Shown here: piece by piece, positions 1-64,000 of the stretch
Position numbering within the stretch: the stretch's first letter is position 1
Layout of the letters: each line of letters starts with the position of its first letter
Made by a program: the position numbers and the translations under genes
Assembly (NCBI GenBank): GCA_016934035.1
Contig: JAFGTP010000011.1
Coordinates: 60,486 to 124,485 of the forward strand
DNA length: 64,000 nucleotides
DNA from: Fidelibacterota bacterium
GTDB taxonomy: Bacteria; Fidelibacterota; UBA2242; JAFGTP01
Direction: 5' to 3'
The notes under the pieces: model-generated
Told to the model about the DNA's origin: nothing
Database searches by the model: none
What the model saw: the letters and a program-made list of their open reading frames with translations, nothing else

Positions 1-130
1 AACCTGAATTTCTTTTCCTGCTGAATTTCCAGTCATCAGCAGAATAATAAGCAAATAGTATTTTAATGAATTCATGTTACACCATAATAATCTGATAAAT
101 GATATTAAGACATTGAAACTATTATGTCAA

Positions 131-162
131 ATAAAAAAAAAGGCTGACATTTTGCCAGCCTT
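131..162 (-). terminator. Rho-independent terminator-like hairpin (AAGGCTG...CAGCCTT) followed on the minus strand by a T-run; downstream of the minus-strand gene ending at 183
   Basis: Inverted repeat 140-146/156-162, flanked by an A-run at 131-139 (a T-run on the minus strand). The T-rich tract on the plus side makes it possibly bidirectional. Confidence 0.4.
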
Positions 163-182
163 GAAGTCTGATTTTTTGATTT

Positions 183-1496
183 TTAAAAAAAAAAAGAAGT
201 TGTAATAATCAAATTCTGACTGTTGTATTTTCGGTAAATCGGATATTCAAAATATTCCTTGTTAATGGTGCTTTTGCCCAGTTCAAATTGATAGGTCAGG
301 CCCATATGAAAATTGTTAAGCAGCTGAGTTTCGAAACCAATTCCGGTCAGATGGACTTTTTCATCTCCTTCTGGCAAATCATAATAGGGAAGGGTGATGA
401 TACGATGACCCAGGTTAAACCTGTAGTTATCAAAAAAGTTTGTGGAACATCCAAAACCCCAATCAAAGGTTGTTTTCAGATTGTTGCGTATTTCGCTATT
501 GATCCTTTTATCCGTTGAGAGGCCATCATCATCGGTTAAGTTGGATTGAAATTTCATATTGTGCCAATCCTGCATTTTGACATCGAACAGGAGCATAATG
601 TTTCCCAAACGGTATTCAATACCGGTTGAAACGGCACTGGGTGATTTAATTTGGTAAGTGATTCGGTCGGAATAATTTTCTATTTCTGATGTACCATCAT
701 CATAGGTCCATTTTTCAGAACCATCGTAATCCTCATCGACATGCAGGATAAAGGGTGTGGATATATTGGCGCCAAATTTAAAGAATTCTGTCTTATAGAG
801 CAATCCGACATTGAGGTTTATACCGGAATAATCCGGATTGACAGCAACATTTTTATGGATCGCGCTATAAAGAAAATTATCACTGATATCCCTATCCGTA
901 AAATTGTACTCCTGGTTTTGATTCCCCCGGTAATAATTGAGAGAAGTGCCTATGTACAGGTTCTTTTGCCATTCAAAAGCCAAACCGGCACGGGTGACAT
1001 TCATAGTCCCCGATTTTTCAAAACTGTTATCTACCGTAAAGGGTGCATCATCATATATAAAATCGCCAATCGCTTCTGCATGATCAAAATAATTTGCGAC
1101 GGTAGAGTGGGACAGGCCAAAAACAAAACTGCCCCGATAAACAGGCACGGGTATGACCAGGTTGATTCCGTCCAGGTTTGTTTTTTTCAAATCAGAATGG
1201 TTAAAGGTACTATTAATGAGATTATCGGAATAATTGAATTTGGAGTCTTGTGTCAAATTATTATTTCTGAAAGAAATACTGATTGAAAGCCTTTTGGTTT
1301 CCCCTAAAATGGCCGGATTGGAAGCCAAGGCACTGACACTATTTGATGAGGCCGTAGTGTTATTGGCGAGAGCAGCATTGGCGCTACCAAAATTTTGAAA
1401 ATACCATAAGGGATTAATGCAGTCCTCAAAGTTTTGGGCTGAAACCAGGGAGAATGAAAGGACCAAAAGAAAAAACAGTTTTTTCAACATCGGCAA
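183..1496 (-). CDS. Secreted outer-membrane beta-barrel-like protein of unknown function
   Basis: N-terminal signal peptide (MPMLKKLFFLLVLSFSLVSAQ). Alternating hydrophobic/polar beta-strand-like segments, a C-terminal aromatic (…TTSFFF) and no hydrophobic helices. Confidence 0.45.
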   Translation of the reverse strand: MPMLKKLFFLLVLSFSLVSAQNFEDCINPLWYFQNFGSANAALANNTTASSNSVSALASNPAILGETKRLSISISFRNNNLTQDSKFNYSDNLINSTFNHSDLKKTNLDGINLVIPVPVYRGSFVFGLSHSTVANYFDHAEAIGDFIYDDAPFTVDNSFEKSGTMNVTRAGLAFEWQKNLYIGTSLNYYRGNQNQEYNFTDRDISDNFLYSAIHKNVAVNPDYSGINLNVGLLYKTEFFKFGANISTPFILHVDEDYDGSEKWTYDDGTSEIENYSDRITYQIKSPSAVSTGIEYRLGNIMLLFDVKMQDWHNMKFQSNLTDDDGLSTDKRINSEIRNNLKTTFDWGFGCSTNFFDNYRFNLGHRIITLPYYDLPEGDEKVHLTGIGFETQLLNNFHMGLTYQFELGKSTINKEYFEYPIYRKYNSQNLIITTSFFF

Positions 1497-1505
1497 AACT
1501 CCTTT

Positions 1506-2744
1506 CTATTTTTTGGTTTTGCTTTTTGAACTGCTATTGGAACGACTGGAACTGCCTGCGGATGTAGCCTTTGATGAACTGGACGATCTGCTTGAACTAA
1601 CTGAACTTCGTGTGGGTGTGGATTTGGTGGATGAGGAAGAACTTCTGTTTGAAGAAGAGGAACTACGAATAGACCTGGAGGATGACGAACCGGAGTTGGC
1701 GCTGGATTTAATTGAGGTATTGTTATTAATTCTCGTTCTCGATGGTTTCGAGTAACTCTGGTTTGGGCTTGTGGATTTGACGGAGTTGGTTGACTGTTTT
1801 TTGTCTGATGAAGATATTGTCTCATTTCTGTCGGAAGTTTTGTTTTTTATTCTGGAAGAGTTGACAGGTGTTGTGTTATTGGGTTGAGATGCTGAATTGC
1901 CGGTGCTGGTATTGTTTGATATACCGGAAGTTCTGTTGACGTTTTCTGTTGTTGAAGTTGTTGTTGAATGGCCTGATGTAACGGATGTTGAGGAACTCAA
2001 TGGCATTCCGGAAACTGTCGCTGTATTGAGTTTGAATGAATCCTGATCTGGATATTTCTGCCGGACGAGATTTTTATTTTGAGATTGATTTCTGTTGCTG
2101 GTGGTTGTTCCGTTTACGATTCCTATTGGTATTTCATCATTGGTGGTGGTGATTGTTCCACCTGCCCTTGATATCTGCATGGGAGAGTAAGTGGGGGTTG
2201 TAGAAACTTCCCTTGGAGAAAGTTTTCGATCTTTTTCTTTTTTAATTTTTCCAATTTGTCTGGAATCGTCACTGAAATGATGGGATGAACCACCATAGTA
2301 GCCGCCTCCGCCACGATGCCACCAGGCATAATTATAATAACCTCCCGGATAATAATGGCCATAATACCAGTGAGAGTTCCAATAGCCCGGGTGCCGATAT
2401 GTATAATAGTAATCGTCATAATAATAAGGATAATATCCATAATAATAATCCCAGGAAGACCAACCATAGGGTCTGTAACGATAACTCCAGGGAGAGGTGA
2501 AATAATTAAAGGAAAAATAGGGAGAATCGTAGTAATAAGGATCATAGCCGTAATAATTGTAGTTGTTGATCATTGTGCCGAATTCATAGTCACTATAGCC
2601 ATCATCATAATTATCTGACGTATATGCACCTTCTTCTTCCACGGTGATGTTTTCACGGATCACATCGGGAGAGGATATTTGAGTATAGCAAGAGGTCATT
2701 GCCAGTGCAAATATCAGAATTAAAATTGTTTTTATATACTTCAT
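1506..2744 (-). CDS. Lipoprotein with an extreme Tyr/Gly/Trp-rich low-complexity region followed by a long Ser/Thr/Asn-rich tail (unknown function)
   Basis: Probable start MKYIKTILILIFALAMTSC, a lipobox with Cys. About 110 aa are dominated by Y, G, W, P and D (YYGYDPYYYDSPYF…GGYYNYAWWHRGGGGYYGG). About 250 aa of S/T/N/R repeats (SSSSRS) follow, ending KSKTKK. The upstream ATG at 2771 only adds MINNNNGGH. Confidence 0.55.
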   Translation of the reverse strand: MKYIKTILILIFALAMTSCYTQISSPDVIRENITVEEEGAYTSDNYDDGYSDYEFGTMINNYNYYGYDPYYYDSPYFSFNYFTSPWSYRYRPYGWSSWDYYYGYYPYYYDDYYYTYRHPGYWNSHWYYGHYYPGGYYNYAWWHRGGGGYYGGSSHHFSDDSRQIGKIKKEKDRKLSPREVSTTPTYSPMQISRAGGTITTTNDEIPIGIVNGTTTSNRNQSQNKNLVRQKYPDQDSFKLNTATVSGMPLSSSTSVTSGHSTTTSTTENVNRTSGISNNTSTGNSASQPNNTTPVNSSRIKNKTSDRNETISSSDKKQSTNSVKSTSPNQSYSKPSRTRINNNTSIKSSANSGSSSSRSIRSSSSSNRSSSSSTKSTPTRSSVSSSRSSSSSKATSAGSSSRSNSSSKSKTKK

Positions 2745-2795
2745 ATGGCCTCCGTTGTTATTATTTATCATAAATGTAAGGATGTTTGTTTTTTA

Positions 2796-4487
2796 TTACA
2801 AGTCTTTCATTTCTGAGTTGATATTTTGTGATCTGGTTAACATTGTCCGGTAAAAGTTTACCCATTTTAAAGGACTTTCATTTTTAAACTTAATTTGAAC
2901 CTGAGTATTTTCGGTAATGAAATGAAGGGTTTTGCCTCCTTCGGCATAAAGTTGTTTGATATCAGAAAAGAGGTATTCATATTGTTTCTTTCCATTATAT
3001 ATAAATTTACTCTTTTCGATGACTAAGGTTCCCTGATCCATCTTTTTTATATGGGGAAAATTGCCAAGATAAAGTTCAGTTTCATGACTTTTATACCTTT
3101 CCTGTTCAATGGAAAAATTTTGAAGGCGATGATACCAATATCCGAAGGATTCTTTTAAATTATTAATTTCCAAATGATTATCTTTGGTGATTTGACCAGT
3201 CGCCCGACAGCTGCAACATTTAATTTTATCATCTTCATATTCACGCATGGCATCAATATCTCCGCATATTGGACAGCGCCAAAACAGATTTGTTAAACCG
3301 GAATTAATTCTTTTATCGGATAAAATTTTGTTTTTAAAGGTTTGCTCATCTGAATGGATGGTATTCTTTAAATTCTGTTCAAATTTTTGAGGGGATAATT
3401 TTTTTATATTTTGTATTGGCGGATGAAATCGTACCTGAACTCGGGCTCTTCTGATATTATCGGCCCATCTTGGCCACAAGGCATAAATGCCGGCAATGGA
3501 TACAGGTATAATGGGGACGGGAACTTTTTGTAACAAGCGGATGACACCATCAGGAAATTCCGAAGGTTCCCCAGTCCAGCTTCTTTGACCTTCAGCAAAA
3601 TAACCGACAGCGTAGCCTTCATGCATTAATTTAAAAAATTTTCTAATTCCAGAAGGATCTTTTGTAAATCGTTTAATGGGAATTGACCCCATTTGGTGAA
3701 AGAAAAAGCGGTTTAGTTTCTTTTTAAAAACATCTGCCGTTGTTAAAAATCTGATATTTCGGAAAATACCGCCACCAAGAAAAAAAGGATCAGCATAGGA
3801 AAGATGGTTTGCGATAAAAAGGACACCACCTTTTTCCGGGATATTTTCAATGCCCAAATACGTGACCGGATATTTTAGCCGGAATAAAAGACGAATAATT
3901 GCCTGGGCAATCAACCTTGACAGATGTGGGGACCTGATTTTCGGTCTTTTTAATGTTAGAAAAAATGGCACTTCCGAGCTGTAGTCGATGTATTTATTTT
4001 TAAATTCAGTTAAACATTTCTTTTCGTAAAAAAAGTAGAGATAAAATAGGGCAATCATAAAAAATAAAGGTGTGAAAAAAAATAATCCTGTAAATGAAGG
4101 AAATAGGATTAACAATGAAAGGAGCATCATAAAATAGGTGTAAAAGACTGGATGCCTTGATTGCAAAAACATGCCTTCCCAGATTATCCTTTTGGGAAGT
4201 GAAAAGGGAAACGGTATTTTTTCTGCGCAAAGATAAAATAATATAAAATTTTTCAGTGTCAGGTATAAAAAAAAGAAAAAGAAACCTGAAAATAGTACGA
4301 TTAGAAAACCGGGTGGGGCAAATTTAACTGCCAGCCAATTATCAAAAAATTTAGATAGAAAAAGAACCGCTGCCGGAAAAATAAAAAAAATGGTCGTTGT
4401 TTTTAGGGTTTTGTGATCTGTTTTTTTCATAGATTTTTTCTGAGTCTTTCTCAGAAAGAATCTAAAATTCGACCAATTCCAAAACAA
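2796..4487 (-). CDS. Multidomain membrane acyltransferase: N-terminal polytopic membrane domain, PlsC-type lysophospholipid acyltransferase domain and C-terminal Cys4 zinc-ribbon domain
   Basis: An HX4D acyltransferase motif (FIANHLSYADPF) and a downstream AEGQRS/PVPIIPV motif are typical of the PlsC/LPLAT family. At least five predicted TM helices lie N-terminally, including an SRHP motif reminiscent of ICMT/DUF1295-type membrane enzymes. CPICGD…CCSCRATG is a zinc ribbon. The likely start is the internal MKKTDHK at 4430. Confidence 0.6.
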   Translation of the reverse strand: MFWNWSNFRFFLRKTQKKSMKKTDHKTLKTTTIFFIFPAAVLFLSKFFDNWLAVKFAPPGFLIVLFSGFFFFFLYLTLKNFILFYLCAEKIPFPFSLPKRIIWEGMFLQSRHPVFYTYFMMLLSLLILFPSFTGLFFFTPLFFMIALFYLYFFYEKKCLTEFKNKYIDYSSEVPFFLTLKRPKIRSPHLSRLIAQAIIRLLFRLKYPVTYLGIENIPEKGGVLFIANHLSYADPFFLGGGIFRNIRFLTTADVFKKKLNRFFFHQMGSIPIKRFTKDPSGIRKFFKLMHEGYAVGYFAEGQRSWTGEPSEFPDGVIRLLQKVPVPIIPVSIAGIYALWPRWADNIRRARVQVRFHPPIQNIKKLSPQKFEQNLKNTIHSDEQTFKNKILSDKRINSGLTNLFWRCPICGDIDAMREYEDDKIKCCSCRATGQITKDNHLEINNLKESFGYWYHRLQNFSIEQERYKSHETELYLGNFPHIKKMDQGTLVIEKSKFIYNGKKQYEYLFSDIKQLYAEGGKTLHFITENTQVQIKFKNESPLKWVNFYRTMLTRSQNINSEMKDL

Positions 4488-4556
4488 TGAAAATTTTATT
4501 TACTTTTTTATTTTAGTTTTTTGCATCTAATTTTCCAGCAATCGGGAACTGATCAG

Positions 4557-5129
4557 ATGAAAAAAATATTGATTATTGATAACTTTGATTCCTTTACCTA
4601 CAACTTATTTCAGCAAATTCAAAAATTTTATTGCGGTAGGGTTGAAGTATATCGGAATAATGTGTTGTCATTGGAACAGATTGATAAAGAAAAGTATGCT
4701 GCTTTAGTGATATCACCGGGCCCCGGAAGACCCGAAAATGCCGGAATATCAATTGCAGCCATTGGATTTTATGGTGAAAAACTTCCTGTTTTAGGTATCT
4801 GTCTGGGTATGCAGTGTATCAACGAAGTTTTTGGTGGTTATACGAGAAAGTGTTTATTTCCGGTCCATGGTAAAGCCACGCCAATTCTCAATAATGGAAC
4901 AGGCTTGTTTGAAAATGTTCCTAAAAAATTTAAAGTAGCGCGATATCATTCCCTGGAAACAGGGGGCATTCCTGATGTATTGAAAATCAATAGTCAGACC
5001 GGGGAGGGGGTTGTGATGTCCATCATGCATCATGATAAACCAGTTTTCGGGTTGCAATTTCATCCGGAATCTTTTATGACTGAATACGGTGACCAGTTAA
5101 TAATAAATTTTCTAAAATATGTTAAATAA
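4557..5129 (+). CDS. pabA: Aminodeoxychorismate/anthranilate synthase component II (class I glutamine amidotransferase)
   Basis: KILIIDNFDSFTYNL…GICLGMQ catalytic Cys and a C-terminal HPES motif. Start taken as the internal ATG at 4557 (MKKILIID). PabA is preferred over TrpG because pabB- and pabC-like genes follow. Confidence 0.7.
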   Translation: MKKILIIDNFDSFTYNLFQQIQKFYCGRVEVYRNNVLSLEQIDKEKYAALVISPGPGRPENAGISIAAIGFYGEKLPVLGICLGMQCINEVFGGYTRKCLFPVHGKATPILNNGTGLFENVPKKFKVARYHSLETGGIPDVLKINSQTGEGVVMSIMHHDKPVFGLQFHPESFMTEYGDQLIINFLKYVK

Positions 5130-6465
5130 GTTTATAAAAATTAAAAATTATGAAATTCATAAACTAAATTATGAAAATCCCATCGAGGTTTTTGAAAATC
5201 ACGCTCATCAATATGGCAGTGTGGTTTTGACAGGGAAAGGCGATGAATCCAATTCCCGGTTTTCAATGATTGGATTTTTACCGAATTTTGAAATGGTTTA
5301 TGACGGCTATGACGTTTTGGTGAATGGTGATCCGGTGGCAGGTACGGTATGGAATATTTGGCATCGGTTACTTCATGAATCTGCTTTTCATGAATTGGAA
5401 TATCCGGCCAGTTTATGCGGCTTTGTTGGTTTTGCAAGTTATGAGTTGGGAAAAGGTCTTGAGTTCTTGCCAAAAACCACGATTGATTCATATACAATGC
5501 CGGTTATTCAGTTATTGACTTATGAAAATTATATTATATTTGACCATTCGAATAGAGAGGTATGGCATATCAATTTCAACTATGAATCTACCTATAAAAA
5601 AATAATTCAAAAGGTTGTTGATCAATCGTTTGAAATTTTTAATATTCAACCGGAAGCCAACAGAGAAGAATATAAAAATAAAGTTACCAGAATAAAAAAT
5701 TATATCCTTGAAGGAGATGTTTATGAGGTCAATCTGACACAACAGATCAAGGCTGATTTTAATGGCGATGGATTTTCTCTTTTTAAGAGGCTTTACAGCA
5801 AAAATGACGCACCATATTCCTGTTATTTTAATTTAGACAGATTACAGATTGTTTCGAATTCGCCGGAATTGTTTCTCAAAGCAATAGGCAAAAGTGTTGA
5901 AACACGGCCGATTAAAGGTACAATTTCCCGAAGTGATGATCCGGTCCTGGATAATATTAACAAAGGGACTCTGTTAAATTCAGAAAAAGATCAGGCTGAA
6001 TTATTTATGATTATTGATTTATTAAGAAATGATCTGGGTAAAGTATCCAACATCGGCAGCGTGAAAGTGATAAACTCCAAAAAACTAGAATGTTTCAAAA
6101 ACGTTTTTCATCTGGTTGGTATAGTGGAATCGGAACTAAGCCGGGATCATGATTACATTGATCTGATAAGGGCAACATTCCCCGGTGGATCAATTACTGG
6201 GTGCCCGAAAATCAGATCGATGGAAATTATTGATGAACTAGAAACCTACACACGGAATCTCTATACGGGATCAATTTTTATTATGAACAGAGAGTTTTTG
6301 AATTCGAGCATTGTTATACGGACTGCAGTAATAAAGGACCAGGAAATTTTTATAAATTCCGGTGGTGCGATAACAATCGATTCGGATCCGGAACAGGAAT
6401 ATCAGGAAATGACAGAGAAAATAAAAAATATTATGGAGTCACTTGGAAATGATTGTTTTTCATAA
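5119..6465 (+). CDS. pabB: Aminodeoxychorismate synthase component I (chorismate-binding enzyme)
   Basis: The chorismate-binding C-terminal half carries PGGSITGCPK and LETYTRNLYTGSI motifs. It overlaps pabA by 11 nt. Confidence 0.7.
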   Translation: MLNKFIKIKNYEIHKLNYENPIEVFENHAHQYGSVVLTGKGDESNSRFSMIGFLPNFEMVYDGYDVLVNGDPVAGTVWNIWHRLLHESAFHELEYPASLCGFVGFASYELGKGLEFLPKTTIDSYTMPVIQLLTYENYIIFDHSNREVWHINFNYESTYKKIIQKVVDQSFEIFNIQPEANREEYKNKVTRIKNYILEGDVYEVNLTQQIKADFNGDGFSLFKRLYSKNDAPYSCYFNLDRLQIVSNSPELFLKAIGKSVETRPIKGTISRSDDPVLDNINKGTLLNSEKDQAELFMIIDLLRNDLGKVSNIGSVKVINSKKLECFKNVFHLVGIVESELSRDHDYIDLIRATFPGGSITGCPKIRSMEIIDELETYTRNLYTGSIFIMNREFLNSSIVIRTAVIKDQEIFINSGGAITIDSDPEQEYQEMTEKIKNIMESLGNDCFS

Positions 6466-7225
6466 AAAATCTTATTTGGAAGACACAGAGGTAAAAATTG
6501 CAGTAAATTCACCCGGATTTCAGTATGGTATGGGTTTTTTCACGTCGCTTAAATTTATCGATGGACAAGCCCAATTTTTAAATTACCATCTGGAGCGAAT
6601 ATATCATTCCTGTCGAGTTTTCAATATTCCCTTTAATCCCATTGATATAAACAAGATCATCGAAAACCTCATGAAAAAAAATAATTTGCTGGAATCCCGT
6701 ATAAAACTAATCATTTACGTCGATGAAGACTTAATGGGGCAATATCTGATTATACCTCAGAACCTGATAATAAATAAATATGAAAAGAATTTGGATTCAG
6801 TGGCAGTAGATCGGGGAGATTTAATCCTGAATCACCACAAATCGCTAAATTATTTTGATAATATTCGAATGAAAAATACAATCAGAGAAAATTTTGATGA
6901 CTTAATATTGTTCAGTAAAAAAGGACAGGTTCTGGAAGCAACGACTTCAAATATATTTTTCTTAGACAAGGATACGCTATATACACCTCCTTTAAATCTA
7001 CCGATATTAAACGGAATAATAAGAAGGGTAATTTTAGAATCGCAGGATATCCGGTGTGTGGAAAAGGAAATTTCCATGAATGAAATCATAGATTTTGCGG
7101 CTTGTTTTTTGACCAATTCAATAAAAGGAATTATACCTGTAAAATCAATTGTGTATAAGTCCAAAAGAATGATTTTTAATTGTGAAAATATTAATAAATT
7201 ACCGTCTAAATTATTAATGCTTTAG
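6443..7225 (+). CDS. pabC: Aminodeoxychorismate lyase / class IV aminotransferase
   Basis: Fold-type IV aminotransferase-like sequence of the right size (260 aa) placed after pabAB. It overlaps pabB by 23 nt. Confidence 0.6.
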   Translation: MEMIVFHKKSYLEDTEVKIAVNSPGFQYGMGFFTSLKFIDGQAQFLNYHLERIYHSCRVFNIPFNPIDINKIIENLMKKNNLLESRIKLIIYVDEDLMGQYLIIPQNLIINKYEKNLDSVAVDRGDLILNHHKSLNYFDNIRMKNTIRENFDDLILFSKKGQVLEATTSNIFFLDKDTLYTPPLNLPILNGIIRRVILESQDIRCVEKEISMNEIIDFAACFLTNSIKGIIPVKSIVYKSKRMIFNCENINKLPSKLLML

Positions 7226-8137
7226 GTGAAGATTATGAATTTTATCAATTATCATTTAGGTGAATTGGCTGCTTTGGCAACAGCGATTTGTTGGGCCGGG
7301 AATGCCATGTTTTTTGAAAATGCCGGGAAAAAAGTAGGTTCGTTTGCGGTAAATTATTTCAGATTGTTCATCGGGCTGTTTTTTTTGAGTATTTTTACCA
7401 CCCTTACCCGGGGTCATGTATTTCCGATTGATGCTGATGCACACACTTGGTTTTGGTTGTTTGTTTCAGGAATTGTCGGTGTTGTAATTGGCGATATGTT
7501 TCTCTTTGAAGCTTTTGTGGTGATTGGCGCAAGAATTTCAATGCTGATTATGTCCCTGGTTCCTCCTACTACAGCATTAATGGGCTGGCTGATACTCGGT
7601 GAAAAAATGAACTATTTGGAAATTTCAGGAATGACAGTAACCGTAATCGGAATTTCCATCGTCATCCTTGAACGGGACTCATCAAGTAAACAAATGAAGC
7701 TCAGTCATCCTGTGAAGGGGGTATTATTTGCGTTAGGTGGCATGTTGGGCCAGGCTGCAGGATTAATCCTCAGCAAGTATGGGGTTAGGGAATACAATGC
7801 CTTTGCTGCAACTCAAATCCGTTTGATTGCAGGTATTTTTGGCTTTACCATCATTTTTATTTTTAGAAACAACTGGAAAAAATTAGGCTGGGCATTGAAG
7901 GATTTTCATGCTATAACCCATATTGCAGCCGGTTCTTTTCTGGGGCCTTTTATCGGTATTTCATTATCGTTGATTGCAGTTCAGCGGGCCAAAGTTGGAA
8001 TTGCTTCCACATTAATTGCACTTTCACCGCTGATAATTACGGTTTTTTCAATAATTTTCAGACATGAAAAAATTTTTCTGAAAGAAGTTTTTGGAATTAT
8101 TATTGCGCTCTCAGGCGTCGTAATTTTCTTTTTGTAA
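7226..8137 (+). CDS. EamA/DMT family transporter (10 TM)
   Basis: Two repeated 5-TM EamA-like halves. It begins 1 nt after the pabC stop. Confidence 0.7.
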
Positions 8138-8361
8138 ATTAGGTCTTTTAGGTTCTATCGGTGTTATATTAAAATTGATTTGAACTTAAACTGATTTTAT
8201 TTTAATTAGTAAAGAATTCTGATAAAGTTTTTATTTAGATATTTGAAGGATGCATTACAATAAAATCCTAAATTCAAAATGTTATATTTAAGCTTGATTA
8301 TTATGTTTTTTTTTGTAATTTTTAGTAAGAGAAAACCGAATTGAAAAAAGAGGAGAAAAAA

Positions 8362-8928
8362 ATGCGCAGATTTCGTTTTTTGTTAACTATAGCCACCATC
8401 ACATTTATTTTTGTTGCTTGTGCCAAACAAGCCGTGGTTGAAGAGCCCGTTGTCACTGAAAAACCTCAGGTTGAAAAACAGGCCCAGCCTGTTGTTGAAC
8501 AAAAGGTTGAAAAGATTGAGGATGCATTAACAGCTGTTGCCGAAGAGGACACAATTGAGATTTTTTACATGGTAAAACCGAATGACTGGTTGTCAAAAAT
8601 CGCCCAGAATGAATATGGGGACAAATCCAAATGGAAATTAATATATAAATGGAACAAGAAAAAAATCGGCAATAATCCCAATTTGATTTTTCCTTATCAT
8701 GAATTCTTACTTAAAAAAGAAAAAGAAAACGCCAATCCGCTCAAATATGAATTTTATGAATACACTGTTAAGAAAAATGAAACTCTTTGGTCAATTGCTG
8801 GTCAAGAATATCAAAATAACTATGCCTGGATTGTCATTCTGAGAGATAATGCAACAGTTCTGGGCTCAGAATTGGATAATATTGTTCCCGGAACAGTTTT
8901 GAAATTGCGGACTAAATTGTATAATTAA
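8362..8928 (+). CDS. LysM-domain lipoprotein
   Basis: Signal/lipobox TITFIFVAC. Two LysM-like segments (YMVKPNDWLSKIA… and YTVKKNETLWSIAG…VPGTVLKL). RBS GAGGAG lies before the ATG at 8362. Confidence 0.65.
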   Translation: MRRFRFLLTIATITFIFVACAKQAVVEEPVVTEKPQVEKQAQPVVEQKVEKIEDALTAVAEEDTIEIFYMVKPNDWLSKIAQNEYGDKSKWKLIYKWNKKKIGNNPNLIFPYHEFLLKKEKENANPLKYEFYEYTVKKNETLWSIAGQEYQNNYAWIVILRDNATVLGSELDNIVPGTVLKLRTKLYN

Positions 8929-8949
8929 GGATAGAATACAATGTATTTA

Positions 8950-8981
8950 AAGCGGGAGAAATCTCCCGCTTTTTTATTTTC
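8950..8981 (+). terminator. Rho-independent terminator
   Basis: AAGCGGGAGA-aatc-TCCCGCTT followed by TTTTTTATTTT. Confidence 0.65.
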
Positions 8982-9047
8982 CGGATATTGAAAATACCAG
9001 CATTATTGAATACTTTTTAGACATATTTTAAAAGTCAGGGTAATGAG

Positions 9048-10052
9048 TTGAAGTTAGCAAAATGGTGGCAAGCGCTTGAAAACCAAAAAATTCAGTGTAA
9101 CTTATGTCCCAAAAATTGTATCATGAACAAGGACCAGTCTGGATTTTGCAAGGTTCGGAAAAACATCGATGGTAAACTTTATTCAATGGTTTACGGTAAA
9201 CCTGTCGCTCTTAATATCGATCCCATTGAAAAAAAACCTTTGTATCATTTTTATCCGGGTACCAAAATTTTTTCGATTGGTACTTTGGGTTGTAATTTTG
9301 CCTGTAAATTTTGTCAGAATTATGATATCTCCCAAAAGGATTTTGTAAGTATTAATCTGAGAGACGTAAGTCCTCAGGAAGTGATAGAATCAGCCATTGC
9401 AAACAGGTGCCAGTCCATCGCATTTACCTATAATGAGCCAACGGTTTTTGGTGAATATGTATTTGATATTGCGAAAATTGCCCAACAAAGGGGCATGAAA
9501 ACAGTAATGGTTACCAATGGGTTTATCAATAGGAAACCATTGGATGAAATTTATCATTATATTGATGCTGTAAATGTGGATATAAAGTCCTTTTCAGAAG
9601 AATTCTATCGTAATATTTGTAGTGGGGAACTCGGGCCTGTTTTAAAGTCAATTAAGCGATTAAATGAATTGGGTGTATTCATTGAGATTACCAATCTCAT
9701 CATACCCGGCATTAACGATAATCCTGTAAGTATTTATGAATTGTTGCATTGGATCGAAATGGAAATGGGATATGATATTCCCTTACATTTTTCTGCTTTC
9801 CATCCTGACTATAAAATGAGGGATGTTGCACCAACGAAAAAAGAGGCCCTGGATGCCATTTACAAGATCGCCAGGGAAATGGGTTTTAAATACATTTATG
9901 AAGGTAATGTCATGGCAGGAACTCATGACAATACCTATTGTCCGCGTTGCGGAAAATTGCTCATAGAAAGAAATTATTTTTCAATTTTAAATAATTCATT
10001 AAAAACAGACCGATGTGATATTTGCGGTGAGAAAATAAATATTGTTCTTTGA
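9048..10052 (+). CDS. Radical SAM enzyme, AmmeMemoRadiSam-system type (PFL-activase-like)
   Basis: CNFACKFCQNY CX3CX2C cluster motif. N-terminal W…CNLCPKNC and C-terminal CPRCG…CDICG Cys pairs are typical of this family. TTG start. Confidence 0.65.
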   Translation: MKLAKWWQALENQKIQCNLCPKNCIMNKDQSGFCKVRKNIDGKLYSMVYGKPVALNIDPIEKKPLYHFYPGTKIFSIGTLGCNFACKFCQNYDISQKDFVSINLRDVSPQEVIESAIANRCQSIAFTYNEPTVFGEYVFDIAKIAQQRGMKTVMVTNGFINRKPLDEIYHYIDAVNVDIKSFSEEFYRNICSGELGPVLKSIKRLNELGVFIEITNLIIPGINDNPVSIYELLHWIEMEMGYDIPLHFSAFHPDYKMRDVAPTKKEALDAIYKIAREMGFKYIYEGNVMAGTHDNTYCPRCGKLLIERNYFSILNNSLKTDRCDICGEKINIVL

Positions 10053-10244
10053 TAGTTTATAAATATCAAAAATTAAAAGAAGGTATGAATTTCCAGTTTT
10101 TTTAAATAAAAGTATTGAAAATTAATTATGAATTTGTAAATTCTATATCGTTATTTGTTATACCAAAATTAATAATAAGGAGGGGATGCTGACATTACTG
10201 TCACATCCGGTAAAGTTTTAAATAAAAATGATGGGAGCTATTAA

Positions 10245-10766
10245 ATGAAAGATGTAATTAAAACCATTGCAATCGTAATTTTAGCTGGAATATCAATATA
10301 TTTCGCTTACAAATTCGGCACAGTCAACGAACGTATGACAGTGTTAAATAGCCAGGACTCTCTTCAGGCTATTGAAGTCAATCGATTTGATCATGCTGTT
10401 AAAGATTTAGAGTTACAATTTATTGGTCGGGGAAAACACATTCAGGAATTTCAAAAGGATCTGGAAAAACTTGAATCAAAACTCAATGAGACCAAAAATG
10501 AACTGGAAAGAAAAATTGATGATGTGAATTTTGCTTTGGAAGAATATAAGGCAACTACCGGCACTGAATTGAATAGCATCAAAATCAATCTAAATGAAAC
10601 CTCCGACAGATTATCCACTGTCAAAAGAGAAACCAACAATGAAATCATGGATTTAAAATCCATTATGCAGAGACTCAACAGATCACTTAAAACTCTTGAA
10701 GATGATTTAAAAGCCCTTGATGAAAAGAAAATGGATAAACCCGTTGAAGGTGAAAAGAAAAGATAA
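10245..10766 (+). CDS. Membrane-anchored coiled-coil protein, unknown function
   Basis: N-terminal TM (IAIVILAGISIYFAY). The remainder is charged heptad-like coiled coil. Confidence 0.4.
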   Translation: MKDVIKTIAIVILAGISIYFAYKFGTVNERMTVLNSQDSLQAIEVNRFDHAVKDLELQFIGRGKHIQEFQKDLEKLESKLNETKNELERKIDDVNFALEEYKATTGTELNSIKINLNETSDRLSTVKRETNNEIMDLKSIMQRLNRSLKTLEDDLKALDEKKMDKPVEGEKKR

Positions 10767-10790
10767 ATTTATTCTATAAATTTTTGACAA

Positions 10791-10824
10791 AAAAATCATC
10801 CGTTTTCCCGGATGATTTTTTTTT
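10791..10824 (+). terminator. Rho-independent terminator
   Basis: AAAAATCATCCG-ttttcc-CGGATGATTTTT followed by a T-run. Confidence 0.55.
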
Positions 10825-10896
10825 ACATTTTGAAATTTTTTAGAATTCTGTAAAATAGGGTAATGAATTTCAGATGGAAAAAGCGTGAGGTTGGAT

Positions 10897-12261
10897 ATGA
10901 AACGATATCTTATTATTACTTTTTTGTTTTTATTTACCTGCAGCACCAATAAGTCCATAATCCGGGACAAAGATGTTAATGATTTTATTATCGAGGAAAC
11001 TCAATCTGTTTCAGAATATATACCAGCAGATTCGGTATCTGTGAAAGAAAACAAAACCGATTGTGATGCCATATCCGAAATGCAAAAATTCGATTTTACT
11101 CTTTTTCCTGCCGATACTTTTACCCTGTGCGAAGACGGTGCTTTAACGATGAAAATAACAGGTCAGGGCCCTGCGGAAATTTCTCTTTCATGGCAAGACA
11201 ATTCAGGCAATTGGAAAACCGTTAAAAACGGCTCTAAAATTGACGATACCTATGATATTTTTTATGATTCGGATTTTGTCAAAAGTAATATAGGCGTCGG
11301 GCAAAAGCAGATAAAAGCTGAGATTTTATTTGATTCTGCAAAAGAGCCAATTATATTAGAAAAAACAATCTATATACAACGCAGTGGCTCCACACCGGAA
11401 GCCTCATTTTCAGAAAATGTAAATCAAGGCTGTGAAATTAACCTTAAACTGACTTCCGCACTGATTTTTGATGATATTTACTTTGACTCAGGGCAATGGC
11501 GCATTCCGAGTTATAAATTTAATTCCAATTATTCGATTACAATTGCGAAGATTGTGAAAGTGTTAAAAACTGATCCCAATATTGTCATTCTATTAACCGG
11601 CTATTCCGATTATTCCGGCTCCGAAAGTTTCAATCTTCAAATTTCCTATAAAAGATGTGAGACGGTAAAAAATTTGATATTAGATTTTTTTCAGGAATAT
11701 GAAAAAAGCAGGTACTCCAATCGAATTTTTATCGAAAGCAAAGGGGAACAGGATTTTGTGATTCGATCGGATAATGAGGCCAAAAACCGTCTGAATCGCA
11801 GAGTGTCGATTTCCTTGTCTTATGATATGCCTGAGAGGGTTTTGACTTTGAAACAATATTCCTCACAGGTGATGATGCTCAAGGATGTCGATAATCAATA
11901 CAAACAGGGATTGAAGTATTTTTATGCCAAAGAATACCACCAGGCAGGGATGATATTTAATCAAATCGCTGAAAAATATTCAAAACACAAACTGGCTGAC
12001 AATGCAAAGTGGTGGCAGGGTGAAATTGAATTCGCTCAAAAAAACTACGCTCAGGCCATCGAGCAGTTCAAACAAGTGTTCGGCCTTGGAGATGGCAATA
12101 AAGAAGCCTATGCACAATACCGCATTGGCTGTTGCTACAAAGAGATGAATCTGCCGGAAAAAGCCCTGACTGAACTGAAAATTCTTTCAAAACTATACCC
12201 TGATAGTATGGAAGAACGGGATAAAGCGGAGAGGATGATTCGGTTAATTGAGAAGAAATAA
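10897..12261 (+). CDS. OmpA-family lipoprotein with C-terminal TPR repeats
   Basis: Lipobox FLFLFTCS. OmpA C-terminal-like segment (ILLTGYSDYSGSESFNLQISYKRCETV…NRLNRRVSISL). TPR-like repeats at the C-terminus. Start taken at the ATG at 10897. Confidence 0.65.
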   Translation: MKRYLIITFLFLFTCSTNKSIIRDKDVNDFIIEETQSVSEYIPADSVSVKENKTDCDAISEMQKFDFTLFPADTFTLCEDGALTMKITGQGPAEISLSWQDNSGNWKTVKNGSKIDDTYDIFYDSDFVKSNIGVGQKQIKAEILFDSAKEPIILEKTIYIQRSGSTPEASFSENVNQGCEINLKLTSALIFDDIYFDSGQWRIPSYKFNSNYSITIAKIVKVLKTDPNIVILLTGYSDYSGSESFNLQISYKRCETVKNLILDFFQEYEKSRYSNRIFIESKGEQDFVIRSDNEAKNRLNRRVSISLSYDMPERVLTLKQYSSQVMMLKDVDNQYKQGLKYFYAKEYHQAGMIFNQIAEKYSKHKLADNAKWWQGEIEFAQKNYAQAIEQFKQVFGLGDGNKEAYAQYRIGCCYKEMNLPEKALTELKILSKLYPDSMEERDKAERMIRLIEKK

Positions 12262-12420
12262 TCCTGATGATGAATAGTTTTATTCATTGGATTTTATAAT
12301 GACATTTTTATCAATTTTGTCAAATTATTTTGTTGTAAATTCCCTATATTACCCGTTATATTACCTTCTGTGAAAATTGCCAGTGAAACATATAAAACAA
12401 ATATAAATAAACCGGTTCGA

Positions 12421-12451
12421 AAAATAAAAAGCCTTGCATCATTTGCAAGGC
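12421..12451 (-). terminator. Terminator hairpin downstream of tRNA-Leu (possibly bidirectional)
   Basis: GCCTTGCA-tcat-TTGCAAGGC with a T-run on the minus strand (complement of 12421-12430) and a T-rich plus-strand flank. Confidence 0.5.
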
Positions 12452-12464
12452 TTTATTTATTTAG

Positions 12465-12548
12465 TGCCGAAGGGGGGAATCGAACCCCCATGAGCAAAAG
12501 CCCGACGGATTTTGAGTCCGTTGCGTCTACCAGTTTCACCACTTCGGC
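12465..12548 (-). tRNA. tRNA-Leu (anticodon CAA)
   Basis: Reverse complement reads GCCGAAGTGGTGAAACTGGTAGACGCAACGGACTCAAAATCCGTCGGGCTTTTGCTCATGGGGGTTCGATTCCCCCCTTCGGCA. It has a 7-bp acceptor stem GCCGAAG/CTTCGGC, an anticodon stem ACGGA/TCCGT with loop CTCAAAA, a long variable arm and a GGTTCGATTCC T-arm. CCA is not encoded. Confidence 0.85.
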
Positions 12549-12625
12549 TGAAAATGAACGGGGTAAAATTAAATATTTAACAATAAAAATCAAATGAAAA
12601 TTTTTCTTTTTGAAAAGGGGTGATT

Positions 12626-14431
12626 ATGAGTGAAATGAATTTTAAGACAATTGCTGAATTATTTAAAAATTCTGTTGATAGATTTGGAAACAAAGAGGTC
12701 TACAGTTATAAAAGTGATAAGAATTGGGTAACCATCACCTTTCTGGAAGCATGGAACTATGTTAAAAATATCAGCAACGGCTTCTATGCCTTGGGATTTA
12801 AAGCGGGGACCCATGTCGGTATTATTGCTGATAATAGTGTGTGGTGGGCTCTTTTTGACTACAGTACAATCTTCAGCCGAGGCGTTCTGGCAACGATTTA
12901 TCCAACCCTGACACCTAAACAGATAAAATGGATATCCATGCATGCTGAAGCCCGCTATCTTGTTTGCGGAACAAAAAAACTTGCTGAAAAGGTCCTGGCA
13001 ATTATTGATCATCTGAACAATGTGGACTATGTTATTATGCTTGATAACTCAGAAATTGAACATGAAAAATTCATAACTCTTGATTTTTTACTTCAAAAAG
13101 GTAAAGAATTTGAAAAAGCCAATCCCCATGTGTTTGAAGAAGAAGCAAATAAAATAAAATCCTCCGATGTCGCTACCTTAATTTACACTTCCGGAACAAC
13201 CGGTGAACCGAAAGGCGTAATGCTCACCCATGAAAATATTTGCAGCAATGTAATAAGTTCGGTGCAGGTCCTGGAATTGTCTGAAGATGATCGGTTTTTG
13301 TCCTTTTTGCCTTTGAGCCATAGTTTTGAAAGAACTGCGGGCCACTTTTTACCAACATCCCAGGGCTCAAAAATTTTTTATGCCGAAAACCTTCTCAAAG
13401 TCGCTGATAATATCAAAGAAGTAAAACCGACCTTAATGGTTTCAGTCCCCCGGCTGTATGAAAAAATATATGGAAAAATCCTGAATAAAATTTCCGCTGA
13501 TTCGTTCATCAAACAAAAAATCTTTTGGTGGGCTGTTAATGTTGGTAAAAAATGTATTCGAAAAGAGGGCGCCGGAAAAAAAATCGGACCGATACTCAGT
13601 ATACAACGAAAAAATGCCAATAAACTGGTGTATTCAAAAATTAAAGAACAAGTGGGGGGGCAACTGAGATATTTCGTTTCCGGTGGAGCGCCCCTTCCTA
13701 AAGAAATCGGTGAATTTTTTAATGCCATCGGTGTCACAATTCTGGAAGGATATGGTCTTACAGAAACTTCTCCGGTAATCTCCGTTAACCGGCTCAATCG
13801 AAATAAAGTCGGTACTGTAGGGCCTGCAATTCCCGGCGTTCAGGTCGACATTGCTCATGATGGAGAAATTATTATCCAAGGGCCCAATATCATGAAAGGC
13901 TATTATAAAGAAGAAGCGGCAACTGCCGAACTTTTTGACCGGGAAGGCTGGTTTCATACTGGTGATATCGGTGAGATTGATGAAGACGGTTACATCAGAA
14001 TTACTGACAGAAAGCGCAACATTATTGTAACAGCCGGTGGAAAAAATGTGGCCCCGGCTCCTATGGAAAATATTCTGGTGGCCTCTAAATGGATCGAACA
14101 GGCTGTTATTCTTGGAGATAAACAAAAATATATTTCCGCCTTAATCGTTCCTGCTTTTTCAACTCTTGAAGAATGGGCAAAAAATCAGGGAATTAAGTGG
14201 AATTCTACTAAAGAATTAATTAAACTTCCGGCTGTAAAAAAGATTTATGATCAGGTAGTATTAGAATCGATGGATGGTTTCGCACAATTTGAAAAAGTCA
14301 GAAAATATATCCTGCTGCCAGAAGAATTTAGTATTGAAAAAGGGGAACTAACGCCTTCATTGAAAATAAAACGAAATGTGGTCATGAAAGATTATGAAAA
14401 CGTGATAAATGAACTTTATGGAGTAAAATAA
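12626..14431 (+). CDS. Long-chain fatty-acid--CoA ligase (AMP-binding enzyme)
   Basis: AMP-binding motifs YTSGTTGEPKGVMLTH and GYGLTETS, and a C-terminal TGDIGEIDEDGYIRITDRKRNII. ATG at 12626 after RBS AAAGGGG. Confidence 0.8.
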   Translation: MSEMNFKTIAELFKNSVDRFGNKEVYSYKSDKNWVTITFLEAWNYVKNISNGFYALGFKAGTHVGIIADNSVWWALFDYSTIFSRGVLATIYPTLTPKQIKWISMHAEARYLVCGTKKLAEKVLAIIDHLNNVDYVIMLDNSEIEHEKFITLDFLLQKGKEFEKANPHVFEEEANKIKSSDVATLIYTSGTTGEPKGVMLTHENICSNVISSVQVLELSEDDRFLSFLPLSHSFERTAGHFLPTSQGSKIFYAENLLKVADNIKEVKPTLMVSVPRLYEKIYGKILNKISADSFIKQKIFWWAVNVGKKCIRKEGAGKKIGPILSIQRKNANKLVYSKIKEQVGGQLRYFVSGGAPLPKEIGEFFNAIGVTILEGYGLTETSPVISVNRLNRNKVGTVGPAIPGVQVDIAHDGEIIIQGPNIMKGYYKEEAATAELFDREGWFHTGDIGEIDEDGYIRITDRKRNIIVTAGGKNVAPAPMENILVASKWIEQAVILGDKQKYISALIVPAFSTLEEWAKNQGIKWNSTKELIKLPAVKKIYDQVVLESMDGFAQFEKVRKYILLPEEFSIEKGELTPSLKIKRNVVMKDYENVINELYGVK

Positions 14432-14435
14432 AGAA

Positions 14436-15428
14436 ATGGAGACATCCTACAAAAAAGCCGGTGTTGATATTGAAGCCGGTAACAAAGCCGTTGACAGTAT
14501 TAAAGATCTTGTTAAGGGTACCTTTGCGAAGAATGTTTTAACTGGAATTGGTGGCTTTGGCGGCTGCTACCAGTTTGATTTTTTTGATTATGAAGAACCG
14601 GTTTTGGTATCCAGTGCTGACGGCGTTGGTACTAAACTTATTGTCGCCAACCTGATGAACCGGCATGATACCGTGGGCCAGTGTCTGGTAAATCATTGTA
14701 CCAATGATATCCTTTGCACAGGGGCCACACCATTGTATTTTCTTGATTATGTCGGGACCGGTAAACTGGAACAAAATATTTTCCATGAAATCATATCCGG
14801 GCTCACAAAGGCTTGTAAAGAAAATAACTGCTCACTGATTGGTGGGGAAACGGCCGAAATGCCCGGTATTTATCAAACAAAAGATTATGACCTTGTGGGC
14901 ACCATTACCGGAATTGTGGACAAAAAACACATTCTTGCTGACCGGGTTAAAAAGCATGATGTATTGATCGGATTAAAATCTTCCGGTCTGCATACCAATG
15001 GCTATTCTCTGGCTCGGACAGTCCTTTTTGAAAAACACCAAGTCACTGATTATGTAGAAGAAATCGGAATGACCATAGGTGAAGCCCTTCTGGCAATTCA
15101 CCGTTCCTATTTACACCCGGTGAAACCGCTGCTGAAAAAATCTGGTCTTCACGCCATCAGCCATGTCACTGGCGGGGGAATTATTGGCAATACAAAACGG
15201 GTGGTGCCGGAAAATCTTCAACTGAATGTTAACTGGAATGCCTGGGAGTGGTTGCCAATTTTTAAATATATTCAAAAACTGGGACATATATCCCATCAGG
15301 AAATGGGCCAGGTTTTTAATCTCGGCATTGGTTTAATTCTCGTGGCAGCCCCGGAATCAGTGGATGAATTTATCGAATCGCTAAAATTAGCAGGTGAAGA
15401 ATCGACCATTATCGGTGAAGTTATATAA
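14436..15428 (+). CDS. purM: Phosphoribosylformylglycinamidine cyclo-ligase (AIR synthetase)
   Basis: YKKAGVDIEAGNKAV N-terminus and GxGGFGG motifs characteristic of PurM. Confidence 0.9.
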   Translation: METSYKKAGVDIEAGNKAVDSIKDLVKGTFAKNVLTGIGGFGGCYQFDFFDYEEPVLVSSADGVGTKLIVANLMNRHDTVGQCLVNHCTNDILCTGATPLYFLDYVGTGKLEQNIFHEIISGLTKACKENNCSLIGGETAEMPGIYQTKDYDLVGTITGIVDKKHILADRVKKHDVLIGLKSSGLHTNGYSLARTVLFEKHQVTDYVEEIGMTIGEALLAIHRSYLHPVKPLLKKSGLHAISHVTGGGIIGNTKRVVPENLQLNVNWNAWEWLPIFKYIQKLGHISHQEMGQVFNLGIGLILVAAPESVDEFIESLKLAGEESTIIGEVI

Positions 15429-16463
15429 ATGATAGCACGATTTGGCAAAAAAGAAAAAATTGCAGTTTTAGGCGCCGGCAGTTGGGGGACTACGGTTGCG
15501 ATTCATCTTCATAAAATCGGACATAAAGTTAAATTGTGGGAATACTACAAAGAAAATGTTGATCTGATGAAAAAAACTTGTAAGACACCACTGCTGCCCG
15601 GAATTCCAATCTCACCTGAAATATTGATTTCCAACGATATCCATGAAGTTATTGCAGAAGCATCTGTTATTTGTATTGTGGTACCGTCCCATACTGTGCG
15701 AGGTTTACTCAGACGTCTTAAGGGCAAGATTAATGACCAGGTTATATTTGTGAATTTGACCAAGGGAATTGAAGAAAATACTCTGATGAGGATGAGTGAA
15801 GTTATACATGATGTCCTTGAGATATCCAAAAACAGGATCGTTGCTCTTTACGGGCCTTCCCATGCTGAGGAAGTTTCCCGAGAAATGCCAACAACAATTG
15901 TAGCCGCTTCGTCTGACTTGGAAACAGCGTCCCATGTACAAAAAATTTTTATGAATAAATATTTGCGGGTCTATACCAATAACGATATTATTGGCGTTGA
16001 GGTGGGCGGTTCCATAAAAAATGTCATTGCCATCGCTTCGGGAATTTGTGACGGGCTTGGACTAGGTGATAATACCAAAGCTGCCTTGATTACCAGAGGT
16101 TTAATGGAAATTACCCGTATGGGAATGATTTTAGGCGCCCGTGAAGAAACCTTTGCCGGATTGTCCGGTGTGGGGGATTTGATTGTAACCTGCAGCAGCA
16201 AGCATTCCCGTAACCGGTATGTTGGTGAAGAAATCGGAAAGGGACGTAAACTTCAGGAAGTTCTGGACGGAATGTCCATGATTGCAGAAGGTGTTCATAC
16301 TGCCAACACCGTTCACCAGTTGGTGGAAAAATATCATGCTGTCATGCCCATATCCGAGGAAATATATACGGTCCTTTTTAAAGGGAAAGATCCTAAAAAA
16401 GCACTGATTGACCTGATGACCAGAAACCCTGTTACAGAAAGGCATTCTTTACCTGAAAGTTAG
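15429..16463 (+). CDS. gpsA: NAD(P)H-dependent glycerol-3-phosphate dehydrogenase
   Basis: KIAVLGAGSWGTTVA Rossmann motif and GpsA-like length and order. It abuts the purM stop. Confidence 0.9.
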   Translation: MIARFGKKEKIAVLGAGSWGTTVAIHLHKIGHKVKLWEYYKENVDLMKKTCKTPLLPGIPISPEILISNDIHEVIAEASVICIVVPSHTVRGLLRRLKGKINDQVIFVNLTKGIEENTLMRMSEVIHDVLEISKNRIVALYGPSHAEEVSREMPTTIVAASSDLETASHVQKIFMNKYLRVYTNNDIIGVEVGGSIKNVIAIASGICDGLGLGDNTKAALITRGLMEITRMGMILGAREETFAGLSGVGDLIVTCSSKHSRNRYVGEEIGKGRKLQEVLDGMSMIAEGVHTANTVHQLVEKYHAVMPISEEIYTVLFKGKDPKKALIDLMTRNPVTERHSLPES

Positions 16464-16466
16464 ATA

Positions 16467-19181
16467 ATGAAATTTCATAAATTCAGTATTTTACTTTTTC
16501 TGATCCTAAGTGGTTTCAGTCAAGAACTTCATAAAGAGCCGGTTGCGATACCGGCTCCTTTTGAATTACAGATGAATATTGATCTTGAAAGAGTGGTCCA
16601 GCCTTTGGCCAAAGTGGCCGTTACCGGAGATACGACTTTTTTTATTCGAAAAAACCTTCGCGATAATCAAGTTACCCTGGAAAGTGTGGAATTTTATTTA
16701 CTCTTTGAAAATGACACCATCAGAATATATGCAGAATGCACGGAATATGATTCGGGACGGGTCAATGACAATGATATTGAAAATATCTCCAATGCCTTAT
16801 TATCGGAAACTCCAGCAAATTCAATGGACCCTTCCTGTGGAATGCTGGCGAACCTGAACACAATTTTTGGTGATTTTCCCGATGTGGACAATAATAGCAA
16901 ACTATTTGTCCTGCTGATTGATGCCCGTGATGATTATGATCCTGCAACCTCGGATTCTTATGTAGCCGGTTATTTTGATCCCATTGATCAGAGCCAGAGC
17001 AAAGGAAATTACAGTGACATCATCTATATTGACACCAATCCGGCCCAGATGACGGATAATCACACCTTGGGTGTGGTCGCGCATGAACTTCAACATCTGA
17101 TTCATTATCACTATGATCCGGACGAAAGCACCTGGCTTAATGAAGGTTTTTCAGAACTGGCGCCGCAATTGCTGGGTTATGAATCCCATTCCTTTTCCAG
17201 GTTTTTGAGTGCAACCAACAAAAAACTGACGGATTTTGACGGCTCACTACTGGACTATTCCAAAGTATCTTTGTGGACCTACTACATTTATAAACGTTTT
17301 GGCCTTGGCGCAATTCGCCAGGTCCTGAGAGACCCCTCCAACAGCATGATTTCCTACGAATCCAGTCTGCAGACTCTGGGATATAATATCACTTTTCGCA
17401 GATTACTTCGGGATTGGTTCCTGGCCAACCTGCTCAACGACCCAACCATCGAAGAGGGTATCTACAGTTATTCTGGGGCTTATATTCCCTTGATTGAATC
17501 TGAATTTTACCATTCCAATTTTACAAATGGTGAAATTATTCACGGAACGGTGCAACCTCAGGCGGCCCAGTATATTCAGTTTGATGGCGGGCGTAATATC
17601 TATCTCTCCCTTGACTTCCAAATCCATTCCCTGGCTGAATTGACAGTGATCAAGCATAAGAATCCGTCTGAAATAGAAATCATCAATATCAATAACGGGA
17701 AATTTGATTTTGAAGATCTTTCCTTTGGTGAAGATTATAAAAGACTCAGCCTTGTATTGGATTGGACAGCTTCGGTCAGCAATACCCAGTTCCTGGAATT
17801 TTCCTATTCAGCCGTCGGTATCGGTGGTTTTGAAGAGATTGAGTATAAAAACGATAGTGATACCCTGGATTATTATATTGCTCTGAACTCCAATTATCTG
17901 GCGGCAGAAAAGTTTTATTCTGAAGAGGCTTCTGAAATCACATCGATAAAATTTAATTGTGGGACATCCAATCCTGTTGACATAAAAATCTATACAGACC
18001 TTGCCCGTAATCCTTTTCTGAGTTTTGATGATATTCCTTCCAATAGCCAGGGCTGGACGATTTACAATCTGCAGAATCCTATTCCGATTTCGGAACAGGG
18101 AACCTATTTTATTGCCCTCACCTCTGCCAACAGCAGTGGAATCACTGTGGGGTATTCTGACAACGGTACCGGCAAAAATTGGGCTTTTCTTAACACCGGC
18201 AGCGGCTATGCTGATCTGGATAATTTTTCTGTTGATGAAAATCATGTATTGACAGGCAACTGGAAAATTCGCTCAGTGAACCGTTGTGAAATTTTCCAAG
18301 CCCCGGAGTTGGTTCTTGAACCGGACACCCTGTTTTTTTTCAGCGATGATACAGCAGAAAAAACATTTTCAATCAGCAATCTGGGAACGGAAGTAATGCA
18401 TTGGAGCGTAAAAAAATACTCTCATCTGCTGACTCTTTCCGATACTGTTGGCCTGCTGAGCAGCGGCACCAAAAATATTTCTGTAACTCCTGATTTTGAG
18501 TCTCTTTATGCCGGTTTATATGAAAGTGACATTATCATTGAAACGGACAACAACAGGGATTCCGTGCATATAGTTCAGATAAAAAAGAATGTCTTCACAG
18601 CCCAAACGGCTTTTTTGCTCCCAACAGATATTTTTGATCAAAATTTGATAAAAATGAAGGTCTTCAACATCGGACTCGGGATCGGAGAGTTTAATATCAA
18701 AGAATATCCTTCTTATCTGGCGGTCAATCCTGAAAACGGATTCATTTTACCGGAAGATACCCTTGTTGTAGACCTGATGATTGACAGCAGCCTGGTGGCT
18801 GCAAAAAGTTTTGGGTTTGTCTTTGAAAACGGTGTCGGTGAAATTTATCGCAGCCTGAAATATAATCGAACAATGGAAATTATTGAGAGTGAAAATTTGA
18901 AAATTTATGCTCCGGCCCCCAATCCTTTTATACCCCAGGTTCATGGAAAAACCAACATTTTGGTGAATATAAAAAATAACCAGAAAGCAGTCGTAAAGAT
19001 TTTTAATCTTAAAGGTGAAAAAGTTTACTTCACGACCATAGAAAATTCCGGTAAAGGTTTGCACCTTGTTATCTGGAATGGTTTGACTGAAGCGGGAAGT
19101 CCAGCCCACAGTGGTCTGTATTTTGTTCAAGTTGAACAGGGGGGGGCGCGAGCTGTTACCAAAATGGTGGTCATCAGGTAA
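16467..19181 (+). CDS. Secreted zinc metallopeptidase (gluzincin, HExxH…NEGFSE) with T9SS C-terminal sorting domain
   Basis: Signal peptide. VAHELQHLIHY…WLNEGFSELAP is a thermolysin-like HExxH plus a downstream Glu. The last about 80 aa (KIFNLKGEKVYFT…GLYFVQVEQGG…KMVVIR) resemble a T9SS type-A CTD. Confidence 0.55.
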   Translation: MKFHKFSILLFLILSGFSQELHKEPVAIPAPFELQMNIDLERVVQPLAKVAVTGDTTFFIRKNLRDNQVTLESVEFYLLFENDTIRIYAECTEYDSGRVNDNDIENISNALLSETPANSMDPSCGMLANLNTIFGDFPDVDNNSKLFVLLIDARDDYDPATSDSYVAGYFDPIDQSQSKGNYSDIIYIDTNPAQMTDNHTLGVVAHELQHLIHYHYDPDESTWLNEGFSELAPQLLGYESHSFSRFLSATNKKLTDFDGSLLDYSKVSLWTYYIYKRFGLGAIRQVLRDPSNSMISYESSLQTLGYNITFRRLLRDWFLANLLNDPTIEEGIYSYSGAYIPLIESEFYHSNFTNGEIIHGTVQPQAAQYIQFDGGRNIYLSLDFQIHSLAELTVIKHKNPSEIEIININNGKFDFEDLSFGEDYKRLSLVLDWTASVSNTQFLEFSYSAVGIGGFEEIEYKNDSDTLDYYIALNSNYLAAEKFYSEEASEITSIKFNCGTSNPVDIKIYTDLARNPFLSFDDIPSNSQGWTIYNLQNPIPISEQGTYFIALTSANSSGITVGYSDNGTGKNWAFLNTGSGYADLDNFSVDENHVLTGNWKIRSVNRCEIFQAPELVLEPDTLFFFSDDTAEKTFSISNLGTEVMHWSVKKYSHLLTLSDTVGLLSSGTKNISVTPDFESLYAGLYESDIIIETDNNRDSVHIVQIKKNVFTAQTAFLLPTDIFDQNLIKMKVFNIGLGIGEFNIKEYPSYLAVNPENGFILPEDTLVVDLMIDSSLVAAKSFGFVFENGVGEIYRSLKYNRTMEIIESENLKIYAPAPNPFIPQVHGKTNILVNIKNNQKAVVKIFNLKGEKVYFTTIENSGKGLHLVIWNGLTEAGSPAHSGLYFVQVEQGGARAVTKMVVIR

Positions 19182-19339
19182 ATACTTCATTTTTCTCACC
19201 TATATTCTAGTTCCCCAATATTACAAATTATTCCTTTTTATTATTATTCAGCTCAATTTTACAATATTTTAATAAAATAAATTTTTTCAGAAAGACAACT
19301 TTTAACCTGTTGTCATGTCCTATATTGGCTGGTTATTAA

Positions 19340-22300
19340 TTGAAGTGGTACGTTATGAAAAAGTGGGGAAATTTAATTTTTATTGGTGTTGCTATTCTGA
19401 ATTTCGCTTTCAGTAAAGAACAACCATTACATCTCATACCCCTGGATTTTAATCGGGCGATCCATTGTATTTATCAAGATTCAAACTATTATCTCTGGTT
19501 TGGTACAGATGATGGACTCTATCGGTATAACGGAAAAGATTATGTCGCCTACAAAATTGATCCTTATCAAAAGAATAGTATATCCGATGATAATATCACT
19601 GCCCTTTATGAAAATGGAAGTCGGGACCTGTTGATTGGGACAAAATTTGGCGGAATCAATAAATTTAATAGCAGTACGGAAAATTTTTTATCTTTTCAAA
19701 ATGACCTCATGTCCAGGGTTTCCATTCATGCAATATGTAATTTTCAGAATGAAATATTATTTGGGATTGATTCTGGATTATTCAGGCTGAAAAGTGAGAA
19801 TAGTGAATTGTCATACCAGGCTGTCCTTACCGGTTACACAATTACTGACATTTTATCTGTAGATGATCATTGTTTGATGGTTGCAACGGAAAATAACGGT
19901 TTTTTTCATTATGATAATTTTGAAAAGGAGGGTAGTGAAAAGGACCATTTTCTCAGTAATGTGGGAGTCAATTTTTTATTAAAGGTAAATAAAAATATTA
20001 TATTGATATCAACCAGGCAGGGGCTGTATTATTACAATTTGTCCGCAAAATCTCTTAAATCCATCGAGCACAAGGGAATAGTAAATTTATCCAGTGTTGA
20101 TAAAAATGCCATTACAATGGACCACCTCGGCAATATCTGGATAGGATTGGGGTATGAATTGCATCTGATTAGCACTTCTGACGACTTTAATTCCATTGAT
20201 ATTCAGTCCTTTGAACTGGATGTAGATAACCAGTTTTCAAAGGGAATTAATGCCTTGTATTTTGATCATAGCGGTGTCCTGTGGATCAACCTGAAAGGGA
20301 AAGGTTTATATAAATATTTCCCGTTACAAAAATTTTTGCATTTCAATATTGAAGAAGGATTGATGAGCAATATGATCTTTTCCGTCATTGAAAACAATTC
20401 CCATTCAATCCTGCTGGGCACCCATCATGGTTTATTTGTTTATGACCTGGAAGACCACCTTGTCGAAAGGATACCTGGAACGGAAGAACTGAATTTTCAG
20501 GTCATCACCGCTTTGTATAAAGATAGTTATCAAAACCTCTGGTGTGGCACGAATAATGGCCTCTACAAGTTTGGATCTTCCGGCGATCTTGTCCATTATA
20601 AACATTCCTCAAAGGAACTGAGCAGTATCAGTTCTGATTTTGTCTCCTCCATTGTTGGTGATCCGCTCAATGTTGGCGACCTTTGGATCGGTACTTCCGA
20701 CGGACTCAACCGCTATCGAAAAGAATATGACAATTTCATTCATTATTTTCATGACCAAAAGGATGAACATTCTATTGCCGGAAATAATATTTCCCATTTG
20801 TATTTTTCCCAAAAAAAGGACCTCTGGATCGGAACAGAGAATGAGGGACTGTCTAGATTAAATTGGGCAGAAATGAACAAATTTGACCCAAAATTTGTCA
20901 ATTATGGCGATGATATTACTCAAAAAGAAAGTATCAGCGATACCAAGATCACCTATATTTCCGAAAGCAATGACAGAATATGGATTGGAACTGAGAACGG
21001 CGGTTTGAATTCAATCGATACCCTAAACAACTTCAATCATTATCTTGAAACAAAGGGGCTTTTGGATAACCATATTTTGTCGATTTTATCCACTCAGGAT
21101 GATTTCCTCTGGATTGCAACACGGGACGGAATATCCAAATTCGATACTCGAAACCGTGTGTTTAAAAATTATTATTTCAAAGATGGTATAAAGAAGGGTG
21201 AATTTATTAATAAATCAGCCTGCATCACAAAAAATGGTAAAATTATTTTAGGTTCCAAAGCCGGCTTTACTTTTTTTCATCCGTCTCAGATTGTCAGCAA
21301 TATCAATCCGGCAGTTCCGCAGGTTGCCGGTGTTTATCTTTTTAACCAAAAAATAAAAAATGAAGATTTTAAAGGCCAGGGTGAAATTATCAAATTAAAA
21401 TATAACCAAAATGTTATCTCTTTTGAAATTTGTGCGCTTCACTATGTTTCTCCTCTTGAAAATATTATCGACTATTATCTCGAAGGTGTTGATGAGAGTT
21501 GGGGCAGATGTCGGAATTTTGAATACCTGACATATTCAAATTTAAAACCCGGTCAATATACTTTTCACATAAAAGTGGCTAATAATGACAATATCTGGAA
21601 TGAAAATGAAAAGAGCCTGAAAATTACGATAACTGCTCCGTTCTGGAGGACTTTTTGGTTTCAGTTTATTGTAATCTCTCTAATTGCAGGCCTGGCCTTT
21701 CTGTTCATCAAGCAACGTTTGAATGAGATTGAAAAGAAAAAATTTCATCTGGAAAAACAAATTGGGGATAAAATCAAAATCAATGAAGAACTTAATAAAG
21801 CCCTGGCAGAAGTAGAACAGTTGAAAATTAAACTTGAAAATGAAAACACTTATCTGAAAAAAGAAATTGAGGTCAGCGGCAATTCAAATTATAAAGAAAT
21901 CGTGACCAATAGTAAAAAGATGAATCATATTCTCGCCCAGGTGGATATCGCATCCGGTGCAGACCCGACTATTTTGATATTAGGCGAGTCAGGAACAGGA
22001 AAAGATCTCCTCGCTCATGCCATTCACAAAAGCAGTAATCGAAGCAAAGAGCCTTTTATCAAAGTTGATTGTGCCGCATTGCCCCCCAACCTTATTGAAT
22101 CAGAACTTTTCGGCCACGAAAAAGGTGCATTTACTTCAGCAAATATGCGTAAAATCGGGCGTTTTGAATTAGCCAACGGCGGGACAATTTTTCTGGATGA
22201 GATTGGAGAACTTCCGATCAAGGTGCAACAGAAATTATTGCGGGTCCTTCAAAGCGGAGAATTTGAACGACTCGGAAATTCTGTGACACTGAGAACCAAT

Positions 22301-22825
22301 ACACGCATCATTGCCGCAACAAACCGCAATCTTGAAGATGAAGTGAAAAAGGGACAATTTAGAGAGGACCTCTATTACAGGCTCAATGTCTTTCCGATCA
22401 ATATTCCGCCTTTGCGGGAAAGGATGGAAGATGTGCCCCTGCTCGTTCAGCATTTTATTGATAAATATGCTGGGAAATTCAATAAAACCATTACCAAAAT
22501 TCCGCAGAAAACCATCACTGCGCTGATGTCCTATTCCTGGCCCGGCAATATTCGTGAATTGGAAAATATCGTACAGCGGGCTATCATTATTAGCCGAGAC
22601 GACATACTGGAACTGGGTGATTGGTTTAAATCCAATCAACCCAATCGTGAAAACGATGATGAAAATATATTTATTTCTCTGGAAGAGATCCAAAAGCGCC
22701 ATATTGAAAGAATATTGGAATTTACCAATGGAAAAGTCAGCGGGGAAAACGGGGCTGCGGAAATTTTAAAAATTAACCCGAAAACTCTATTTAGCAGGAT
22801 GAAAAAATTAAATATAAATAACTAA
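19340..22825 (+). CDS. Membrane-anchored one-component sigma-54-dependent transcriptional activator with a periplasmic beta-propeller (two-component-regulator-propeller repeats)/Y_Y_Y sensor, then TM helix, coiled coil, AAA+ sigma-54 interaction domain and Fis-type HTH
   Basis: N-terminal signal/anchor. Repeated …LWFGTDDGL/…LLIGT/…IWIGT propeller repeats. Y_Y_Y-like segment (NLKPGQYTFHIKVANND). TM helix FWFQFIVISLIAGLAFLF. The AAA+ domain has Walker A ILILGESGTGKD, ELFGHEKGAFTSA (GAFTGA-type) and R-finger motifs. C-terminal HTH. No HisKA/HATPase or receiver segment is recognisable. Confidence 0.75.
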   Translation: MKWYVMKKWGNLIFIGVAILNFAFSKEQPLHLIPLDFNRAIHCIYQDSNYYLWFGTDDGLYRYNGKDYVAYKIDPYQKNSISDDNITALYENGSRDLLIGTKFGGINKFNSSTENFLSFQNDLMSRVSIHAICNFQNEILFGIDSGLFRLKSENSELSYQAVLTGYTITDILSVDDHCLMVATENNGFFHYDNFEKEGSEKDHFLSNVGVNFLLKVNKNIILISTRQGLYYYNLSAKSLKSIEHKGIVNLSSVDKNAITMDHLGNIWIGLGYELHLISTSDDFNSIDIQSFELDVDNQFSKGINALYFDHSGVLWINLKGKGLYKYFPLQKFLHFNIEEGLMSNMIFSVIENNSHSILLGTHHGLFVYDLEDHLVERIPGTEELNFQVITALYKDSYQNLWCGTNNGLYKFGSSGDLVHYKHSSKELSSISSDFVSSIVGDPLNVGDLWIGTSDGLNRYRKEYDNFIHYFHDQKDEHSIAGNNISHLYFSQKKDLWIGTENEGLSRLNWAEMNKFDPKFVNYGDDITQKESISDTKITYISESNDRIWIGTENGGLNSIDTLNNFNHYLETKGLLDNHILSILSTQDDFLWIATRDGISKFDTRNRVFKNYYFKDGIKKGEFINKSACITKNGKIILGSKAGFTFFHPSQIVSNINPAVPQVAGVYLFNQKIKNEDFKGQGEIIKLKYNQNVISFEICALHYVSPLENIIDYYLEGVDESWGRCRNFEYLTYSNLKPGQYTFHIKVANNDNIWNENEKSLKITITAPFWRTFWFQFIVISLIAGLAFLFIKQRLNEIEKKKFHLEKQIGDKIKINEELNKALAEVEQLKIKLENENTYLKKEIEVSGNSNYKEIVTNSKKMNHILAQVDIASGADPTILILGESGTGKDLLAHAIHKSSNRSKEPFIKVDCAALPPNLIESELFGHEKGAFTSANMRKIGRFELANGGTIFLDEIGELPIKVQQKLLRVLQSGEFERLGNSVTLRTNTRIIAATNRNLEDEVKKGQFREDLYYRLNVFPINIPPLRERMEDVPLLVQHFIDKYAGKFNKTITKIPQKTITALMSYSWPGNIRELENIVQRAIIISRDDILELGDWFKSNQPNRENDDENIFISLEEIQKRHIERILEFTNGKVSGENGAAEILKINPKTLFSRMKKLNINN

Positions 22826-22842
22826 CTATTTAAAAATCAGGA

Positions 22843-23622
22843 TTGGGTATGGTATCTGCAAAAAAAATTATCCGCATAATGGATAAATACAAGCTGGAGA
22901 AATTGTTGCTGTCACCACAGCATCACAATATTGAAAATGGGTCCTATGACTGGTTACTGGGCCTTTTCCCTGATATGGATCCACTGAAGATGAAATTAAA
23001 AATTGATTCCATATTTAAAAGTCAGAAAGTCAATTCAAATTTTGATATGAAAAACCAGGAGTTCATCAATGCTTGTTGTCTTGAAAATAACAGGCTTAAA
23101 TTAATCTATACAATTGATATTGGTAATGATGATATTATAAGAAAATTACAATCAGAATTTGGAAAATCGCCATTTTCTGCCTTGAAAATAAATAATTTGT
23201 TTTCTTCTCTGGACCGGAATAATCAAAATCTTTTCAGGGTAATTAATTTCTGTCGCATCAATGAAATGCCGCTACTGCTCTATGCCTATAAAAAAGCTGA
23301 CTGTGAAATTATCCGCAATCTTGCGGCTGAAAACCAATCCAACACCTTTATGATAGCCAGCATGAGCGGATTGGAATTTTTTGAACTTTATCGGGATTTG
23401 CCCGTGAACCTATTCTGTGAAATAAATAATTTAAACCTTGTTTCTGATTACAGGTTACTAAAAGCCCTGAATATATTTGGTCCCGGTCATTTGGTCTTTA
23501 GTTTTGAGGCCATCAATGAAGATAATCTCAGACACTCTATCATCAGAATCTGCAATCTGGCTGTTCCGGAAACTGTAAAAAGAAGAATTCTGGCGTTGAA
23601 TATTGAGACCTTGTTGAATTAA
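22843..23622 (+). CDS. Hypothetical cytoplasmic protein
   Basis: ORF of 259 aa starting 17 nt after the activator gene. No recognisable motifs. Confidence 0.35.
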   Translation: MGMVSAKKIIRIMDKYKLEKLLLSPQHHNIENGSYDWLLGLFPDMDPLKMKLKIDSIFKSQKVNSNFDMKNQEFINACCLENNRLKLIYTIDIGNDDIIRKLQSEFGKSPFSALKINNLFSSLDRNNQNLFRVINFCRINEMPLLLYAYKKADCEIIRNLAAENQSNTFMIASMSGLEFFELYRDLPVNLFCEINNLNLVSDYRLLKALNIFGPGHLVFSFEAINEDNLRHSIIRICNLAVPETVKRRILALNIETLLN

Positions 23623-23625
23623 TAT

Positions 23626-23645
23626 TTCTGAAATATCAGAAATAT
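23626..23645. promoter_or_regulatory. Perfect inverted repeat ATTTCTGA-AATA-TCAGAAAT (candidate transcription-factor operator or upstream activating sequence)
   Basis: Read directly. The same unit (TTCTGAAAT) recurs at 24326-24344 and many times in 29146-29299. Confidence 0.35.
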
Positions 23646-23777
23646 CTATAATATCCTAAAACAGTAACAATAATTTCCTGTAAATACTTTAAGAAATTAG
23701 TAATTTTTTTTAATTCCTTAAAAAAAATACGTCGGAAAATGAATTTCTCTTAGGGTTTTGAGGTCAAACAGAAATTT

Positions 23778-23865
23778 TTGGCATTTGAATTGTTAATAAC
23801 TCTATCACGTACCATACTAATCCACAGAAAAAGGAAGATGCACCCCGCACTTCCTTTTTCTTTTT
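23778..23865 (+). promoter_or_regulatory. Module A: sigma-54-like -24/-12 element (TTGGCAT-N5-TTGTT), conserved box GTACCATACTAATCC, and terminator-like hairpin plus T-tract. Candidate small RNA gene or attenuator
   Basis: TTGGCAT lies at 23778-23784 and TTGTT at 23790-23794. The box is at 23809-23823. Hairpin GAAAAAGGAAG/CTTCCTTTTT spans 23827-23859 and is followed by CTTTTT. A near-identical module lies at 28845-28932. Confidence 0.3.
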
Positions 23866-24150
23866 ACTGTGAATAAAAATCCAAAAACTAACCTAAATAA
23901 AAAATATTTTGAAAAAAACTGGATTAAATCGGACTACCCTGAGGGCTTTGAGTGTTGATTGTTCGGCTTTTTGGATTGTAAATGAACATTTTCGTTGTGA
24001 TTAGTTGCGGATAGCGAAAAGGCCCTAATACCAGGAATATTCAATAGAAATGCATCAGTAGATAAAATAATTTCAGACTACGTAACCGAATTTTCTTCAT
24101 TTTGTATTACCATAACTTTTAAGCCCTCGATTATCTTTATACTCAAATCC

Positions 24151-24187
24151 GGGCTTTAACCCGATAACGGTTTATGGGTTAAAGCCC
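24151..24187. other. Perfect 12-bp stem hairpin GGGCTTTAACCC-(13 nt)-GGGTTAAAGCCC in the long non-coding leader
   Basis: Read directly. There is no adjacent T-run, so it is not a classic terminator. The upstream TTTTAAGCCC at 24118-24127 could pair alternatively with the 5' arm. Confidence 0.4.
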
Positions 24188-24468
24188 ATTAAAAATGAAA
24201 TTCCATGTTACGAGTTATTCCTCGTGGCAATTCATACACACTTTTTCCAATATGTAATCCGGGATAATACATAGTTAAATAAAGCACCTTGTTCCAATCT
24301 TTTTTTGAAAAGGCAAACGATTAAATCCGAAATTTCAGAAAAAACCTAAATATCAGATAGTTCACTGCCTTATTTAATTGTTTTAATTTGATTGAATATA
24401 TTAGTAATTAACTGATTAATAGTAAATTATCATTTTATTTTGGGACCTTGTTTTAGAATATTGATCTT

Positions 24469-24523
24469 TTGGTACTCAAATTGGATGAGTAGAAATCGGA
24501 TGATAAGGGATTAATGTAAGGGG
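24469..24523 (+). promoter_or_regulatory. Proximal promoter/leader of SusC-like gene A: TTGGTAC-N5-TTGGA followed by conserved leader box GGATTAATGTAAGGGG
   Basis: The same architecture lies upstream of the second SusC-like gene (29382-29426). A strong RBS AAAGGAGGAAGGT sits before the ATG at 24584. Confidence 0.3.
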
Positions 24524-24583
24524 ACCCACCAATCACACCGTTTTACATTAATCACAAGTAAATAAAACATAAAGGAGGAAGGT

Positions 24584-27484
24584 ATGGCGAAATACTTGAT
24601 TTCGTTATTTCTTGTCCTGGTTCTATTCTGTCCATTAATTGCCCAGGATAGAATTTCAGGAACAGTGATCGATGATGTCACAGATGAACCGCTTGTGGCA
24701 GCAAATGTATTGATAAAGGGAACATCTGTGGGCACAGCCACGGATGAAGAAGGTCGGTTCTTTTTAAATTACAGCAACAATGAGGGGTTTACGTTGCAGG
24801 TATTCTATATGGGATACAAAATGAAAGAAGTTGTCTTTGAGCCGGGATCTGGTCTGGCTAACATTTTAGTTAGAATGCAGGAAGATGTGTTTAAAGGACA
24901 GGAAGTTGTGGTCACAGGCATTGCTTCTCAAATATCACGGGAGATAGCACCAGTCTCTGTAGGTTCGGTTGATGCAACAAAACTGACGGATTTAAACGCC
25001 TACTCGGATATTGCCCAATTGCTCAACGGGAAAATTTCCGGTACTAAAATCACATCTTCCAGTGGAAATGTGGGCGGGGGATATCGCTTTGATATTCGTT
25101 CCGGTGGCGGTCTCAACGGAGATGGTCAGCCCGTTATCTATGTAGACGGCATTCGTATTGACAATTCAGAGATTGAAACCCGTTACAGCAAAGGGGGACA
25201 GGAAATCAGCATGATGGCTTCTCTTAATCCTTCAGAAATTGCAAATATTGAAATTCTGAAAGGTCCGGCTGCTGCAGCGACCTATGGAACGGACGGTTCT
25301 AATGGAGTTGTCCTCATTACAACCAAAAAGGGACAACTGGTCCAGGGCGGAAAAGGATATTCTATCAACTATAATTATAAATTTGGTACCAATTCCCAAT
25401 CCTATCAATACACCAAAGATGATGTTGTTTCCTACAAGGCCGCCAATTCTGTTTTCAAAGATGGTGATTTTGTGGGTCATGACCTCAGTATTTCCGGTGG
25501 TAATAAAGCAACAAAATACTTTTTTACCATGGGTATCCAGGATGAAGAAGGGATTATGGTTAACAATTTTCATAATCGTAAAAATATGCGTCTGAATGTT
25601 GACGCTGTGGCCAGTGAACAATTAAACCTGTCCGCAACCATTGCCATGAACCAGTCAGAACTGGCCCGTCCGGAAAATGATGATAATATTTATGGATGGG
25701 GTGGAAATACACTTTTAAGGCCCACACCCTGGGGTTGGCTGGACAGCATTGAAATTGCGGCGGCTGAAGAAAATATTGACATTAAAAAAATGTCCGGTAG
25801 TTTCAAGGCAACTTACAGGCCCTTCAAAAATTTTTCAATCAATGGATCCATTGGAGCGGAACATTCAAATATGAACCATTATTCCTATTACCCGCCATGG
25901 GGAGATTATCTCTATACCAATGGTTCTAAACAACTGACAGACCGATTCAATACACAGTTTACCTACACTTGGTATGCCGGATATAAATACAATATTCTGG
26001 AAGGCTTTACCGGAAACACCAAAGTTGGCGGCCAGTTATTCGATCAGGAACTGAGAAGAAATTATTTGGCCATTGATTCATTGTCATCAGATAAACTGAA
26101 AGATATTGGTTCTGCAAACGGTGAAGATTTTCTGGACGATTATGGTGAAAACTATGCGACCTTTCGAACTGCAGGGTTATTTTTGGATAATGCATTTAAT
26201 TTTCAGGATAAATTGTTTATAGGGGCCAGTATCCGGCAGGATTTTGCCAGTTCTTTATCGCCCAAAGCACCGAATATCATTTACCCCCAGGCTAATGTTG
26301 CAATCAGACTGGACCGGTTTGGATTGACACCCGGCCTGATTGATATGGCAAAAATCAGATTAGCCTACGGTGAAACAGGGCAGTTGCCGGGATCAACCCA
26401 GTCAACTCCATTGATATGGGCAGCTGAACAGTCGGGATATGGTGGTGGGCTAACGGTATCGGAAATTGGAAACAACAAACTGGAACCGGAAAGAATCAAG
26501 GAATTGGAAATCGGACTGGATTTGGGGCTTTTCAACCGCTACAAAATCGAAGCTTCTTATGCCAAAATGAACGCTGAAAATTCAATCGTGGGTAGAAATC
26601 TGGCGCCTTCAACCGGACTGGTGGTCACAGCTTTTCCTGATAATATCGGAAAAATTGAAGGACACTCCTTTGAGCTTGGCCTGGATGCAGTACTGGTCAA
26701 TGAAAAAAATGTTCGTCTTGAGATCAACCAGAGAAATTCATGGCAGAAAGATGAGATTACGATAATGCCGGAACCATCCTATACCAATGACATCCAGGTT
26801 CTGATGGAAGGTAAATCCAGATGGACGTTCTTTGATGAGAAAGTAGATTCCATCATGTATGATGAAAATGGAAAGTTTCTGGACTACCGTATATCCACAG
26901 ATAAGAAAGACCTGGGAGATGCCATACCCGATTATTTTGGTTCTTTGTCGATGAACCTTACCTTGTTCCGACATGTGAATATCTATGGATTATTGGATTG
27001 GCAGACTGGTGTCAAAGTCTATAATTTTACCAAGGTCTATCAAACTTTTTTTGGCAACAATGTGGCCTATAATGAAGCCACTGCCCTGGTGGATTCTCTT
27101 AATGCCATTGATGGGTATGATTATCATTCCGGAAAATACAAAAAAGCGGTTAAAGATTATGTGAAATACGATGCGGTTTTTTATGGTTCAAGGGCCGCTT
27201 TTATTGAAAATGGCGATTACCTGAAAATCAGAGAATTGAGCATCAGTTATGACGCCTCCCATTTACTGAAAAAATATCTGCCCAATGCAGGGATTGAAAG
27301 ACTGGCTTTTTCTTTTACAGCAAATAATCTCATTACATGGACGAAATATTCCGGTGCTGATCCCGAGGTCAATTCCACCGGCTCAACTGTAGATGGCGGT
27401 GAGACCTATGTTACCAGAAATGAAGATTTTTTGACAATGCAGCATCCTAAGAGGATTGCATTTTCAATACAATTGGGTTTATAG
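24584..27484 (+). CDS. SusC/RagA-like TonB-dependent outer-membrane receptor
   Basis: Signal peptide. Carboxypeptidase-regulatory-like N-domain (ISGTVIDDVTDEPLVAANVLIKGTSVGTATDEEGRF). Plug region and a long beta-barrel ending in an aromatic-rich C-terminus. A SusD-like gene follows. Confidence 0.85.
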   Translation: MAKYLISLFLVLVLFCPLIAQDRISGTVIDDVTDEPLVAANVLIKGTSVGTATDEEGRFFLNYSNNEGFTLQVFYMGYKMKEVVFEPGSGLANILVRMQEDVFKGQEVVVTGIASQISREIAPVSVGSVDATKLTDLNAYSDIAQLLNGKISGTKITSSSGNVGGGYRFDIRSGGGLNGDGQPVIYVDGIRIDNSEIETRYSKGGQEISMMASLNPSEIANIEILKGPAAAATYGTDGSNGVVLITTKKGQLVQGGKGYSINYNYKFGTNSQSYQYTKDDVVSYKAANSVFKDGDFVGHDLSISGGNKATKYFFTMGIQDEEGIMVNNFHNRKNMRLNVDAVASEQLNLSATIAMNQSELARPENDDNIYGWGGNTLLRPTPWGWLDSIEIAAAEENIDIKKMSGSFKATYRPFKNFSINGSIGAEHSNMNHYSYYPPWGDYLYTNGSKQLTDRFNTQFTYTWYAGYKYNILEGFTGNTKVGGQLFDQELRRNYLAIDSLSSDKLKDIGSANGEDFLDDYGENYATFRTAGLFLDNAFNFQDKLFIGASIRQDFASSLSPKAPNIIYPQANVAIRLDRFGLTPGLIDMAKIRLAYGETGQLPGSTQSTPLIWAAEQSGYGGGLTVSEIGNNKLEPERIKELEIGLDLGLFNRYKIEASYAKMNAENSIVGRNLAPSTGLVVTAFPDNIGKIEGHSFELGLDAVLVNEKNVRLEINQRNSWQKDEITIMPEPSYTNDIQVLMEGKSRWTFFDEKVDSIMYDENGKFLDYRISTDKKDLGDAIPDYFGSLSMNLTLFRHVNIYGLLDWQTGVKVYNFTKVYQTFFGNNVAYNEATALVDSLNAIDGYDYHSGKYKKAVKDYVKYDAVFYGSRAAFIENGDYLKIRELSISYDASHLLKKYLPNAGIERLAFSFTANNLITWTKYSGADPEVNSTGSTVDGGETYVTRNEDFLTMQHPKRIAFSIQLGL

Positions 27485-27493
27485 GAGGTTTAT

Positions 27494-28741
27494 ATGAAAA
27501 ATATTAAAATAATTTTATTGCCGGTTTTACTCTTCTCAATAGTCATGGTGTCCTGTGAAGATTGGGTCCAGGATTTACCTCCCCGCGAGGATATTATTGA
27601 AGATGATGTTCTGGTAGATGAAGCCGATATCGATTTACTGGTTCTGGGTATCAAGACCAATTTTTCTTCAACTATTGAGCGGTCCTCGCTCTATTCGGAA
27701 ATATTGGGAGATGCTGTAATTAATGGTCGCTATGTTTGTCAGGATGCCACTTATGATGTCTGGCGCGAACTTGAAGAAGGTGATATTCAATTAAACAATG
27801 CGGCGGTTGACGGGCTTTCCACAAATATTGGAGAAATGTGGCACTGTGCCACCAATCTCGTCGATCGTATCACCAATCGAATGGGAGAAATCAGTGAAGA
27901 AAAGAAAAATTATGGGCTTTTCAACGGCCATCTGTTTGAAGGCATTGCTTATGAGATTTATGCCAATTATTATGGTCTGAATGAAGAAGAAGGCGGTGGA
28001 TGTATCAACTCCGGGCCTTTTACCAATTCAGGGCAGCTCTTTGATATGGCCCTGAATAAATATGAAGAGGCCCTCAATTTTACCAGTGATCCCTGGGAAA
28101 TCCGGGTGGTGAATTCACTGATGGCCAGGTGTTATTTATATAAAGGTGATTATTCCGGTTCCAGGATATGTGGAGCACTGGGTTTGACAGAAGGTGACCA
28201 GCCCTTTGAGGCGCTTTATGTTCAGTCCTCGGATAATTATTGGTGGCAGCAAGCCAGCATTGGACTTCGTGTCCAGGTCATTGTGGATAACAGGTTTGCT
28301 CAGTATATCGATGAGGATCCCAACGAAGCCAACCGCATTCCGCTTTATGAATTGCCTGACGAATTAAATGTGTCAGAAGATACTGCGGCGGTTTATTGGA
28401 CCCAGGGTAAGTATATTGAGGCAGATGCGCCTATCGCTTTTATCACCTGGCAGGAGACCTATCTGATCCTGGCTGAACTGGCTGCAATAAGAGGACAATC
28501 GGGCAATGCCCTTGATGCTGTCAATGCAGTTCGTGGCAGTCATGGAATTGATCCGGTGTCCGAAGTCAATCGTGATTTGATCATCACAGAGCGGGATAAA
28601 GAATTATTTACCACAGGTGCAAGGCTGATCGATCAGCGTCGTTTTGATCTATGGCATTTGCCCTCCGGTACATGGAAGTATCTCCCAATCACGGAAAGTG
28701 AACGAAATGCCAATGATAATTTGCCCAATGTCGGTGAATAA
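27494..28741 (+). CDS. SusD/RagB-like lipoprotein
   Basis: Lipobox VMVSC. Sits immediately after the SusC-like gene. C-terminus …RRFDLWHLPSGTWKYLPITESERNANDNLPNVGE matches the SusD-family C-terminal LPIP-x-SE-x-NPNL-type tail. Confidence 0.7.
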   Translation: MKNIKIILLPVLLFSIVMVSCEDWVQDLPPREDIIEDDVLVDEADIDLLVLGIKTNFSSTIERSSLYSEILGDAVINGRYVCQDATYDVWRELEEGDIQLNNAAVDGLSTNIGEMWHCATNLVDRITNRMGEISEEKKNYGLFNGHLFEGIAYEIYANYYGLNEEEGGGCINSGPFTNSGQLFDMALNKYEEALNFTSDPWEIRVVNSLMARCYLYKGDYSGSRICGALGLTEGDQPFEALYVQSSDNYWWQQASIGLRVQVIVDNRFAQYIDEDPNEANRIPLYELPDELNVSEDTAAVYWTQGKYIEADAPIAFITWQETYLILAELAAIRGQSGNALDAVNAVRGSHGIDPVSEVNRDLIITERDKELFTTGARLIDQRRFDLWHLPSGTWKYLPITESERNANDNLPNVGE

Positions 28742-28758
28742 CTAATGAAATTAACCAT

Positions 28759-28800
28759 AAAGTCCTCTTTGAATTGCAAAGGGGACTTTTACTTTTCTTA
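28759..28800 (+). terminator. Rho-independent terminator after the SusD-like gene
   Basis: AAAGTCCTCTTTG-aatt-CAAAGGGGACTTT (one mismatch) followed by TTACTTTTCTT. Confidence 0.5.
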
Positions 28801-28844
28801 ACGATATCACAATGCAGAACAGAAAAAACATCCGAATCATACTA

Positions 28845-28932
28845 TTGGCATTCATATTGTTATGCTAAAAGATGTACCATACTAATCCTAGGAAAAGGAA
28901 AGTCTCTCTCAAATAAACTTTCCTTTTTCTTT
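28845..28932 (+). promoter_or_regulatory. Module B: second copy of the sigma-54-like element (TTGGCAT-N5-TTGTT), GTACCATACTAATCC box, and hairpin plus T-tract
   Basis: TTGGCAT lies at 28845-28851 and TTGTT at 28857-28861. The box is at 28874-28888. Hairpin AAAAGGAAAGT/ACTTTCCTTTT is followed by the same CTTTTTCTTTTT tail as module A. The stems differ by compensatory changes. Confidence 0.3.
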
Positions 28933-29145
28933 TTCCAGATAAAATTCCCGATATCAAATCAGTGCTATCCCCCGACAGAGTAAAAATGGCGACAGGAAAG
29001 GCTTTTTTTCAAACTGTTAAATCTGTCTTCAGAGTCTTATAAAAAAATGGTGTATGGAATGATGTTCGAATTTTTATTTAAAAATCTGATATTTACATTA
29101 ATTATTTAATGTATTTGTTGAATTTTTTTTAATAAAAATAGTTTA

Positions 29146-29299
29146 ATATCAGAAAAGTATGATTTAGTTGAGGGTTTGATCGGTTTTTTTGAAGTATTTA
29201 AGAAATTCTGAAAAAAAATTCGGAAATTTCGGAAATTTCGGAAAGTTCTGAAATATCCTATATTTAATCCTTTTTGCATTATTCTGAAATATCAGAAAA
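29146..29299. promoter_or_regulatory. Array of 9-bp TTC(T/G)GAAA(T/G) units: five direct repeats (29206-29254), an inverted repeat ATTCTGAAAT-ATCAGAAAA (29281-29299) and isolated half-sites (29146-29157). Candidate activator binding region
   Basis: Read directly: TTCTGAAAA, TTCGGAAAT x2, TTCGGAAAG, TTCTGAAAT, and a palindrome built from the same unit. It lies about 85 to 240 bp upstream of the proximal sigma-54-like element at 29382. Confidence 0.4.
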
Positions 29300-29381
29300 C
29301 TAATTTTTAACATAAGTATTATCAATATTTTATCCAAATAAATATCGGTGTGATTGAAAAAAAATAATTCAAAATGGGCTC

Positions 29382-29426
29382 TTGGTACATCTGTTGAGAA
29401 ATACCTATCAGGATTAGTGTAAGGGG
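29382..29426 (+). promoter_or_regulatory. Proximal promoter/leader of SusC-like gene B: TTGGTAC-N5-TTGAG followed by GGATTAGTGTAAGGGG box
   Basis: Same architecture as 24469-24523. RBS AAAAGGAGGAAAGT sits before the ATG at 29493. Confidence 0.3.
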
Positions 29427-29492
29427 GTGTCAAAAAACACATCTAAAACACAATCATACAAAGTGCTAACGAGGTTAAAAAAGGAGGAAAGT

Positions 29493-32400
29493 ATGACAAG
29501 AAATGTCATTTTATGGTTATTGACCATCCTGTTACCATTTGTTCTATTCGCTGGAACAACTGGTAAAATTTCAGGAATAGTAACCGACAAGGAAACCGGT
29601 GAACCCTTACCCGGTGTTAATATAGTGGTTACCGGTGGCGGTCTGAATACCGGAGCGGCAACTAACATCACCGGTTATTATTCCATTATTAATGTTCCTG
29701 TAGGTGATTATGAAATGAAAGTATCCTACATGGGAAAAAAGACCATTGTAATTAAAAACCTACATGTATCCCTGGATTTGACGACAGAAATCAATCTTGA
29801 GATGGAAAACAGTACATTGGATATGGAAGAAGTTCTGGTTACTGCCGAACGCAAAATTATCAGAAAAGATGAAACCAATACCAATGTTATCAAAACTGCT
29901 GAAGATATTGAAAATCTTCCCGTAAGAGGTATGCAGGAAATTGCAGCCGCCACAGCAGGTGTTGTGAAAACAGCGAATTCCAACAACATGAATGTTCGTG
30001 GCGGACGTGCAGCAGAAACTGCAGTGTATATAGACGGCGTACTGGTTAATGATCCCTATAACAGTGCCGTCAGACTGTATTTGCCAAACGAAGCAATTGA
30101 AGAAATGAGTGTCCAGACCGGTGGTTTCAATGCCGAATACGGTGATGCCATGTCGGGTATTGTTGCTTTGACCACCAATGTTGGGACAAAAGAATACAAG
30201 GCCTCTATATCTTTTGATACGGACCAGTTTCTGAGTGCTGAGGAAAAATTTCTGGGGACCTATTCCTATGGCCATAATGAGTATGTTGCCACCTTGAGTG
30301 GTCCTATTATTCCTGGAAAAAATCATACATTCTTTTTCAGTGGAACCCGTCAATACCAGGCTGACTGGACGCCTTCTTATGGCTGGTCAGAAAATCCCTA
30401 TCGTCTGGAGGAAATGGATTATCATCAGACTTTTATGTATGACAATGAATTTGACAGCATTCGTATTGCTTATAATGATGAAATGGAAAAAATGGATACA
30501 ACCCTGATAACCTATACCGAAAGAGATACACTTGATCTCGGTAACCATCAATACAAGTTTAATGCAAGAATACCTGGCAATTTCAACAGTGTCTGGTCAT
30601 GGAACGGAAAATTTAAATTACAATTGACCGAAGGGATTTCACTGAAAACCGGTTTTGCCAGAACTGACAGGGAATTTGCTGCAGATCCTTATTATGATGA
30701 TGCGATGCACCGGCAATATTTCTTCAATCAGGACCATGGTCCTGTTCAGTCCAATCAGACAACATCTCTCAATACCACGCTGACTCATACTGTTTCCAAT
30801 AATACTTTTTATGATTTAAGATTCAAATATTTTGATACAGAGCGGAAATGGTACGATAAGGAATTTGGTGATGATCTGGAAAAATATGGTAGTGTTGAAG
30901 ACCAGCCCTTTCCGGATCAAAATATATTCTACGTCGGTAGTGAAGAACTCCGGTCGCTTTATGAAGAGCGGTATGACCGTGGAACTTCAACATTTAAAGG
31001 TACTAGGTTCAACGGTTCTCTGGAACCGGACTTTTTTGCGCCCGGTGTTCCTTATGACGATTATTTTAAAAACAGAACAACCTATTGGGGAATCGATTTT
31101 GATCTGACCCACCAATTGGGAAAACATCATACCTTTAAAACCGGGTTTGAATATAAATATCACACCATGCGTGAATTTCGTATGGTAAGTCCCTACAATT
31201 ACGTCGGAGATTATGATACTGATATTGAAAGATATCAGGGTGCGGACCTGCGATTCTACGGTTATGATGTTGAGGGTAAAGAAGTGGATGACGGGCCAAA
31301 TTTTCTGGATGATGTCGAAAGAGATGAATCCGGACAGCCCACATCTGGTTATGACAAACAGGAACCCTATCATCCGATTATTATGAGTGGTTATTTGCAG
31401 GATAAAATAGAGTATGAAAATATTATCATCAATATGGGACTGAGATATGACCGGATTGATCCCAATGCCTGGATGTTCAAACAAATTGATAAACAGGTTG
31501 ATGCAGATGGCAATTACATCAATGGCACCGGTATGTTTGGTGGCAATGAACAATTTGATGCTGTAGATACAAAACCCTCAGAAGTATATGACTATCTCAG
31601 TCCTCGTCTGGGCGTGTCTTTTCCGATTACCGAAAGTACTGTTTTCCATACACAATATGGTATTTTCTATCAGGCACCTCAGCTCATGGACCTTTATCTG
31701 AGTCCTTTTTATCTGGATACCTATGTATCAGGTGGTGGTTATTTTACTGTGATTGACAATCCAAATTTACGGCCACCCAAAACCACTTCCTATGAATTGG
31801 GTTTCAAACAAATGCTTGGCAATCGCGCTTCGCTGCAGCTGACGACCTTTTTCAAGGAAACTGAAGACCTGGTACTGATATTCCCACATTTGACCGATGC
31901 TACGGAAATCGCTTTTACCGATAATGGTGATTTTGGCACCATCAAAGGTTTTGATGTGATTTTTACTATGAGAAGATTCAATAATCTTTCACTGAATATG
32001 AATTATGAGTTCCAGGTAGCCAGAGGGACCGGATCCAGTACCAATTCCAATTTTGATATCGCCTGGCAGGATGGTTCCCGGGACGGAAACTTTCCAAAGT
32101 TTGCAATGCCCCTGGATTTTGAGCAGCGACATCGCGGCAGTATCATAATGGATTACCGATACGGGCAGGATGATGCACCAATCGGTTTTCTGAATAATGC
32201 CGGTATCAATATGATGTTTACTTTTAATTCAGGTAATCCCTATACTTTGGCGGTTGTTGCCAACACCAATCCTTTTGGCGGCCGGAATGACAATGATGGT
32301 ATTTCAGAAAAACCCTTTTCAGCAGTCGGTGCGGAGCGGACTCCCTGGATGTATCAGACAGACCTGAAAGTAGATAAAAGAATGACTTTCGGAAAAATAA

Positions 32401-32633
32401 AACTGACGGCCTACTGTACAATATTGAATGTTTTTAATAAAGAAAATGTTAAAAATGTTTACATCACCACTGGATCGCCCAATGATACGGGTTACCTGGG
32501 TACCAATCCCGGTAAAGTATACTGGAATAGTTTAACTGAAGATCAGCAAAAACAATTCAAGATGAGAGAATGGGATTATAGCCATTATGCAGCACCAAGA
32601 CAGATTCGTCTTGGATTGCGGCTGGAACTATAA
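29493..32633 (+). CDS. SusC-like TonB-dependent outer-membrane receptor (no SusD partner)
   Basis: Signal peptide. Carboxypeptidase-regulatory-like N-domain (ISGIVTDKETGEPLPGVNIVV…GYYSI). Plug and a long barrel. Start taken at the ATG at 29493, which has a strong RBS; the ORF-track start at 29427 lacks one. Confidence 0.85.
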   Translation: MTRNVILWLLTILLPFVLFAGTTGKISGIVTDKETGEPLPGVNIVVTGGGLNTGAATNITGYYSIINVPVGDYEMKVSYMGKKTIVIKNLHVSLDLTTEINLEMENSTLDMEEVLVTAERKIIRKDETNTNVIKTAEDIENLPVRGMQEIAAATAGVVKTANSNNMNVRGGRAAETAVYIDGVLVNDPYNSAVRLYLPNEAIEEMSVQTGGFNAEYGDAMSGIVALTTNVGTKEYKASISFDTDQFLSAEEKFLGTYSYGHNEYVATLSGPIIPGKNHTFFFSGTRQYQADWTPSYGWSENPYRLEEMDYHQTFMYDNEFDSIRIAYNDEMEKMDTTLITYTERDTLDLGNHQYKFNARIPGNFNSVWSWNGKFKLQLTEGISLKTGFARTDREFAADPYYDDAMHRQYFFNQDHGPVQSNQTTSLNTTLTHTVSNNTFYDLRFKYFDTERKWYDKEFGDDLEKYGSVEDQPFPDQNIFYVGSEELRSLYEERYDRGTSTFKGTRFNGSLEPDFFAPGVPYDDYFKNRTTYWGIDFDLTHQLGKHHTFKTGFEYKYHTMREFRMVSPYNYVGDYDTDIERYQGADLRFYGYDVEGKEVDDGPNFLDDVERDESGQPTSGYDKQEPYHPIIMSGYLQDKIEYENIIINMGLRYDRIDPNAWMFKQIDKQVDADGNYINGTGMFGGNEQFDAVDTKPSEVYDYLSPRLGVSFPITESTVFHTQYGIFYQAPQLMDLYLSPFYLDTYVSGGGYFTVIDNPNLRPPKTTSYELGFKQMLGNRASLQLTTFFKETEDLVLIFPHLTDATEIAFTDNGDFGTIKGFDVIFTMRRFNNLSLNMNYEFQVARGTGSSTNSNFDIAWQDGSRDGNFPKFAMPLDFEQRHRGSIIMDYRYGQDDAPIGFLNNAGINMMFTFNSGNPYTLAVVANTNPFGGRNDNDGISEKPFSAVGAERTPWMYQTDLKVDKRMTFGKIKLTAYCTILNVFNKENVKNVYITTGSPNDTGYLGTNPGKVYWNSLTEDQQKQFKMREWDYSHYAAPRQIRLGLRLEL

Positions 32634-32666
32634 ATTGATTTCAATTTTTGAATTGGAGGAAAATAT

Positions 32667-35600
32667 ATGAGAAAAATTATAATATATACCTTGACAATGG
32701 TTTTTCTTCTGTCTGCATTTTTGATGGCTGAAGAAAATCAAAAGAAAACCAATGGCCCACTGGCGAAAACCGCCATGACCAGTGATATTTGGATGGACGC
32801 CAACAGGTTAAATGGTTTTATGAGAAATAATGGAATCTGGTTTTATGATATTCCAGCTCATACCTGGGGCCTGGAATGGCCGAAAGGCTCGGGTCTGAGC
32901 CCTATGTATGCCTGCGGACACTGGCTGGCTGCCCGTGTTGACGGCGAGGTCCGGGTAGGAGGAATTGTCCATGATGCCACCGAATATCAGCCGGGTGAAA
33001 TTCTTTCCCCCGGAATTGCTGCAAATCCCAATGATCCTGCCTACAGGTGGTATGTTCTCAGGCCCTCAGGTGTGGGTGACTGGAACAGCTGGCCGGTAGA
33101 GCAGGGAGCGCCGGTTGATGCAGAAGGGAATCCGATGATGATCGGTGATTATTCCGCCTTTTGTGTCTGGAATGATCTTGCGCCTCATACCCGTTTTGGA
33201 ACTGGAAAATTGAATGCTCAAATCCAGCAATTTGTCTGGGCCTTTAACCGGGCTGATGCACTGGGAGACATGATGTTTTCTAAATGGACTATTGTCAATA
33301 AAAGTGGCACCGATTGGAAAGACACATATTTTACGATTTGGACTGATCCTGATGTTGGAAATGCCACCGATGATTTTGTTGGTTGCGATACGGTTCTGGG
33401 AATCGGTTATTGCTACAATGCGACCAATGATGACCAAAATTATGGTGCTGCACCACCAGCAGTGGGCATTGATTTTTTCCAGGGACCCATTATTGATGAA
33501 GAGGGATCCCAGGTTATTTTGACCGATGGAACAGTCCTTGAAAATAAGAAAAAACTGAAAATGACATCCTTTGTCTATTTCAATAACAATGATAACCCGC
33601 AAAACGGAACACCCAATACGGGCCAGGATGCCTACAATTACATGAGGGCCATCTGGAAAGACGGTACATCGGTAACCGAAGGTGGCGTCGGTACTAATGC
33701 CAATAATCCGCCAGCCTCCTTTATGTTCAGCGGTGATCCGGTGACTGGCACAGGCTGGAATGACTCCAATGAAGATGACAGACGTTTCATGATGACTACC
33801 GGTCCCTTTAACATGACCTATTGGGAAGCCAATAATCCAAACCGCGATTTGAATATGAATGGTATCGCTGATTTCGGTGAACCCGGAGTCCAGGCTATCG
33901 TTGCTGGTTTTATTGTTGCCCGAGGAACCGATAATCTCAATTCAGTCGCCAAATTGAAACAGGTCGATGCTCTGGCGCAGCTGGCCTATGATGTAGATTT
34001 CAAACTGGCCAAAAACCCGATGTCTCCTGAAGTTGAAATCAGTGAATTGTCCAATGAAATTCTTTTGAACTGGACTGGCAATTCAGAATTCAATGAAGAT
34101 GGAACATTGTATGAATCCGCTGATCCGATCGTAGCCAAAGCCTTTGGCGATACTGTAATTATGGATAATATGGAAAAAGTCATTGCTGATTCAACCTATA
34201 ATTTCCAGGGTTATTCAGTTTACCAGTACGCTGATGCCGGTGGTGCCTCTCCGGTTCTCATTGACCACTGGGAAGTCGAAGATGCTTCAGAAGCTGCTCC
34301 CTATACCGGACCTAGAATGATTCGCATTACTCAGAATTCTCACGGTCAGGTAGGAAATGTCGGCGATTTACTGATTAACGGTAAGCAATATTATTTTGGT
34401 GTCGTCGCTCAAGGTTATTGCGAATTTGGTGCACCCATGATATTGGAAAGTGCTCCAACGATTGTCTCCGTCATTCCCCAGCAAAGGCTTGGACAGAGGA
34501 CTTATTCTGTATTCGGTGATTCTATCACAGTGACCCATATGAGAATTGACACAACTCAACCAACCAGTCAGGGCAATGTTGCCGCTTTGGTTGTTGATCC
34601 GACCAAAGTGACCGGCCACGATTACAAAGTTGGTTTTTATAACGATTCACAAGATAATCCGGTCTGGTATTTATATGATGAAACTGTAGGTGATACCCTT
34701 TTGAACAAGCAGGAAAATCAGAGAAATGACGAAGCCTACAATGTCACTGATGGAATGGTTGTCAAAGTCTCCGGTGCAGCTCCCAGTATTATTAGCGTTT
34801 CTCAGGTAGACACGGACAATTGGGATGAAGTCATTGACGCAACCCTGATTGGCAGTCTCAATGCAAAAGCGGATTATTCCGTTGGAAAACCTGCTTTTCT
34901 GGTAGCTGCTGCAGGGGCAGACGAAGGGGATGACGCAACCCAATTTACACAATGGGACTGGAAAGGTAATACAACTCCCAATGATATCGTCATTGAATTT
35001 GTTGAACCTGAAGAAGGACAGCTTGTTCTCAATGGCTGGGCTGACGCTCCAAATTCTGCCGATGGCAACTGGTTTCTCAACGGATGGATTGAATCGGATA
35101 CGGTGGGTGGTGAACAGACCATCCATGATACCCATGGCAGATTGCCTTTTAGAGTATGGATGATTACACCCTCTGGTGAAAGGACCCAGATCATTGCAGC
35201 TGTGCTGGAAGATAATGATAATTGGTATTGGGATCAGCAGCAGCCTGGAATTTTTGTTGATGGCGCTCTCAGTGGATGGGAAAGATTGTATTTATTAAAT
35301 TATCCCTACAATGAAACGGAACTGACCAGTGACGGCGGTGATAATGTACTCAACAATTTATTCTGGGGATCGCTCTATCCTGCTGCCCACTCAATCGGCC
35401 GCTTAATTTTTTCCATGTACTATGATCTATGGTCACCGGGAACAGGCGGACTTTGGGGAAAACCACCGGCAGCCGGTACTGTTATTCGTTGGAATTCTGC
35501 AAAACCCAATAGTGAAAATGATTATTACACCTTTACAGCACCAAAGGCTGCAACAGATTCCACCAGTCATCAGAAAGATGATATAAAAAATATCCAAGTG

Positions 35601-35900
35601 GTTCCCAATCCATATTATGGTTATCATTCCGGTGAAATGAATATTTTCCAGCGATGGGTGCAATTTACCAATCTGCCCGAAGAATGCACTATCAGAATAT
35701 TCGATCTTGCCGGCAACCAGATCAAGAAAATTCAAAAGAATGATCCAGCAACAACATTAGCGCAATGGGACCTTAGCAATGAATACGGCCTTCCGGTCGC
35801 CAGCGGTATTTATGTCTACCATGTAGATATTCCGAAGGTTGGCGAAAAAGTCGGCAAACTTGCGATCTTTGCTCCTAATGAACGGATGGATACTTACTAA
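32667..35900 (+). CDS. Large secreted protein of unknown function with T9SS C-terminal sorting domain
   Basis: Signal peptide. About 1000 aa with no motif I can assign. The last about 90 aa (IQVVPNPYYG…CTIRIFDLAGNQIKKI…ASGIYVYHVDI…KLAIF) match the T9SS type-A CTD pattern. Confidence 0.55.
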   Translation: MRKIIIYTLTMVFLLSAFLMAEENQKKTNGPLAKTAMTSDIWMDANRLNGFMRNNGIWFYDIPAHTWGLEWPKGSGLSPMYACGHWLAARVDGEVRVGGIVHDATEYQPGEILSPGIAANPNDPAYRWYVLRPSGVGDWNSWPVEQGAPVDAEGNPMMIGDYSAFCVWNDLAPHTRFGTGKLNAQIQQFVWAFNRADALGDMMFSKWTIVNKSGTDWKDTYFTIWTDPDVGNATDDFVGCDTVLGIGYCYNATNDDQNYGAAPPAVGIDFFQGPIIDEEGSQVILTDGTVLENKKKLKMTSFVYFNNNDNPQNGTPNTGQDAYNYMRAIWKDGTSVTEGGVGTNANNPPASFMFSGDPVTGTGWNDSNEDDRRFMMTTGPFNMTYWEANNPNRDLNMNGIADFGEPGVQAIVAGFIVARGTDNLNSVAKLKQVDALAQLAYDVDFKLAKNPMSPEVEISELSNEILLNWTGNSEFNEDGTLYESADPIVAKAFGDTVIMDNMEKVIADSTYNFQGYSVYQYADAGGASPVLIDHWEVEDASEAAPYTGPRMIRITQNSHGQVGNVGDLLINGKQYYFGVVAQGYCEFGAPMILESAPTIVSVIPQQRLGQRTYSVFGDSITVTHMRIDTTQPTSQGNVAALVVDPTKVTGHDYKVGFYNDSQDNPVWYLYDETVGDTLLNKQENQRNDEAYNVTDGMVVKVSGAAPSIISVSQVDTDNWDEVIDATLIGSLNAKADYSVGKPAFLVAAAGADEGDDATQFTQWDWKGNTTPNDIVIEFVEPEEGQLVLNGWADAPNSADGNWFLNGWIESDTVGGEQTIHDTHGRLPFRVWMITPSGERTQIIAAVLEDNDNWYWDQQQPGIFVDGALSGWERLYLLNYPYNETELTSDGGDNVLNNLFWGSLYPAAHSIGRLIFSMYYDLWSPGTGGLWGKPPAAGTVIRWNSAKPNSENDYYTFTAPKAATDSTSHQKDDIKNIQVVPNPYYGYHSGEMNIFQRWVQFTNLPEECTIRIFDLAGNQIKKIQKNDPATTLAQWDLSNEYGLPVASGIYVYHVDIPKVGEKVGKLAIFAPNERMDTY

Positions 35901-35941
35901 CGGTCAGGTTATCTGATAACGTAATTATGGAGGAAAAAGTT

Positions 35942-36976
35942 ATGAATAAAAATATATTAAAAATCACAAGCCTATTAATTTTGATACTGTTCAGCCAGGT
36001 GGTTTTTGCCAGTGGAAGCCGTGTTGGTACTGCTGCAGCTCCGGAATTGTTGATTCCCATGGGAGCCCGAAATGTGTCCCTGGGCTGTTCGGATATTGCC
36101 AACGTTACCGGCACCGATGCCATTTACTGGAACCCGGCGGGACTCTCTTACATCAAACAGGCCGAAGCAACCTTCAGTTATTTGAAGTATTTTGCTGATA
36201 TGAATGTCGCTTACATTGCTACCGGAATCAAGATGGGACAATTGGGTGCTGTCGGTATCAGTATTCAGTCACTGAATATCGGAAAAATTAAAGTGACAAC
36301 CATTGAAGCGCCTGAAGGCACAGGACAGGAAATTACTCCTGACTACCTTACTGCCGGATTGACTTATTCCAAAAAATTGACCAATAAAGTCGCATTTGGA
36401 AGCAATGCTAAAATCATCAGTGAAAATATTGGAAATATGTCAGCCACAGCTTTTGCCATTGACCTGGGACTGCAATACCACACCGAATTTGGACTTGATT
36501 TCGGTATTACCATGAAAAATATCGGTACTGATATGAAATTTGACGGACCGGAAATTGAATTCAACTCTGATATTCCTTTTGCAAATCCCAATGCCACAAC
36601 CCGCAAAACCAAACTGGACATGGCCTCCAACGAATTGCCCACCAGCATGAATATGGGACTGGCTTATACCCGAAAATTCAGTGATGCTGTAGCGGCTTCC
36701 TGCTATGGTCAATACAGTAAAAATACACTGGACATGGACAGAATGAATTTGGGTGGTGAAGTCAATCTGAACAACCTGTTGTTCCTGAGAGCAGGCTATA
36801 TTTATAATATCTATCCTGAAGATTGGGAGTGGGACAAGGACGCCCAGTTCAATTTTAGTTACGGCCTCGGATTAAATTTGATGGTTTCCGGGACCAAAGT
36901 CTATTTTGATTATGCATTCAGACCGATGGAATTGTTTGATGCGAATCAATACTTCTCCATTAGCGTAGGTTTTTAA
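35942..36976 (+). CDS. PorV/PorQ-family outer-membrane beta-barrel protein (T9SS-associated)
   Basis: Signal peptide. N-terminal GSRVGTAAAPELLIPMGARNVSLGCSDIANVTGTDAIYWNPAGLS resembles the PorV-family signature (GT-AA-FL-IG-GARA-AMGGA…DASA-YWNPAGL). C-terminal aromatic. ATG at 35942 with RBS GGAGGA. Confidence 0.55.
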   Translation: MNKNILKITSLLILILFSQVVFASGSRVGTAAAPELLIPMGARNVSLGCSDIANVTGTDAIYWNPAGLSYIKQAEATFSYLKYFADMNVAYIATGIKMGQLGAVGISIQSLNIGKIKVTTIEAPEGTGQEITPDYLTAGLTYSKKLTNKVAFGSNAKIISENIGNMSATAFAIDLGLQYHTEFGLDFGITMKNIGTDMKFDGPEIEFNSDIPFANPNATTRKTKLDMASNELPTSMNMGLAYTRKFSDAVAASCYGQYSKNTLDMDRMNLGGEVNLNNLLFLRAGYIYNIYPEDWEWDKDAQFNFSYGLGLNLMVSGTKVYFDYAFRPMELFDANQYFSISVGF

Positions 36977-36999
36977 TGGAGCCCCTTACATGACCTGGG

Positions 37000-37032
37000 A
37001 AAGGCTGCCGCAAGGCAGCCTTTTTCTATTTT
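37000..37032. terminator. Bidirectional terminator between convergent genes
   Basis: AAAGGCTGCC-gcaa-GGCAGCCTTT followed by TTTCTATTTT. It overlaps the stop of the minus-strand gene at 37026. Confidence 0.55.
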
Positions 37033-38648
37033 ATATCCATTAATGGAATTTTTTCAAGGGCCCGGTTGACAATATCCTGGCTGACACTTTCCGGCCTGAT
37101 TTTATAAAGGTTTTTGCCGGTTTTTTTTAGTCCGAAGATTTTTCCTGATTGATTGAATAGTTGCAACAGCGCCAAACCTAACTGAAGCCGGATTTCATTG
37201 CCGCTTAGGCCTTCTTTCAGAACCAGGTCATGGTTGTTTATCTGAAATTTGGGATCTATTGCTTGGGACCTCAATTCTTTGATAAAGTTAATAATCCGGG
37301 TAATGCGGAAAAGTGTCATAAGGTCTTTGCGTTTGAAATTTTCAGTTTCATAGGGCATAAAGGATGAACGGTAGAGGCTGGTGTCTTTTGGAATAAGATT
37401 ATTCTTTTGCAATTGATTAAAAATCGGTGTATTGGGCACCAGATAGAAAAAGGACGGGCCTATCAGAACTGGCAACTCTGCCAGGAAAAGGATGGAATTT
37501 AGCATTTGGTTAATTGTATGTTCTGGCAAGCCCAATATGATGTATGCGGTGATGAAAAATCCATGTTTTTCAGCGAGATGGACAAGTTCTGTAAATTTAT
37601 GTGTGGAGAAGGGACGATGGAGATGGTTCTGTTCTTGTTCATTTTCACTCACCAGTGCCAGATTGAGAGATGAAAATCCGACTGACTTCATTTTGACCAG
37701 CAATTCTTCATTGAGGTTCGTTGCCGTAATGCCATTCATCGCCTGAAAGGAAAGGTCAAACTTTGAAAATTTGTCAATGATCTGATCCAGAAATTCATTG
37801 AGCCATTTTTTTTGTCCGCCAAAGTGGTCATCCTCAAAATCAAAAGAGCGAAAGCCCTGGTGGATTTTTTGTTCAATCTCAGCAATCACATTTGTCACAC
37901 TGCGGGTTCTGTATTGATAACCCATAACCTGGTGAATGGAACAGAAGGAACATTTATAGGGACAACCGCGGCTGATCATGAGCATGGCGTGTTTTTTTCT
38001 GCCTAATTGGTATGATGGTGTGCCGGGCAGGGAATAGTCGGCAAATTTCAGGGCATCCAAAGCTTTGATCATTTTTTGCGGATTGATGACCATCTCTTCG
38101 TCTTTTTTCCAGATCAGATTGGGAATAGAGGAAAAGTCTGTGAGAGAGGCAGAAATTGCTTCAATCAGTTTGGGAAAGGTCTCTTCTCCTTCGCCATAAA
38201 CTTCAAAGTCAGCCCCATTTTCCAGAAAATTTCCTGGCAAAGCAGCGCAGGCATGGCCGCCGATGACAATTTTACTATCTGGCCGGGAAATTTTTAGAAA
38301 TCGAAGGATTTCCAAAACATTGTCAGAGTACGTTGTAAAATTGGCTGAAATGCCAAATACTTCAATATGCTGTGGAATGACATTTTCGAATTCTTCCGGC
38401 CTGCAACCAAAGCGGTAAAAATTTTTATATAAACCCAAAGGTGAACGGTCATCCTGCCGGTAATATTGTTTGAGAACGGAAAAGGCTTCGGGATATTTGA
38501 TACCTCGGGATTTGCTGTATCTCATATCCAGAATTGATACTTCATGATCTTTGATTTGCGCGCCAATAGATAGAAGTCCCAGGGGAATATTGCGAATTTC
38601 GGTGGCATAGAAATCATCAATGGGTGGTTGGATCAGGCAAATTTTCAT
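37026..38648 (-). CDS. B12-binding-domain radical SAM protein
   Basis: N-terminal cobalamin-binding-like domain, CPYKCSFCS CX3CX2C motif and a radical SAM core. Confidence 0.7.
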   Translation of the reverse strand: MKICLIQPPIDDFYATEIRNIPLGLLSIGAQIKDHEVSILDMRYSKSRGIKYPEAFSVLKQYYRQDDRSPLGLYKNFYRFGCRPEEFENVIPQHIEVFGISANFTTYSDNVLEILRFLKISRPDSKIVIGGHACAALPGNFLENGADFEVYGEGEETFPKLIEAISASLTDFSSIPNLIWKKDEEMVINPQKMIKALDALKFADYSLPGTPSYQLGRKKHAMLMISRGCPYKCSFCSIHQVMGYQYRTRSVTNVIAEIEQKIHQGFRSFDFEDDHFGGQKKWLNEFLDQIIDKFSKFDLSFQAMNGITATNLNEELLVKMKSVGFSSLNLALVSENEQEQNHLHRPFSTHKFTELVHLAEKHGFFITAYIILGLPEHTINQMLNSILFLAELPVLIGPSFFYLVPNTPIFNQLQKNNLIPKDTSLYRSSFMPYETENFKRKDLMTLFRITRIINFIKELRSQAIDPKFQINNHDLVLKEGLSGNEIRLQLGLALLQLFNQSGKIFGLKKTGKNLYKIRPESVSQDIVNRALEKIPLMDIK

Positions 38649-38749
38649 GTTGAAATGTAATCAAATCCTGAAACAGGAAAAACAAAATTTGCTGAATGCC
38701 CCGGATTGCGGTGTATTCAGCAAATTTCAAAAGGTTGAAGAATAAGGTT

Positions 38750-39628
38750 TTATTTTCCTTTAATGAATTTAGGAAATAAAAGTGGTGTTGCTTTCTTGTA
38801 GGCTTCATAGTCTTTTTGCCCGCCCCATTTTTTGTTACCCCGTTTTTCCAGAATGGGGATACCACTGATTTTGGTCAGCAAAAAAATCACAAAAACCGGG
38901 GAAACAAGCCCTGTCCACTGCAATCCGCGGAATACCGGAAGTGCGATCACCAGAATCCCAAGCCACAGCAGGATTTCGCCAAAATAATTGGGATGACGGG
39001 AAAGCGACCATAATCCGGACTGAATAAATTTGTCCTTGTTCTCAGGATTACTTTTAAAGCGACTTTTCTGATGGTCTGCAATGCTTTCAAACAGGAATCC
39101 GATGAGCCAGAGAATTCCTCCTGCAAGAGTGAATAAATCCGGTTCGACCACCCTTTCCGATGTCAATACAATCAAAGCAGCCAGCAGCGTCAGCGTGACC
39201 CACATGCCCTGTAATGTCCAGGCGTTTAAAAATCGAATGAAGGATGTTTTTAATTCATCAAAACGGCCGTCTTTTCCGGTTTTATGAACACGCAGAAAAA
39301 GAAAACTTCCCAATCGGAGGGCCCAGATTGTGATCATGGAAAGAATTAAAATTGACCGGGTATCAAAATTTTTACTGATCGTGAAAGCCAAATAAATAGT
39401 CACTAGGTAAGTTAAACTGCCCACCAGATCATAGGTTTTTTCCGTCTGAAAAAGATAGGCAGGTATGAAAGCAATCCACTGGATTAAAAAAATGGTTAAA
39501 ACCGATACAAGAATCAGCGGATAACCAAAAATTTTTACACTTTCTACTCCAGCCAATCCGGCAAAACTAAAGGATATCAGCAATACGGTCGGCGGTATCA
39601 GATATAATTGATTATTAGATGATTTCAT
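38750..39628 (-). CDS. DUF1295/steroid-5-alpha-reductase-like (ICMT-related) membrane protein
   Basis: Polytopic. The C-terminal motif LSRHPNYFGEILLWLG is typical of DUF1295/ICMT-class membrane enzymes. Confidence 0.55.
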   Translation of the reverse strand: MKSSNNQLYLIPPTVLLISFSFAGLAGVESVKIFGYPLILVSVLTIFLIQWIAFIPAYLFQTEKTYDLVGSLTYLVTIYLAFTISKNFDTRSILILSMITIWALRLGSFLFLRVHKTGKDGRFDELKTSFIRFLNAWTLQGMWVTLTLLAALIVLTSERVVEPDLFTLAGGILWLIGFLFESIADHQKSRFKSNPENKDKFIQSGLWSLSRHPNYFGEILLWLGILVIALPVFRGLQWTGLVSPVFVIFLLTKISGIPILEKRGNKKWGGQKDYEAYKKATPLLFPKFIKGK

Positions 39629-39831
39629 AATTTTTTCCTTATAAAATTTTTAACTCTTTGAGCCCTGCTGGTCCTGATTGGTTACAGCCGGTGAAAGGAA
39701 CATTTTAAACAGGCCCGAAGATCAAGTATCTGGTGATTGATTCAAATCCTGGAATATTTGCTTTCCACAGTTGGAAAAACATGACAATATTGTCAGAATA
39801 TGCATCAGAGTTATGATATTCTTCTGGTTAT

Positions 39832-40701
39832 TTAACGTTTGATTACAGAATAGGTATATAACCCCAGGGCCAGCCAGATAAAGGAAAAACTGATCAGATG
39901 AGTCGTGGTAAAGGGTTCATTATAGATCAGGGTTCCGATCAGCAGCATGAAAGTTGGCGAAATGTATTGCAAAAAGCCGACACTTTTCAGAGGAATCATG
40001 GTGACGCCCTGGCCAAAGAGCAAGAGTGGGACAAGAGTGACAATACCGGAAAAAATGAGCAGTGAGACAGTTCTGAAATCGCTGTTCAGAAAGGCAATTT
40101 CAGTAAAACTTTGGACAGAGTTGAAAAAAATAACCAGGAAAAGTGGCAATACCAGGGCCGCTTCCAGCATCAGGGCCGGAATCGCTTTGAGATTGATTTT
40201 TTTTCGTATCAGACTGTAAAGAGCAAAGGTCACTGCCAGGGCCAAAGAGAGTAATGGCAACCGGCCATAATTCAGGGCCAGATACAGCACGCCCAAAAAG
40301 GCCAGAAACACGGATATTTTTTGTTCTCTGGGTAATTTTTCTCTGAGGACCAGAACACCCAGCAATACACTGACCAATGGATTGATATAATATCCGAGAC
40401 TGGCGTCCAGTATGCGATTAATACTGATGGCATAAATAAACAGAAACCAGTTGGTGCCAATCATCAGTGCAGAAAGGAGAATATATTTCAGGTTTTTGTT
40501 ATGCCGGAAGGTATCGCTCAGATAGACGCGGTAGCGGACAGCATTGATAAAAAGCAGTATAATGAGCGTCCAAAAAATCCGGTGTACCAATATTTCCAGT
40601 GGCGAGACCTGTTTCAGCAATTTCCAATAAATAGGCAAAATTCCCCAGCATAAATAAGAAAGAAAGGTATAGAAATAACCTTTAAACGGATGGTGCTTCA
40701 T
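39832..40701 (-). CDS. rarD: RarD-type EamA family transporter
   Basis: 10 TM. N-terminus GYFYTFLSYLCWGILPIYWKLL resembles the RarD signature. Confidence 0.6.
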   Translation of the reverse strand: MKHHPFKGYFYTFLSYLCWGILPIYWKLLKQVSPLEILVHRIFWTLIILLFINAVRYRVYLSDTFRHNKNLKYILLSALMIGTNWFLFIYAISINRILDASLGYYINPLVSVLLGVLVLREKLPREQKISVFLAFLGVLYLALNYGRLPLLSLALAVTFALYSLIRKKINLKAIPALMLEAALVLPLFLVIFFNSVQSFTEIAFLNSDFRTVSLLIFSGIVTLVPLLLFGQGVTMIPLKSVGFLQYISPTFMLLIGTLIYNEPFTTTHLISFSFIWLALGLYTYSVIKR

Positions 40702-41641
40702 TGATAACCTGATCCCGGGATTCGATAAACCGGATAAGCGTGTTACTGATGAGATTGATTATATTAAAGTCGACCTGGTTGTCCCGGGGATTATGAACAT
40801 TTTTAATGTAATAACCACCGGGGACCACAGTCCGGTTCATCATTGAGATGTTTACTGCTCCGGTTTCAGAAAAAGGATAATTATCGGAAATCGGATAGAA
40901 GGGCAGACGTAGCACTTTGCTTTTAATATTTTGGCTAAAAAAGGTATTGGAGAGTTGATGGGCCAGTTCGGCATTTTTGTGGTAGACAATGACGGGAACT
41001 TCCCCATGGGCGACGCAATCCACCGTGATAATTTTTTTATCGGTCAGGAAAAAGTTCTCCTTTTTCCATTTTTTACGCTGCATAAAGGAGCCTAGCAGCC
41101 CCAACTCTTCATTATCAAAAAAGATAAACTTAATTTTGGATTTAAGGTCAGGATTTCCGGATATTTTTTCTGCAATGTCAAGGAGTGTGGCCACTCCGGA
41201 AGTATTGTCGTTTTGATTGACTGGATTGGGAATCAGCAAACTTAAAAATGAGATATAGAAAGTCCATTGAAAGGCCCTCAGCAGCCAGTCGAGGTACTCA
41301 TAGTTTTTCAGAAAAAAACTCCCTGCTGCCAGGATAGTGAATAACATCAGCAGGAGGAGAAACTGCCGGGTATGACCGATTAATCGAAAGAGATATTCGA
41401 AATAAAAGGGCAAAATGGTAGGAGTGTCATAATGAGCACCCAGCACAACCTCACAATCATCCTTTTCTGTTTCCAGGTTTACGCAATTAAAATAGTAGCG
41501 CCCATTTGTGGTTTTCATGGCGTATCCCAGAGACTCCATTTTATTGACGATGAAATCCAGAAAGAGGGTTTTGTCTTTTCGTTTTAAACGTTTAGGGAAT
41601 CGGGCCAGTTCTTTATAAATATCCTGTATCATTCGTTTCAC
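40682..41641 (-). CDS. M28-family zinc peptidase
   Basis: Motifs LGAHYDTP, NTSGVATLL and FIFFDNEELGLLGS match the M28 family. It overlaps the rarD start by 20 nt. Confidence 0.55.
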   Translation of the reverse strand: MKRMIQDIYKELARFPKRLKRKDKTLFLDFIVNKMESLGYAMKTTNGRYYFNCVNLETEKDDCEVVLGAHYDTPTILPFYFEYLFRLIGHTRQFLLLLMLFTILAAGSFFLKNYEYLDWLLRAFQWTFYISFLSLLIPNPVNQNDNTSGVATLLDIAEKISGNPDLKSKIKFIFFDNEELGLLGSFMQRKKWKKENFFLTDKKIITVDCVAHGEVPVIVYHKNAELAHQLSNTFFSQNIKSKVLRLPFYPISDNYPFSETGAVNISMMNRTVVPGGYYIKNVHNPRDNQVDFNIINLISNTLIRFIESRDQVINEAPSV

Positions 41642-41799
41642 CTGAAATTTACAGGCAAAATAAAGGAAATTGTTTGAAAAACAAATACTTTTATTTCACT
41701 TAAAAAGTGATAACATTTTTTAAGTATTATTTTCTGGTCCTCTGATGATCAAAAACAGAAAACAGCGGTGCGGGAATGGTCAGCAATCTGATTTGTGAA

Positions 41800-43728
41800 T
41801 CATTGGGCAGGTACAAACCGGGCTGCAAAACCGCCCCCTGGCGCCAGATGGATTTTCAGCAAATCACCGGCAGTGACTTCCTTTTTGGTTTGTTTAAAAT
41901 CCTCAGCATTTTTATCCGCATTTATTCCATCCTGGTAAATGATTGCTTGATATTTACCTTTACCCAGAAAATCAAGTTTGATATCAAAATCCCGAGCGGT
42001 CCAGTCGGTCATTGAACCAAGATAAAACTCCCGGCCGCTTTGCCGGACTGTGACGATATAATCGCCGACTTTTGCCTGCAGTACTATGGTGTCATCCCAC
42101 ACAGTGGGAACAGCCGATAAGAATTCCATACATGCTGGCTCGGCGTAATAATGTGATGGATTGTCGGCCAGCATTTGCAGGGGACTTCCGTAGACAATAT
42201 ACATGGCCAGTTGTTGACAGCGGGTGCCCAGAGTCATTGGTTTGGACCAAGTGGGATGGAAATTGGATTTGATTGTGTTTCTCATACCACCGGGAGTGTA
42301 ATCCATCGGTCCTGCTACATTGCGGGTAAAGGGCAGAATTAGTGCCCATTCCGGATTGGCCCAGTCACTCCATTTTGCCTGTTCCAGTCCGCGGACACCT
42401 TCGCGGGTGATGACATTGGGATAGGTACGCCGTAAACCAGCCGGTTTGTAGGAACCATGAAAATCCACTAACATTTTTCGCCTGGCGGCTTCCCGGGCTA
42501 TTTTTTCATAATACTGGACCATCCATTGGTCATCCCGTTGCATAAAGTCCACTTTGATGCCTTTGATGCCCCATTTTTCGAACTGGTCCAGGGCTTCATC
42601 TAGCTTGTCATCCAGTGCCTTCCAGGTGGTCCACAGAATCAGGCCAACGCCGGTTTGCTTACTGTAGCGCGACAGTTCGTTCATATCTACATCTGGATTG
42701 ACTTTCATCAGGTCTTTCAGGTCATACCAGCCTTCATCGAGGATAATGTACTCAAGACCATAGGTTGAGGCAAAATCCATGTAGTATTTGTAAGTAGCGG
42801 TATTGACGCCTGATTCGAAATCCACTCCCCTGATATTGAGTGCATTCCACCAGTCCCATGCAACTTTTCCGGGCCGGATCCAGTCCGTGTCTTTTAACCG
42901 GCATTCCCCGGCAAGTTGGTAAACCAGTTGTGATTCTGCGATTTCTTTGTCTTCACCGATGATCATCAGGCGCCAGGGGAATTTTCTTGTGCCCTCGGTT
43001 TTCGCCAGGAAGTTTTCGGTTTCAGTGATGATTACATCGCGGTCGCTGGTTTGTCGGGTGGTTTTGGGATATTTGGGAAAGATGGCTTTCAATCCGTTTT
43101 CTTTTCCTGTCAGATAAAAACCCGGATAGTCGAATAAGGCCGATTCTGAAATAAATATTTTAATATTATTGGATCCATCTATCAAAGTCGGTATGGAACA
43201 GAACTTTTGACCAATTTCTTCCAAAGACAGGTATTTGTATTCTCGTTCCTGGTGACTGTACATGCTTTCTTCTTCCGGGAACCAGAGATTGTAATTTGCC
43301 GGGAAATTGTATTCGATGGTTTCATTGACAATGGTCTGCTCCTCTTTCTGCTCAGTGACAAACCTGTAGGCAAAACCATGATTGTAGGCCCTGAATATCA
43401 GATTGAATTCATTAAAAAAAAGTGTCAATTCCCGGTAATGGTCCCGTATCTCTTTACTTTTTTCCCGAACAACAGGACGGAGGGTCATATCAATTTCATG
43501 GTTTTGTACCCGGCTTACGGTTGCGCCGGGTCCCAGTTGCCGGCTTGCAGTTTGCAGGGCAATTTGTGAAGGGTTTAAAATTTTTTGCTGGTTGTATGTT
43601 AATTCATAGGTAATGATTTTGTCTACGTTTACAATTGCTTCCAAAAAATTGTTCGGCGATGAAATTTTGTAAGAATTTCCCCATAAAAAACAAACGGTTG
43701 AAAGGAATATTAAGATCGATTTTTTCAT
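41800..43728 (-). CDS. Glycoside hydrolase family 97-like (alpha-glucosidase/alpha-galactosidase type)
   Basis: Signal peptide MKKSILIFLSTVCFLW (start at 43728). The N-terminus resembles the SusB-type GH97 N-domain. Central (beta/alpha)8-like region with the KVDFMQRDDQ motif. Confidence 0.6.
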   Translation of the reverse strand: MKKSILIFLSTVCFLWGNSYKISSPNNFLEAIVNVDKIITYELTYNQQKILNPSQIALQTASRQLGPGATVSRVQNHEIDMTLRPVVREKSKEIRDHYRELTLFFNEFNLIFRAYNHGFAYRFVTEQKEEQTIVNETIEYNFPANYNLWFPEEESMYSHQEREYKYLSLEEIGQKFCSIPTLIDGSNNIKIFISESALFDYPGFYLTGKENGLKAIFPKYPKTTRQTSDRDVIITETENFLAKTEGTRKFPWRLMIIGEDKEIAESQLVYQLAGECRLKDTDWIRPGKVAWDWWNALNIRGVDFESGVNTATYKYYMDFASTYGLEYIILDEGWYDLKDLMKVNPDVDMNELSRYSKQTGVGLILWTTWKALDDKLDEALDQFEKWGIKGIKVDFMQRDDQWMVQYYEKIAREAARRKMLVDFHGSYKPAGLRRTYPNVITREGVRGLEQAKWSDWANPEWALILPFTRNVAGPMDYTPGGMRNTIKSNFHPTWSKPMTLGTRCQQLAMYIVYGSPLQMLADNPSHYYAEPACMEFLSAVPTVWDDTIVLQAKVGDYIVTVRQSGREFYLGSMTDWTARDFDIKLDFLGKGKYQAIIYQDGINADKNAEDFKQTKKEVTAGDLLKIHLAPGGGFAARFVPAQ

Positions 43729-43930
43729 GATTTCCCTCCTTTGAATAATCCCTCTAAACGAGATTAATATATTTGAAGGAATCTGAAATAAAAAGTAATT
43801 TTTCATGCCTCATAAACAAAAACAGCTGCAAAAAAGCTGTTTATAATTTGTTTAAACAAAACAAACTCCAAACTAACATTACATTGCTTAATATTTTGGC
43901 ATGAGGATTTATTAACTAATTGGAGGTTTT

Positions 43931-46729
43931 ATGAAAAGAAATTGGTTTTTGATTATTTTTTCTATTTTAATCGTTAACACTGTTTTATTGGCCACTCCGG
44001 GGACCATCAGCGGAAAAATTATTGATGATGATAATTTTTCCCTGGCCGGCGCCAATGTTTTTATACCCGTGCTGGGGTCAGGAACAGCAACCAATCATAA
44101 CGGAGAATTTGTGCTGGTCAATGTTCCGGAAGGTGAATATGAATTGAAAGTTACCTATATGGGCTATGAACAGCAAGCCCTGAAGGTAAAAGTTGAGGGC
44201 GGAAAATCTTCTGTTCTGACGATTGAAATGAAGCCGGGTGTGATAGTCGGAAATGAAGTTCTGGTTTTAGGTGATCGTCTGAAAGGACAGGCAAAAGCAC
44301 TTCAACAGCAAAAAACCAGTGGTAGAATCAGCAATGTGGTTTCTTCCGATCAAATTGGACGTTTTCCCGATGCCAATATCGGTGACGCTTTAAAACGCAT
44401 TCCATCGATCCATGTGAATTATGATCAGGGTGAAGCCCGATTTGTCAATATCCGCGGTACAGAGGCCCGACTGAATTCTGTGATGATCAATGGTGACCGG
44501 GTGCCTTCAGCTGAAGGGGAAATCCGGACAGTCCAGGTGGATTTAATTCCTTCCGACATGATTCAAACCATTGAAGTCAGCAAAGCCATTACGGCTGATA
44601 TGGATGCTGATGCAATCGGCGGTGCTATTAATCTGGTGACCCGCCAGGCCCCTAATGGCCGTCGAATTTCCGGCACCCTAGGCAGCGGATACAATTTTAT
44701 ATCTGCAAAGCCGCAAATGATCGGCTCCGGTGTATTGGGACAAAGATTTTTTAAAAATAAGCTGGGTGTTGTGCTGTCAGCTTCCTATTTTGATAACCCG
44801 ATGGGCTCCCATGATGCTGAAGGGGAATGGGACTTTGATGATGACGGAAACGTTATGCTGAAAGAATGGCAGATTCGGACTTATTTTGTTCAGAGAATCA
44901 GAAAAAGTATCTCCGGCAATTTTGATTTTGCCATCAATGACAATCATAAACTGATGCTGAATACGATGTACAATCATCGCAATGACTGGGAAAACAGATA
45001 CCGTGTGGTTTATGCTGACCTGGATGAAGGTGATGAAGCCAAAATTGAAAGGCAGGTGAAAGGCGGGATAGACAATGACGCCAATCATAGTGCCAGACTG
45101 GAAGACCAGCGTATCACCAGTCTCTCATTAAAAGGCGAACATCTCCTGGGAAATATCAAAATGGACTGGTCTGCCGGCTACGCAAAAGCATCTGAAGAAA
45201 GACCCAATGAAAGGTATATTCAATGGGTAGTAGAAGATGTGGAATTTACCCAGGATTTTTCAAAGATGCGGGAACCCAAGATCAATGCGGTTGATGCATC
45301 TGCTATCGCTTATGAAAATTTTGAATTGGATGAGTTAACTGAAGAATATCAGTATACGGACGAACAGGATCTGAATGCCAGATTGAATCTTGTAATTCCG
45401 GTCATCAAAGAAGGCCAATACAACAACAACCTCAAAGTCGGTTTTAAGTATAAACAAAAAGATAAAAAACGGGATAATGAATTCTATGAATACTCTCCAC
45501 TTGAAGAGGGTGACCTGGAATATATGACGAATACAAAATTGAAAGATATCACTGAAGAAAATTTTCTGGCTGGCGATTATGAAGCCGGTGAATTTACCGA
45601 TGCAGAATATCTTGGCGGATTAAAATTAAGTGATGCCTCAAGATTTGAAAAAGAAGATAAACCCGATGAATATGCAGCAGACAACTACGAAGCCACTGAA
45701 ACAGTGACTGCCGGCTATCTGTTGCTGGACCAGAATATCGGTGAAAAACTTTCACTCAATGCCGGATTGCGGGTTGAAATGACCAATATTGATTATACCG
45801 GTAATGAATGGATTGAAGAAGATGAAGAAGGGAATGAAAATGTCATCAAATCCACCAATGGCACAGATGATTACATGGACATTTTACCCAGTTTACATAT
45901 TCGCTATGAATTTGACAAAAATACCATTTTGAAGGCCGCCTGGACCAATACCATTGCCCGTCCGAATTATTACGACCTGGTTCCTTATCGGGCCATCGAG
46001 GGATATGATGAAGGTAATGTTTTTGAGGAAATGGCAGTAGGCAACCCGGCCCTGGAACCTACCCGTTCTATGAATTTCGATCTCATGGGTGAGAAATATT
46101 TCTCCACTATCGGTATTCTATCAGCAGGAGTGTTCTATAAAGCAATTACCGACTATATCTACGTCCAGGAACTGAACGACTTTGAAGAAGACGGCCGAAT
46201 CTATGAGGATTACTTCAAACCCATGAATGGGGGGGATGCAACATTGTATGGTTTTGAATTCGCCTATCAGCAACAATTGGGGTTTATCACGCCGGCTTTA
46301 AAAAATGTTGGTGTTTATTTTAACTATACCTATACCTATTCTGAAGCCGATAATCCGGCAATTGACGATATCCTTGAAGATGCTGATGAAGATAAAATCG
46401 GCCTTCCGGGAACTGCTCCCCATGCCTTAAATACGGCTTTAACCTATCAGACTAAGAAGTTCGGCACCGGCTTGTCCTTTAATTTCACCGATGCTTATCT
46501 TGATGGCGATGAAATGGACCTGACACCCGGCCTGGAAAGATATTATGACAAGGTCACTTACCTGGACTTCAATGCTTCCTACCTGATCAATGATCATTTC
46601 AGGATTTTCCTGGAAGCCAATAATCTTCTGAACCAACCATTAAGGTATTATGCCGGTGATCCGGAAAGGACTTACCAGGGAGAATATTACAATCGTCGTT
46701 TAAGTTTTGGATTAAAATTTGACATGTAA
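43931..46729 (+). CDS. TonB-dependent outer-membrane receptor
   Basis: Signal peptide. Carboxypeptidase-regulatory-like N-domain (ISGKIIDDDNFSLAGANVFIP…GEFVL), plug (GRFPDANIGDALKRIPS) and barrel ending …RRLSFGLKFDM. Confidence 0.85.
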   Translation: MKRNWFLIIFSILIVNTVLLATPGTISGKIIDDDNFSLAGANVFIPVLGSGTATNHNGEFVLVNVPEGEYELKVTYMGYEQQALKVKVEGGKSSVLTIEMKPGVIVGNEVLVLGDRLKGQAKALQQQKTSGRISNVVSSDQIGRFPDANIGDALKRIPSIHVNYDQGEARFVNIRGTEARLNSVMINGDRVPSAEGEIRTVQVDLIPSDMIQTIEVSKAITADMDADAIGGAINLVTRQAPNGRRISGTLGSGYNFISAKPQMIGSGVLGQRFFKNKLGVVLSASYFDNPMGSHDAEGEWDFDDDGNVMLKEWQIRTYFVQRIRKSISGNFDFAINDNHKLMLNTMYNHRNDWENRYRVVYADLDEGDEAKIERQVKGGIDNDANHSARLEDQRITSLSLKGEHLLGNIKMDWSAGYAKASEERPNERYIQWVVEDVEFTQDFSKMREPKINAVDASAIAYENFELDELTEEYQYTDEQDLNARLNLVIPVIKEGQYNNNLKVGFKYKQKDKKRDNEFYEYSPLEEGDLEYMTNTKLKDITEENFLAGDYEAGEFTDAEYLGGLKLSDASRFEKEDKPDEYAADNYEATETVTAGYLLLDQNIGEKLSLNAGLRVEMTNIDYTGNEWIEEDEEGNENVIKSTNGTDDYMDILPSLHIRYEFDKNTILKAAWTNTIARPNYYDLVPYRAIEGYDEGNVFEEMAVGNPALEPTRSMNFDLMGEKYFSTIGILSAGVFYKAITDYIYVQELNDFEEDGRIYEDYFKPMNGGDATLYGFEFAYQQQLGFITPALKNVGVYFNYTYTYSEADNPAIDDILEDADEDKIGLPGTAPHALNTALTYQTKKFGTGLSFNFTDAYLDGDEMDLTPGLERYYDKVTYLDFNASYLINDHFRIFLEANNLLNQPLRYYAGDPERTYQGEYYNRRLSFGLKFDM

Positions 46730-46815
46730 TCGCTGAAAACTTTATAAAAAAGAGACAGGGAAGTTTGCCTTTTGGGTGAATTTCCCTCTCTTTATATAAA
46801 ACCAATGAGGAAAAA

Positions 46816-47904
46816 ATGAAAAAAATAATTTTCATGATCATTTTGTTTATTATTATGATACAATTTTGCAAAAAAACTGAAATTGTCGGATTTACGATCA
46901 CGGCATGGGAAGAAACCGATGAAATGGCAGCCGGTATCCACGATGATGCTGCTGATGATCCAGCCATCTGGATAAATGATGAGGACCGGTCCCAAAGTAT
47001 TGTTTTCGGAACCAATAAAATTGATCAGGGGGGTGTCTATGCTTTTGATCTGAAAGGCAATAAACTGACCTATTATAAAATTGGAGCCATCAACAATATT
47101 GATGTTCGCTATGGACTGACCAATGGATTGGACACCATTGATTTTCTGGGAGGTTCCAACAGAAGTGATACAACCTTGACTTTTATGAAAATTGACTCCA
47201 GGGGCGTATTAACGCCAACAGGTAAAATTAAATCAAAAGTCGACGAAGTATACGGGTTTTGCCTGCATCATGACAAAAAGAGCAATGAATTCTATGCTTT
47301 TGTCGTCAGTAGTTCTGGGCAACTGGAGCAATGGGAATTGGGACTATCTGAAGATTTGATGATTACCGGTGAACTGGTCCGCCAAATCGAGGTTGGCTCA
47401 AAATGCGAGGGCTTGGTAGCCGATGATGAACTGAATATACTCTATGTTGGCGAAGAAGAAAATTGTATCTGGAAATACAGTACCGATGCGACAACGGGAG
47501 AAAGCCGGGAAAAACTGGTCATGTCGGGTGCGGAAAATTCAAAAATCGCCTATGATATTGAAGGACTGGGTCTATATTACATGCCCAATGGTGAGGGGTA
47601 CCTGATTGCTTCCAGCCAGGGAAATTTTTCTTATGCCCTTTTTGATCGAAAAAAGGGTCATTACCTGACAAGTTTTTCTGTTGTGGACGGTACAATCGAT
47701 GGCGTCCAGGAAACCGATGGCCTGGAAATACTCAACCTGTCATTAAATGAAGAATTTGATTCAGGTTTGCTGGTAGTCCAGGACGGATACAATTACAACA
47801 AGGATAAAAAATATTCACAGAATTTTAAATACATCCGATGGCAGGATATCGTAAATTCAAGTGACGTTGAATTAAAAATAAATAATGAATATGATATCCG
47901 TTAA
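46816..47904 (+). CDS. Beta-propeller phytase (3-phytase)
   Basis: Strong collinear similarity to Bacillus PhyC-type phytases: DDAADDPAIWI…GTNK, VYGFCLHH, EGLVADDE…LYVGEE…IWKY, DIEGLGLYY…GYLIASSQGNFSYALFDR, ETDGLEI, VVQDG…QNFKYIRW. Confidence 0.85.
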   Translation: MKKIIFMIILFIIMIQFCKKTEIVGFTITAWEETDEMAAGIHDDAADDPAIWINDEDRSQSIVFGTNKIDQGGVYAFDLKGNKLTYYKIGAINNIDVRYGLTNGLDTIDFLGGSNRSDTTLTFMKIDSRGVLTPTGKIKSKVDEVYGFCLHHDKKSNEFYAFVVSSSGQLEQWELGLSEDLMITGELVRQIEVGSKCEGLVADDELNILYVGEEENCIWKYSTDATTGESREKLVMSGAENSKIAYDIEGLGLYYMPNGEGYLIASSQGNFSYALFDRKKGHYLTSFSVVDGTIDGVQETDGLEILNLSLNEEFDSGLLVVQDGYNYNKDKKYSQNFKYIRWQDIVNSSDVELKINNEYDIR

Positions 47905-47941
47905 TTGATATTATTTTGTACTTCCCTCCTTCCTTACTCAC

Positions 47942-47977
47942 AAAAGGATGCATTTTTATTGCATCCTTTTTTTATTT
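47942..47977 (+). terminator. Rho-independent terminator after phytase gene
   Basis: AAAAGGATGCA-tttttat-TGCATCCTTTT followed by TTTTATTT. Confidence 0.55.
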
Positions 47978-48017
47978 CCTGGAAAATTATAAATTTTCTT
48001 TAACAGAAGGAGTAATT

Positions 48018-48755
48018 ATGAAAAAGATTTTAGGTATATTCATGATAACCATTTTTCTATCCCAATGTGGAACGATGAAACCAAATTTTGAAGTCAGATC
48101 CGGACAAAATCCGGCAGTTTTTAAAAAGACCCTGAAAAAAGAGATTATGGTCAATTACCTGATCCATTTGCCGGAAAATTATAAGAAAGACGGCCAGTCC
48201 TTTCCCATGCTGGTTTTTCTGCATGGTGCCGGAGAAAGAGGCAACGATATAGAAAAAGTAAAAGCCTGGGGCCCGCCGAAAATTGCAGAAAATGACAAAT
48301 CCTTTCCCTATGTTCTGGTTTCGCCTCAGTGCCCGGAGGGAGACTGGTGGTCCAATCCCTCACAGTTGGAAAATCTTTATGTTCTTATCACTGCGGTAAT
48401 GGAAAATTATAACGTGGACAAAAGCAAAGTATATCTGACTGGTTTGAGCATGGGCGGGTATGGCACCTGGGCACTGGCAATTCAGCATCCAGAACTTTTT
48501 GCTGCCATTGCACCGATATGCGGTGGAGGTCAGCCTCGCATGACACGCAATCTGGTCGATATACCGACCTGGGTTTTTCATGGCGCCAAAGATACGGTTG
48601 TACCCATAAACGAATCGGAAAATATGGTTAATGCCCTGAAAAAGTTTGGCGGTAATGTAAAATTTACCGTTTTCCCCGAAGCCACTCACAATTCGTGGAC
48701 CCAGGCATATAATGAAACGGACCTGCTTACTTGGTTTTTAAAGTATCAGAAATAA
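48018..48755 (+). CDS. Alpha/beta-hydrolase esterase lipoprotein
   Basis: Lipobox FLSQCG. LVFLHGAGERGND and GLSMGGYGTW (GxSxG nucleophile elbow) with downstream His. Confidence 0.6.
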   Translation: MKKILGIFMITIFLSQCGTMKPNFEVRSGQNPAVFKKTLKKEIMVNYLIHLPENYKKDGQSFPMLVFLHGAGERGNDIEKVKAWGPPKIAENDKSFPYVLVSPQCPEGDWWSNPSQLENLYVLITAVMENYNVDKSKVYLTGLSMGGYGTWALAIQHPELFAAIAPICGGGQPRMTRNLVDIPTWVFHGAKDTVVPINESENMVNALKKFGGNVKFTVFPEATHNSWTQAYNETDLLTWFLKYQK

Positions 48756-48760
48756 AAATA

Positions 48761-48788
48761 AAAGCCTTCTTTGAAGGTTTTTATTTTT
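48761..48788 (+). terminator. Weak terminator-like hairpin
   Basis: AAAGCCTTC-tttg-GAAGGTTTT (one mismatch) followed by TATTTTT. Confidence 0.35.
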
Positions 48789-48883
48789 CAGGTCCTTTTC
48801 TCAACCAGTAAATCTGTTTTTATTCTGGTGTTAATTTTTTAACTTTACAGGCTGATGTAAATTAAAAATTGGAGCCTGAGCTG

Positions 48884-50155
48884 ATGAAAAAATTAATCAC
48901 CCTCTTCATGGTTTGCACTCAACTCTTTGCCATTGAAAATAGAGTGCGTCTGGTGACCTACAATCTGGAAAACTACGGAGGGGATGGATACAATAATAAG
49001 ACCGAAACCAGCAGAAATCCACATTACCGCACCATCATTAATGCCATTGATCCCGATATACTGGTGGTCCAGGAAATTTATGGAGCCTTTGATGGCGATT
49101 CCCGGTTTTTGAATGATGTTCTGAATCATGAGAATAATATCTACGCTTCCGCTTTTATTGATCAGAAAAATGATGCCAATGGTAATGATGTCTGGCATGA
49201 CATTGGTGTCTATTTTAAAAACCAGATGTTCCAGCCGCTTTCCATCAGGGAGGTGGAAATGTCCGAGGGCTATCTGCGTGATGCTCTTGAGGTTAAATTG
49301 AAATATAATGAAACCGGCGACACAATTATCGTTTATGGCCTGCATTTTAAAGCCGGCGAAAGCGAAGCAGCAGAAAGGCAGCAAGAAGCCCGAAAACTCA
49401 GGAATTATTTGAACACGTTGCCTGAAAATACAACTTTTGTTGTCTGCGGGGATTTTAATATTTATACATCTTCCGAAGAGGCCTGGAAAAGATTGACAGA
49501 AGAACAGCAGGACGATGACGGACGTGTCTTTGATCCGGTTGAGCAGGTGGGAAACTGGCATAATAATAGCTATTATAAAGCAATCCATACCCAAAGTACA
49601 CGGTATGAAAGCGGTGGACTGGATGACCGCTTTGATTTTATTCTCATTTCCGGTGGAATCAAAGAACACCACAAGATTGAATATATCCCCGGGACCTACA
49701 CCGCCTTTGGAAATGACGGGAACCACTTTAATGATTCAGTCAATTGGCAAACCAATAACAGTGTCAGTTCCGAAATTGCCGATGCTCTCTATGCAGCTGC
49801 TGATCATCTTCCGGTCTATGCGGATTTCGATTTTACAGGAACTGTCGGTGTGGTTGAAGAGATAACTCAACCGGATAATTTTGTCCTCGAACAAAATTAT
49901 CCAAATCCTTTTAATCCCCGGACTACCATTGCTTTTCAGGTTCCTTTTCCATCTCATATCAAGCTGGCCGTTTACGATTTAATGGGCAATGAGATCACAA
50001 CCATTCTGAACAGGGAAATGGGCCCCGGCAGATATCACCAGGTCTGGGATGGCACCGACAATAATCATCGAAGGGCTGCCAGTGGAATTTATTTTCTGCT
50101 TTTCCAGTCTTCTTCGGGAGCAAAAATAAGCCAAAAAATGGTTTTGGTTAAATAG
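48884..50155 (+). CDS. Endonuclease/exonuclease/phosphatase (EEP) family protein with T9SS C-terminal sorting domain
   Basis: Signal peptide. EEP-like catalytic core (LVTYNLENY…VVQE…GDFN…DRFDFILIS). C-terminal about 85 aa (LEQNYPNPFNPRTTIAF…VYDLMGNEI…SGIYFLLFQ) match the T9SS type-A CTD. Confidence 0.6.
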   Translation: MKKLITLFMVCTQLFAIENRVRLVTYNLENYGGDGYNNKTETSRNPHYRTIINAIDPDILVVQEIYGAFDGDSRFLNDVLNHENNIYASAFIDQKNDANGNDVWHDIGVYFKNQMFQPLSIREVEMSEGYLRDALEVKLKYNETGDTIIVYGLHFKAGESEAAERQQEARKLRNYLNTLPENTTFVVCGDFNIYTSSEEAWKRLTEEQQDDDGRVFDPVEQVGNWHNNSYYKAIHTQSTRYESGGLDDRFDFILISGGIKEHHKIEYIPGTYTAFGNDGNHFNDSVNWQTNNSVSSEIADALYAAADHLPVYADFDFTGTVGVVEEITQPDNFVLEQNYPNPFNPRTTIAFQVPFPSHIKLAVYDLMGNEITTILNREMGPGRYHQVWDGTDNNHRRAASGIYFLLFQSSSGAKISQKMVLVK

Positions 50156-50199
50156 ATTGAAATAATAGATTTACTCTAGCGAAAAAGCAGGGATTATTA

Positions 50200-53100
50200 A
50201 TGGCCAAGAGAATTATATATATCATTTTTTTTATTTTTGGAATGAGCTACGGATCGAATCTTCAATGGGGCTATCGCTTTGTTGATGAATATGAATTTTT
50301 TCGTGGAAGAATATTGGATATTCAGCAGGACTCAACCGGTTTTCTGTGGATTGTTAACCAAAACAGCGGACTTTATCGATTTGACGGTGAAAATCACCAT
50401 AATTATGGTTATATCAAAAATGCACTGAATCTGTCAATTAGTCCTGATAATACCATACTGGTATTATGTAAACATGGAATTTATAAATATCAAGCGGAAA
50501 AGGATTTTTTCACAAAGATAATCAGCAGTGAACACCATTATAAATTTTTAAAATTTTCAGGTAAAAATACCATTATCTATGGACATCAAGACAGTTTAAT
50601 TACTTGTGATACAGACGGCAAAAATAAAAATTTGCTCCATAAGGGGTTGATAATTAATGATATTGCCATGATAAACAGCACAAAATCTATTTTGGTATCT
50701 CAGAATGGCCTTTTTTTATTTGACCTGGATAGTAAGGATACGCTTCGATTAATCGATAATTTATATATTTATGAAGTTAAACCGGACGACATTAATCCGA
50801 ACCTTTTCTGGTATTCTTTCAGGAATCATAAATTTCAATGTACTGATGGTCGGATAAAAAAAATCTATGGTCTGGCAAAATATGATTTAAAGAAATCGGA
50901 AAACACAATTGTATTCTATGATTCAACGAATAACCTGATTAAAGATCTATATGATATTAATGAAAACGCCATGTATTTGGGAAGTCAGCAAGGATTGTTT
51001 GTTTTTGATAAAAAAAATAATGCCCTGGAAAAGGTGACCATATTTGATAATTGGAACCCTAATGTTTTGGATATTCTAATCGATCGTTCGGGTGTTACCT
51101 GGATTGCCACAAATGACGGTCTAGTAAAACAATATCCGATCCAAAAAATAAGTCATTATGATATTGATAAATTTTCACCGGATAATAATTGGCTTAGGTG
51201 TGTCTGTGCCAATGACACCGGGAATATCTGGGTCCTCGGAAATCAGAATAAATTATTTTTCATAAATAACGAAAAACAAAAAATCAATACGGTCAGCTGG
51301 ATCAACAAATATCCGGTTCATGAAAATAAGTTATTGGATATCATCCTGGATGATTCTCAGGGAAATCTGTATTTGGCCGATTATCGCAATGTATATGTCT
51401 GTAGATTTGATTGGAATTCCAGCCCTGACAGTGGTTTGAAACAGGTCCATCAGTTCTCTTATCCTAAGCCTTTTTTCATCAAAAAAGATGGGCTCAATAG
51501 AATCTGGATGAGTAATTTGCATTCATTACTGCGAATTGACAACAAGGCTGTTATTGATACGTTTTATTTTGATAATATTTCAGGTTTGGATTGGATTGAT
51601 GACTCACTGGCCTATGCAAGTATTACATCTTTTGGCAAAACAAAGTTTATAAAAATTAATTTTAATAACAAATCCATTACCGATACCTTATTTTTAAAAG
51701 ACAATGATGGGAATAGTTTTATAACAATTTTTAATAACCTGGTCTATGACAGCGATAATCAAAATATTTACGCCGGTTCAAAGAACAAAGGCTTGTATGT
51801 TTATGATATTGCGAACCAAACTGGAAGTTTTTTTGACCATAGCAATGGATTGTTTTCCAATTCGGTGGCCGGGTTGGTAAAAGATGGTCAAAACAGAATC
51901 TGGATCAACACGTCAAATGCATTGTTTTTCCATAATGGTGATAACCTGAAAATTTTGGATGAAAACTCCGGCCTGGAATGTTTTAAAAAAGACAAAAACC
52001 ATACAAATATTTCCAGAGATCTATCCATAAAGACGTTACTGGATTATGCACAGGAAAAACTGGTTGTGGGCGGTATCAATGGTGTTTCTGTCTTAGATCC
52101 GAATATTTTTTTTAGTTATTCCCTGCGGAGTCCATTTGTTTTAACTAAAGTTAAAATTTATAACAATGAAGTCAATAAAAAAGAGGTGGTAAGAAATGAA
52201 AAAAGGTACTTTTTTTCTTACAATGATAATATTATCACCTTTGAATTTGCTGCTTTAAATTTCCAGAAATTATATTCAAACAAATATGCATTCTTATTGG
52301 AAAATTTCCATAAAAATTGGGTCTACTGTGAGGACAATACCATTACGCTCCACAATCTGGATCCCGGAGAATATACACTCAAAACCCGCTATGCCGATTA
52401 TACCGGGCAATGGTTTGATGGGGATGATTACATAATCATTGTGACGCCGCCTTTCTGGCAAACTTTTACTTTTTATCTACTTTTAGGATTGGTATCTGTC
52501 TTCCTGGTTCTGGCTTTGATCAAGATCCAAACGATTCGAATCAAAAATCAAAACACAGTTTTGGAATACCGGGTGCTACAAAAAACTAAAGAATTACATG
52601 AAAAAACAGAAGAATTGAAAACCGTCAATCAGCAATTGGAAGACATTGTTGAAGTACGGACAAAAAAATTATCAATTGCCAATAAACAATTGATCGAAGA
52701 GATTGAAAAAAAAGAACGATTAAACTTGGAACTGCAAAATAGCCGGGACATCATTGAAGTCAATTTAAGACAGCAAATGCTACTGTCACAGATTACCATT
52801 GATTTTCTTTCTCTGGACAATTTTGAAGAAAAAATTGACAATGCATTGAAACTGTTGGGTGAGGAACTGGATTTGTCCAGTGTTTATTTACTGAATCATT
52901 TTCATGACAGTGACGAAAATATAAAGGTCAACCAGTGGGTTGCCGATCCATCTTTTAAAACCTTTTCACTGATCCAAATCGATGCTGAACTAAAGTCCCT
53001 GAAAAGTAATGAGGTCCTGAGGCTCGATGACCTGAATGGATTGGATACCGAAAGAACGCAATTATTGAATGCCTTTGGGATCAAAGCCATTTTATTCGTC

Positions 53101-54419
53101 CCTCTGATTGTCAATGAAAAATCCCATGGTTATTTAGGCTGTGATGTCAGAAGAGACGGGTATAAATGGAATGAATTTAACATCGGTTTTATACCCAATA
53201 TCGCCCATGTGCTGGGAAACGCCTTGGACAGGAAAATCAATCAGGATGAATTGCTTGAAAGCGAAGAAACTTCCCGCGCTCTGCTCAATGCCGGAGACAG
53301 TTATGCTGTTTTGTTTGATAAAAATAAGCAGATAATCATGGCCAATAAAAATTTTCTGAACCTCATTGGGAAAAAATTAAATGAAATTGTCGGCTCGACA
53401 ATTTATGATCACTTTCCCAAAGAATATGTCATGATTCGTGAACAGCGGTTTTATGAGTGCATGGAAAGAAAGGAATCGGTTCAGTTTGAAGACCAGATCG
53501 GTCATTCCGTTTTCAATAATATCATGAATCCCATCGCTGACCGAGACGGTGAAATTACCAGAGTCGCTTTCTTTTCCTACAACATCACCAAACTGCGGGA
53601 AGCTGAAAAAATTCTCGTGAGTCATCAGGAAGAGTTACAGCAGCAGGTAGAGGAGCGTACCAAAGAACTGAGATTTATCAACAGCGAGTTACTACGAGAA
53701 ATCAAGCAGAGAGAAAAAGCGGAAAAAGAATTAAAAGAATCTGAGCGAATCAAGCGTGAGAATTTGAAAAAACTGGCCCTGCAACTGGCCCATGAAATCA
53801 AAAACCCTTTATCTTCCATAAAAAGTTCCGCACAACTGGTTCAGACCATTCAGACTCTGAAACCCGATGTCGAAAGTACTCTGAAACATATGGAAAAAAT
53901 TAACAGAAATGTAGATACCTGCCATCGAATTATCAATGAACTCTATGAGTTTACCCACGATGCAGATTTTCGTCTGGCGGCAACGGATGTCAAATCGCTT
54001 TTTGGAGAGTTGCTGGAATATACAGAAATCATTGGTTCAGAAAAATCCCTGGAATGCAGCAGTGAAAACCAGGCCACGGACTATGAAATAAAAGTAGACA
54101 GATTTCGTATTTTACAGGCGTTGAAAAATATAGTCAGCAATTCTGTTGATGCCATGATGGAAAAGGGACAGTTAAATATAAAATTTAGTATTTTCAACAA
54201 TGATTTGCTGATGACGATTTCGGACAATGGAGTTGGTATGGATGAAAACACCTTATCAAAAATATTTGAACCCTTTTTCACATCCAAAACCACTGGTTTT
54301 GGTCTTGGGCTCCCTATAGTCAAAAATATTATTGAGAGGCATCAGGGGCGAATTGAGGTTGCAAGCAAACCAGGTGTTGGAACGACGACAACTGTTTATT
54401 TACCGGGGGTGACAAAACA

Positions 54420-54426
<7 letters not shown>
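50200..54426 (+). CDS. Sensor histidine kinase with periplasmic beta-propeller/Y_Y_Y sensor, TM helix, coiled coil, GAF and PAS domains, HisKA and HATPase; no receiver domain
   Basis: Propeller repeats (…IWVLGNQN, …IWMSN, …IYAGSKNKGLYVYD). Y_Y_Y (LDPGEYTLKTRYAD). TM FYLLLGLVSVFLVLALI. H-box LAHEIKNPLSSI. The C-terminus has N/G1/G2 boxes (DNGVGMD, GFGLGLPI). Confidence 0.8.
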
Positions 54427-57914
<3,488 letters not shown>

Positions 57915-57918
<4 letters not shown>

Positions 57919-59561
57919 TGAAGCTAAATTCTAACCTATACTGGTTTATATTTTTTATAACCCCGATGCTGATGGGTGCCGATAAAGTCCGTGATTATGA
58001 TCTTGGAGACTGGCTGACAATAAAGAACTGTAATTATGTCACCTCTCTTTGTGAGGGCCGGGATTATGTTTATTTTGGGACCAATGGTGGTGTTATACCC
58101 TTTCACCGGTTTGACCAGTACGAAGAGCCGGCCTACACTGTCAGTGATGGTTTGGCTGATGATTTTATTCTGTCTGTTTATTACGATAACAGCACTGGGT
58201 ACATCTGGGCCGGACACAGAAAAGGTATCAGTTATTTGTCCCCTTCAGGCGATTGGTGGGAAAATCCAATCGTATTTAACCATCATCAATCCGACATTGT
58301 CAAACTTGGCGGTAATACTGATGATATTTTTGCAGAGATGAGTGATGGGTCAATAATGAGAATCAATTCTTTTTCAGGAAATCTGATAGAGTTAATAAAC
58401 CAGCATCCTGCCGATGCGGCGTGGAGTATATCCGCGATTCCCGGGACCATGGAAACGGAGGGAATTTATACAACCGGTCCAGGCTATTGGGTCAAAAATG
58501 ATGGTCTGGTTCAGGATAATGATTTGCGGGAATTTCCCTGGAACCTGAAATATATCGATTCTATGGGGAAATTATATGGTGGCGTGCTGGGCCTGGGCTA
58601 TCTGGTTGGTGATGAAAGAATGCGTCGGTTTGATATCTACCCAACCGGGCCGCTGAAAAATTTTGTTAATACCTTCCTTCTCACTGATGAATTTCTCTGG
58701 CTGGGCAGTAATGATGATATAAAAAATACAGTTATTGACCGGTCAGGCCTCAGCCGATACAATTTTAATGACGGCAACTGGGATTATTTTGAGGATGAAT
58801 TGATCTATGAGCTGGGTTCCGGCTCGGTATCCGAAATAGACTTTGGCAACAATCTGCTGGTGGCCGGCACCAATGAAGGACTTTCCGTCTATGAAGTGGC
58901 TGAAAACCGGTGGCGTCGCTTCAGTGTTCATGACCAACTCTTCAGTGATGGGATCAACACCGTTTGCATGGATGAAAATTTTATTTTGGTTGGTACGGAT
59001 TACGGCCTCAATATTTTAGACCTGTCCAATTGGCGTATTGAAAAAATTAGATTGAGTAAAACTGAAAACCTGGTGAAAATATACAAAATCACTCATGATG
59101 ATGAGCAATTCTGGGTGGGAACGGATAATGGTATTTACGCTTTGAAAATCAACGATCATTCTCTGAAACATTTTGATCAATTTGGGCATGAGACAGAAAC
59201 AGACCAGGTGGTCGCTTCGGTTTGTTATTCTATCAATTCGAATGGTAGCCGGACGGTATTTTTCGGCAGCAATTTTTTGATGATGTTCAATCTTGAAACC
59301 GGGAAATGGACAGATTTGCCTCACTTTTATGGCGATGCCTTTATCTATGATTTCGATATCAAAGGAGATTGGCTCTGGATGGGAACAGACGAAGGGGCAA
59401 AACTTTTGAACATTACAACTCAGTTTTGGGAAGAATATCATATATCCGACGGATTGGCCGGAGAGGAAGTGATGAAAGTTATAATTGATGGTGATTGGGT
59501 GTGGTTTGGTACAGATCGGGGACTGACAAAATACAATTGGAGGAAATATGTCATTGAATAA
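57915..59561 (+). CDS. Secreted stand-alone beta-propeller protein (two-component-regulator-propeller repeats) with no output domain
   Basis: Signal peptide. Repeated …LWLGSND/…FWVGTDNGIYA/…LWMGTDEGA/…VWFGTDRGL motifs. No TM, kinase or DNA-binding segment. Confidence 0.5.
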
Positions 59562-60813
59562 ATTGATTTTAATTATGCTGATGATACTGTTTTTATTGAC
59601 GGCAGCTCTTTGGGGGGCCTTTGATCCAGGGGAGGAAGAAGAGCATGAAACCGGGCCTTTTTTCAGGTACAAAATTCTTTCATATCCAATGATATCCAGA
59701 GATTCCGTCAATGTGAAAATCACCCTAGATGTTCCTTATAATGAAATTCAGTTTATCAAAGAGGGAGATTTGTTTCGCGCTGAATATGAAGCAACGGTTT
59801 TGGTATTAAATGAAAAGGAAGAACATTGTTTTTCAAAAACCTGGAACGACACAATCACCCTTGATAATTATGAACAAACCAATTCAATGAAAAAATTTGT
59901 CAATACCGATATCTCTTTTAATCTGATACCCAATAAGATAAAAATTAAATTCGGTATAATTGATCTGAATTCGAAAAATAAAAAATACCTGACCAAAACC
60001 TATGACTTTCAGGATTATTACAAAGAATCCATGATTATCAGCGAATTAAAAATTGTTGAACAGGAAGAGGAAAAAAAGGACACATCGAATAGTGAGTATA
60101 ATATTTTTGCCGATTCAACCCAAAATGACAAAAAACTCTTTTTGCTCACTTATCAATTGTTATCCGACGGTGGTGTCGGAAGGGTCAATTACCAGATTAC
60201 CGATGAAGAAGGAACTGCAATTTTCAATCAGTCCTACGATAAATTTTTCTCAAAAGGCATTACTGATTTGAAATTTCTTTTTGACGCCCGCAATCTTCAG
60301 TACAAAGAATATAACGTCAGTGTAAAAATAAGGATTGATGAAAAAGAAGTGGAACGTTCCAAAAAGTTTCAGATCCGTTGGTCGGGAATGAACCTGTACA
60401 TTCGAAATTTACCTGAGGCCATTGAGCAGTTGGTCTATATTACGGACAGCAAAACCATGAAAAAATTGCGCAAAGCCAAAGGAGAAGAGCAAAAAGACCT
60501 TTTTGTTGAATTTTGGAAAACCAAGGACCCGACACCGGGTACCGTGAAAAACGAATTGTTAAATGAATATTATAGTCGGGTAAGATTTGCAGAACTGACT
60601 TTCAAGGGATACCGGACCGGTTGGCGCTCAGATATGGGGATGGTCTATATTCTTTTCGGTGCTCCGGACAATATCGAACGCCATCCCTTTGAGGTAAACT
60701 CACGGCCCTATGAAATTTGGTACTACAATGATAAAGGGAAGGTTTTTTATTTTGTCGATGAAAGCGGTTTTGGAGAATATCGTCTGGCTAACCCCAGTCA
60801 GATTTATTACTGA
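59548..60813 (+). CDS. GWxTD-domain protein
   Basis: Signal/TM N-terminus. The C-terminal region contains FKGYRTGWRSDMGMVYILFGAPDNIE, a GWxTD-type signature. Confidence 0.55.
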   Translation: MSLNKLILIMLMILFLLTAALWGAFDPGEEEEHETGPFFRYKILSYPMISRDSVNVKITLDVPYNEIQFIKEGDLFRAEYEATVLVLNEKEEHCFSKTWNDTITLDNYEQTNSMKKFVNTDISFNLIPNKIKIKFGIIDLNSKNKKYLTKTYDFQDYYKESMIISELKIVEQEEEKKDTSNSEYNIFADSTQNDKKLFLLTYQLLSDGGVGRVNYQITDEEGTAIFNQSYDKFFSKGITDLKFLFDARNLQYKEYNVSVKIRIDEKEVERSKKFQIRWSGMNLYIRNLPEAIEQLVYITDSKTMKKLRKAKGEEQKDLFVEFWKTKDPTPGTVKNELLNEYYSRVRFAELTFKGYRTGWRSDMGMVYILFGAPDNIERHPFEVNSRPYEIWYYNDKGKVFYFVDESGFGEYRLANPSQIYY

Positions 60814-61103
60814 ATCTGATCTTACCTGATGGAAAGCAGTTTTATAGATTATCCTAGGAAACGCAGTCACACTGATTATTAACTTTTAATATTCATCCAT
60901 TTCATGTATTTCCAATAAAGTCAGATAAGTTTTTGGATTATTATACCGATTCCAATAAATTTTTCGGTTATAACGATTATTGAAATTGTGAAAAGGGCAG
61001 GAAGTTCCATATTTTCAGAGAATCATCACTTGAATTGATTTTATATTAACTGTATTTTTATCAAAGTGTTTATTGAAGATTTTTTCAAAGAAAGGGAATC
61101 AAC

Positions 61104-63668
61104 ATGAAAAAGCCAATTAAATCTTTTACTGTATCGCCGGTATTACCGAAGCCGTTAAGGCCCTTGAAGGAAATTGCCTATAACCTCAGGTTTTCCTGGT
61201 CTGCTGAAATGCGGGACTTGTTTACAAGACTGGATATGGACCTCTGGGAATCCTGTGAGCACAATCCTGTCAAAATTTTGAGTAAATTGCCTCAACAGGT
61301 ACTGGATGAAAAAGCAAAAGATGATAGTTATATATATCTGCTTAACAGAGTTTATGATGATTTCAAAAGATATATGGAAGCAAAAACATGGTACCAGGAA
61401 TGCAAGGAATTTCATCCTGATCTCAAAGTTGCTTATTTTTCCATGGAGTATGGTATTAGTGAAGCTTTAGCAATCTATTCCGGGGGCCTGGGAATCCTTT
61501 CGGGGGATCATCTGAAATCAAGTTCTGAACTGGGTATCCCTTTGGTTGGGGTGGGATTGGCCTATCAGAATGGTTATTTCAAACAACATTTGAATATTAA
61601 TGGCTGGCAGGAAGAAGAATATCCTGTCAATGATTTTTACAATCTGCCTATGGAAGTGGTCCTGGACAAAAAAGGGGATGAACTTCGCGTGAATGTTGAC
61701 CTTCCGGGCAGAAAGTTATTTGTGAAAATCTGGAAAGCCCAGATCGGACGTACACCGCTTTTCCTGCTTGATACCAATATTGAAGAAAACAAAGTTGAAG
61801 ACAGACCCTTGACGGCTGAGTTGTATGGTGGTGACACAGATTGGCGCATTCGACAGGAAATAGTCTTGGGAATGGGAGGCATCAAGGCTTTGAAAGCCAT
61901 GGGTGAACCCATTACTGTCTGTCACATGAATGAGGGACACTCTGCCTTTTCCGGTTTGGAAAGAATCCGCTGCCTCATGCAGGATAATGATCTTAACTTT
62001 TACGAAGCCTTGGAGGCTGTCAAAAGTTCATCACTATTTACAACCCATACACCGGTCAAGGCCGGAATTGATAAATTTAACCCCGAATTGATGGTCAAAT
62101 ATTTCAATGATTTTTCTAAAGAGGTTGGAATATCGAACCAGGAACTTTTGGGACTGGGACGTATCAACAAATTCGATGATAAAGAACAGATTTCAATGGC
62201 CGTATTGGCTATTCGGCTCTCAACCCTGGTCAATGGTGTCAGCCAGTTACATGGCGAAGTCGCCAAAAAAATGTGGCATAATTTATGGCCCAACATTTTA
62301 ACAAAAGAAGTACCGATCGGAGCGGTAACCAACGGAATTCACACGGCTTCCTGGATATCAATGGAAATGGCTGAGTTGTTCAACCGATATCTCGGGCCAA
62401 AATGGAGAGAAGAGCCGGCAGACAGAAGTGTTTGGAAAAAAGTAGATGATATTCCGGATGGTGAATTGTGGCGCATCCATGAAATGAGACGGGCCCGCCT
62501 TGTTGGCTTTGCCAGAAAAAAAATGGAAGCCTACCATCGTGAAATAGGCCATCCTACTCACGTTGTGCAAAAAGCAAAGAGTGTACTTAAATCCGATGCC
62601 CTGACCATCGGTTTTGCCCGACGGTTTGCCACTTATAAACGGGCCACACTAATATTCAGGGACCCGCAGCGGCTGGCGAAAATCCTGGACAACCCAACCA
62701 GGCCGGTCCAGATTATCATTGCAGGAAAAGCCCATCCGCAAGACAATGAAGGTAAAAAATATATCAGCCGAATTCTTGAACTGATGAAGGAGGAGCCTTT
62801 TAATCAGAATGTCGTTTTCCTAGAAAACTACAATATGACAATCGCAAGATATCTGGTACAGGGTTGTGATATCTGGCTCAATAATCCTCGCCGTGGCCTA
62901 GAAGCCTGTGGAACCAGTGGCATGAAAGCCTCAGCAAACGGTTGTATTAACTGTAGCACCCTCGATGGCTGGTGGGATGAAATCTATTCACCGGAAATTG
63001 GCTGGGGAATTGGCAACCGACAGGAGCATGAAGATGTCGAATATTGGGATGACCTGGAAGCCAATGAACTATATGCCATGCTGGAAGAGCAGATTGTGCC
63101 GATGTTTTATGATCGTGGTGATGAAAGAATGCCGAGAAAATGGATCAAAATGATGAAAGACAACATGATTACAATATGCCCGATCTTTAATACCAACAGA
63201 ATGTTACAGGATTATATGGAGCAAATGTATCTGCCGGCCCAGATTAGAACAGAAAAAATGTTTGCCAATCAATTTTCCGGCGCCAGGGAACTGGCATCCT
63301 GGAAAAATCACATGCGGGCAGAATGGAATAATATTCGTTTCCTTAAGGTGGATACCAGTGGTGAACAAAATTTAAATGTATCCAGTGAATTCGAGATAAA
63401 AACAGAGATTTACCTTGGGAAAATCAAACCGGAAGATATCAATGTTCAGGTCTATTATGGAAAACTGAATGAAAAGGACTATATCGATGATGGTGAACTC
63501 TTATCATTGGAAATGGTTGAAAAACTGGATAATGAACGCTACCTTTTCAGTACCAAAATTGACACCTGGCAAAGTGGTAAAAATGGGTTTACTCTCAGAA
63601 TATTGCCGGCACACGGAACCCTGGACAATCCCTTTGATGATGGTTTAATCTATTGGTTTGAGGAGTAA
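61104..63668 (+). CDS. glgP: Alpha-glucan (glycogen/maltodextrin) phosphorylase, GT35, long form
   Basis: FSMEYGISEALAIYSGGLGILSGDHLKSSSELGIPLVGVGLAYQNGYF and a downstream Lys-PLP region (…EACGTSGMKASANG). Confidence 0.85.
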   Translation: MKKPIKSFTVSPVLPKPLRPLKEIAYNLRFSWSAEMRDLFTRLDMDLWESCEHNPVKILSKLPQQVLDEKAKDDSYIYLLNRVYDDFKRYMEAKTWYQECKEFHPDLKVAYFSMEYGISEALAIYSGGLGILSGDHLKSSSELGIPLVGVGLAYQNGYFKQHLNINGWQEEEYPVNDFYNLPMEVVLDKKGDELRVNVDLPGRKLFVKIWKAQIGRTPLFLLDTNIEENKVEDRPLTAELYGGDTDWRIRQEIVLGMGGIKALKAMGEPITVCHMNEGHSAFSGLERIRCLMQDNDLNFYEALEAVKSSSLFTTHTPVKAGIDKFNPELMVKYFNDFSKEVGISNQELLGLGRINKFDDKEQISMAVLAIRLSTLVNGVSQLHGEVAKKMWHNLWPNILTKEVPIGAVTNGIHTASWISMEMAELFNRYLGPKWREEPADRSVWKKVDDIPDGELWRIHEMRRARLVGFARKKMEAYHREIGHPTHVVQKAKSVLKSDALTIGFARRFATYKRATLIFRDPQRLAKILDNPTRPVQIIIAGKAHPQDNEGKKYISRILELMKEEPFNQNVVFLENYNMTIARYLVQGCDIWLNNPRRGLEACGTSGMKASANGCINCSTLDGWWDEIYSPEIGWGIGNRQEHEDVEYWDDLEANELYAMLEEQIVPMFYDRGDERMPRKWIKMMKDNMITICPIFNTNRMLQDYMEQMYLPAQIRTEKMFANQFSGARELASWKNHMRAEWNNIRFLKVDTSGEQNLNVSSEFEIKTEIYLGKIKPEDINVQVYYGKLNEKDYIDDGELLSLEMVEKLDNERYLFSTKIDTWQSGKNGFTLRILPAHGTLDNPFDDGLIYWFEE

Positions 63669-63669
63669 T

Positions 63670-64000
63670 TTGAAGGAATTATTGACCAGCATAGCCAAAG
63701 AAAGAATCTATAGTTCAAGAAAAGTAGCAATTTTAACAGGAGCGGGAATTTCGGCTGAGTCCGGAATTCCCACTTTTCGTGATAAGGACGGGCTATGGAC
63801 CAAAATTTCTCCTGAAGAAATGGCCAATTTTGATGCATTTTACAAAAACACCCAAATTGTATCGGAATGGTATCAAAAAAGACGGGAAATCATTGAACAT
63901 ACTCTGCCTAATGCCGGACATTTTGCCCTGAGAGAATTGGAACATTTATTTCCCTCTTTTCATATAATTACCCAGAACATTGACGGTTTACACCAAAAAG
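63670..64000 (+). CDS. cobB: NAD-dependent protein deacylase, Sir2 family (3' truncated by window end)
   Basis: The frame read from the sequence gives …VAILTGAGISAESGIPTFRDKDGLW…GHFALRELE…ITQNIDGLH, the Sir2 Rossmann/NAD signature. It is not in the ORF track. Probable TTG start at 63670. Confidence 0.55.
   Translation, partial: MKELLTSIAKERIYSSRKVAILTGAGISAESGIPTFRDKDGLWTKISPEEMANFDAFYKNTQIVSEWYQKRREIIEHTLPNAGHFALRELEHLFPSFHIITQNIDGLHQK

Follow-up and report, generated by a model that had tools for sequence, protein, structure and literature searches.

The canonical sigma-54 promoter reads TGGCAC-N5-TTGC, with GG at -24 and GC at -12 in a GG-N10-GC register. At the glnAp2 promoter of enteric bacteria, the enhancer bound by NtrC, an AAA+ activator with a Fis-type helix-turn-helix (HTH), consists of clustered inverted-repeat sites about 100-150 bp upstream of the -24/-12 promoter; the several dimer sites promote assembly of the oligomer, which acts through a DNA loop. 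At E. coli norVW, three adjacent sites upstream of a sigma-54 promoter scaffold the AAA+ ring of NorR, a one-component activator that works without a phosphorelay. Sigma-54 activators also act on palindromes upstream of the -24/-12 promoters of short trans-acting small RNAs, as for the LuxO-dependent Qrr RNAs of Vibrio and GlrR-dependent GlmY. In enterobacteria, the small RNAs OmrA and OmrB use a conserved 5'-terminal seed to pair with the translation-initiation regions of TonB-dependent receptor mRNAs. Marinimicrobia (Fidelibacterota, SAR406) are abundant and uncultured. Our literature search found no paper on gene regulation in Marinimicrobia, and a full-text search returned nothing on sigma-54 in this group or on sigma-54 control of SusC-type loci.

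We analysed a repeat array upstream of a TonB-dependent receptor gene in 64 kb of Fidelibacterota DNA (the window, by which we mean this whole stretch), from an uncultured marine bacterium. Proteins identical to window proteins carry the annotation of a Candidatus Marinimicrobia metagenome-assembled genome. Judged from the sequence, the array is probably the enhancer (upstream activating sequence) of a sigma-54-dependent promoter, with the protein encoded at 19355-22825 as the candidate activator. The kind of enhancer is familiar; the lineage is unstudied, and the tandem array is a lineage-specific elaboration of one of three sites. As at glnAp2, clustered dimer sites predicted about 100-150 bp upstream could scaffold an AAA+ ring. 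However, the motif differs from that of NtrC, the candidate activator is a membrane-spanning one-component protein and not a response regulator, the -12 element lacks the C, and the sites in the window follow a 9-bp phasing, with spacings of 18 and 36 bp. The three predicted sites and a one-component sensor without a phosphorelay are also reminiscent of NorR at norVW, although NorR is cytoplasmic, senses through a GAF domain and recognizes GT-N7-AC, whereas here the predicted sensor is periplasmic and the site is TTCTGA-N4-TCAGAA.

The array is made of four in-phase 9-bp units on the + strand at 29219-29254, in the order TTCGGAAAT (29219), TTCGGAAAT (29228), TTCGGAAAG (29237) and TTCTGAAAT (29246-29254). 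TRF reports it at 29215-29254 with period 9, 4.4 copies and a score of 59, the highest among 24 arrays in the window. The preliminary description had counted five tandem repeats at 29206-29254; four of these are in phase, but the first, TTCTGAAAA (29206-29214, + strand, beginning 177 bp upstream of the promoter TGG), is followed by a step of 13 bp, not 9, to the next unit. This offset unit has a counterpart at about the same position in a related contig (L128). Further downstream, an inverted repeat that had been placed near 29281-29299 is found at 29282-29297 as TTCTGA-AATA-TCAGAA (TTCTGAAATATCAGAA). The 17-mer TTCTGAAATATCAGAAA is identical here and at 23626. The repeat unit is, as had been suggested, the half-site of the 23626 palindrome. 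The half-sites reported at 29146-29157 are represented by an isolated right half-site, AATATCAGAAAA (29145-29156, + strand); the 16-mer lying over it (29139-29154) scores 9.5 bits with a position weight matrix (PWM) trained only on sites from other genomes and on none from the window. This half-site is not conserved in orthologues, and its function is therefore doubtful. Measured to TGGTACATCTGTTGA at 29383-29397, the motifs lie 84-237 bp upstream, in agreement with the 85-240 bp given before.

We aligned the receptor upstream regions of five genomes: the window, L128, L004, L019 and L127. Orthologues had been traced to their contigs through the regulator (69%, 57% and 54% identity) and the receptor (82% and 59%). 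A pattern scan of genome contigs (596 Gb) with a 15-mer of the small RNA described below gave 117 loci, nearly all of them random and only L019, L024, L083 and L090 relevant, and a scan of metagenome contigs with a 23-base pattern gave two contigs, both also reached from protein look-ups. Offsets were counted from the TGG of the conserved TTGGTACA..T.TTGA element to the start of the 16-bp site.

As can be seen from the alignment, what is conserved is a 16-bp inverted repeat, TTCTGA-N4-TCAGAA, whose half-site centres are 10 bp apart, one helical turn, a geometry that fits a dimeric HTH protein. Three such sites are predicted. Site A, the distal one (TTCGGAAATTTCGGAA, 29228-29243), is at -155, and its equivalents TTCTGAAAAATCAGAA in L128 and TTCTGAAATATAAGAC in L127 are both at -154. 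Site B (TTCTGAAATATCCTAT, 29246-29261) is at -137 and is conserved at -136/-137 in L128, L004 and L019; the sequences across these four genomes are TTCTGAAATATCCTAT, TTCTGAAATATCCTAG and TTCTTAAATATCCGAT. Site C, the consensus palindrome TTCTGAAATATCAGAA at 29282-29297 (-101), is invariant as TTC..AAATATCAGAA. No offset differs by more than 1 bp between genomes. Each of the five has a site at -100/-101, four have one at -136/-137 and three have one at -154/-155, and these conserved positions all fall in the range of roughly 80-200 bp upstream expected of activator sites. Conservation is confined to islands, namely the site A/B block, site C, TTGGTACA..T.TTGA.AA, a leader box GGATTAGTG.A.GGGG and the Shine-Dalgarno sequence, and the DNA between them is unconserved. 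Fixed site offsets in unconserved spacer DNA support the earlier reading of the array as an upstream activating sequence. The spacing is 18 bp between A and B and 36 bp between B and C; hence the 9-bp periodicity is ancestral.

The 9-bp repeat taken as the unit in the preliminary description is present, but the conserved unit is the 16-bp inverted repeat, and the TTCGGAAAT array belongs to the window lineage only. The two can be reconciled. The core TTCnGAA is its own reverse complement except for the centre base, so a 16-bp site is rebuilt wherever two 9-bp units adjoin: the first six nucleotides of one (TTCnGA) and nucleotides 2-7 of the one after it (TCnGAA) are inverted half-sites with centres 10 bp apart. 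Each adjacent pair of units is in this way a 16-bp pseudo-palindrome, in overlapping registers that start at 29219, 29228, 29237 and 29246 (-164, -155, -146 and -137 from the TGG) and score 17.5, 17.5, 11.5 and 18.6 bits; site C at 29282 scores 24.5. Register pairs that do not overlap are 18 bp apart, like sites A and B in the relatives. Adjacent registers overlap by 7 bp, so that at most two of the four could be occupied at once. A pair of TTCGGAAAT units matches the consensus at 13 of 16 positions, departing from it at positions 4, 10 and 13.

A run of TTCGGAAAT units is found in the window alone, and L128 has the single palindrome TTCTGAAAAATCAGAA at the same place. Since the conserved unit is the 16-bp site and pairs of 9-bp units rebuild it, we take the TTCGGAAAT array to be a lineage-specific expansion of the distal site. 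It probably arose by a recent slippage-type expansion and homogenization of site A, giving extra, mutually overlapping registers. As to the function of the extra tandem units, which we infer, they are absent from every orthologue and off-consensus at three positions, and hence may add nothing. It is possible, though on balance unlikely, that only sites B and C and the ancestral site A are functional and that the three TTCGGAAAT units arose by neutral slipped-strand expansion and contribute nothing to regulation. A neutral origin agrees with the finding of one 16-bp site each, or of degenerate sequence, in this place in L128, L004, L019 and L127, and with the departure of the units from the consensus; the near identity of the three units, in addition, suggests that they are recent. 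However, a full-scoring register has been kept exactly at the conserved -155 offset, the 18-bp spacing to site B has been kept as well, and at 17.5 bits the units exceed the 16.4 bits of the accepted SusC1 site with the PWM from other genomes.

The enhancer reading requires a promoter of the matching type. From site C to the leader, conservation is limited to TTGGTACATCTGTTGA (29382-29397, + strand), which keeps GG-N10-G and has A instead of C at the -12 position; in the five related Marinimicrobia genomes the invariant form is TTGGTACA-N4-RTTGA. The sigma-54-like -24/-12 element proposed earlier at 29382-29398 is, thus, conserved and fixed in its spacing, but its -12 part reads TTGA and not TTGC. 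Transcription of the receptor operon would start at about 29409. We found no sigma-70-like promoter on the + strand in 28700-29520, and reading the conserved element itself as a sigma-70 promoter failed, because it offers no conserved -35/-10 pair of acceptable quality. An exact match to the IHF consensus WATCAANNNNTTR, namely TATCAATATTTTA (29320-29332, + strand), lies in the stretch from the activator sites to the promoter; L128 has a copy with one mismatch at the same offset, and L004 and L127 have none.

Downstream of the promoter, where the leader starts, the alignment shows a conserved box, GGATTAGTGTAAGGGGG (29411-29427, + strand). It makes up the 5' side of a hairpin in the leader, and 10 nt of it are complementary to the small RNA's 5' end. 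The box is followed by a strong Shine-Dalgarno sequence, AAGGAGGAA (29482-29490), and an ATG at 29493. The product of the predicted regulated gene (29493-32633, + strand) is, by Pfam and NCBIfam, a TonB-dependent receptor carrying a CarboxypepD_reg domain. This receptor gene opens an operon whose other members (32667-36976) code for a 1077-aa protein without known function and a member of the PorV/PorQ family. The receptor gene had been described as the second SusC-like gene of the locus, a label that we do not retain: the 29493-32633 protein matches neither TIGR04056 nor TIGR04057, stays under the NCBIfam SusC/RagA cut-off and has no SusD neighbour. Only the 24584-27484 protein reaches the cut-off, with matches to TIGR04056 and TIGR04057 (385 bits vs a cut-off of 368) and a weak SusD match in the next gene. 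As a comparison locus we used a 60%-identical receptor operon located by clpP in other Marinimicrobia (L131), which has a TTGACA-N17-TTACAT promoter. This negative control contains neither the motif nor the -24/-12 element.

The same promoter type recurs in three promoter classes. Thirteen promoters from five genomes have TTGGYAY-N5-TTG in common; TTGG, the spacing and TTG are invariant in 13/13, and motif sites lie 100-166 bp upstream in 9/13. In every one of the 13 the canonical -12 C is replaced by A, T or G, giving TTGA, TTGT or TTGG as compared to TTGC. The Pfam Sigma54 sigma-factor domain (rpoN) was not found among the 28 window ORFs scanned. The missing -12 C and the lack of an rpoN match in these ORFs both speak against sigma-54 dependence. 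On balance we infer that these -24/-12 promoters are probably sigma-54-dependent, because TTGG, spacing and TTG are invariant, because of their position relative to the small RNA 5' end, because two activators are encoded in the window, because no sigma-70-like promoter was found, and because of the L131 control.

The second promoter class drives a predicted SusC/SusD operon (24584-28741). Its promoter, TGGTACTCAAATTGG (24470-24484, + strand), has the form TGGTA(C/T)-N5-TTGG, and its predicted activator sites are ATCCGAAATTTCAGAA at -145 and AACCTAAATATCAGAT at -127 (24325-24358). The arrangement of a -145 site with a weaker -127 site is the same in the window and in L128, where the -145 site is TTCCGATATTTCAGAA.

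The third class precedes a small RNA of about 60 nt. In the window, alignment places the promoter TGGCATTTGAATTGT and the RNA at 23779-23865 (+ strand), the promoter reading TTGGCAT-N5-ATTG; the RNA carries a 5' seed, GUACCAUACUAAUCC, and its 3' end is a terminator hairpin. Among seven copies from five genomes, the sole conserved upstream element is TTGGCATT-N3-ATTG, located 12-15 nt before the invariant RNA 5' end, and the terminator half is invariant too. The palindrome TTCTGAAATATCAGAA at 23626-23641, seen by sequence and PWM, is at -153 from this promoter, with a weak second site 18 bp beyond it (23644-23659); elsewhere the palindrome is at -154 (L001) or -166 (L005/L006). We also considered the 23626 palindrome as the terminator of the 257-aa ORF that precedes it and rejected this, as its 7-bp stem is A/U-rich and lacks a U tract, and the related site B is not palindromic. 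A second copy of the RNA, with the sigma-54-type promoter TGGCATTCATATTGT, is found at 28846-28936 (+ strand); the sites nearest to it, 29206-29297, are downstream. No activator site was found within 400 bp upstream of four small RNA copies (window copy 2, the L128 copy and both L004 copies). Window copy 2, the L128 copy and L004 copy 2 each have the receptor enhancer a short way downstream, and it may act on these three site-less copies from there.

A palindrome upstream of a sigma-54-type small RNA promoter resembles the Qrr and GlmY systems. Unlike those RNAs, this one has no Rfam family match (none at the gathering score, and no credible match at E <= 10), and the same motif also precedes protein-coding receptor operons. 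Being short and having a conserved 5' seed, it is like OmrA/OmrB, and regulation of a receptor is putative here; its sequence is unrelated to theirs and its promoter is of the sigma-54 type. Calculated pairing energy did not single out the leader box at 29411 as a target: at -15.5 kcal/mol it ranked about 12th among the + strand tiles, and the link is one of conservation only.

The candidate binder, a membrane-spanning sigma-54 enhancer-binding protein of 1156 aa by Pfam and PDB matches (19355-22825, + strand), is encoded 6.5 kb upstream of the array. Its domain order is a signal sequence or first transmembrane segment, Reg_prop beta-propellers, Y_Y_Y, a transmembrane segment (the one internal segment, at about residues 771-794), AAA+ and HTH_8. 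Pfam finds Sigma54_activat (E = 1.2e-69), AAA_lid_14, HTH_8, Reg_prop and Y_Y_Y, that is, the domains of a sigma-54 activator. The AAA+ domain carries a GAFTSA loop, as in the orthologue P0002, the loop of P0003 and P0004 being GAFTGA. The C-terminal part matches NtrC1, NifA and ZraR, and the N-terminal part resembles the twin beta-propeller and YYY domain that form the periplasmic sensor in BT4663, a hybrid two-component system (HTCS) of Bacteroides thetaiotaomicron (4a2l, E = 2.5e-63). PDB entry 3v9f matches as well (E = 1.7e-50). Like a BT4663-type HTCS, the protein is a membrane-anchored single polypeptide with a DNA-binding domain, encoded beside SusC/SusD-type genes. It is not, however, an HTCS, since kinase, receiver and AraC domains (HisKA, HATPase, REC, AraC output) are absent; the output is instead a sigma-54 AAA+ domain with HTH_8, and the predicted targets are of the -24/-12 type.

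On sequence grounds this protein most likely binds the motif. Its HTH recognition helix, INPKTLFSRMKKLNINN, is identical in four motif-sharing orthologues that are 54-69% identical overall, and differs in the homologues from Ignavibacteria; the latter (L134 and L135; 36-38% identity) do not adjoin receptor genes and are neutral for the motif assignment. In the window, the regulator gene is followed by the 257-aa ORF, the palindrome with promoter and small RNA, the SusC/RagA and SusD genes (24584-28741), the second small RNA copy and the receptor operon. The regulator gene is also followed by the palindrome in L001-L003 and L005-L007, and palindrome and small RNA together come directly after it in three other lineages (L001-L003, L004, L005-L007). 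The 257-aa ORF matches no Pfam family even at E <= 10, and we rejected it as a hidden HTH binder of the motif.

A different regulator could nevertheless bind the motif, either the NtrC-type protein 54420-55829 or a repressor or activator of a non-sigma-54 type with its gene outside the window; we consider this improbable. The window does encode a second sensor kinase (50200-54426) with an NtrC-type response regulator (54420-55829), a second sigma-54 activator whose loop is the canonical GAFTGA. In addition, the regulator and receptor genes are unlinked in the L001/L128 organism. Against another binder, both receptor operons of the L001 lineage still have the motif upstream, although they sit on L128, a contig of their own that comes from the same three metagenomes. 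Furthermore, the palindrome is syntenic with 19355-22825 orthologues in 4/4 lineages that have downstream flank, the recognition helix is invariant among these orthologues, and the 54420 protein has no HTH_8 by Pfam at E <= 0.001 and differs in its C-terminal sequence. Synteny, as far as sequence comparison goes, favours the regulator 19340-22825 over 54420-55829.

A perfect short tandem repeat upstream of the promoter of an outer-membrane receptor operon might also be a contingency repeat, in which changes in copy number alter the number or phasing of sites and so switch receptor expression between cells (phase variation). The copy number is indeed unlike that of the nearest relatives (59-82% orthologues), with one assembly of the window lineage. 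However, three to four 9-bp copies are a short tract for frequent slippage, and an added unit would shift the distal registers only, because sites B and C stay fixed. Phase variation is, thus, very improbable.

Chance occurrence of a low-complexity repeat in an AT-rich intergenic region is hardly a credible account of the array: the genome has 39% G+C and the window holds 87 one-mismatch variants of the 9-mer, but the observed counts were reached by none of the shuffles, and sequence and position are kept in four other genomes. TTCKGAAAK occurs 17 times in the window vs 6.2 +/- 2.2 times in shuffled sequence, with 0/100 shuffles reaching 17, and five of the 17 matches fall within 72 bp (29219-29290). 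The motif is, therefore, not scattered at random at similar density, the outcome that the preliminary description had set against itself, and the dense array that it reported upstream of the receptor gene is real. The 16-mer TTCTGAAATATCAGAA, with <=3 mismatches allowed, was likewise found 17 times vs 1.97 expected, and 11 of these matches are in three intergenic regions (23626, 24325 and 29219-29297). With the PWM, the 64 kb contain nine matches of at least 14 bits, among them 29219, 29228, 29246, 29282, 23626 and 24325. One strong pair of motifs (3740-3764, 20.5 bits) is internal to an acyltransferase gene and has no promoter close by, and so the motif alone does not define function.

We propose the following mechanism. 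The binding unit TTCTGA-N4-TCAGAA would be taken by a dimer of Fis-type HTH domains, and sites A, B and C, about 155, 137 and 101 bp upstream of TTGGTACATCTGTTGA, would dock the activator. The bound protein would be the one-component, membrane-spanning activator 19355-22825, with its periplasmic beta-propeller/YYY sensor of the Bacteroides HTCS type. Once a ligand is sensed, the AAA+ ring may form at the site cluster; the AT-rich spacer would then loop, and ATP hydrolysis would open the sigma-54 closed complex. Transcription would begin near 29409 and cover the TonB-dependent receptor gene and the two genes behind it, which encode the 1077-aa protein and the PorV-like protein. The SusC/SusD operon (from -145) and the small RNA gene (from -153) would be served by the same activator and motif.

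The higher-value lead is the whole circuit, with its sensor-AAA+ fusion, non-canonical -12 element and co-regulated small RNA. Taken jointly, and only tentatively, as a reading that may well prove wrong, these elements could represent an undescribed control of polysaccharide-utilization-type loci outside Bacteroidota. A membrane-spanning fusion of a periplasmic, HTCS-type glycan sensor with a sigma-54 AAA+ activator would bind 9-bp-phased TTCnGAA, fire promoters without the -12 C, and drive specialized TonB-dependent receptor operons together with a small RNA with a 5' seed. The small RNA would in turn silence a housekeeping receptor paralogue and the neighbouring 257-aa gene, making a receptor-swap feed-forward loop.

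The locus gives a testable cis-regulatory code, made up of a motif, spacing rules, a promoter consensus and a candidate regulator. The 13 natural promoters with a -12 base other than C are useful on the strictness of the -12 GC rule outside Proteobacteria, and the motif and promoter PWMs are usable for mapping the regulon in metagenome-assembled genomes. The findings also suggest that SusC/TonB-type uptake loci can be wired to sigma-54 via a sensor domain otherwise known from Bacteroides HTCS.

A small RNA of about 60 nt lies downstream of a sigma-54-type promoter, TTGGCATT-N3-ATTG. Its 5′ seed, GUACCAUACUAAUCC, is unpaired and invariant across copies, and a strong terminator hairpin (−18.7 kcal/mol, z = −7.4) lies 3′ of it. 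With its promoter, the small RNA is present twice in the window (23779-23865 and 28846-28936). We also found it in the loci L001 (14431-14520), L004 (two copies, 13512-13600 and 14363-14450), L006 (6665-6750), L128 (9356-9440) and L019 (two copies) of other genomes. The small RNA is undescribed, with no family match in Rfam.

We compared 13 promoters of the sigma-54 type, namely those at window positions 23779, 24470, 28846 and 29383 and nine from related loci. The −12 position following TTG was A, T or G in all 13, and the canonical C in none. The regulator at 19355-22825, the candidate binder of the TTCTGA-N4-TCAGAA motif, is a direct fusion, via one TM helix, of a periplasmic sensor of the Bacteroides HTCS type (match to 4a2l, E = 2.5e-63) with a sigma-54 AAA+/HTH_8 output. 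In its sigma-54 contact loop GAFTSA replaces GAFTGA, a variant common only to this protein and its 69% orthologue. A histidine kinase with Reg_prop/YYY/GAF/PAS domains (50200-54426) and a response regulator of the NtrC type (54420-55829) make up a second sensory unit in the window, within 43931-55829. Neighbouring genes encode a TonB-dependent receptor, a phytase and a protein of the endonuclease/phosphatase family that bears a T9SS sorting tail.

A strong motif pair was also seen at 3740-3764, within an acyltransferase gene (2796-4487, minus strand), where the stronger site, ATCTGATATTTCGGAA, scores 20.5 bits and the weaker one lies 9 bp upstream. There is no −24/−12 element near this pair, which may be a cryptic site or may have arisen by chance.

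Both receptor leaders open with the box GGAUUA(G/A)UG(U/G), which, together with a downstream (A/U)CA(U/C)(U/A)AAUC, forms a conserved hairpin close to the mRNA 5′ end (window 24504-24560 and 29411-29456, and the leaders of L004, L127 and L128). The small RNA seed is complementary to this box over 10 nt, so that the small RNA and the hairpin's 3′ arm could compete for it.

The operon of a receptor, an unknown protein of ~1050-1077 aa and a PorV/PorQ-like protein (window 29493-36976; L131 10001-17238; L136 4021-11277) occurs widely across Marinimicrobia, KSB1 and Calditrichia. Other lineages have it after clpP and behind a sigma-70-like promoter; the copy in the window looks like a specialised paralogue under activator control.

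We found that the Shine-Dalgarno sequence and start codon of the clpP-linked TonB-dependent receptor gene (AAGGAGGAUUAGUAUGGUAC) are complementary to the seed at 15 of 15 positions in two MAGs (L024 1621-1635, minus strand; L083 6968-6982), both of which also carry the small RNA. In L024, a partial copy of the receptor gene 5′ end, GGAGGATTAGTATGGTGCGAGGACTTAAAC, sits ~160 nt before the start codon of the receptor and is preceded by a TGGCGC...TTGA element. This copy may act as a decoy target, or may be left over from the origin of the small RNA's antisense seed. For the 257-aa ORF that follows the regulator gene, predicted seed pairing likewise spans the ribosome-binding site and AUG, both in the window (22838-22856, −17.6 kcal/mol) and in L001 (about 13488-13505, −15.3 kcal/mol). 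The complementarity to the receptor translation start, along with pairing at the start of this ORF, suggests that the small RNA may repress the housekeeping receptor paralogue.

Follow-up and report, generated by a model that had tools for sequence, protein, structure and literature searches.

A conserved three-gene unit encoding a TonB-dependent transporter, an uncharacterised secreted protein and a PorV-like barrel in a Fidelibacterota bacterium

The 64,000-nucleotide stretch of a Fidelibacterota bacterium contig analysed here (the window) carries a transcription unit at 29493-36976, bounded by strong terminators, in which a TonB-dependent transporter, a secreted protein of an uncharacterised family ("BIG") and a PorV/PorQ-family outer-membrane barrel are encoded one after another. 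The order of the three genes recurs in many FCB lineages, far in excess of chance, and a distinctive 9-residue C-terminal tail of BIG co-occurs with the gene for the barrel. We propose that the trio forms one outer-membrane machine, in which the PorV-like barrel would hold BIG on the surface and BIG and the transporter would work in uptake; we give this reading about an even chance of being correct.

Layout, conservation and neighbourhood of the unit

The features discussed below are as follows.

19340-22825, + strand: candidate regulator of 1161 aa, a sigma-54 activator with a periplasmic Reg_prop/Y_Y_Y sensor (Pfam Sigma54_activat, Reg_prop, Y_Y_Y and HTH_8)
28759-28789, + strand: terminator (13-bp stem, then a T-run) that closes the upstream SusC/SusD unit and separates it from the trio
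29382-29399, + strand: candidate sigma-54-type promoter, TTTGGTAC-N5-TTG, lying about 95 nt before the transporter ATG
29493-32633, + strand: TonB-dependent transporter of 1046 aa (Pfam CarbopepD_reg_2, Plug and TonB_dep_Rec_b-barrel)
32667-35900, + strand: BIG, a 1077-aa secreted protein (AlphaFold model, pLDDT 88.5)
32772-34016, + strand: beta-rich D1 domain of BIG, defined by conserved columns
35595-35870, + strand: T9SS-type C-terminal beta-sandwich domain (CTD) of BIG, from the CTD profile and its conservation
35871-35897, + strand: C-terminal tail of BIG, APNERMDTY, 9 residues after the last CTD strand, co-occurring with a PorV-like partner
35942-36976, + strand: PorV/PorQ-family 14-strand outer-membrane barrel of 344 aa (NF033709 and fold match)
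36997-37026, + strand: terminator with a GC-rich 13-bp stem followed by a T-run, ending the trio

An open reading frame check bore out the coordinates that an earlier note on this DNA had given for the three + strand genes, which are separated by gaps of 33 nt (transporter to BIG) and 41 nt (BIG to the PorV-like gene). The transporter start proposed there, ATG 29493, is likewise confirmed by an AGGAGG ribosome-binding site upstream of it, and a longer reading frame from GTG 29427 was rejected. No terminator of comparable strength lies between those at 28759-28789 and 36997-37026, and the next gene after the trio (37026-38648) is convergent. The unit directly adjoins a SusC/SusD-like pair at 24584-28741, which had been described as canonical. 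The SusC component (24584-27484) passes the SusC/RagA model with 385 bits (cutoff 368), and the SusD match of 27494-28741 is weak.

Of 80 genomic loci, 66 have the order TBDT-BIG-PorV. The loci come from one-genome-per-species contigs of Marinimicrobia, Calditrichia, KSB1, Zixibacteria, Eisenbacteria, Ignavibacteria, Rhodothermales, Latescibacteria and Bacteroidota MAGs, and 12 of the 14 that lack the full order are cut by contig ends. The gene order that the earlier note asked to be checked is thus conserved. Over 57 loci, matrices of pairwise similarity for each of the three proteins correlate with one another at r = 0.82-0.89, indicating that the trio evolves as a unit, and the genes flanking it vary from locus to locus.

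The regulator at 19340-22825 may control the trio. In a 77%-identical relative (L002/L003), the trio is preceded at a distance of 1.4 kb by the ortholog of this regulator, and the interval contains one small opposite-strand open reading frame and no SusC/D pair. Reg_prop/Y_Y_Y sensors are also found upstream of the trio at L060, L084 and L085, although such regulators stand beside a minority of trio loci. The element at 29382-29399 is a weak candidate for a sigma-54-type promoter: similar elements precede SusC (24468) and the L002 transporter, the element deviates from the -12 GC consensus, and a sigma-54 consensus scan of the whole window revealed no enrichment.

The three proteins

The transporter has a signal peptide and a CarboxypepD_reg N-terminal extension (NTE); a plug, a 22-strand-type barrel and the TonB-box-like motif EEVLVTAER are also present. 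The label SusC-like, which it had been given earlier, must be withdrawn, as the protein matches neither of the SusC/RagA models TIGR04056/04057 and no SusC barrel was matched in sequence searches of the PDB. A phmmer search of the PDB returned an NTE domain as the sole match, and the transporter profile matches CirA, FepA and PhuR, with RagA matched over the NTE and plug only. Judged by its sequence, the protein is therefore a true TonB-dependent transporter outside the SusC/RagA family. The plug and the TonB-box-like motif favour import as the probable direction of transport. Import is also favoured by one relative, in which an exbB-exbD-exbD-tonB cluster precedes the trio by about 4.4 kb and three unrelated genes stand between the two.

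The barrel passes the PorV/PorQ family model NF033709 with 161.5 bits (cutoff 90) and falls below the cutoffs of the PorQ, PorV and PorV2 equivalog models; on sequence grounds, it is a separate PorV/PorQ subfamily, neither PorV nor PorQ proper. An identical 344-aa protein (P0121) is annotated at NCBI as 'PorV/PorQ family protein [Candidatus Marinimicrobia bacterium]'. Consistently, the best fold matches of the barrel model (pLDDT 85) in the PDB are PorV, 8gl6_F (TM 0.71) and 6h3i_F, with FadL and TodX at about 0.5. F. johnsoniae PorV thus fits the model better than FadL, and PorV is the sole PDB sequence match of the barrel profile. Conservation is higher in its putative extracellular loops (L1, L2 and L4) than in its strands. 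Because this is unusual for an outer-membrane protein, a fixed partner outside the membrane is suggested.

BIG carries a Sec signal peptide without a lipobox, followed by D1 (residues ~36-450), the beta-sandwich domains D2/D3, a variable region (716-960), the CTD and the tail. No Pfam family is matched above threshold, and fold and sequence searches of the PDB gave no convincing match and no recognisable binding or catalytic fold. At least 722 homologs were collected, every one annotated 'hypothetical', and the family comprises 4,495 cluster representatives (50% identity clusters, E<=1e-30). D1 contains an invariant Asp-rich loop, W-x-DPD-[LV]-G-x-x-x-DD-x-VG-x-D, and a DRRF...TGPF motif. The D1 profile also matches proteins in which D1 is fused to canonical Por_Secre_tail CTDs, BNR propellers or dockerins; their genes lie in arrays of T9SS cargo without a transporter or PorV. 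Tail-less BIG copies and D1-bearing paralogs with canonical CTDs likewise have neither the transporter nor the PorV-like partner.

The CTD is the most conserved part of BIG (conservation 0.76; D1 0.69, variable region 0.34). The earlier assignment of a T9SS CTD stands as far as the type is concerned, but the domain is recognisable with family profiles only and does not reach the curated cutoffs of the generic models: with TIGR04183 the whole protein scores 15.5 bits and the isolated CTD 20.3 (cutoff 23), and PF18962 gives 14.7 (cutoff 27). Among the family, all 22 CTDs searched match the NCBIfam PorZ, PorU and Por_Secre_tail models, and 2 of 22 show marginal matches to the type B model TIGR04131. 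In the PDB, the CTD profile matches exactly the CTDs of PorU (6za2) and PorZ (5m11), a closeness to which the sampling of the PDB, where T9SS CTDs are few, may contribute. The PorU and PorZ CTDs remain bound to PorV and PorQ, respectively, and CTDs have been proposed to be shielded from cleavage by cognate PorV-like barrels (PMC10202324). High CTD conservation is itself weak evidence for retention, because the CTDs of ordinary T9SS cargo beside the trio also exceed their passengers (0.38/0.29; BIG 0.53/0.43). T9SS use in this organism is indicated by a further protein encoded in the window, which scores 41.3 bits with the T9SS type A CTD model (cutoff 23); the window contains none of the T9SS core genes.

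The tail is exactly 9 residues long in 73 BIG-family members and ends in Y, F, L, I or W. A PorV-like gene lies immediately downstream in 68 of 68 members with this tail and in 0 of 11 with a short or canonical ending, counts that are uncorrected for shared ancestry. The upstream transporter is present in 64 of 66 members with the tail and in 2 of 16 without it. The tail has a pLDDT below 50 in the model of the BIG monomer. The perfect link between tail and PorV-like gene argues for a protein-protein relationship and lends strong support to the earlier idea of a cargo-specific PorV paralog.

Proposed mechanism and rival explanations

BIG would be exported by the Sec system and then, through its CTD, by the type IX secretion pathway. 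We infer that the CTD is retained, being neither cut off nor swapped for a lipopolysaccharide anchor, and that the barrel anchors BIG. The CTD and the 9-residue tail would dock non-covalently into or onto the dedicated 14-strand barrel, as in PorU-PorV and PorZ-PorQ, thereby keeping BIG at the cell surface beside the transporter; physical contact among the three proteins is suggested by the gene order. BIG would capture, and perhaps process, an extracellular substrate, probably a polymer-derived nutrient, which the transporter would import with TonB energy. In the SusD role that the earlier note had suggested, BIG may form a substrate-binding lid on the transporter.

The gene contexts point in more than one direction. 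The Reg_prop/Y_Y_Y sensors and the glycosidases flanking the L084 trio are sugar-type contexts and speak for uptake, whereas the LPS-biosynthesis and envelope contexts of some loci fit a non-nutritional role equally well. A GWxTD protein follows the PorV-like gene directly at about 20 loci, and in Ignavibacteria the neighbouring genes encode GWxTD, LpxL-like acyltransferase, GT9 heptosyltransferase, ArnT-like/TPR and M23 peptidase proteins, which points to envelope biogenesis and away from nutrition; the L001 trio lies among secA, tig and clpP. BIG and the barrel may accordingly be a structural or biogenesis part of the envelope or a surface coat, akin to PorU-PorV, PorZ-PorQ or BamG scaffolds, with the transporter as partner or anchor and not importer. 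The wide distribution and conservation of the trio, the restriction of the PDB sequence matches of the CTD to PorU and PorZ, and the FadL-like BamG, a known fixed structural subunit that binds a barrel and a surface protein (PMC12578637), agree with such a role. However, several genomes carry at least two divergent trios (L039/L060 on one contig, L026/L065 in one MAG, L046/L090 in tandem), which fits substrate-specific uptake better than a single core machine. The retained plug and TonB-box-like motif, the sensors and glycosidases of some loci and the differing flanks across phyla also count against an envelope role, which we consider unlikely.

That the transporter secretes BIG, as Oar does PopC in Myxococcus, with the barrel anchoring BIG and no classical T9SS involved, is improbable. 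The NTE, plug and barrel are of Oar type (PF25183 in 12 and PF14905 in 8 of 30 transporter orthologs), a TonB-dependent transporter required for protein secretion is on record (PMC6434023), and T9SS core genes are missing from the window. However, the same architecture is also the commonest among importers in this superphylum, and BIG has a T9SS-type CTD. Moreover, export in the BIG family needs no transporter, because the canonical-CTD D1 paralogs and tail-less copies are encoded without one. Very improbable, finally, is a FadL-type channel for hydrophobic molecules beside an unrelated secreted enzyme, with BIG sharing a pathway with the barrel and not a complex. PorV does fall in the FadL superfamily, the structures of FadL and TodX match the barrel fold significantly, and the window protein and some orthologs show weak Toluene_X and UPF0164 matches. 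However, the Toluene_X score (20.6 bits) is below the cutoff of 29.7, the barrel passes the PorV/PorQ model with PorV as its best fold and only PDB sequence match, and the cargo tail is perfectly linked to the PorV-like gene. The FadL-type transporter unrelated to PorV that the earlier note had set against its own reading is therefore not what this gene encodes.

Relation to known systems

As in SusC/SusD and RagA/RagB, the gene for a surface protein directly follows that for a transporter of roughly 1000 aa with an N-terminal CarboxypepD_reg extension, and the trio, like SusC/SusD, sometimes stands under a Reg_prop/Y_Y_Y-type sensor regulator. However, BIG is not a SusD-fold lipoprotein: it is all-beta, its signal peptide is plain and its CTD is of T9SS type. 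In the trio, moreover, the third gene is obligatory.

In PorU-PorV and PorZ-PorQ, a T9SS protein with a retained CTD is held at the surface by a PorV/PorQ-family barrel (PMC10202324), as is proposed for BIG. Outside its CTD, however, BIG shows neither the PorU peptidase nor the PorZ fold, and the unit differs from those pairs in including a TonB-dependent transporter, in its possible occurrence as several paralogous units per genome and in the extra tail of the cargo. The PorV-like gene directly follows that of its partner BIG, and in many Bacteroidetes porV likewise comes directly after porU.

Type B CTD cargo with PorP/SprF-like anchor barrels beside it, such as SprB-SprF, also follows the principle of a cargo-specific outer-membrane barrel encoded beside its cargo, which is anchored via an uncleaved CTD (PMC9143113). 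In the trio, however, the barrel belongs to PorV/PorQ and not PorP/SprF, the CTD is type A-like and the pair comes with a transporter. BamG, a FadL-homolog scaffold in the Bacteroidota BAM complex, packs on a larger barrel and uses its extracellular loops to hold a surface protein (PMC12578637). The trio barrel shares its 14-strand FadL/PorV-superfamily fold, and BamG chains are among its fold matches. However, BamG has BamA and surface lipoproteins as partners and extracellular loops reported not to be conserved, whereas the trio barrel is encoded with a transporter and a T9SS cargo and its putative loops are its most conserved parts. The transporter resembles Oar in its NTE, plug, barrel and TonB box, but there is no sign of export in the trio.

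In the literature, no paper describing a TBDT-BIG-PorV-like module was found, and the trio looks like an undescribed way to equip a nutrient receptor with a surface partner. The BIG/PorV-like pair would functionally occupy the place of the SusD-type surface lipoproteins of Bacteroidia.

Organization and conservation of the three-gene unit

The unit consists of three co-directional genes framed by terminators:

29493-32633, + strand: TonB-dependent transporter, ATG at 29493 behind an AGGAGG ribosome-binding site
32667-35900, + strand: large secreted protein of 1077 aa, here called BIG
35942-36976, + strand: PorV-like barrel of 344 aa
28759-28789: strong terminator just upstream of the trio, after the SusD-like gene
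36997-37026: strong terminator just downstream of the trio

Because an AGGAGG site precedes ATG 29493, the transporter start given in the earlier note is right. A 'Candidatus Marinimicrobia bacterium' MAG encodes an identical protein of 344 aa (NCBI), which fixes the start of the PorV-like gene at 35942. Since the intergenic gaps are as short as 33 and 41 nt and a strong terminator lies on either side, the trio is its own transcription unit, apart from the neighboring SusC/SusD-like pair. The signal peptides of all three proteins are ordinary and contain no lipobox cysteine. The intergenic regions have no Rfam match. A scan of the window with the sigma-54 consensus gave no enrichment (19 sites found vs 28.7 expected); the promoter candidates described below are supported by position and recurrence only.

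A repeated small-RNA-like element is located upstream of both transporter loci, at 23779-23870 and 28846-28935 in the window and at 5516 and 6330-6420 in L002, a relative's locus carrying a BIG homolog. It contains a sigma-54-like TGGCAT-N5-TTGT box, the exact 15-mer GTACCATACTAATCC (two copies in the window vs 0.06 expected) and a strong hairpin with a T-run, the stem sequence varying between copies (fold z-scores -2.3 to -6.8). The ACTAATCC portion of the 15-mer is complementary to GGATTAGT in the 5' leader of the trio transporter (window ~29409, L002 ~6747). The element has no match in Rfam; it may be a regulatory sRNA pairing with transporter mRNA leaders. The palindrome TTCTGAAATATCAGAA is found at 23626 and 29279 (regions 23626-23641, 24326-24345 and 29205-29300), and TTCGGAAAT is repeated three times in tandem at 29222-29250. 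Candidate TGGTAC-N5-TTG promoters of the SusC gene and of the trio follow 100-180 nt downstream of both motifs, which may serve the sigma-54 activator encoded at 19340-22825 as enhancer sites. A 259-aa ORF without Pfam or NCBIfam match (22843-23622) lies between this activator and the SusC gene. Downstream of the trio, a GH97 glycosidase (41800-43806) and a B12-binding radical SAM enzyme (37026-38648) are encoded on the opposite strand; no link of either to the trio was seen in the relatives' loci. A separate transporter locus follows:

43931-46729: TonB-dependent receptor
46816-47904: phytase
47916-48755: esterase
48869-50155: Exo_endo_phos phosphatase with a FlgD_ig-type CTD
50200-55829, after this locus: Reg_prop/Y_Y_Y/GAF/PAS histidine kinase and sigma-54 response regulator

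The locus at 43931-50155 has the look of a unit for acquiring organic phosphorus.

BIG has more than 722 close homologs, every one annotated as 'hypothetical'. An exhaustive profile search of the family yielded 4,495 cluster representatives at E<=1e-30, and a scan of one genome per species yielded at least 546 BIG loci. Gene order was counted in the best 80 of these at least 546 loci, which come from Marinimicrobia, Calditrichia, KSB1, Zixibacteria, Eisenbacteria, Ignavibacteria/Melioribacter (including the cultured Melioribacter, L061), Rhodothermales, Latescibacteria and unclassified Bacteroidota MAGs. The transporter–BIG–PorV-like order is intact on one strand in 66 of the best 80 loci, bearing out the conserved gene order in FCB genomes on which the earlier note depended. 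Twelve of the remaining 14 are cut by contig ends, and L079 and L081 are real exceptions. The genes flanking the trio vary widely among loci, and some genomes have several trios. The similarity matrices of the three proteins correlate with r = 0.82-0.89, to which shared phylogeny also contributes; this fits an evolution of the trio as a unit.

Several other genes occur near the trio. A GWxTD (TIGR04514) gene is directly 3' of the PorV-like gene in most of 20 carrier loci (L004, L010, L011, L017 and others) and upstream of the trio in 3 of the 20. In the window, a GWxTD gene overlaps the end of the gene for a 548-aa protein that weakly matches the PorZ beta-propeller (57915-59561 and 59548-60813). 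GWxTD proteins, on which a literature search for the TIGR04514 domain found nothing, may have a connection with T9SS or surface attachment. Another companion of the trio, present in 23 loci, is a 600-800-aa protein with a canonical Por_Secre_tail/FlgD_ig CTD; its gene lies just 3' of the PorV-like gene in L001, L007, L029, L033, L045, L053 and L056 and about 0.9 kb before the transporter in Ignavibacteria, where a DUF4397 protein directly precedes the transporter. Both proteins may be further members of the unit. In two loci (L046, 8084-14451; L090, 4751-11386), a second module stands in tandem, its transporter and PorV-like barrel flanking a 791-aa protein. This protein is a distant BIG paralog in a trio of its own, sharing only the CTD (36% identity) and a DxRF..TTGPF motif with BIG. 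The module design therefore reaches beyond the BIG family proper.

The transporter and the PorV-like barrel

The transporter was formerly described as SusC-like. At E<=0.1, it matches neither TIGR04056 (cutoff 368 bits) nor TIGR04057, whereas the neighboring SusC (24584-27484) scores 385 and 49 bits, respectively. The sole phmmer match of the transporter in the PDB is to an NTE domain (6ytc). A profile of its orthologs matches CirA, FepA and PhuR, and matches RagA over the NTE and plug only (35 bits); the neighboring SusC matches 8aa4, 5fq6, 6sli and 5t3r. The downstream gene product, BIG, has neither a SusD_RagB match nor a lipobox, and its predicted structure is all-beta. The SusC/RagA membership tests thus rule out the SusC-like assignment, and the term holds for the architecture of the transporter only.

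The domain content marks the protein as a genuine TonB-dependent transporter: it combines a CarboxypepD_reg extension with a plug (PF07715, 42.4 bits), a barrel (PF00593, 65.5 bits) and a TonB-box-like motif. This motif, EEVLVTAER (residues 112-120), is similar to the classical (D/E)TxxVTA box; the orthologs keep xVxVxAERP at this putative TonB box. The N-terminal CarboxypepD_reg extension (PF13715, PF13620) precedes plug and barrel in all 30 orthologs, which is an Oar-type architecture; 29 have the plug and 26 the TonB_dep_Rec barrel. This architecture is no guide to function because it is common to most FCB importers.

The third protein passes the PorV/PorQ model NF033709 with 161.5 bits (cutoff 90), residues 35-349 covering profile positions 1-326 of 326, and the Pfam PorV model PF19572 with 31.4 bits (cutoff 27). 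It falls below the equivalog cutoffs for PorV (NF033710, 69.9 vs 250) and PorQ (NF033711, 93.4 vs 220) and below that for PorV2 (NF052325, 78.3 vs 325 bits). Judged by these scores, it belongs to a separate subfamily that is neither PorV, PorQ nor PorV2 proper. Its AlphaFold model (pLDDT 85) is a 14-strand barrel with a plug region at the N-terminus. The best Foldseek match in the PDB is Flavobacterium johnsoniae PorV (8gl6_F, E 6e-16, TM 0.71), followed by another PorV chain (6h3i_F, TM 0.68), with FadL and TodX at about 0.5. Consistently, PorV is the only PDB sequence matched by the family profile. The protein fails the FadL/TodX model PF03349 (Toluene_X; 20.6 bits vs a gathering score of 29.7). 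Its placement in the PorV/PorQ family therefore stands, and its identification as a FadL transporter was rejected. The putative extracellular loops, assigned by the usual topology rule for outer-membrane proteins, are better conserved in the family than the membrane strands (L1 0.97, L2 0.77, L4 0.73 vs 0.63 for the strands).

BIG, its CTD and the 9-residue tail

BIG belongs to no Pfam family, and comparison with the PDB gave no convincing fold or sequence match, the family profile having zero matches among PDB sequences. The AlphaFold model (pLDDT 88.5) consists of a large beta-rich domain D1 (about residues 36-450), two beta-sandwich domains, a variable region (716-960) and a C-terminal beta-sandwich. 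Foldseek found only weak multi-beta-sandwich matches in the PDB (dextran dextrinase, TM 0.18; complement/alpha2-macroglobulin arrays), from which no function was drawn. The C-terminal sandwich occupies the last ~90 residues (977-1067) and has seven strands modeled with high confidence; its local Foldseek matches are FlgD Ig-like and DUF3244 sandwiches.

The T9SS CTD attributed to BIG in the earlier note is recognizable in the family, but the window protein itself stays below the cutoffs of the generic models: it scores 15.5 bits as a whole and 20.3 bits as an isolated CTD against TIGR04183 (cutoff 23), and 14.7 bits against PF18962 (cutoff 27). All 22 family CTDs match the NCBIfam models TIGR04183 (best E 6e-7), PorZ C-terminus (1e-9) and PorU C-terminus (4e-7), and Pfam recognizes PF18962 in some members. 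The only PDB matches of the 22-CTD profile with E below 0.1 are the CTDs of PorU (6za2, E 0.004) and PorZ (5m11, E 0.026). PorU and PorZ are the two T9SS proteins that keep their CTDs, bound to PorV and PorQ, and cognate PorV-like barrels have been proposed to shield CTDs from cleavage (PMC10202324). The likeness to these CTDs and the co-occurrence of the tail with the PorV-like gene suggest indirectly that BIG may retain its CTD in the manner of PorU and PorZ. The CTD is also the best-conserved part of BIG. Ordinary T9SS cargo of the same loci shows a similar but weaker trend, so this conservation was given little weight and was downgraded as proof of retention.

Neither sprA nor porKLMN is found in the 64-kb window. 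A 904-aa protein at 16467-19181, which also has a putative HExxH metalloprotease region (MXAN_6640 family, weak), passes the T9SS type A CTD model TIGR04183 with 41.3 bits. This suggests that the organism uses T9SS cargo sorting.

BIG ends in a tail of exactly nine residues past the last CTD strand (K-L-A-V-[IF]), with the pattern x-[PE]-x-[EQ]-[RQ]-[LI]-[DN]-x-[YFLIW] and the sequence APNERMDTY in the window. Every BIG family member in the fetched loci was scored, with statistics that ignore kinship. A PorV-like gene lies immediately downstream in 68 of 68 members with the tail and in 0 of 11 with a shorter or canonical ending (Fisher p about 1e-13, phylogeny ignored); a transporter lies upstream in 64/66 and 2/16, respectively. 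Shorter D1 proteins, composed of D1 and a canonical Por_Secre_tail CTD (ending ...KLLHLK or ...KMLLLK) or of D1, a BNR propeller and a CTD, are found in T9SS cargo gene arrays with neither a transporter nor a PorV-like gene. A full-length homolog ending ...VFIPYLK is an orphan between pfk and pta-ack. The tail has low confidence in the monomer model of BIG. Its co-occurrence with the PorV-like gene, together with the conserved putative loops L1, L2 and L4, points to a specific, conserved contact that the CTD and tail would make with their own barrel, at its outside face or in its lumen.

A second full-length BIG paralog is often encoded downstream of the trio (L029, 14806-18162; L033, 14841-18173; L044, 13431-16901; L083, 14737-18027). 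These paralogs have neither the 9-residue tail nor a PorV-like gene of their own and may be cleaved or released versions working with the tethered one.

A model for tethered substrate capture

In the proposed mechanism, which the evidence supports best, BIG would be exported by Sec and then by T9SS and would keep its CTD, by which the dedicated PorV paralog would tether it non-covalently beside the transporter. BIG would then capture substrate for TonB-driven import. Import is favored because the transporter has a plug and a TonB-box-like motif. In one relative, the trio is preceded at about 4.4 kb by an exbBD-tonB cluster, which was counted as further evidence, as were the Reg_prop/Y_Y_Y sensor regulators upstream of the trio in the window, L002, L060, L084 and L085 and the GH29 fucosidase and GH1 enzyme adjoining the L084 trio. 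Because of this sensor type and these glycosidase neighbors, there is a hint that glycans may be the substrate in the Marinimicrobia lineage. As general companions of the trio, such sensors were rejected: the window apart, they accompany the trio in only 5 of some 88 distinct loci and are lineage-specific rather than defining.

The trio may instead belong to an envelope or coat module unrelated to nutrient uptake. The GWxTD, LpxL-like, GT9, ArnT-like and M23 genes near the Ignavibacterial trios would fit such a role, as would the resemblance of the BIG CTD to PorZ and PorU; however, the presence of several trios per genome is contrary to a single core machine. Export by an Oar-like transporter (PMC6434023) would make the first protein an exporter of BIG, but BIG paralogs occur without a transporter. 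If the third gene encoded a FadL-type channel, neither the outcome of the membership tests nor the association of the tail with the PorV-like gene would be expected. The tethered-capture model shares with SusCD and RagAB a TonB-dependent transporter with a dedicated surface partner. With PorU-PorV and PorZ-PorQ it would share a T9SS protein held on a cognate barrel by an uncleaved CTD, the same anchoring principle as that of type B cargo with PorP/SprF-like barrels (PMC9143113). BamG illustrates that a FadL-superfamily barrel can be a fixed scaffold beside another barrel (PMC12578637). By analogy, the module would thus join two known principles, a transporter with a surface partner and uncleaved-CTD anchoring to a cognate barrel.

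No paper describing the three-gene module or the tail rule was found in the literature searches. There is a fair chance that the module is a distinct, widespread class of uptake machine. The fuller proposal is more tentative, and we consider it possible but somewhat doubtful: that non-Bacteroidia FCB bacteria have a new TonB uptake class, whose T9SS partner is held beside the transporter by an uncleaved CTD and a 9-residue 'key' in a dedicated PorV-like barrel, and that the thousands of D1 members share a new fold for substrate capture or enzymatic activity.

Marinimicrobia, Ignavibacteria, Zixibacteria, Calditrichia, KSB1, Eisenbacteria, Latescibacteria and Rhodothermales are plentiful in oceans, sediments and soils. 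To our knowledge, substrate capture at their cell surface is poorly known and the Bacteroidia-type SusD system is mostly absent from them. The trio is among the most conserved outer-membrane gene clusters of these FCB groups, and BIG heads an unannotated family that comprises about 4,500 representatives when clustered at 50% identity. If the proposal is true, the module would add to surface lipoproteins and LPS-linked cargo a third means of giving TonB-dependent transporters surface partners. PorV/PorQ barrels would widen from parts of the secretion machine to cargo-specific anchors, and the 9-residue tail would be a simple sequence rule predicting barrel-tethered T9SS cargo.
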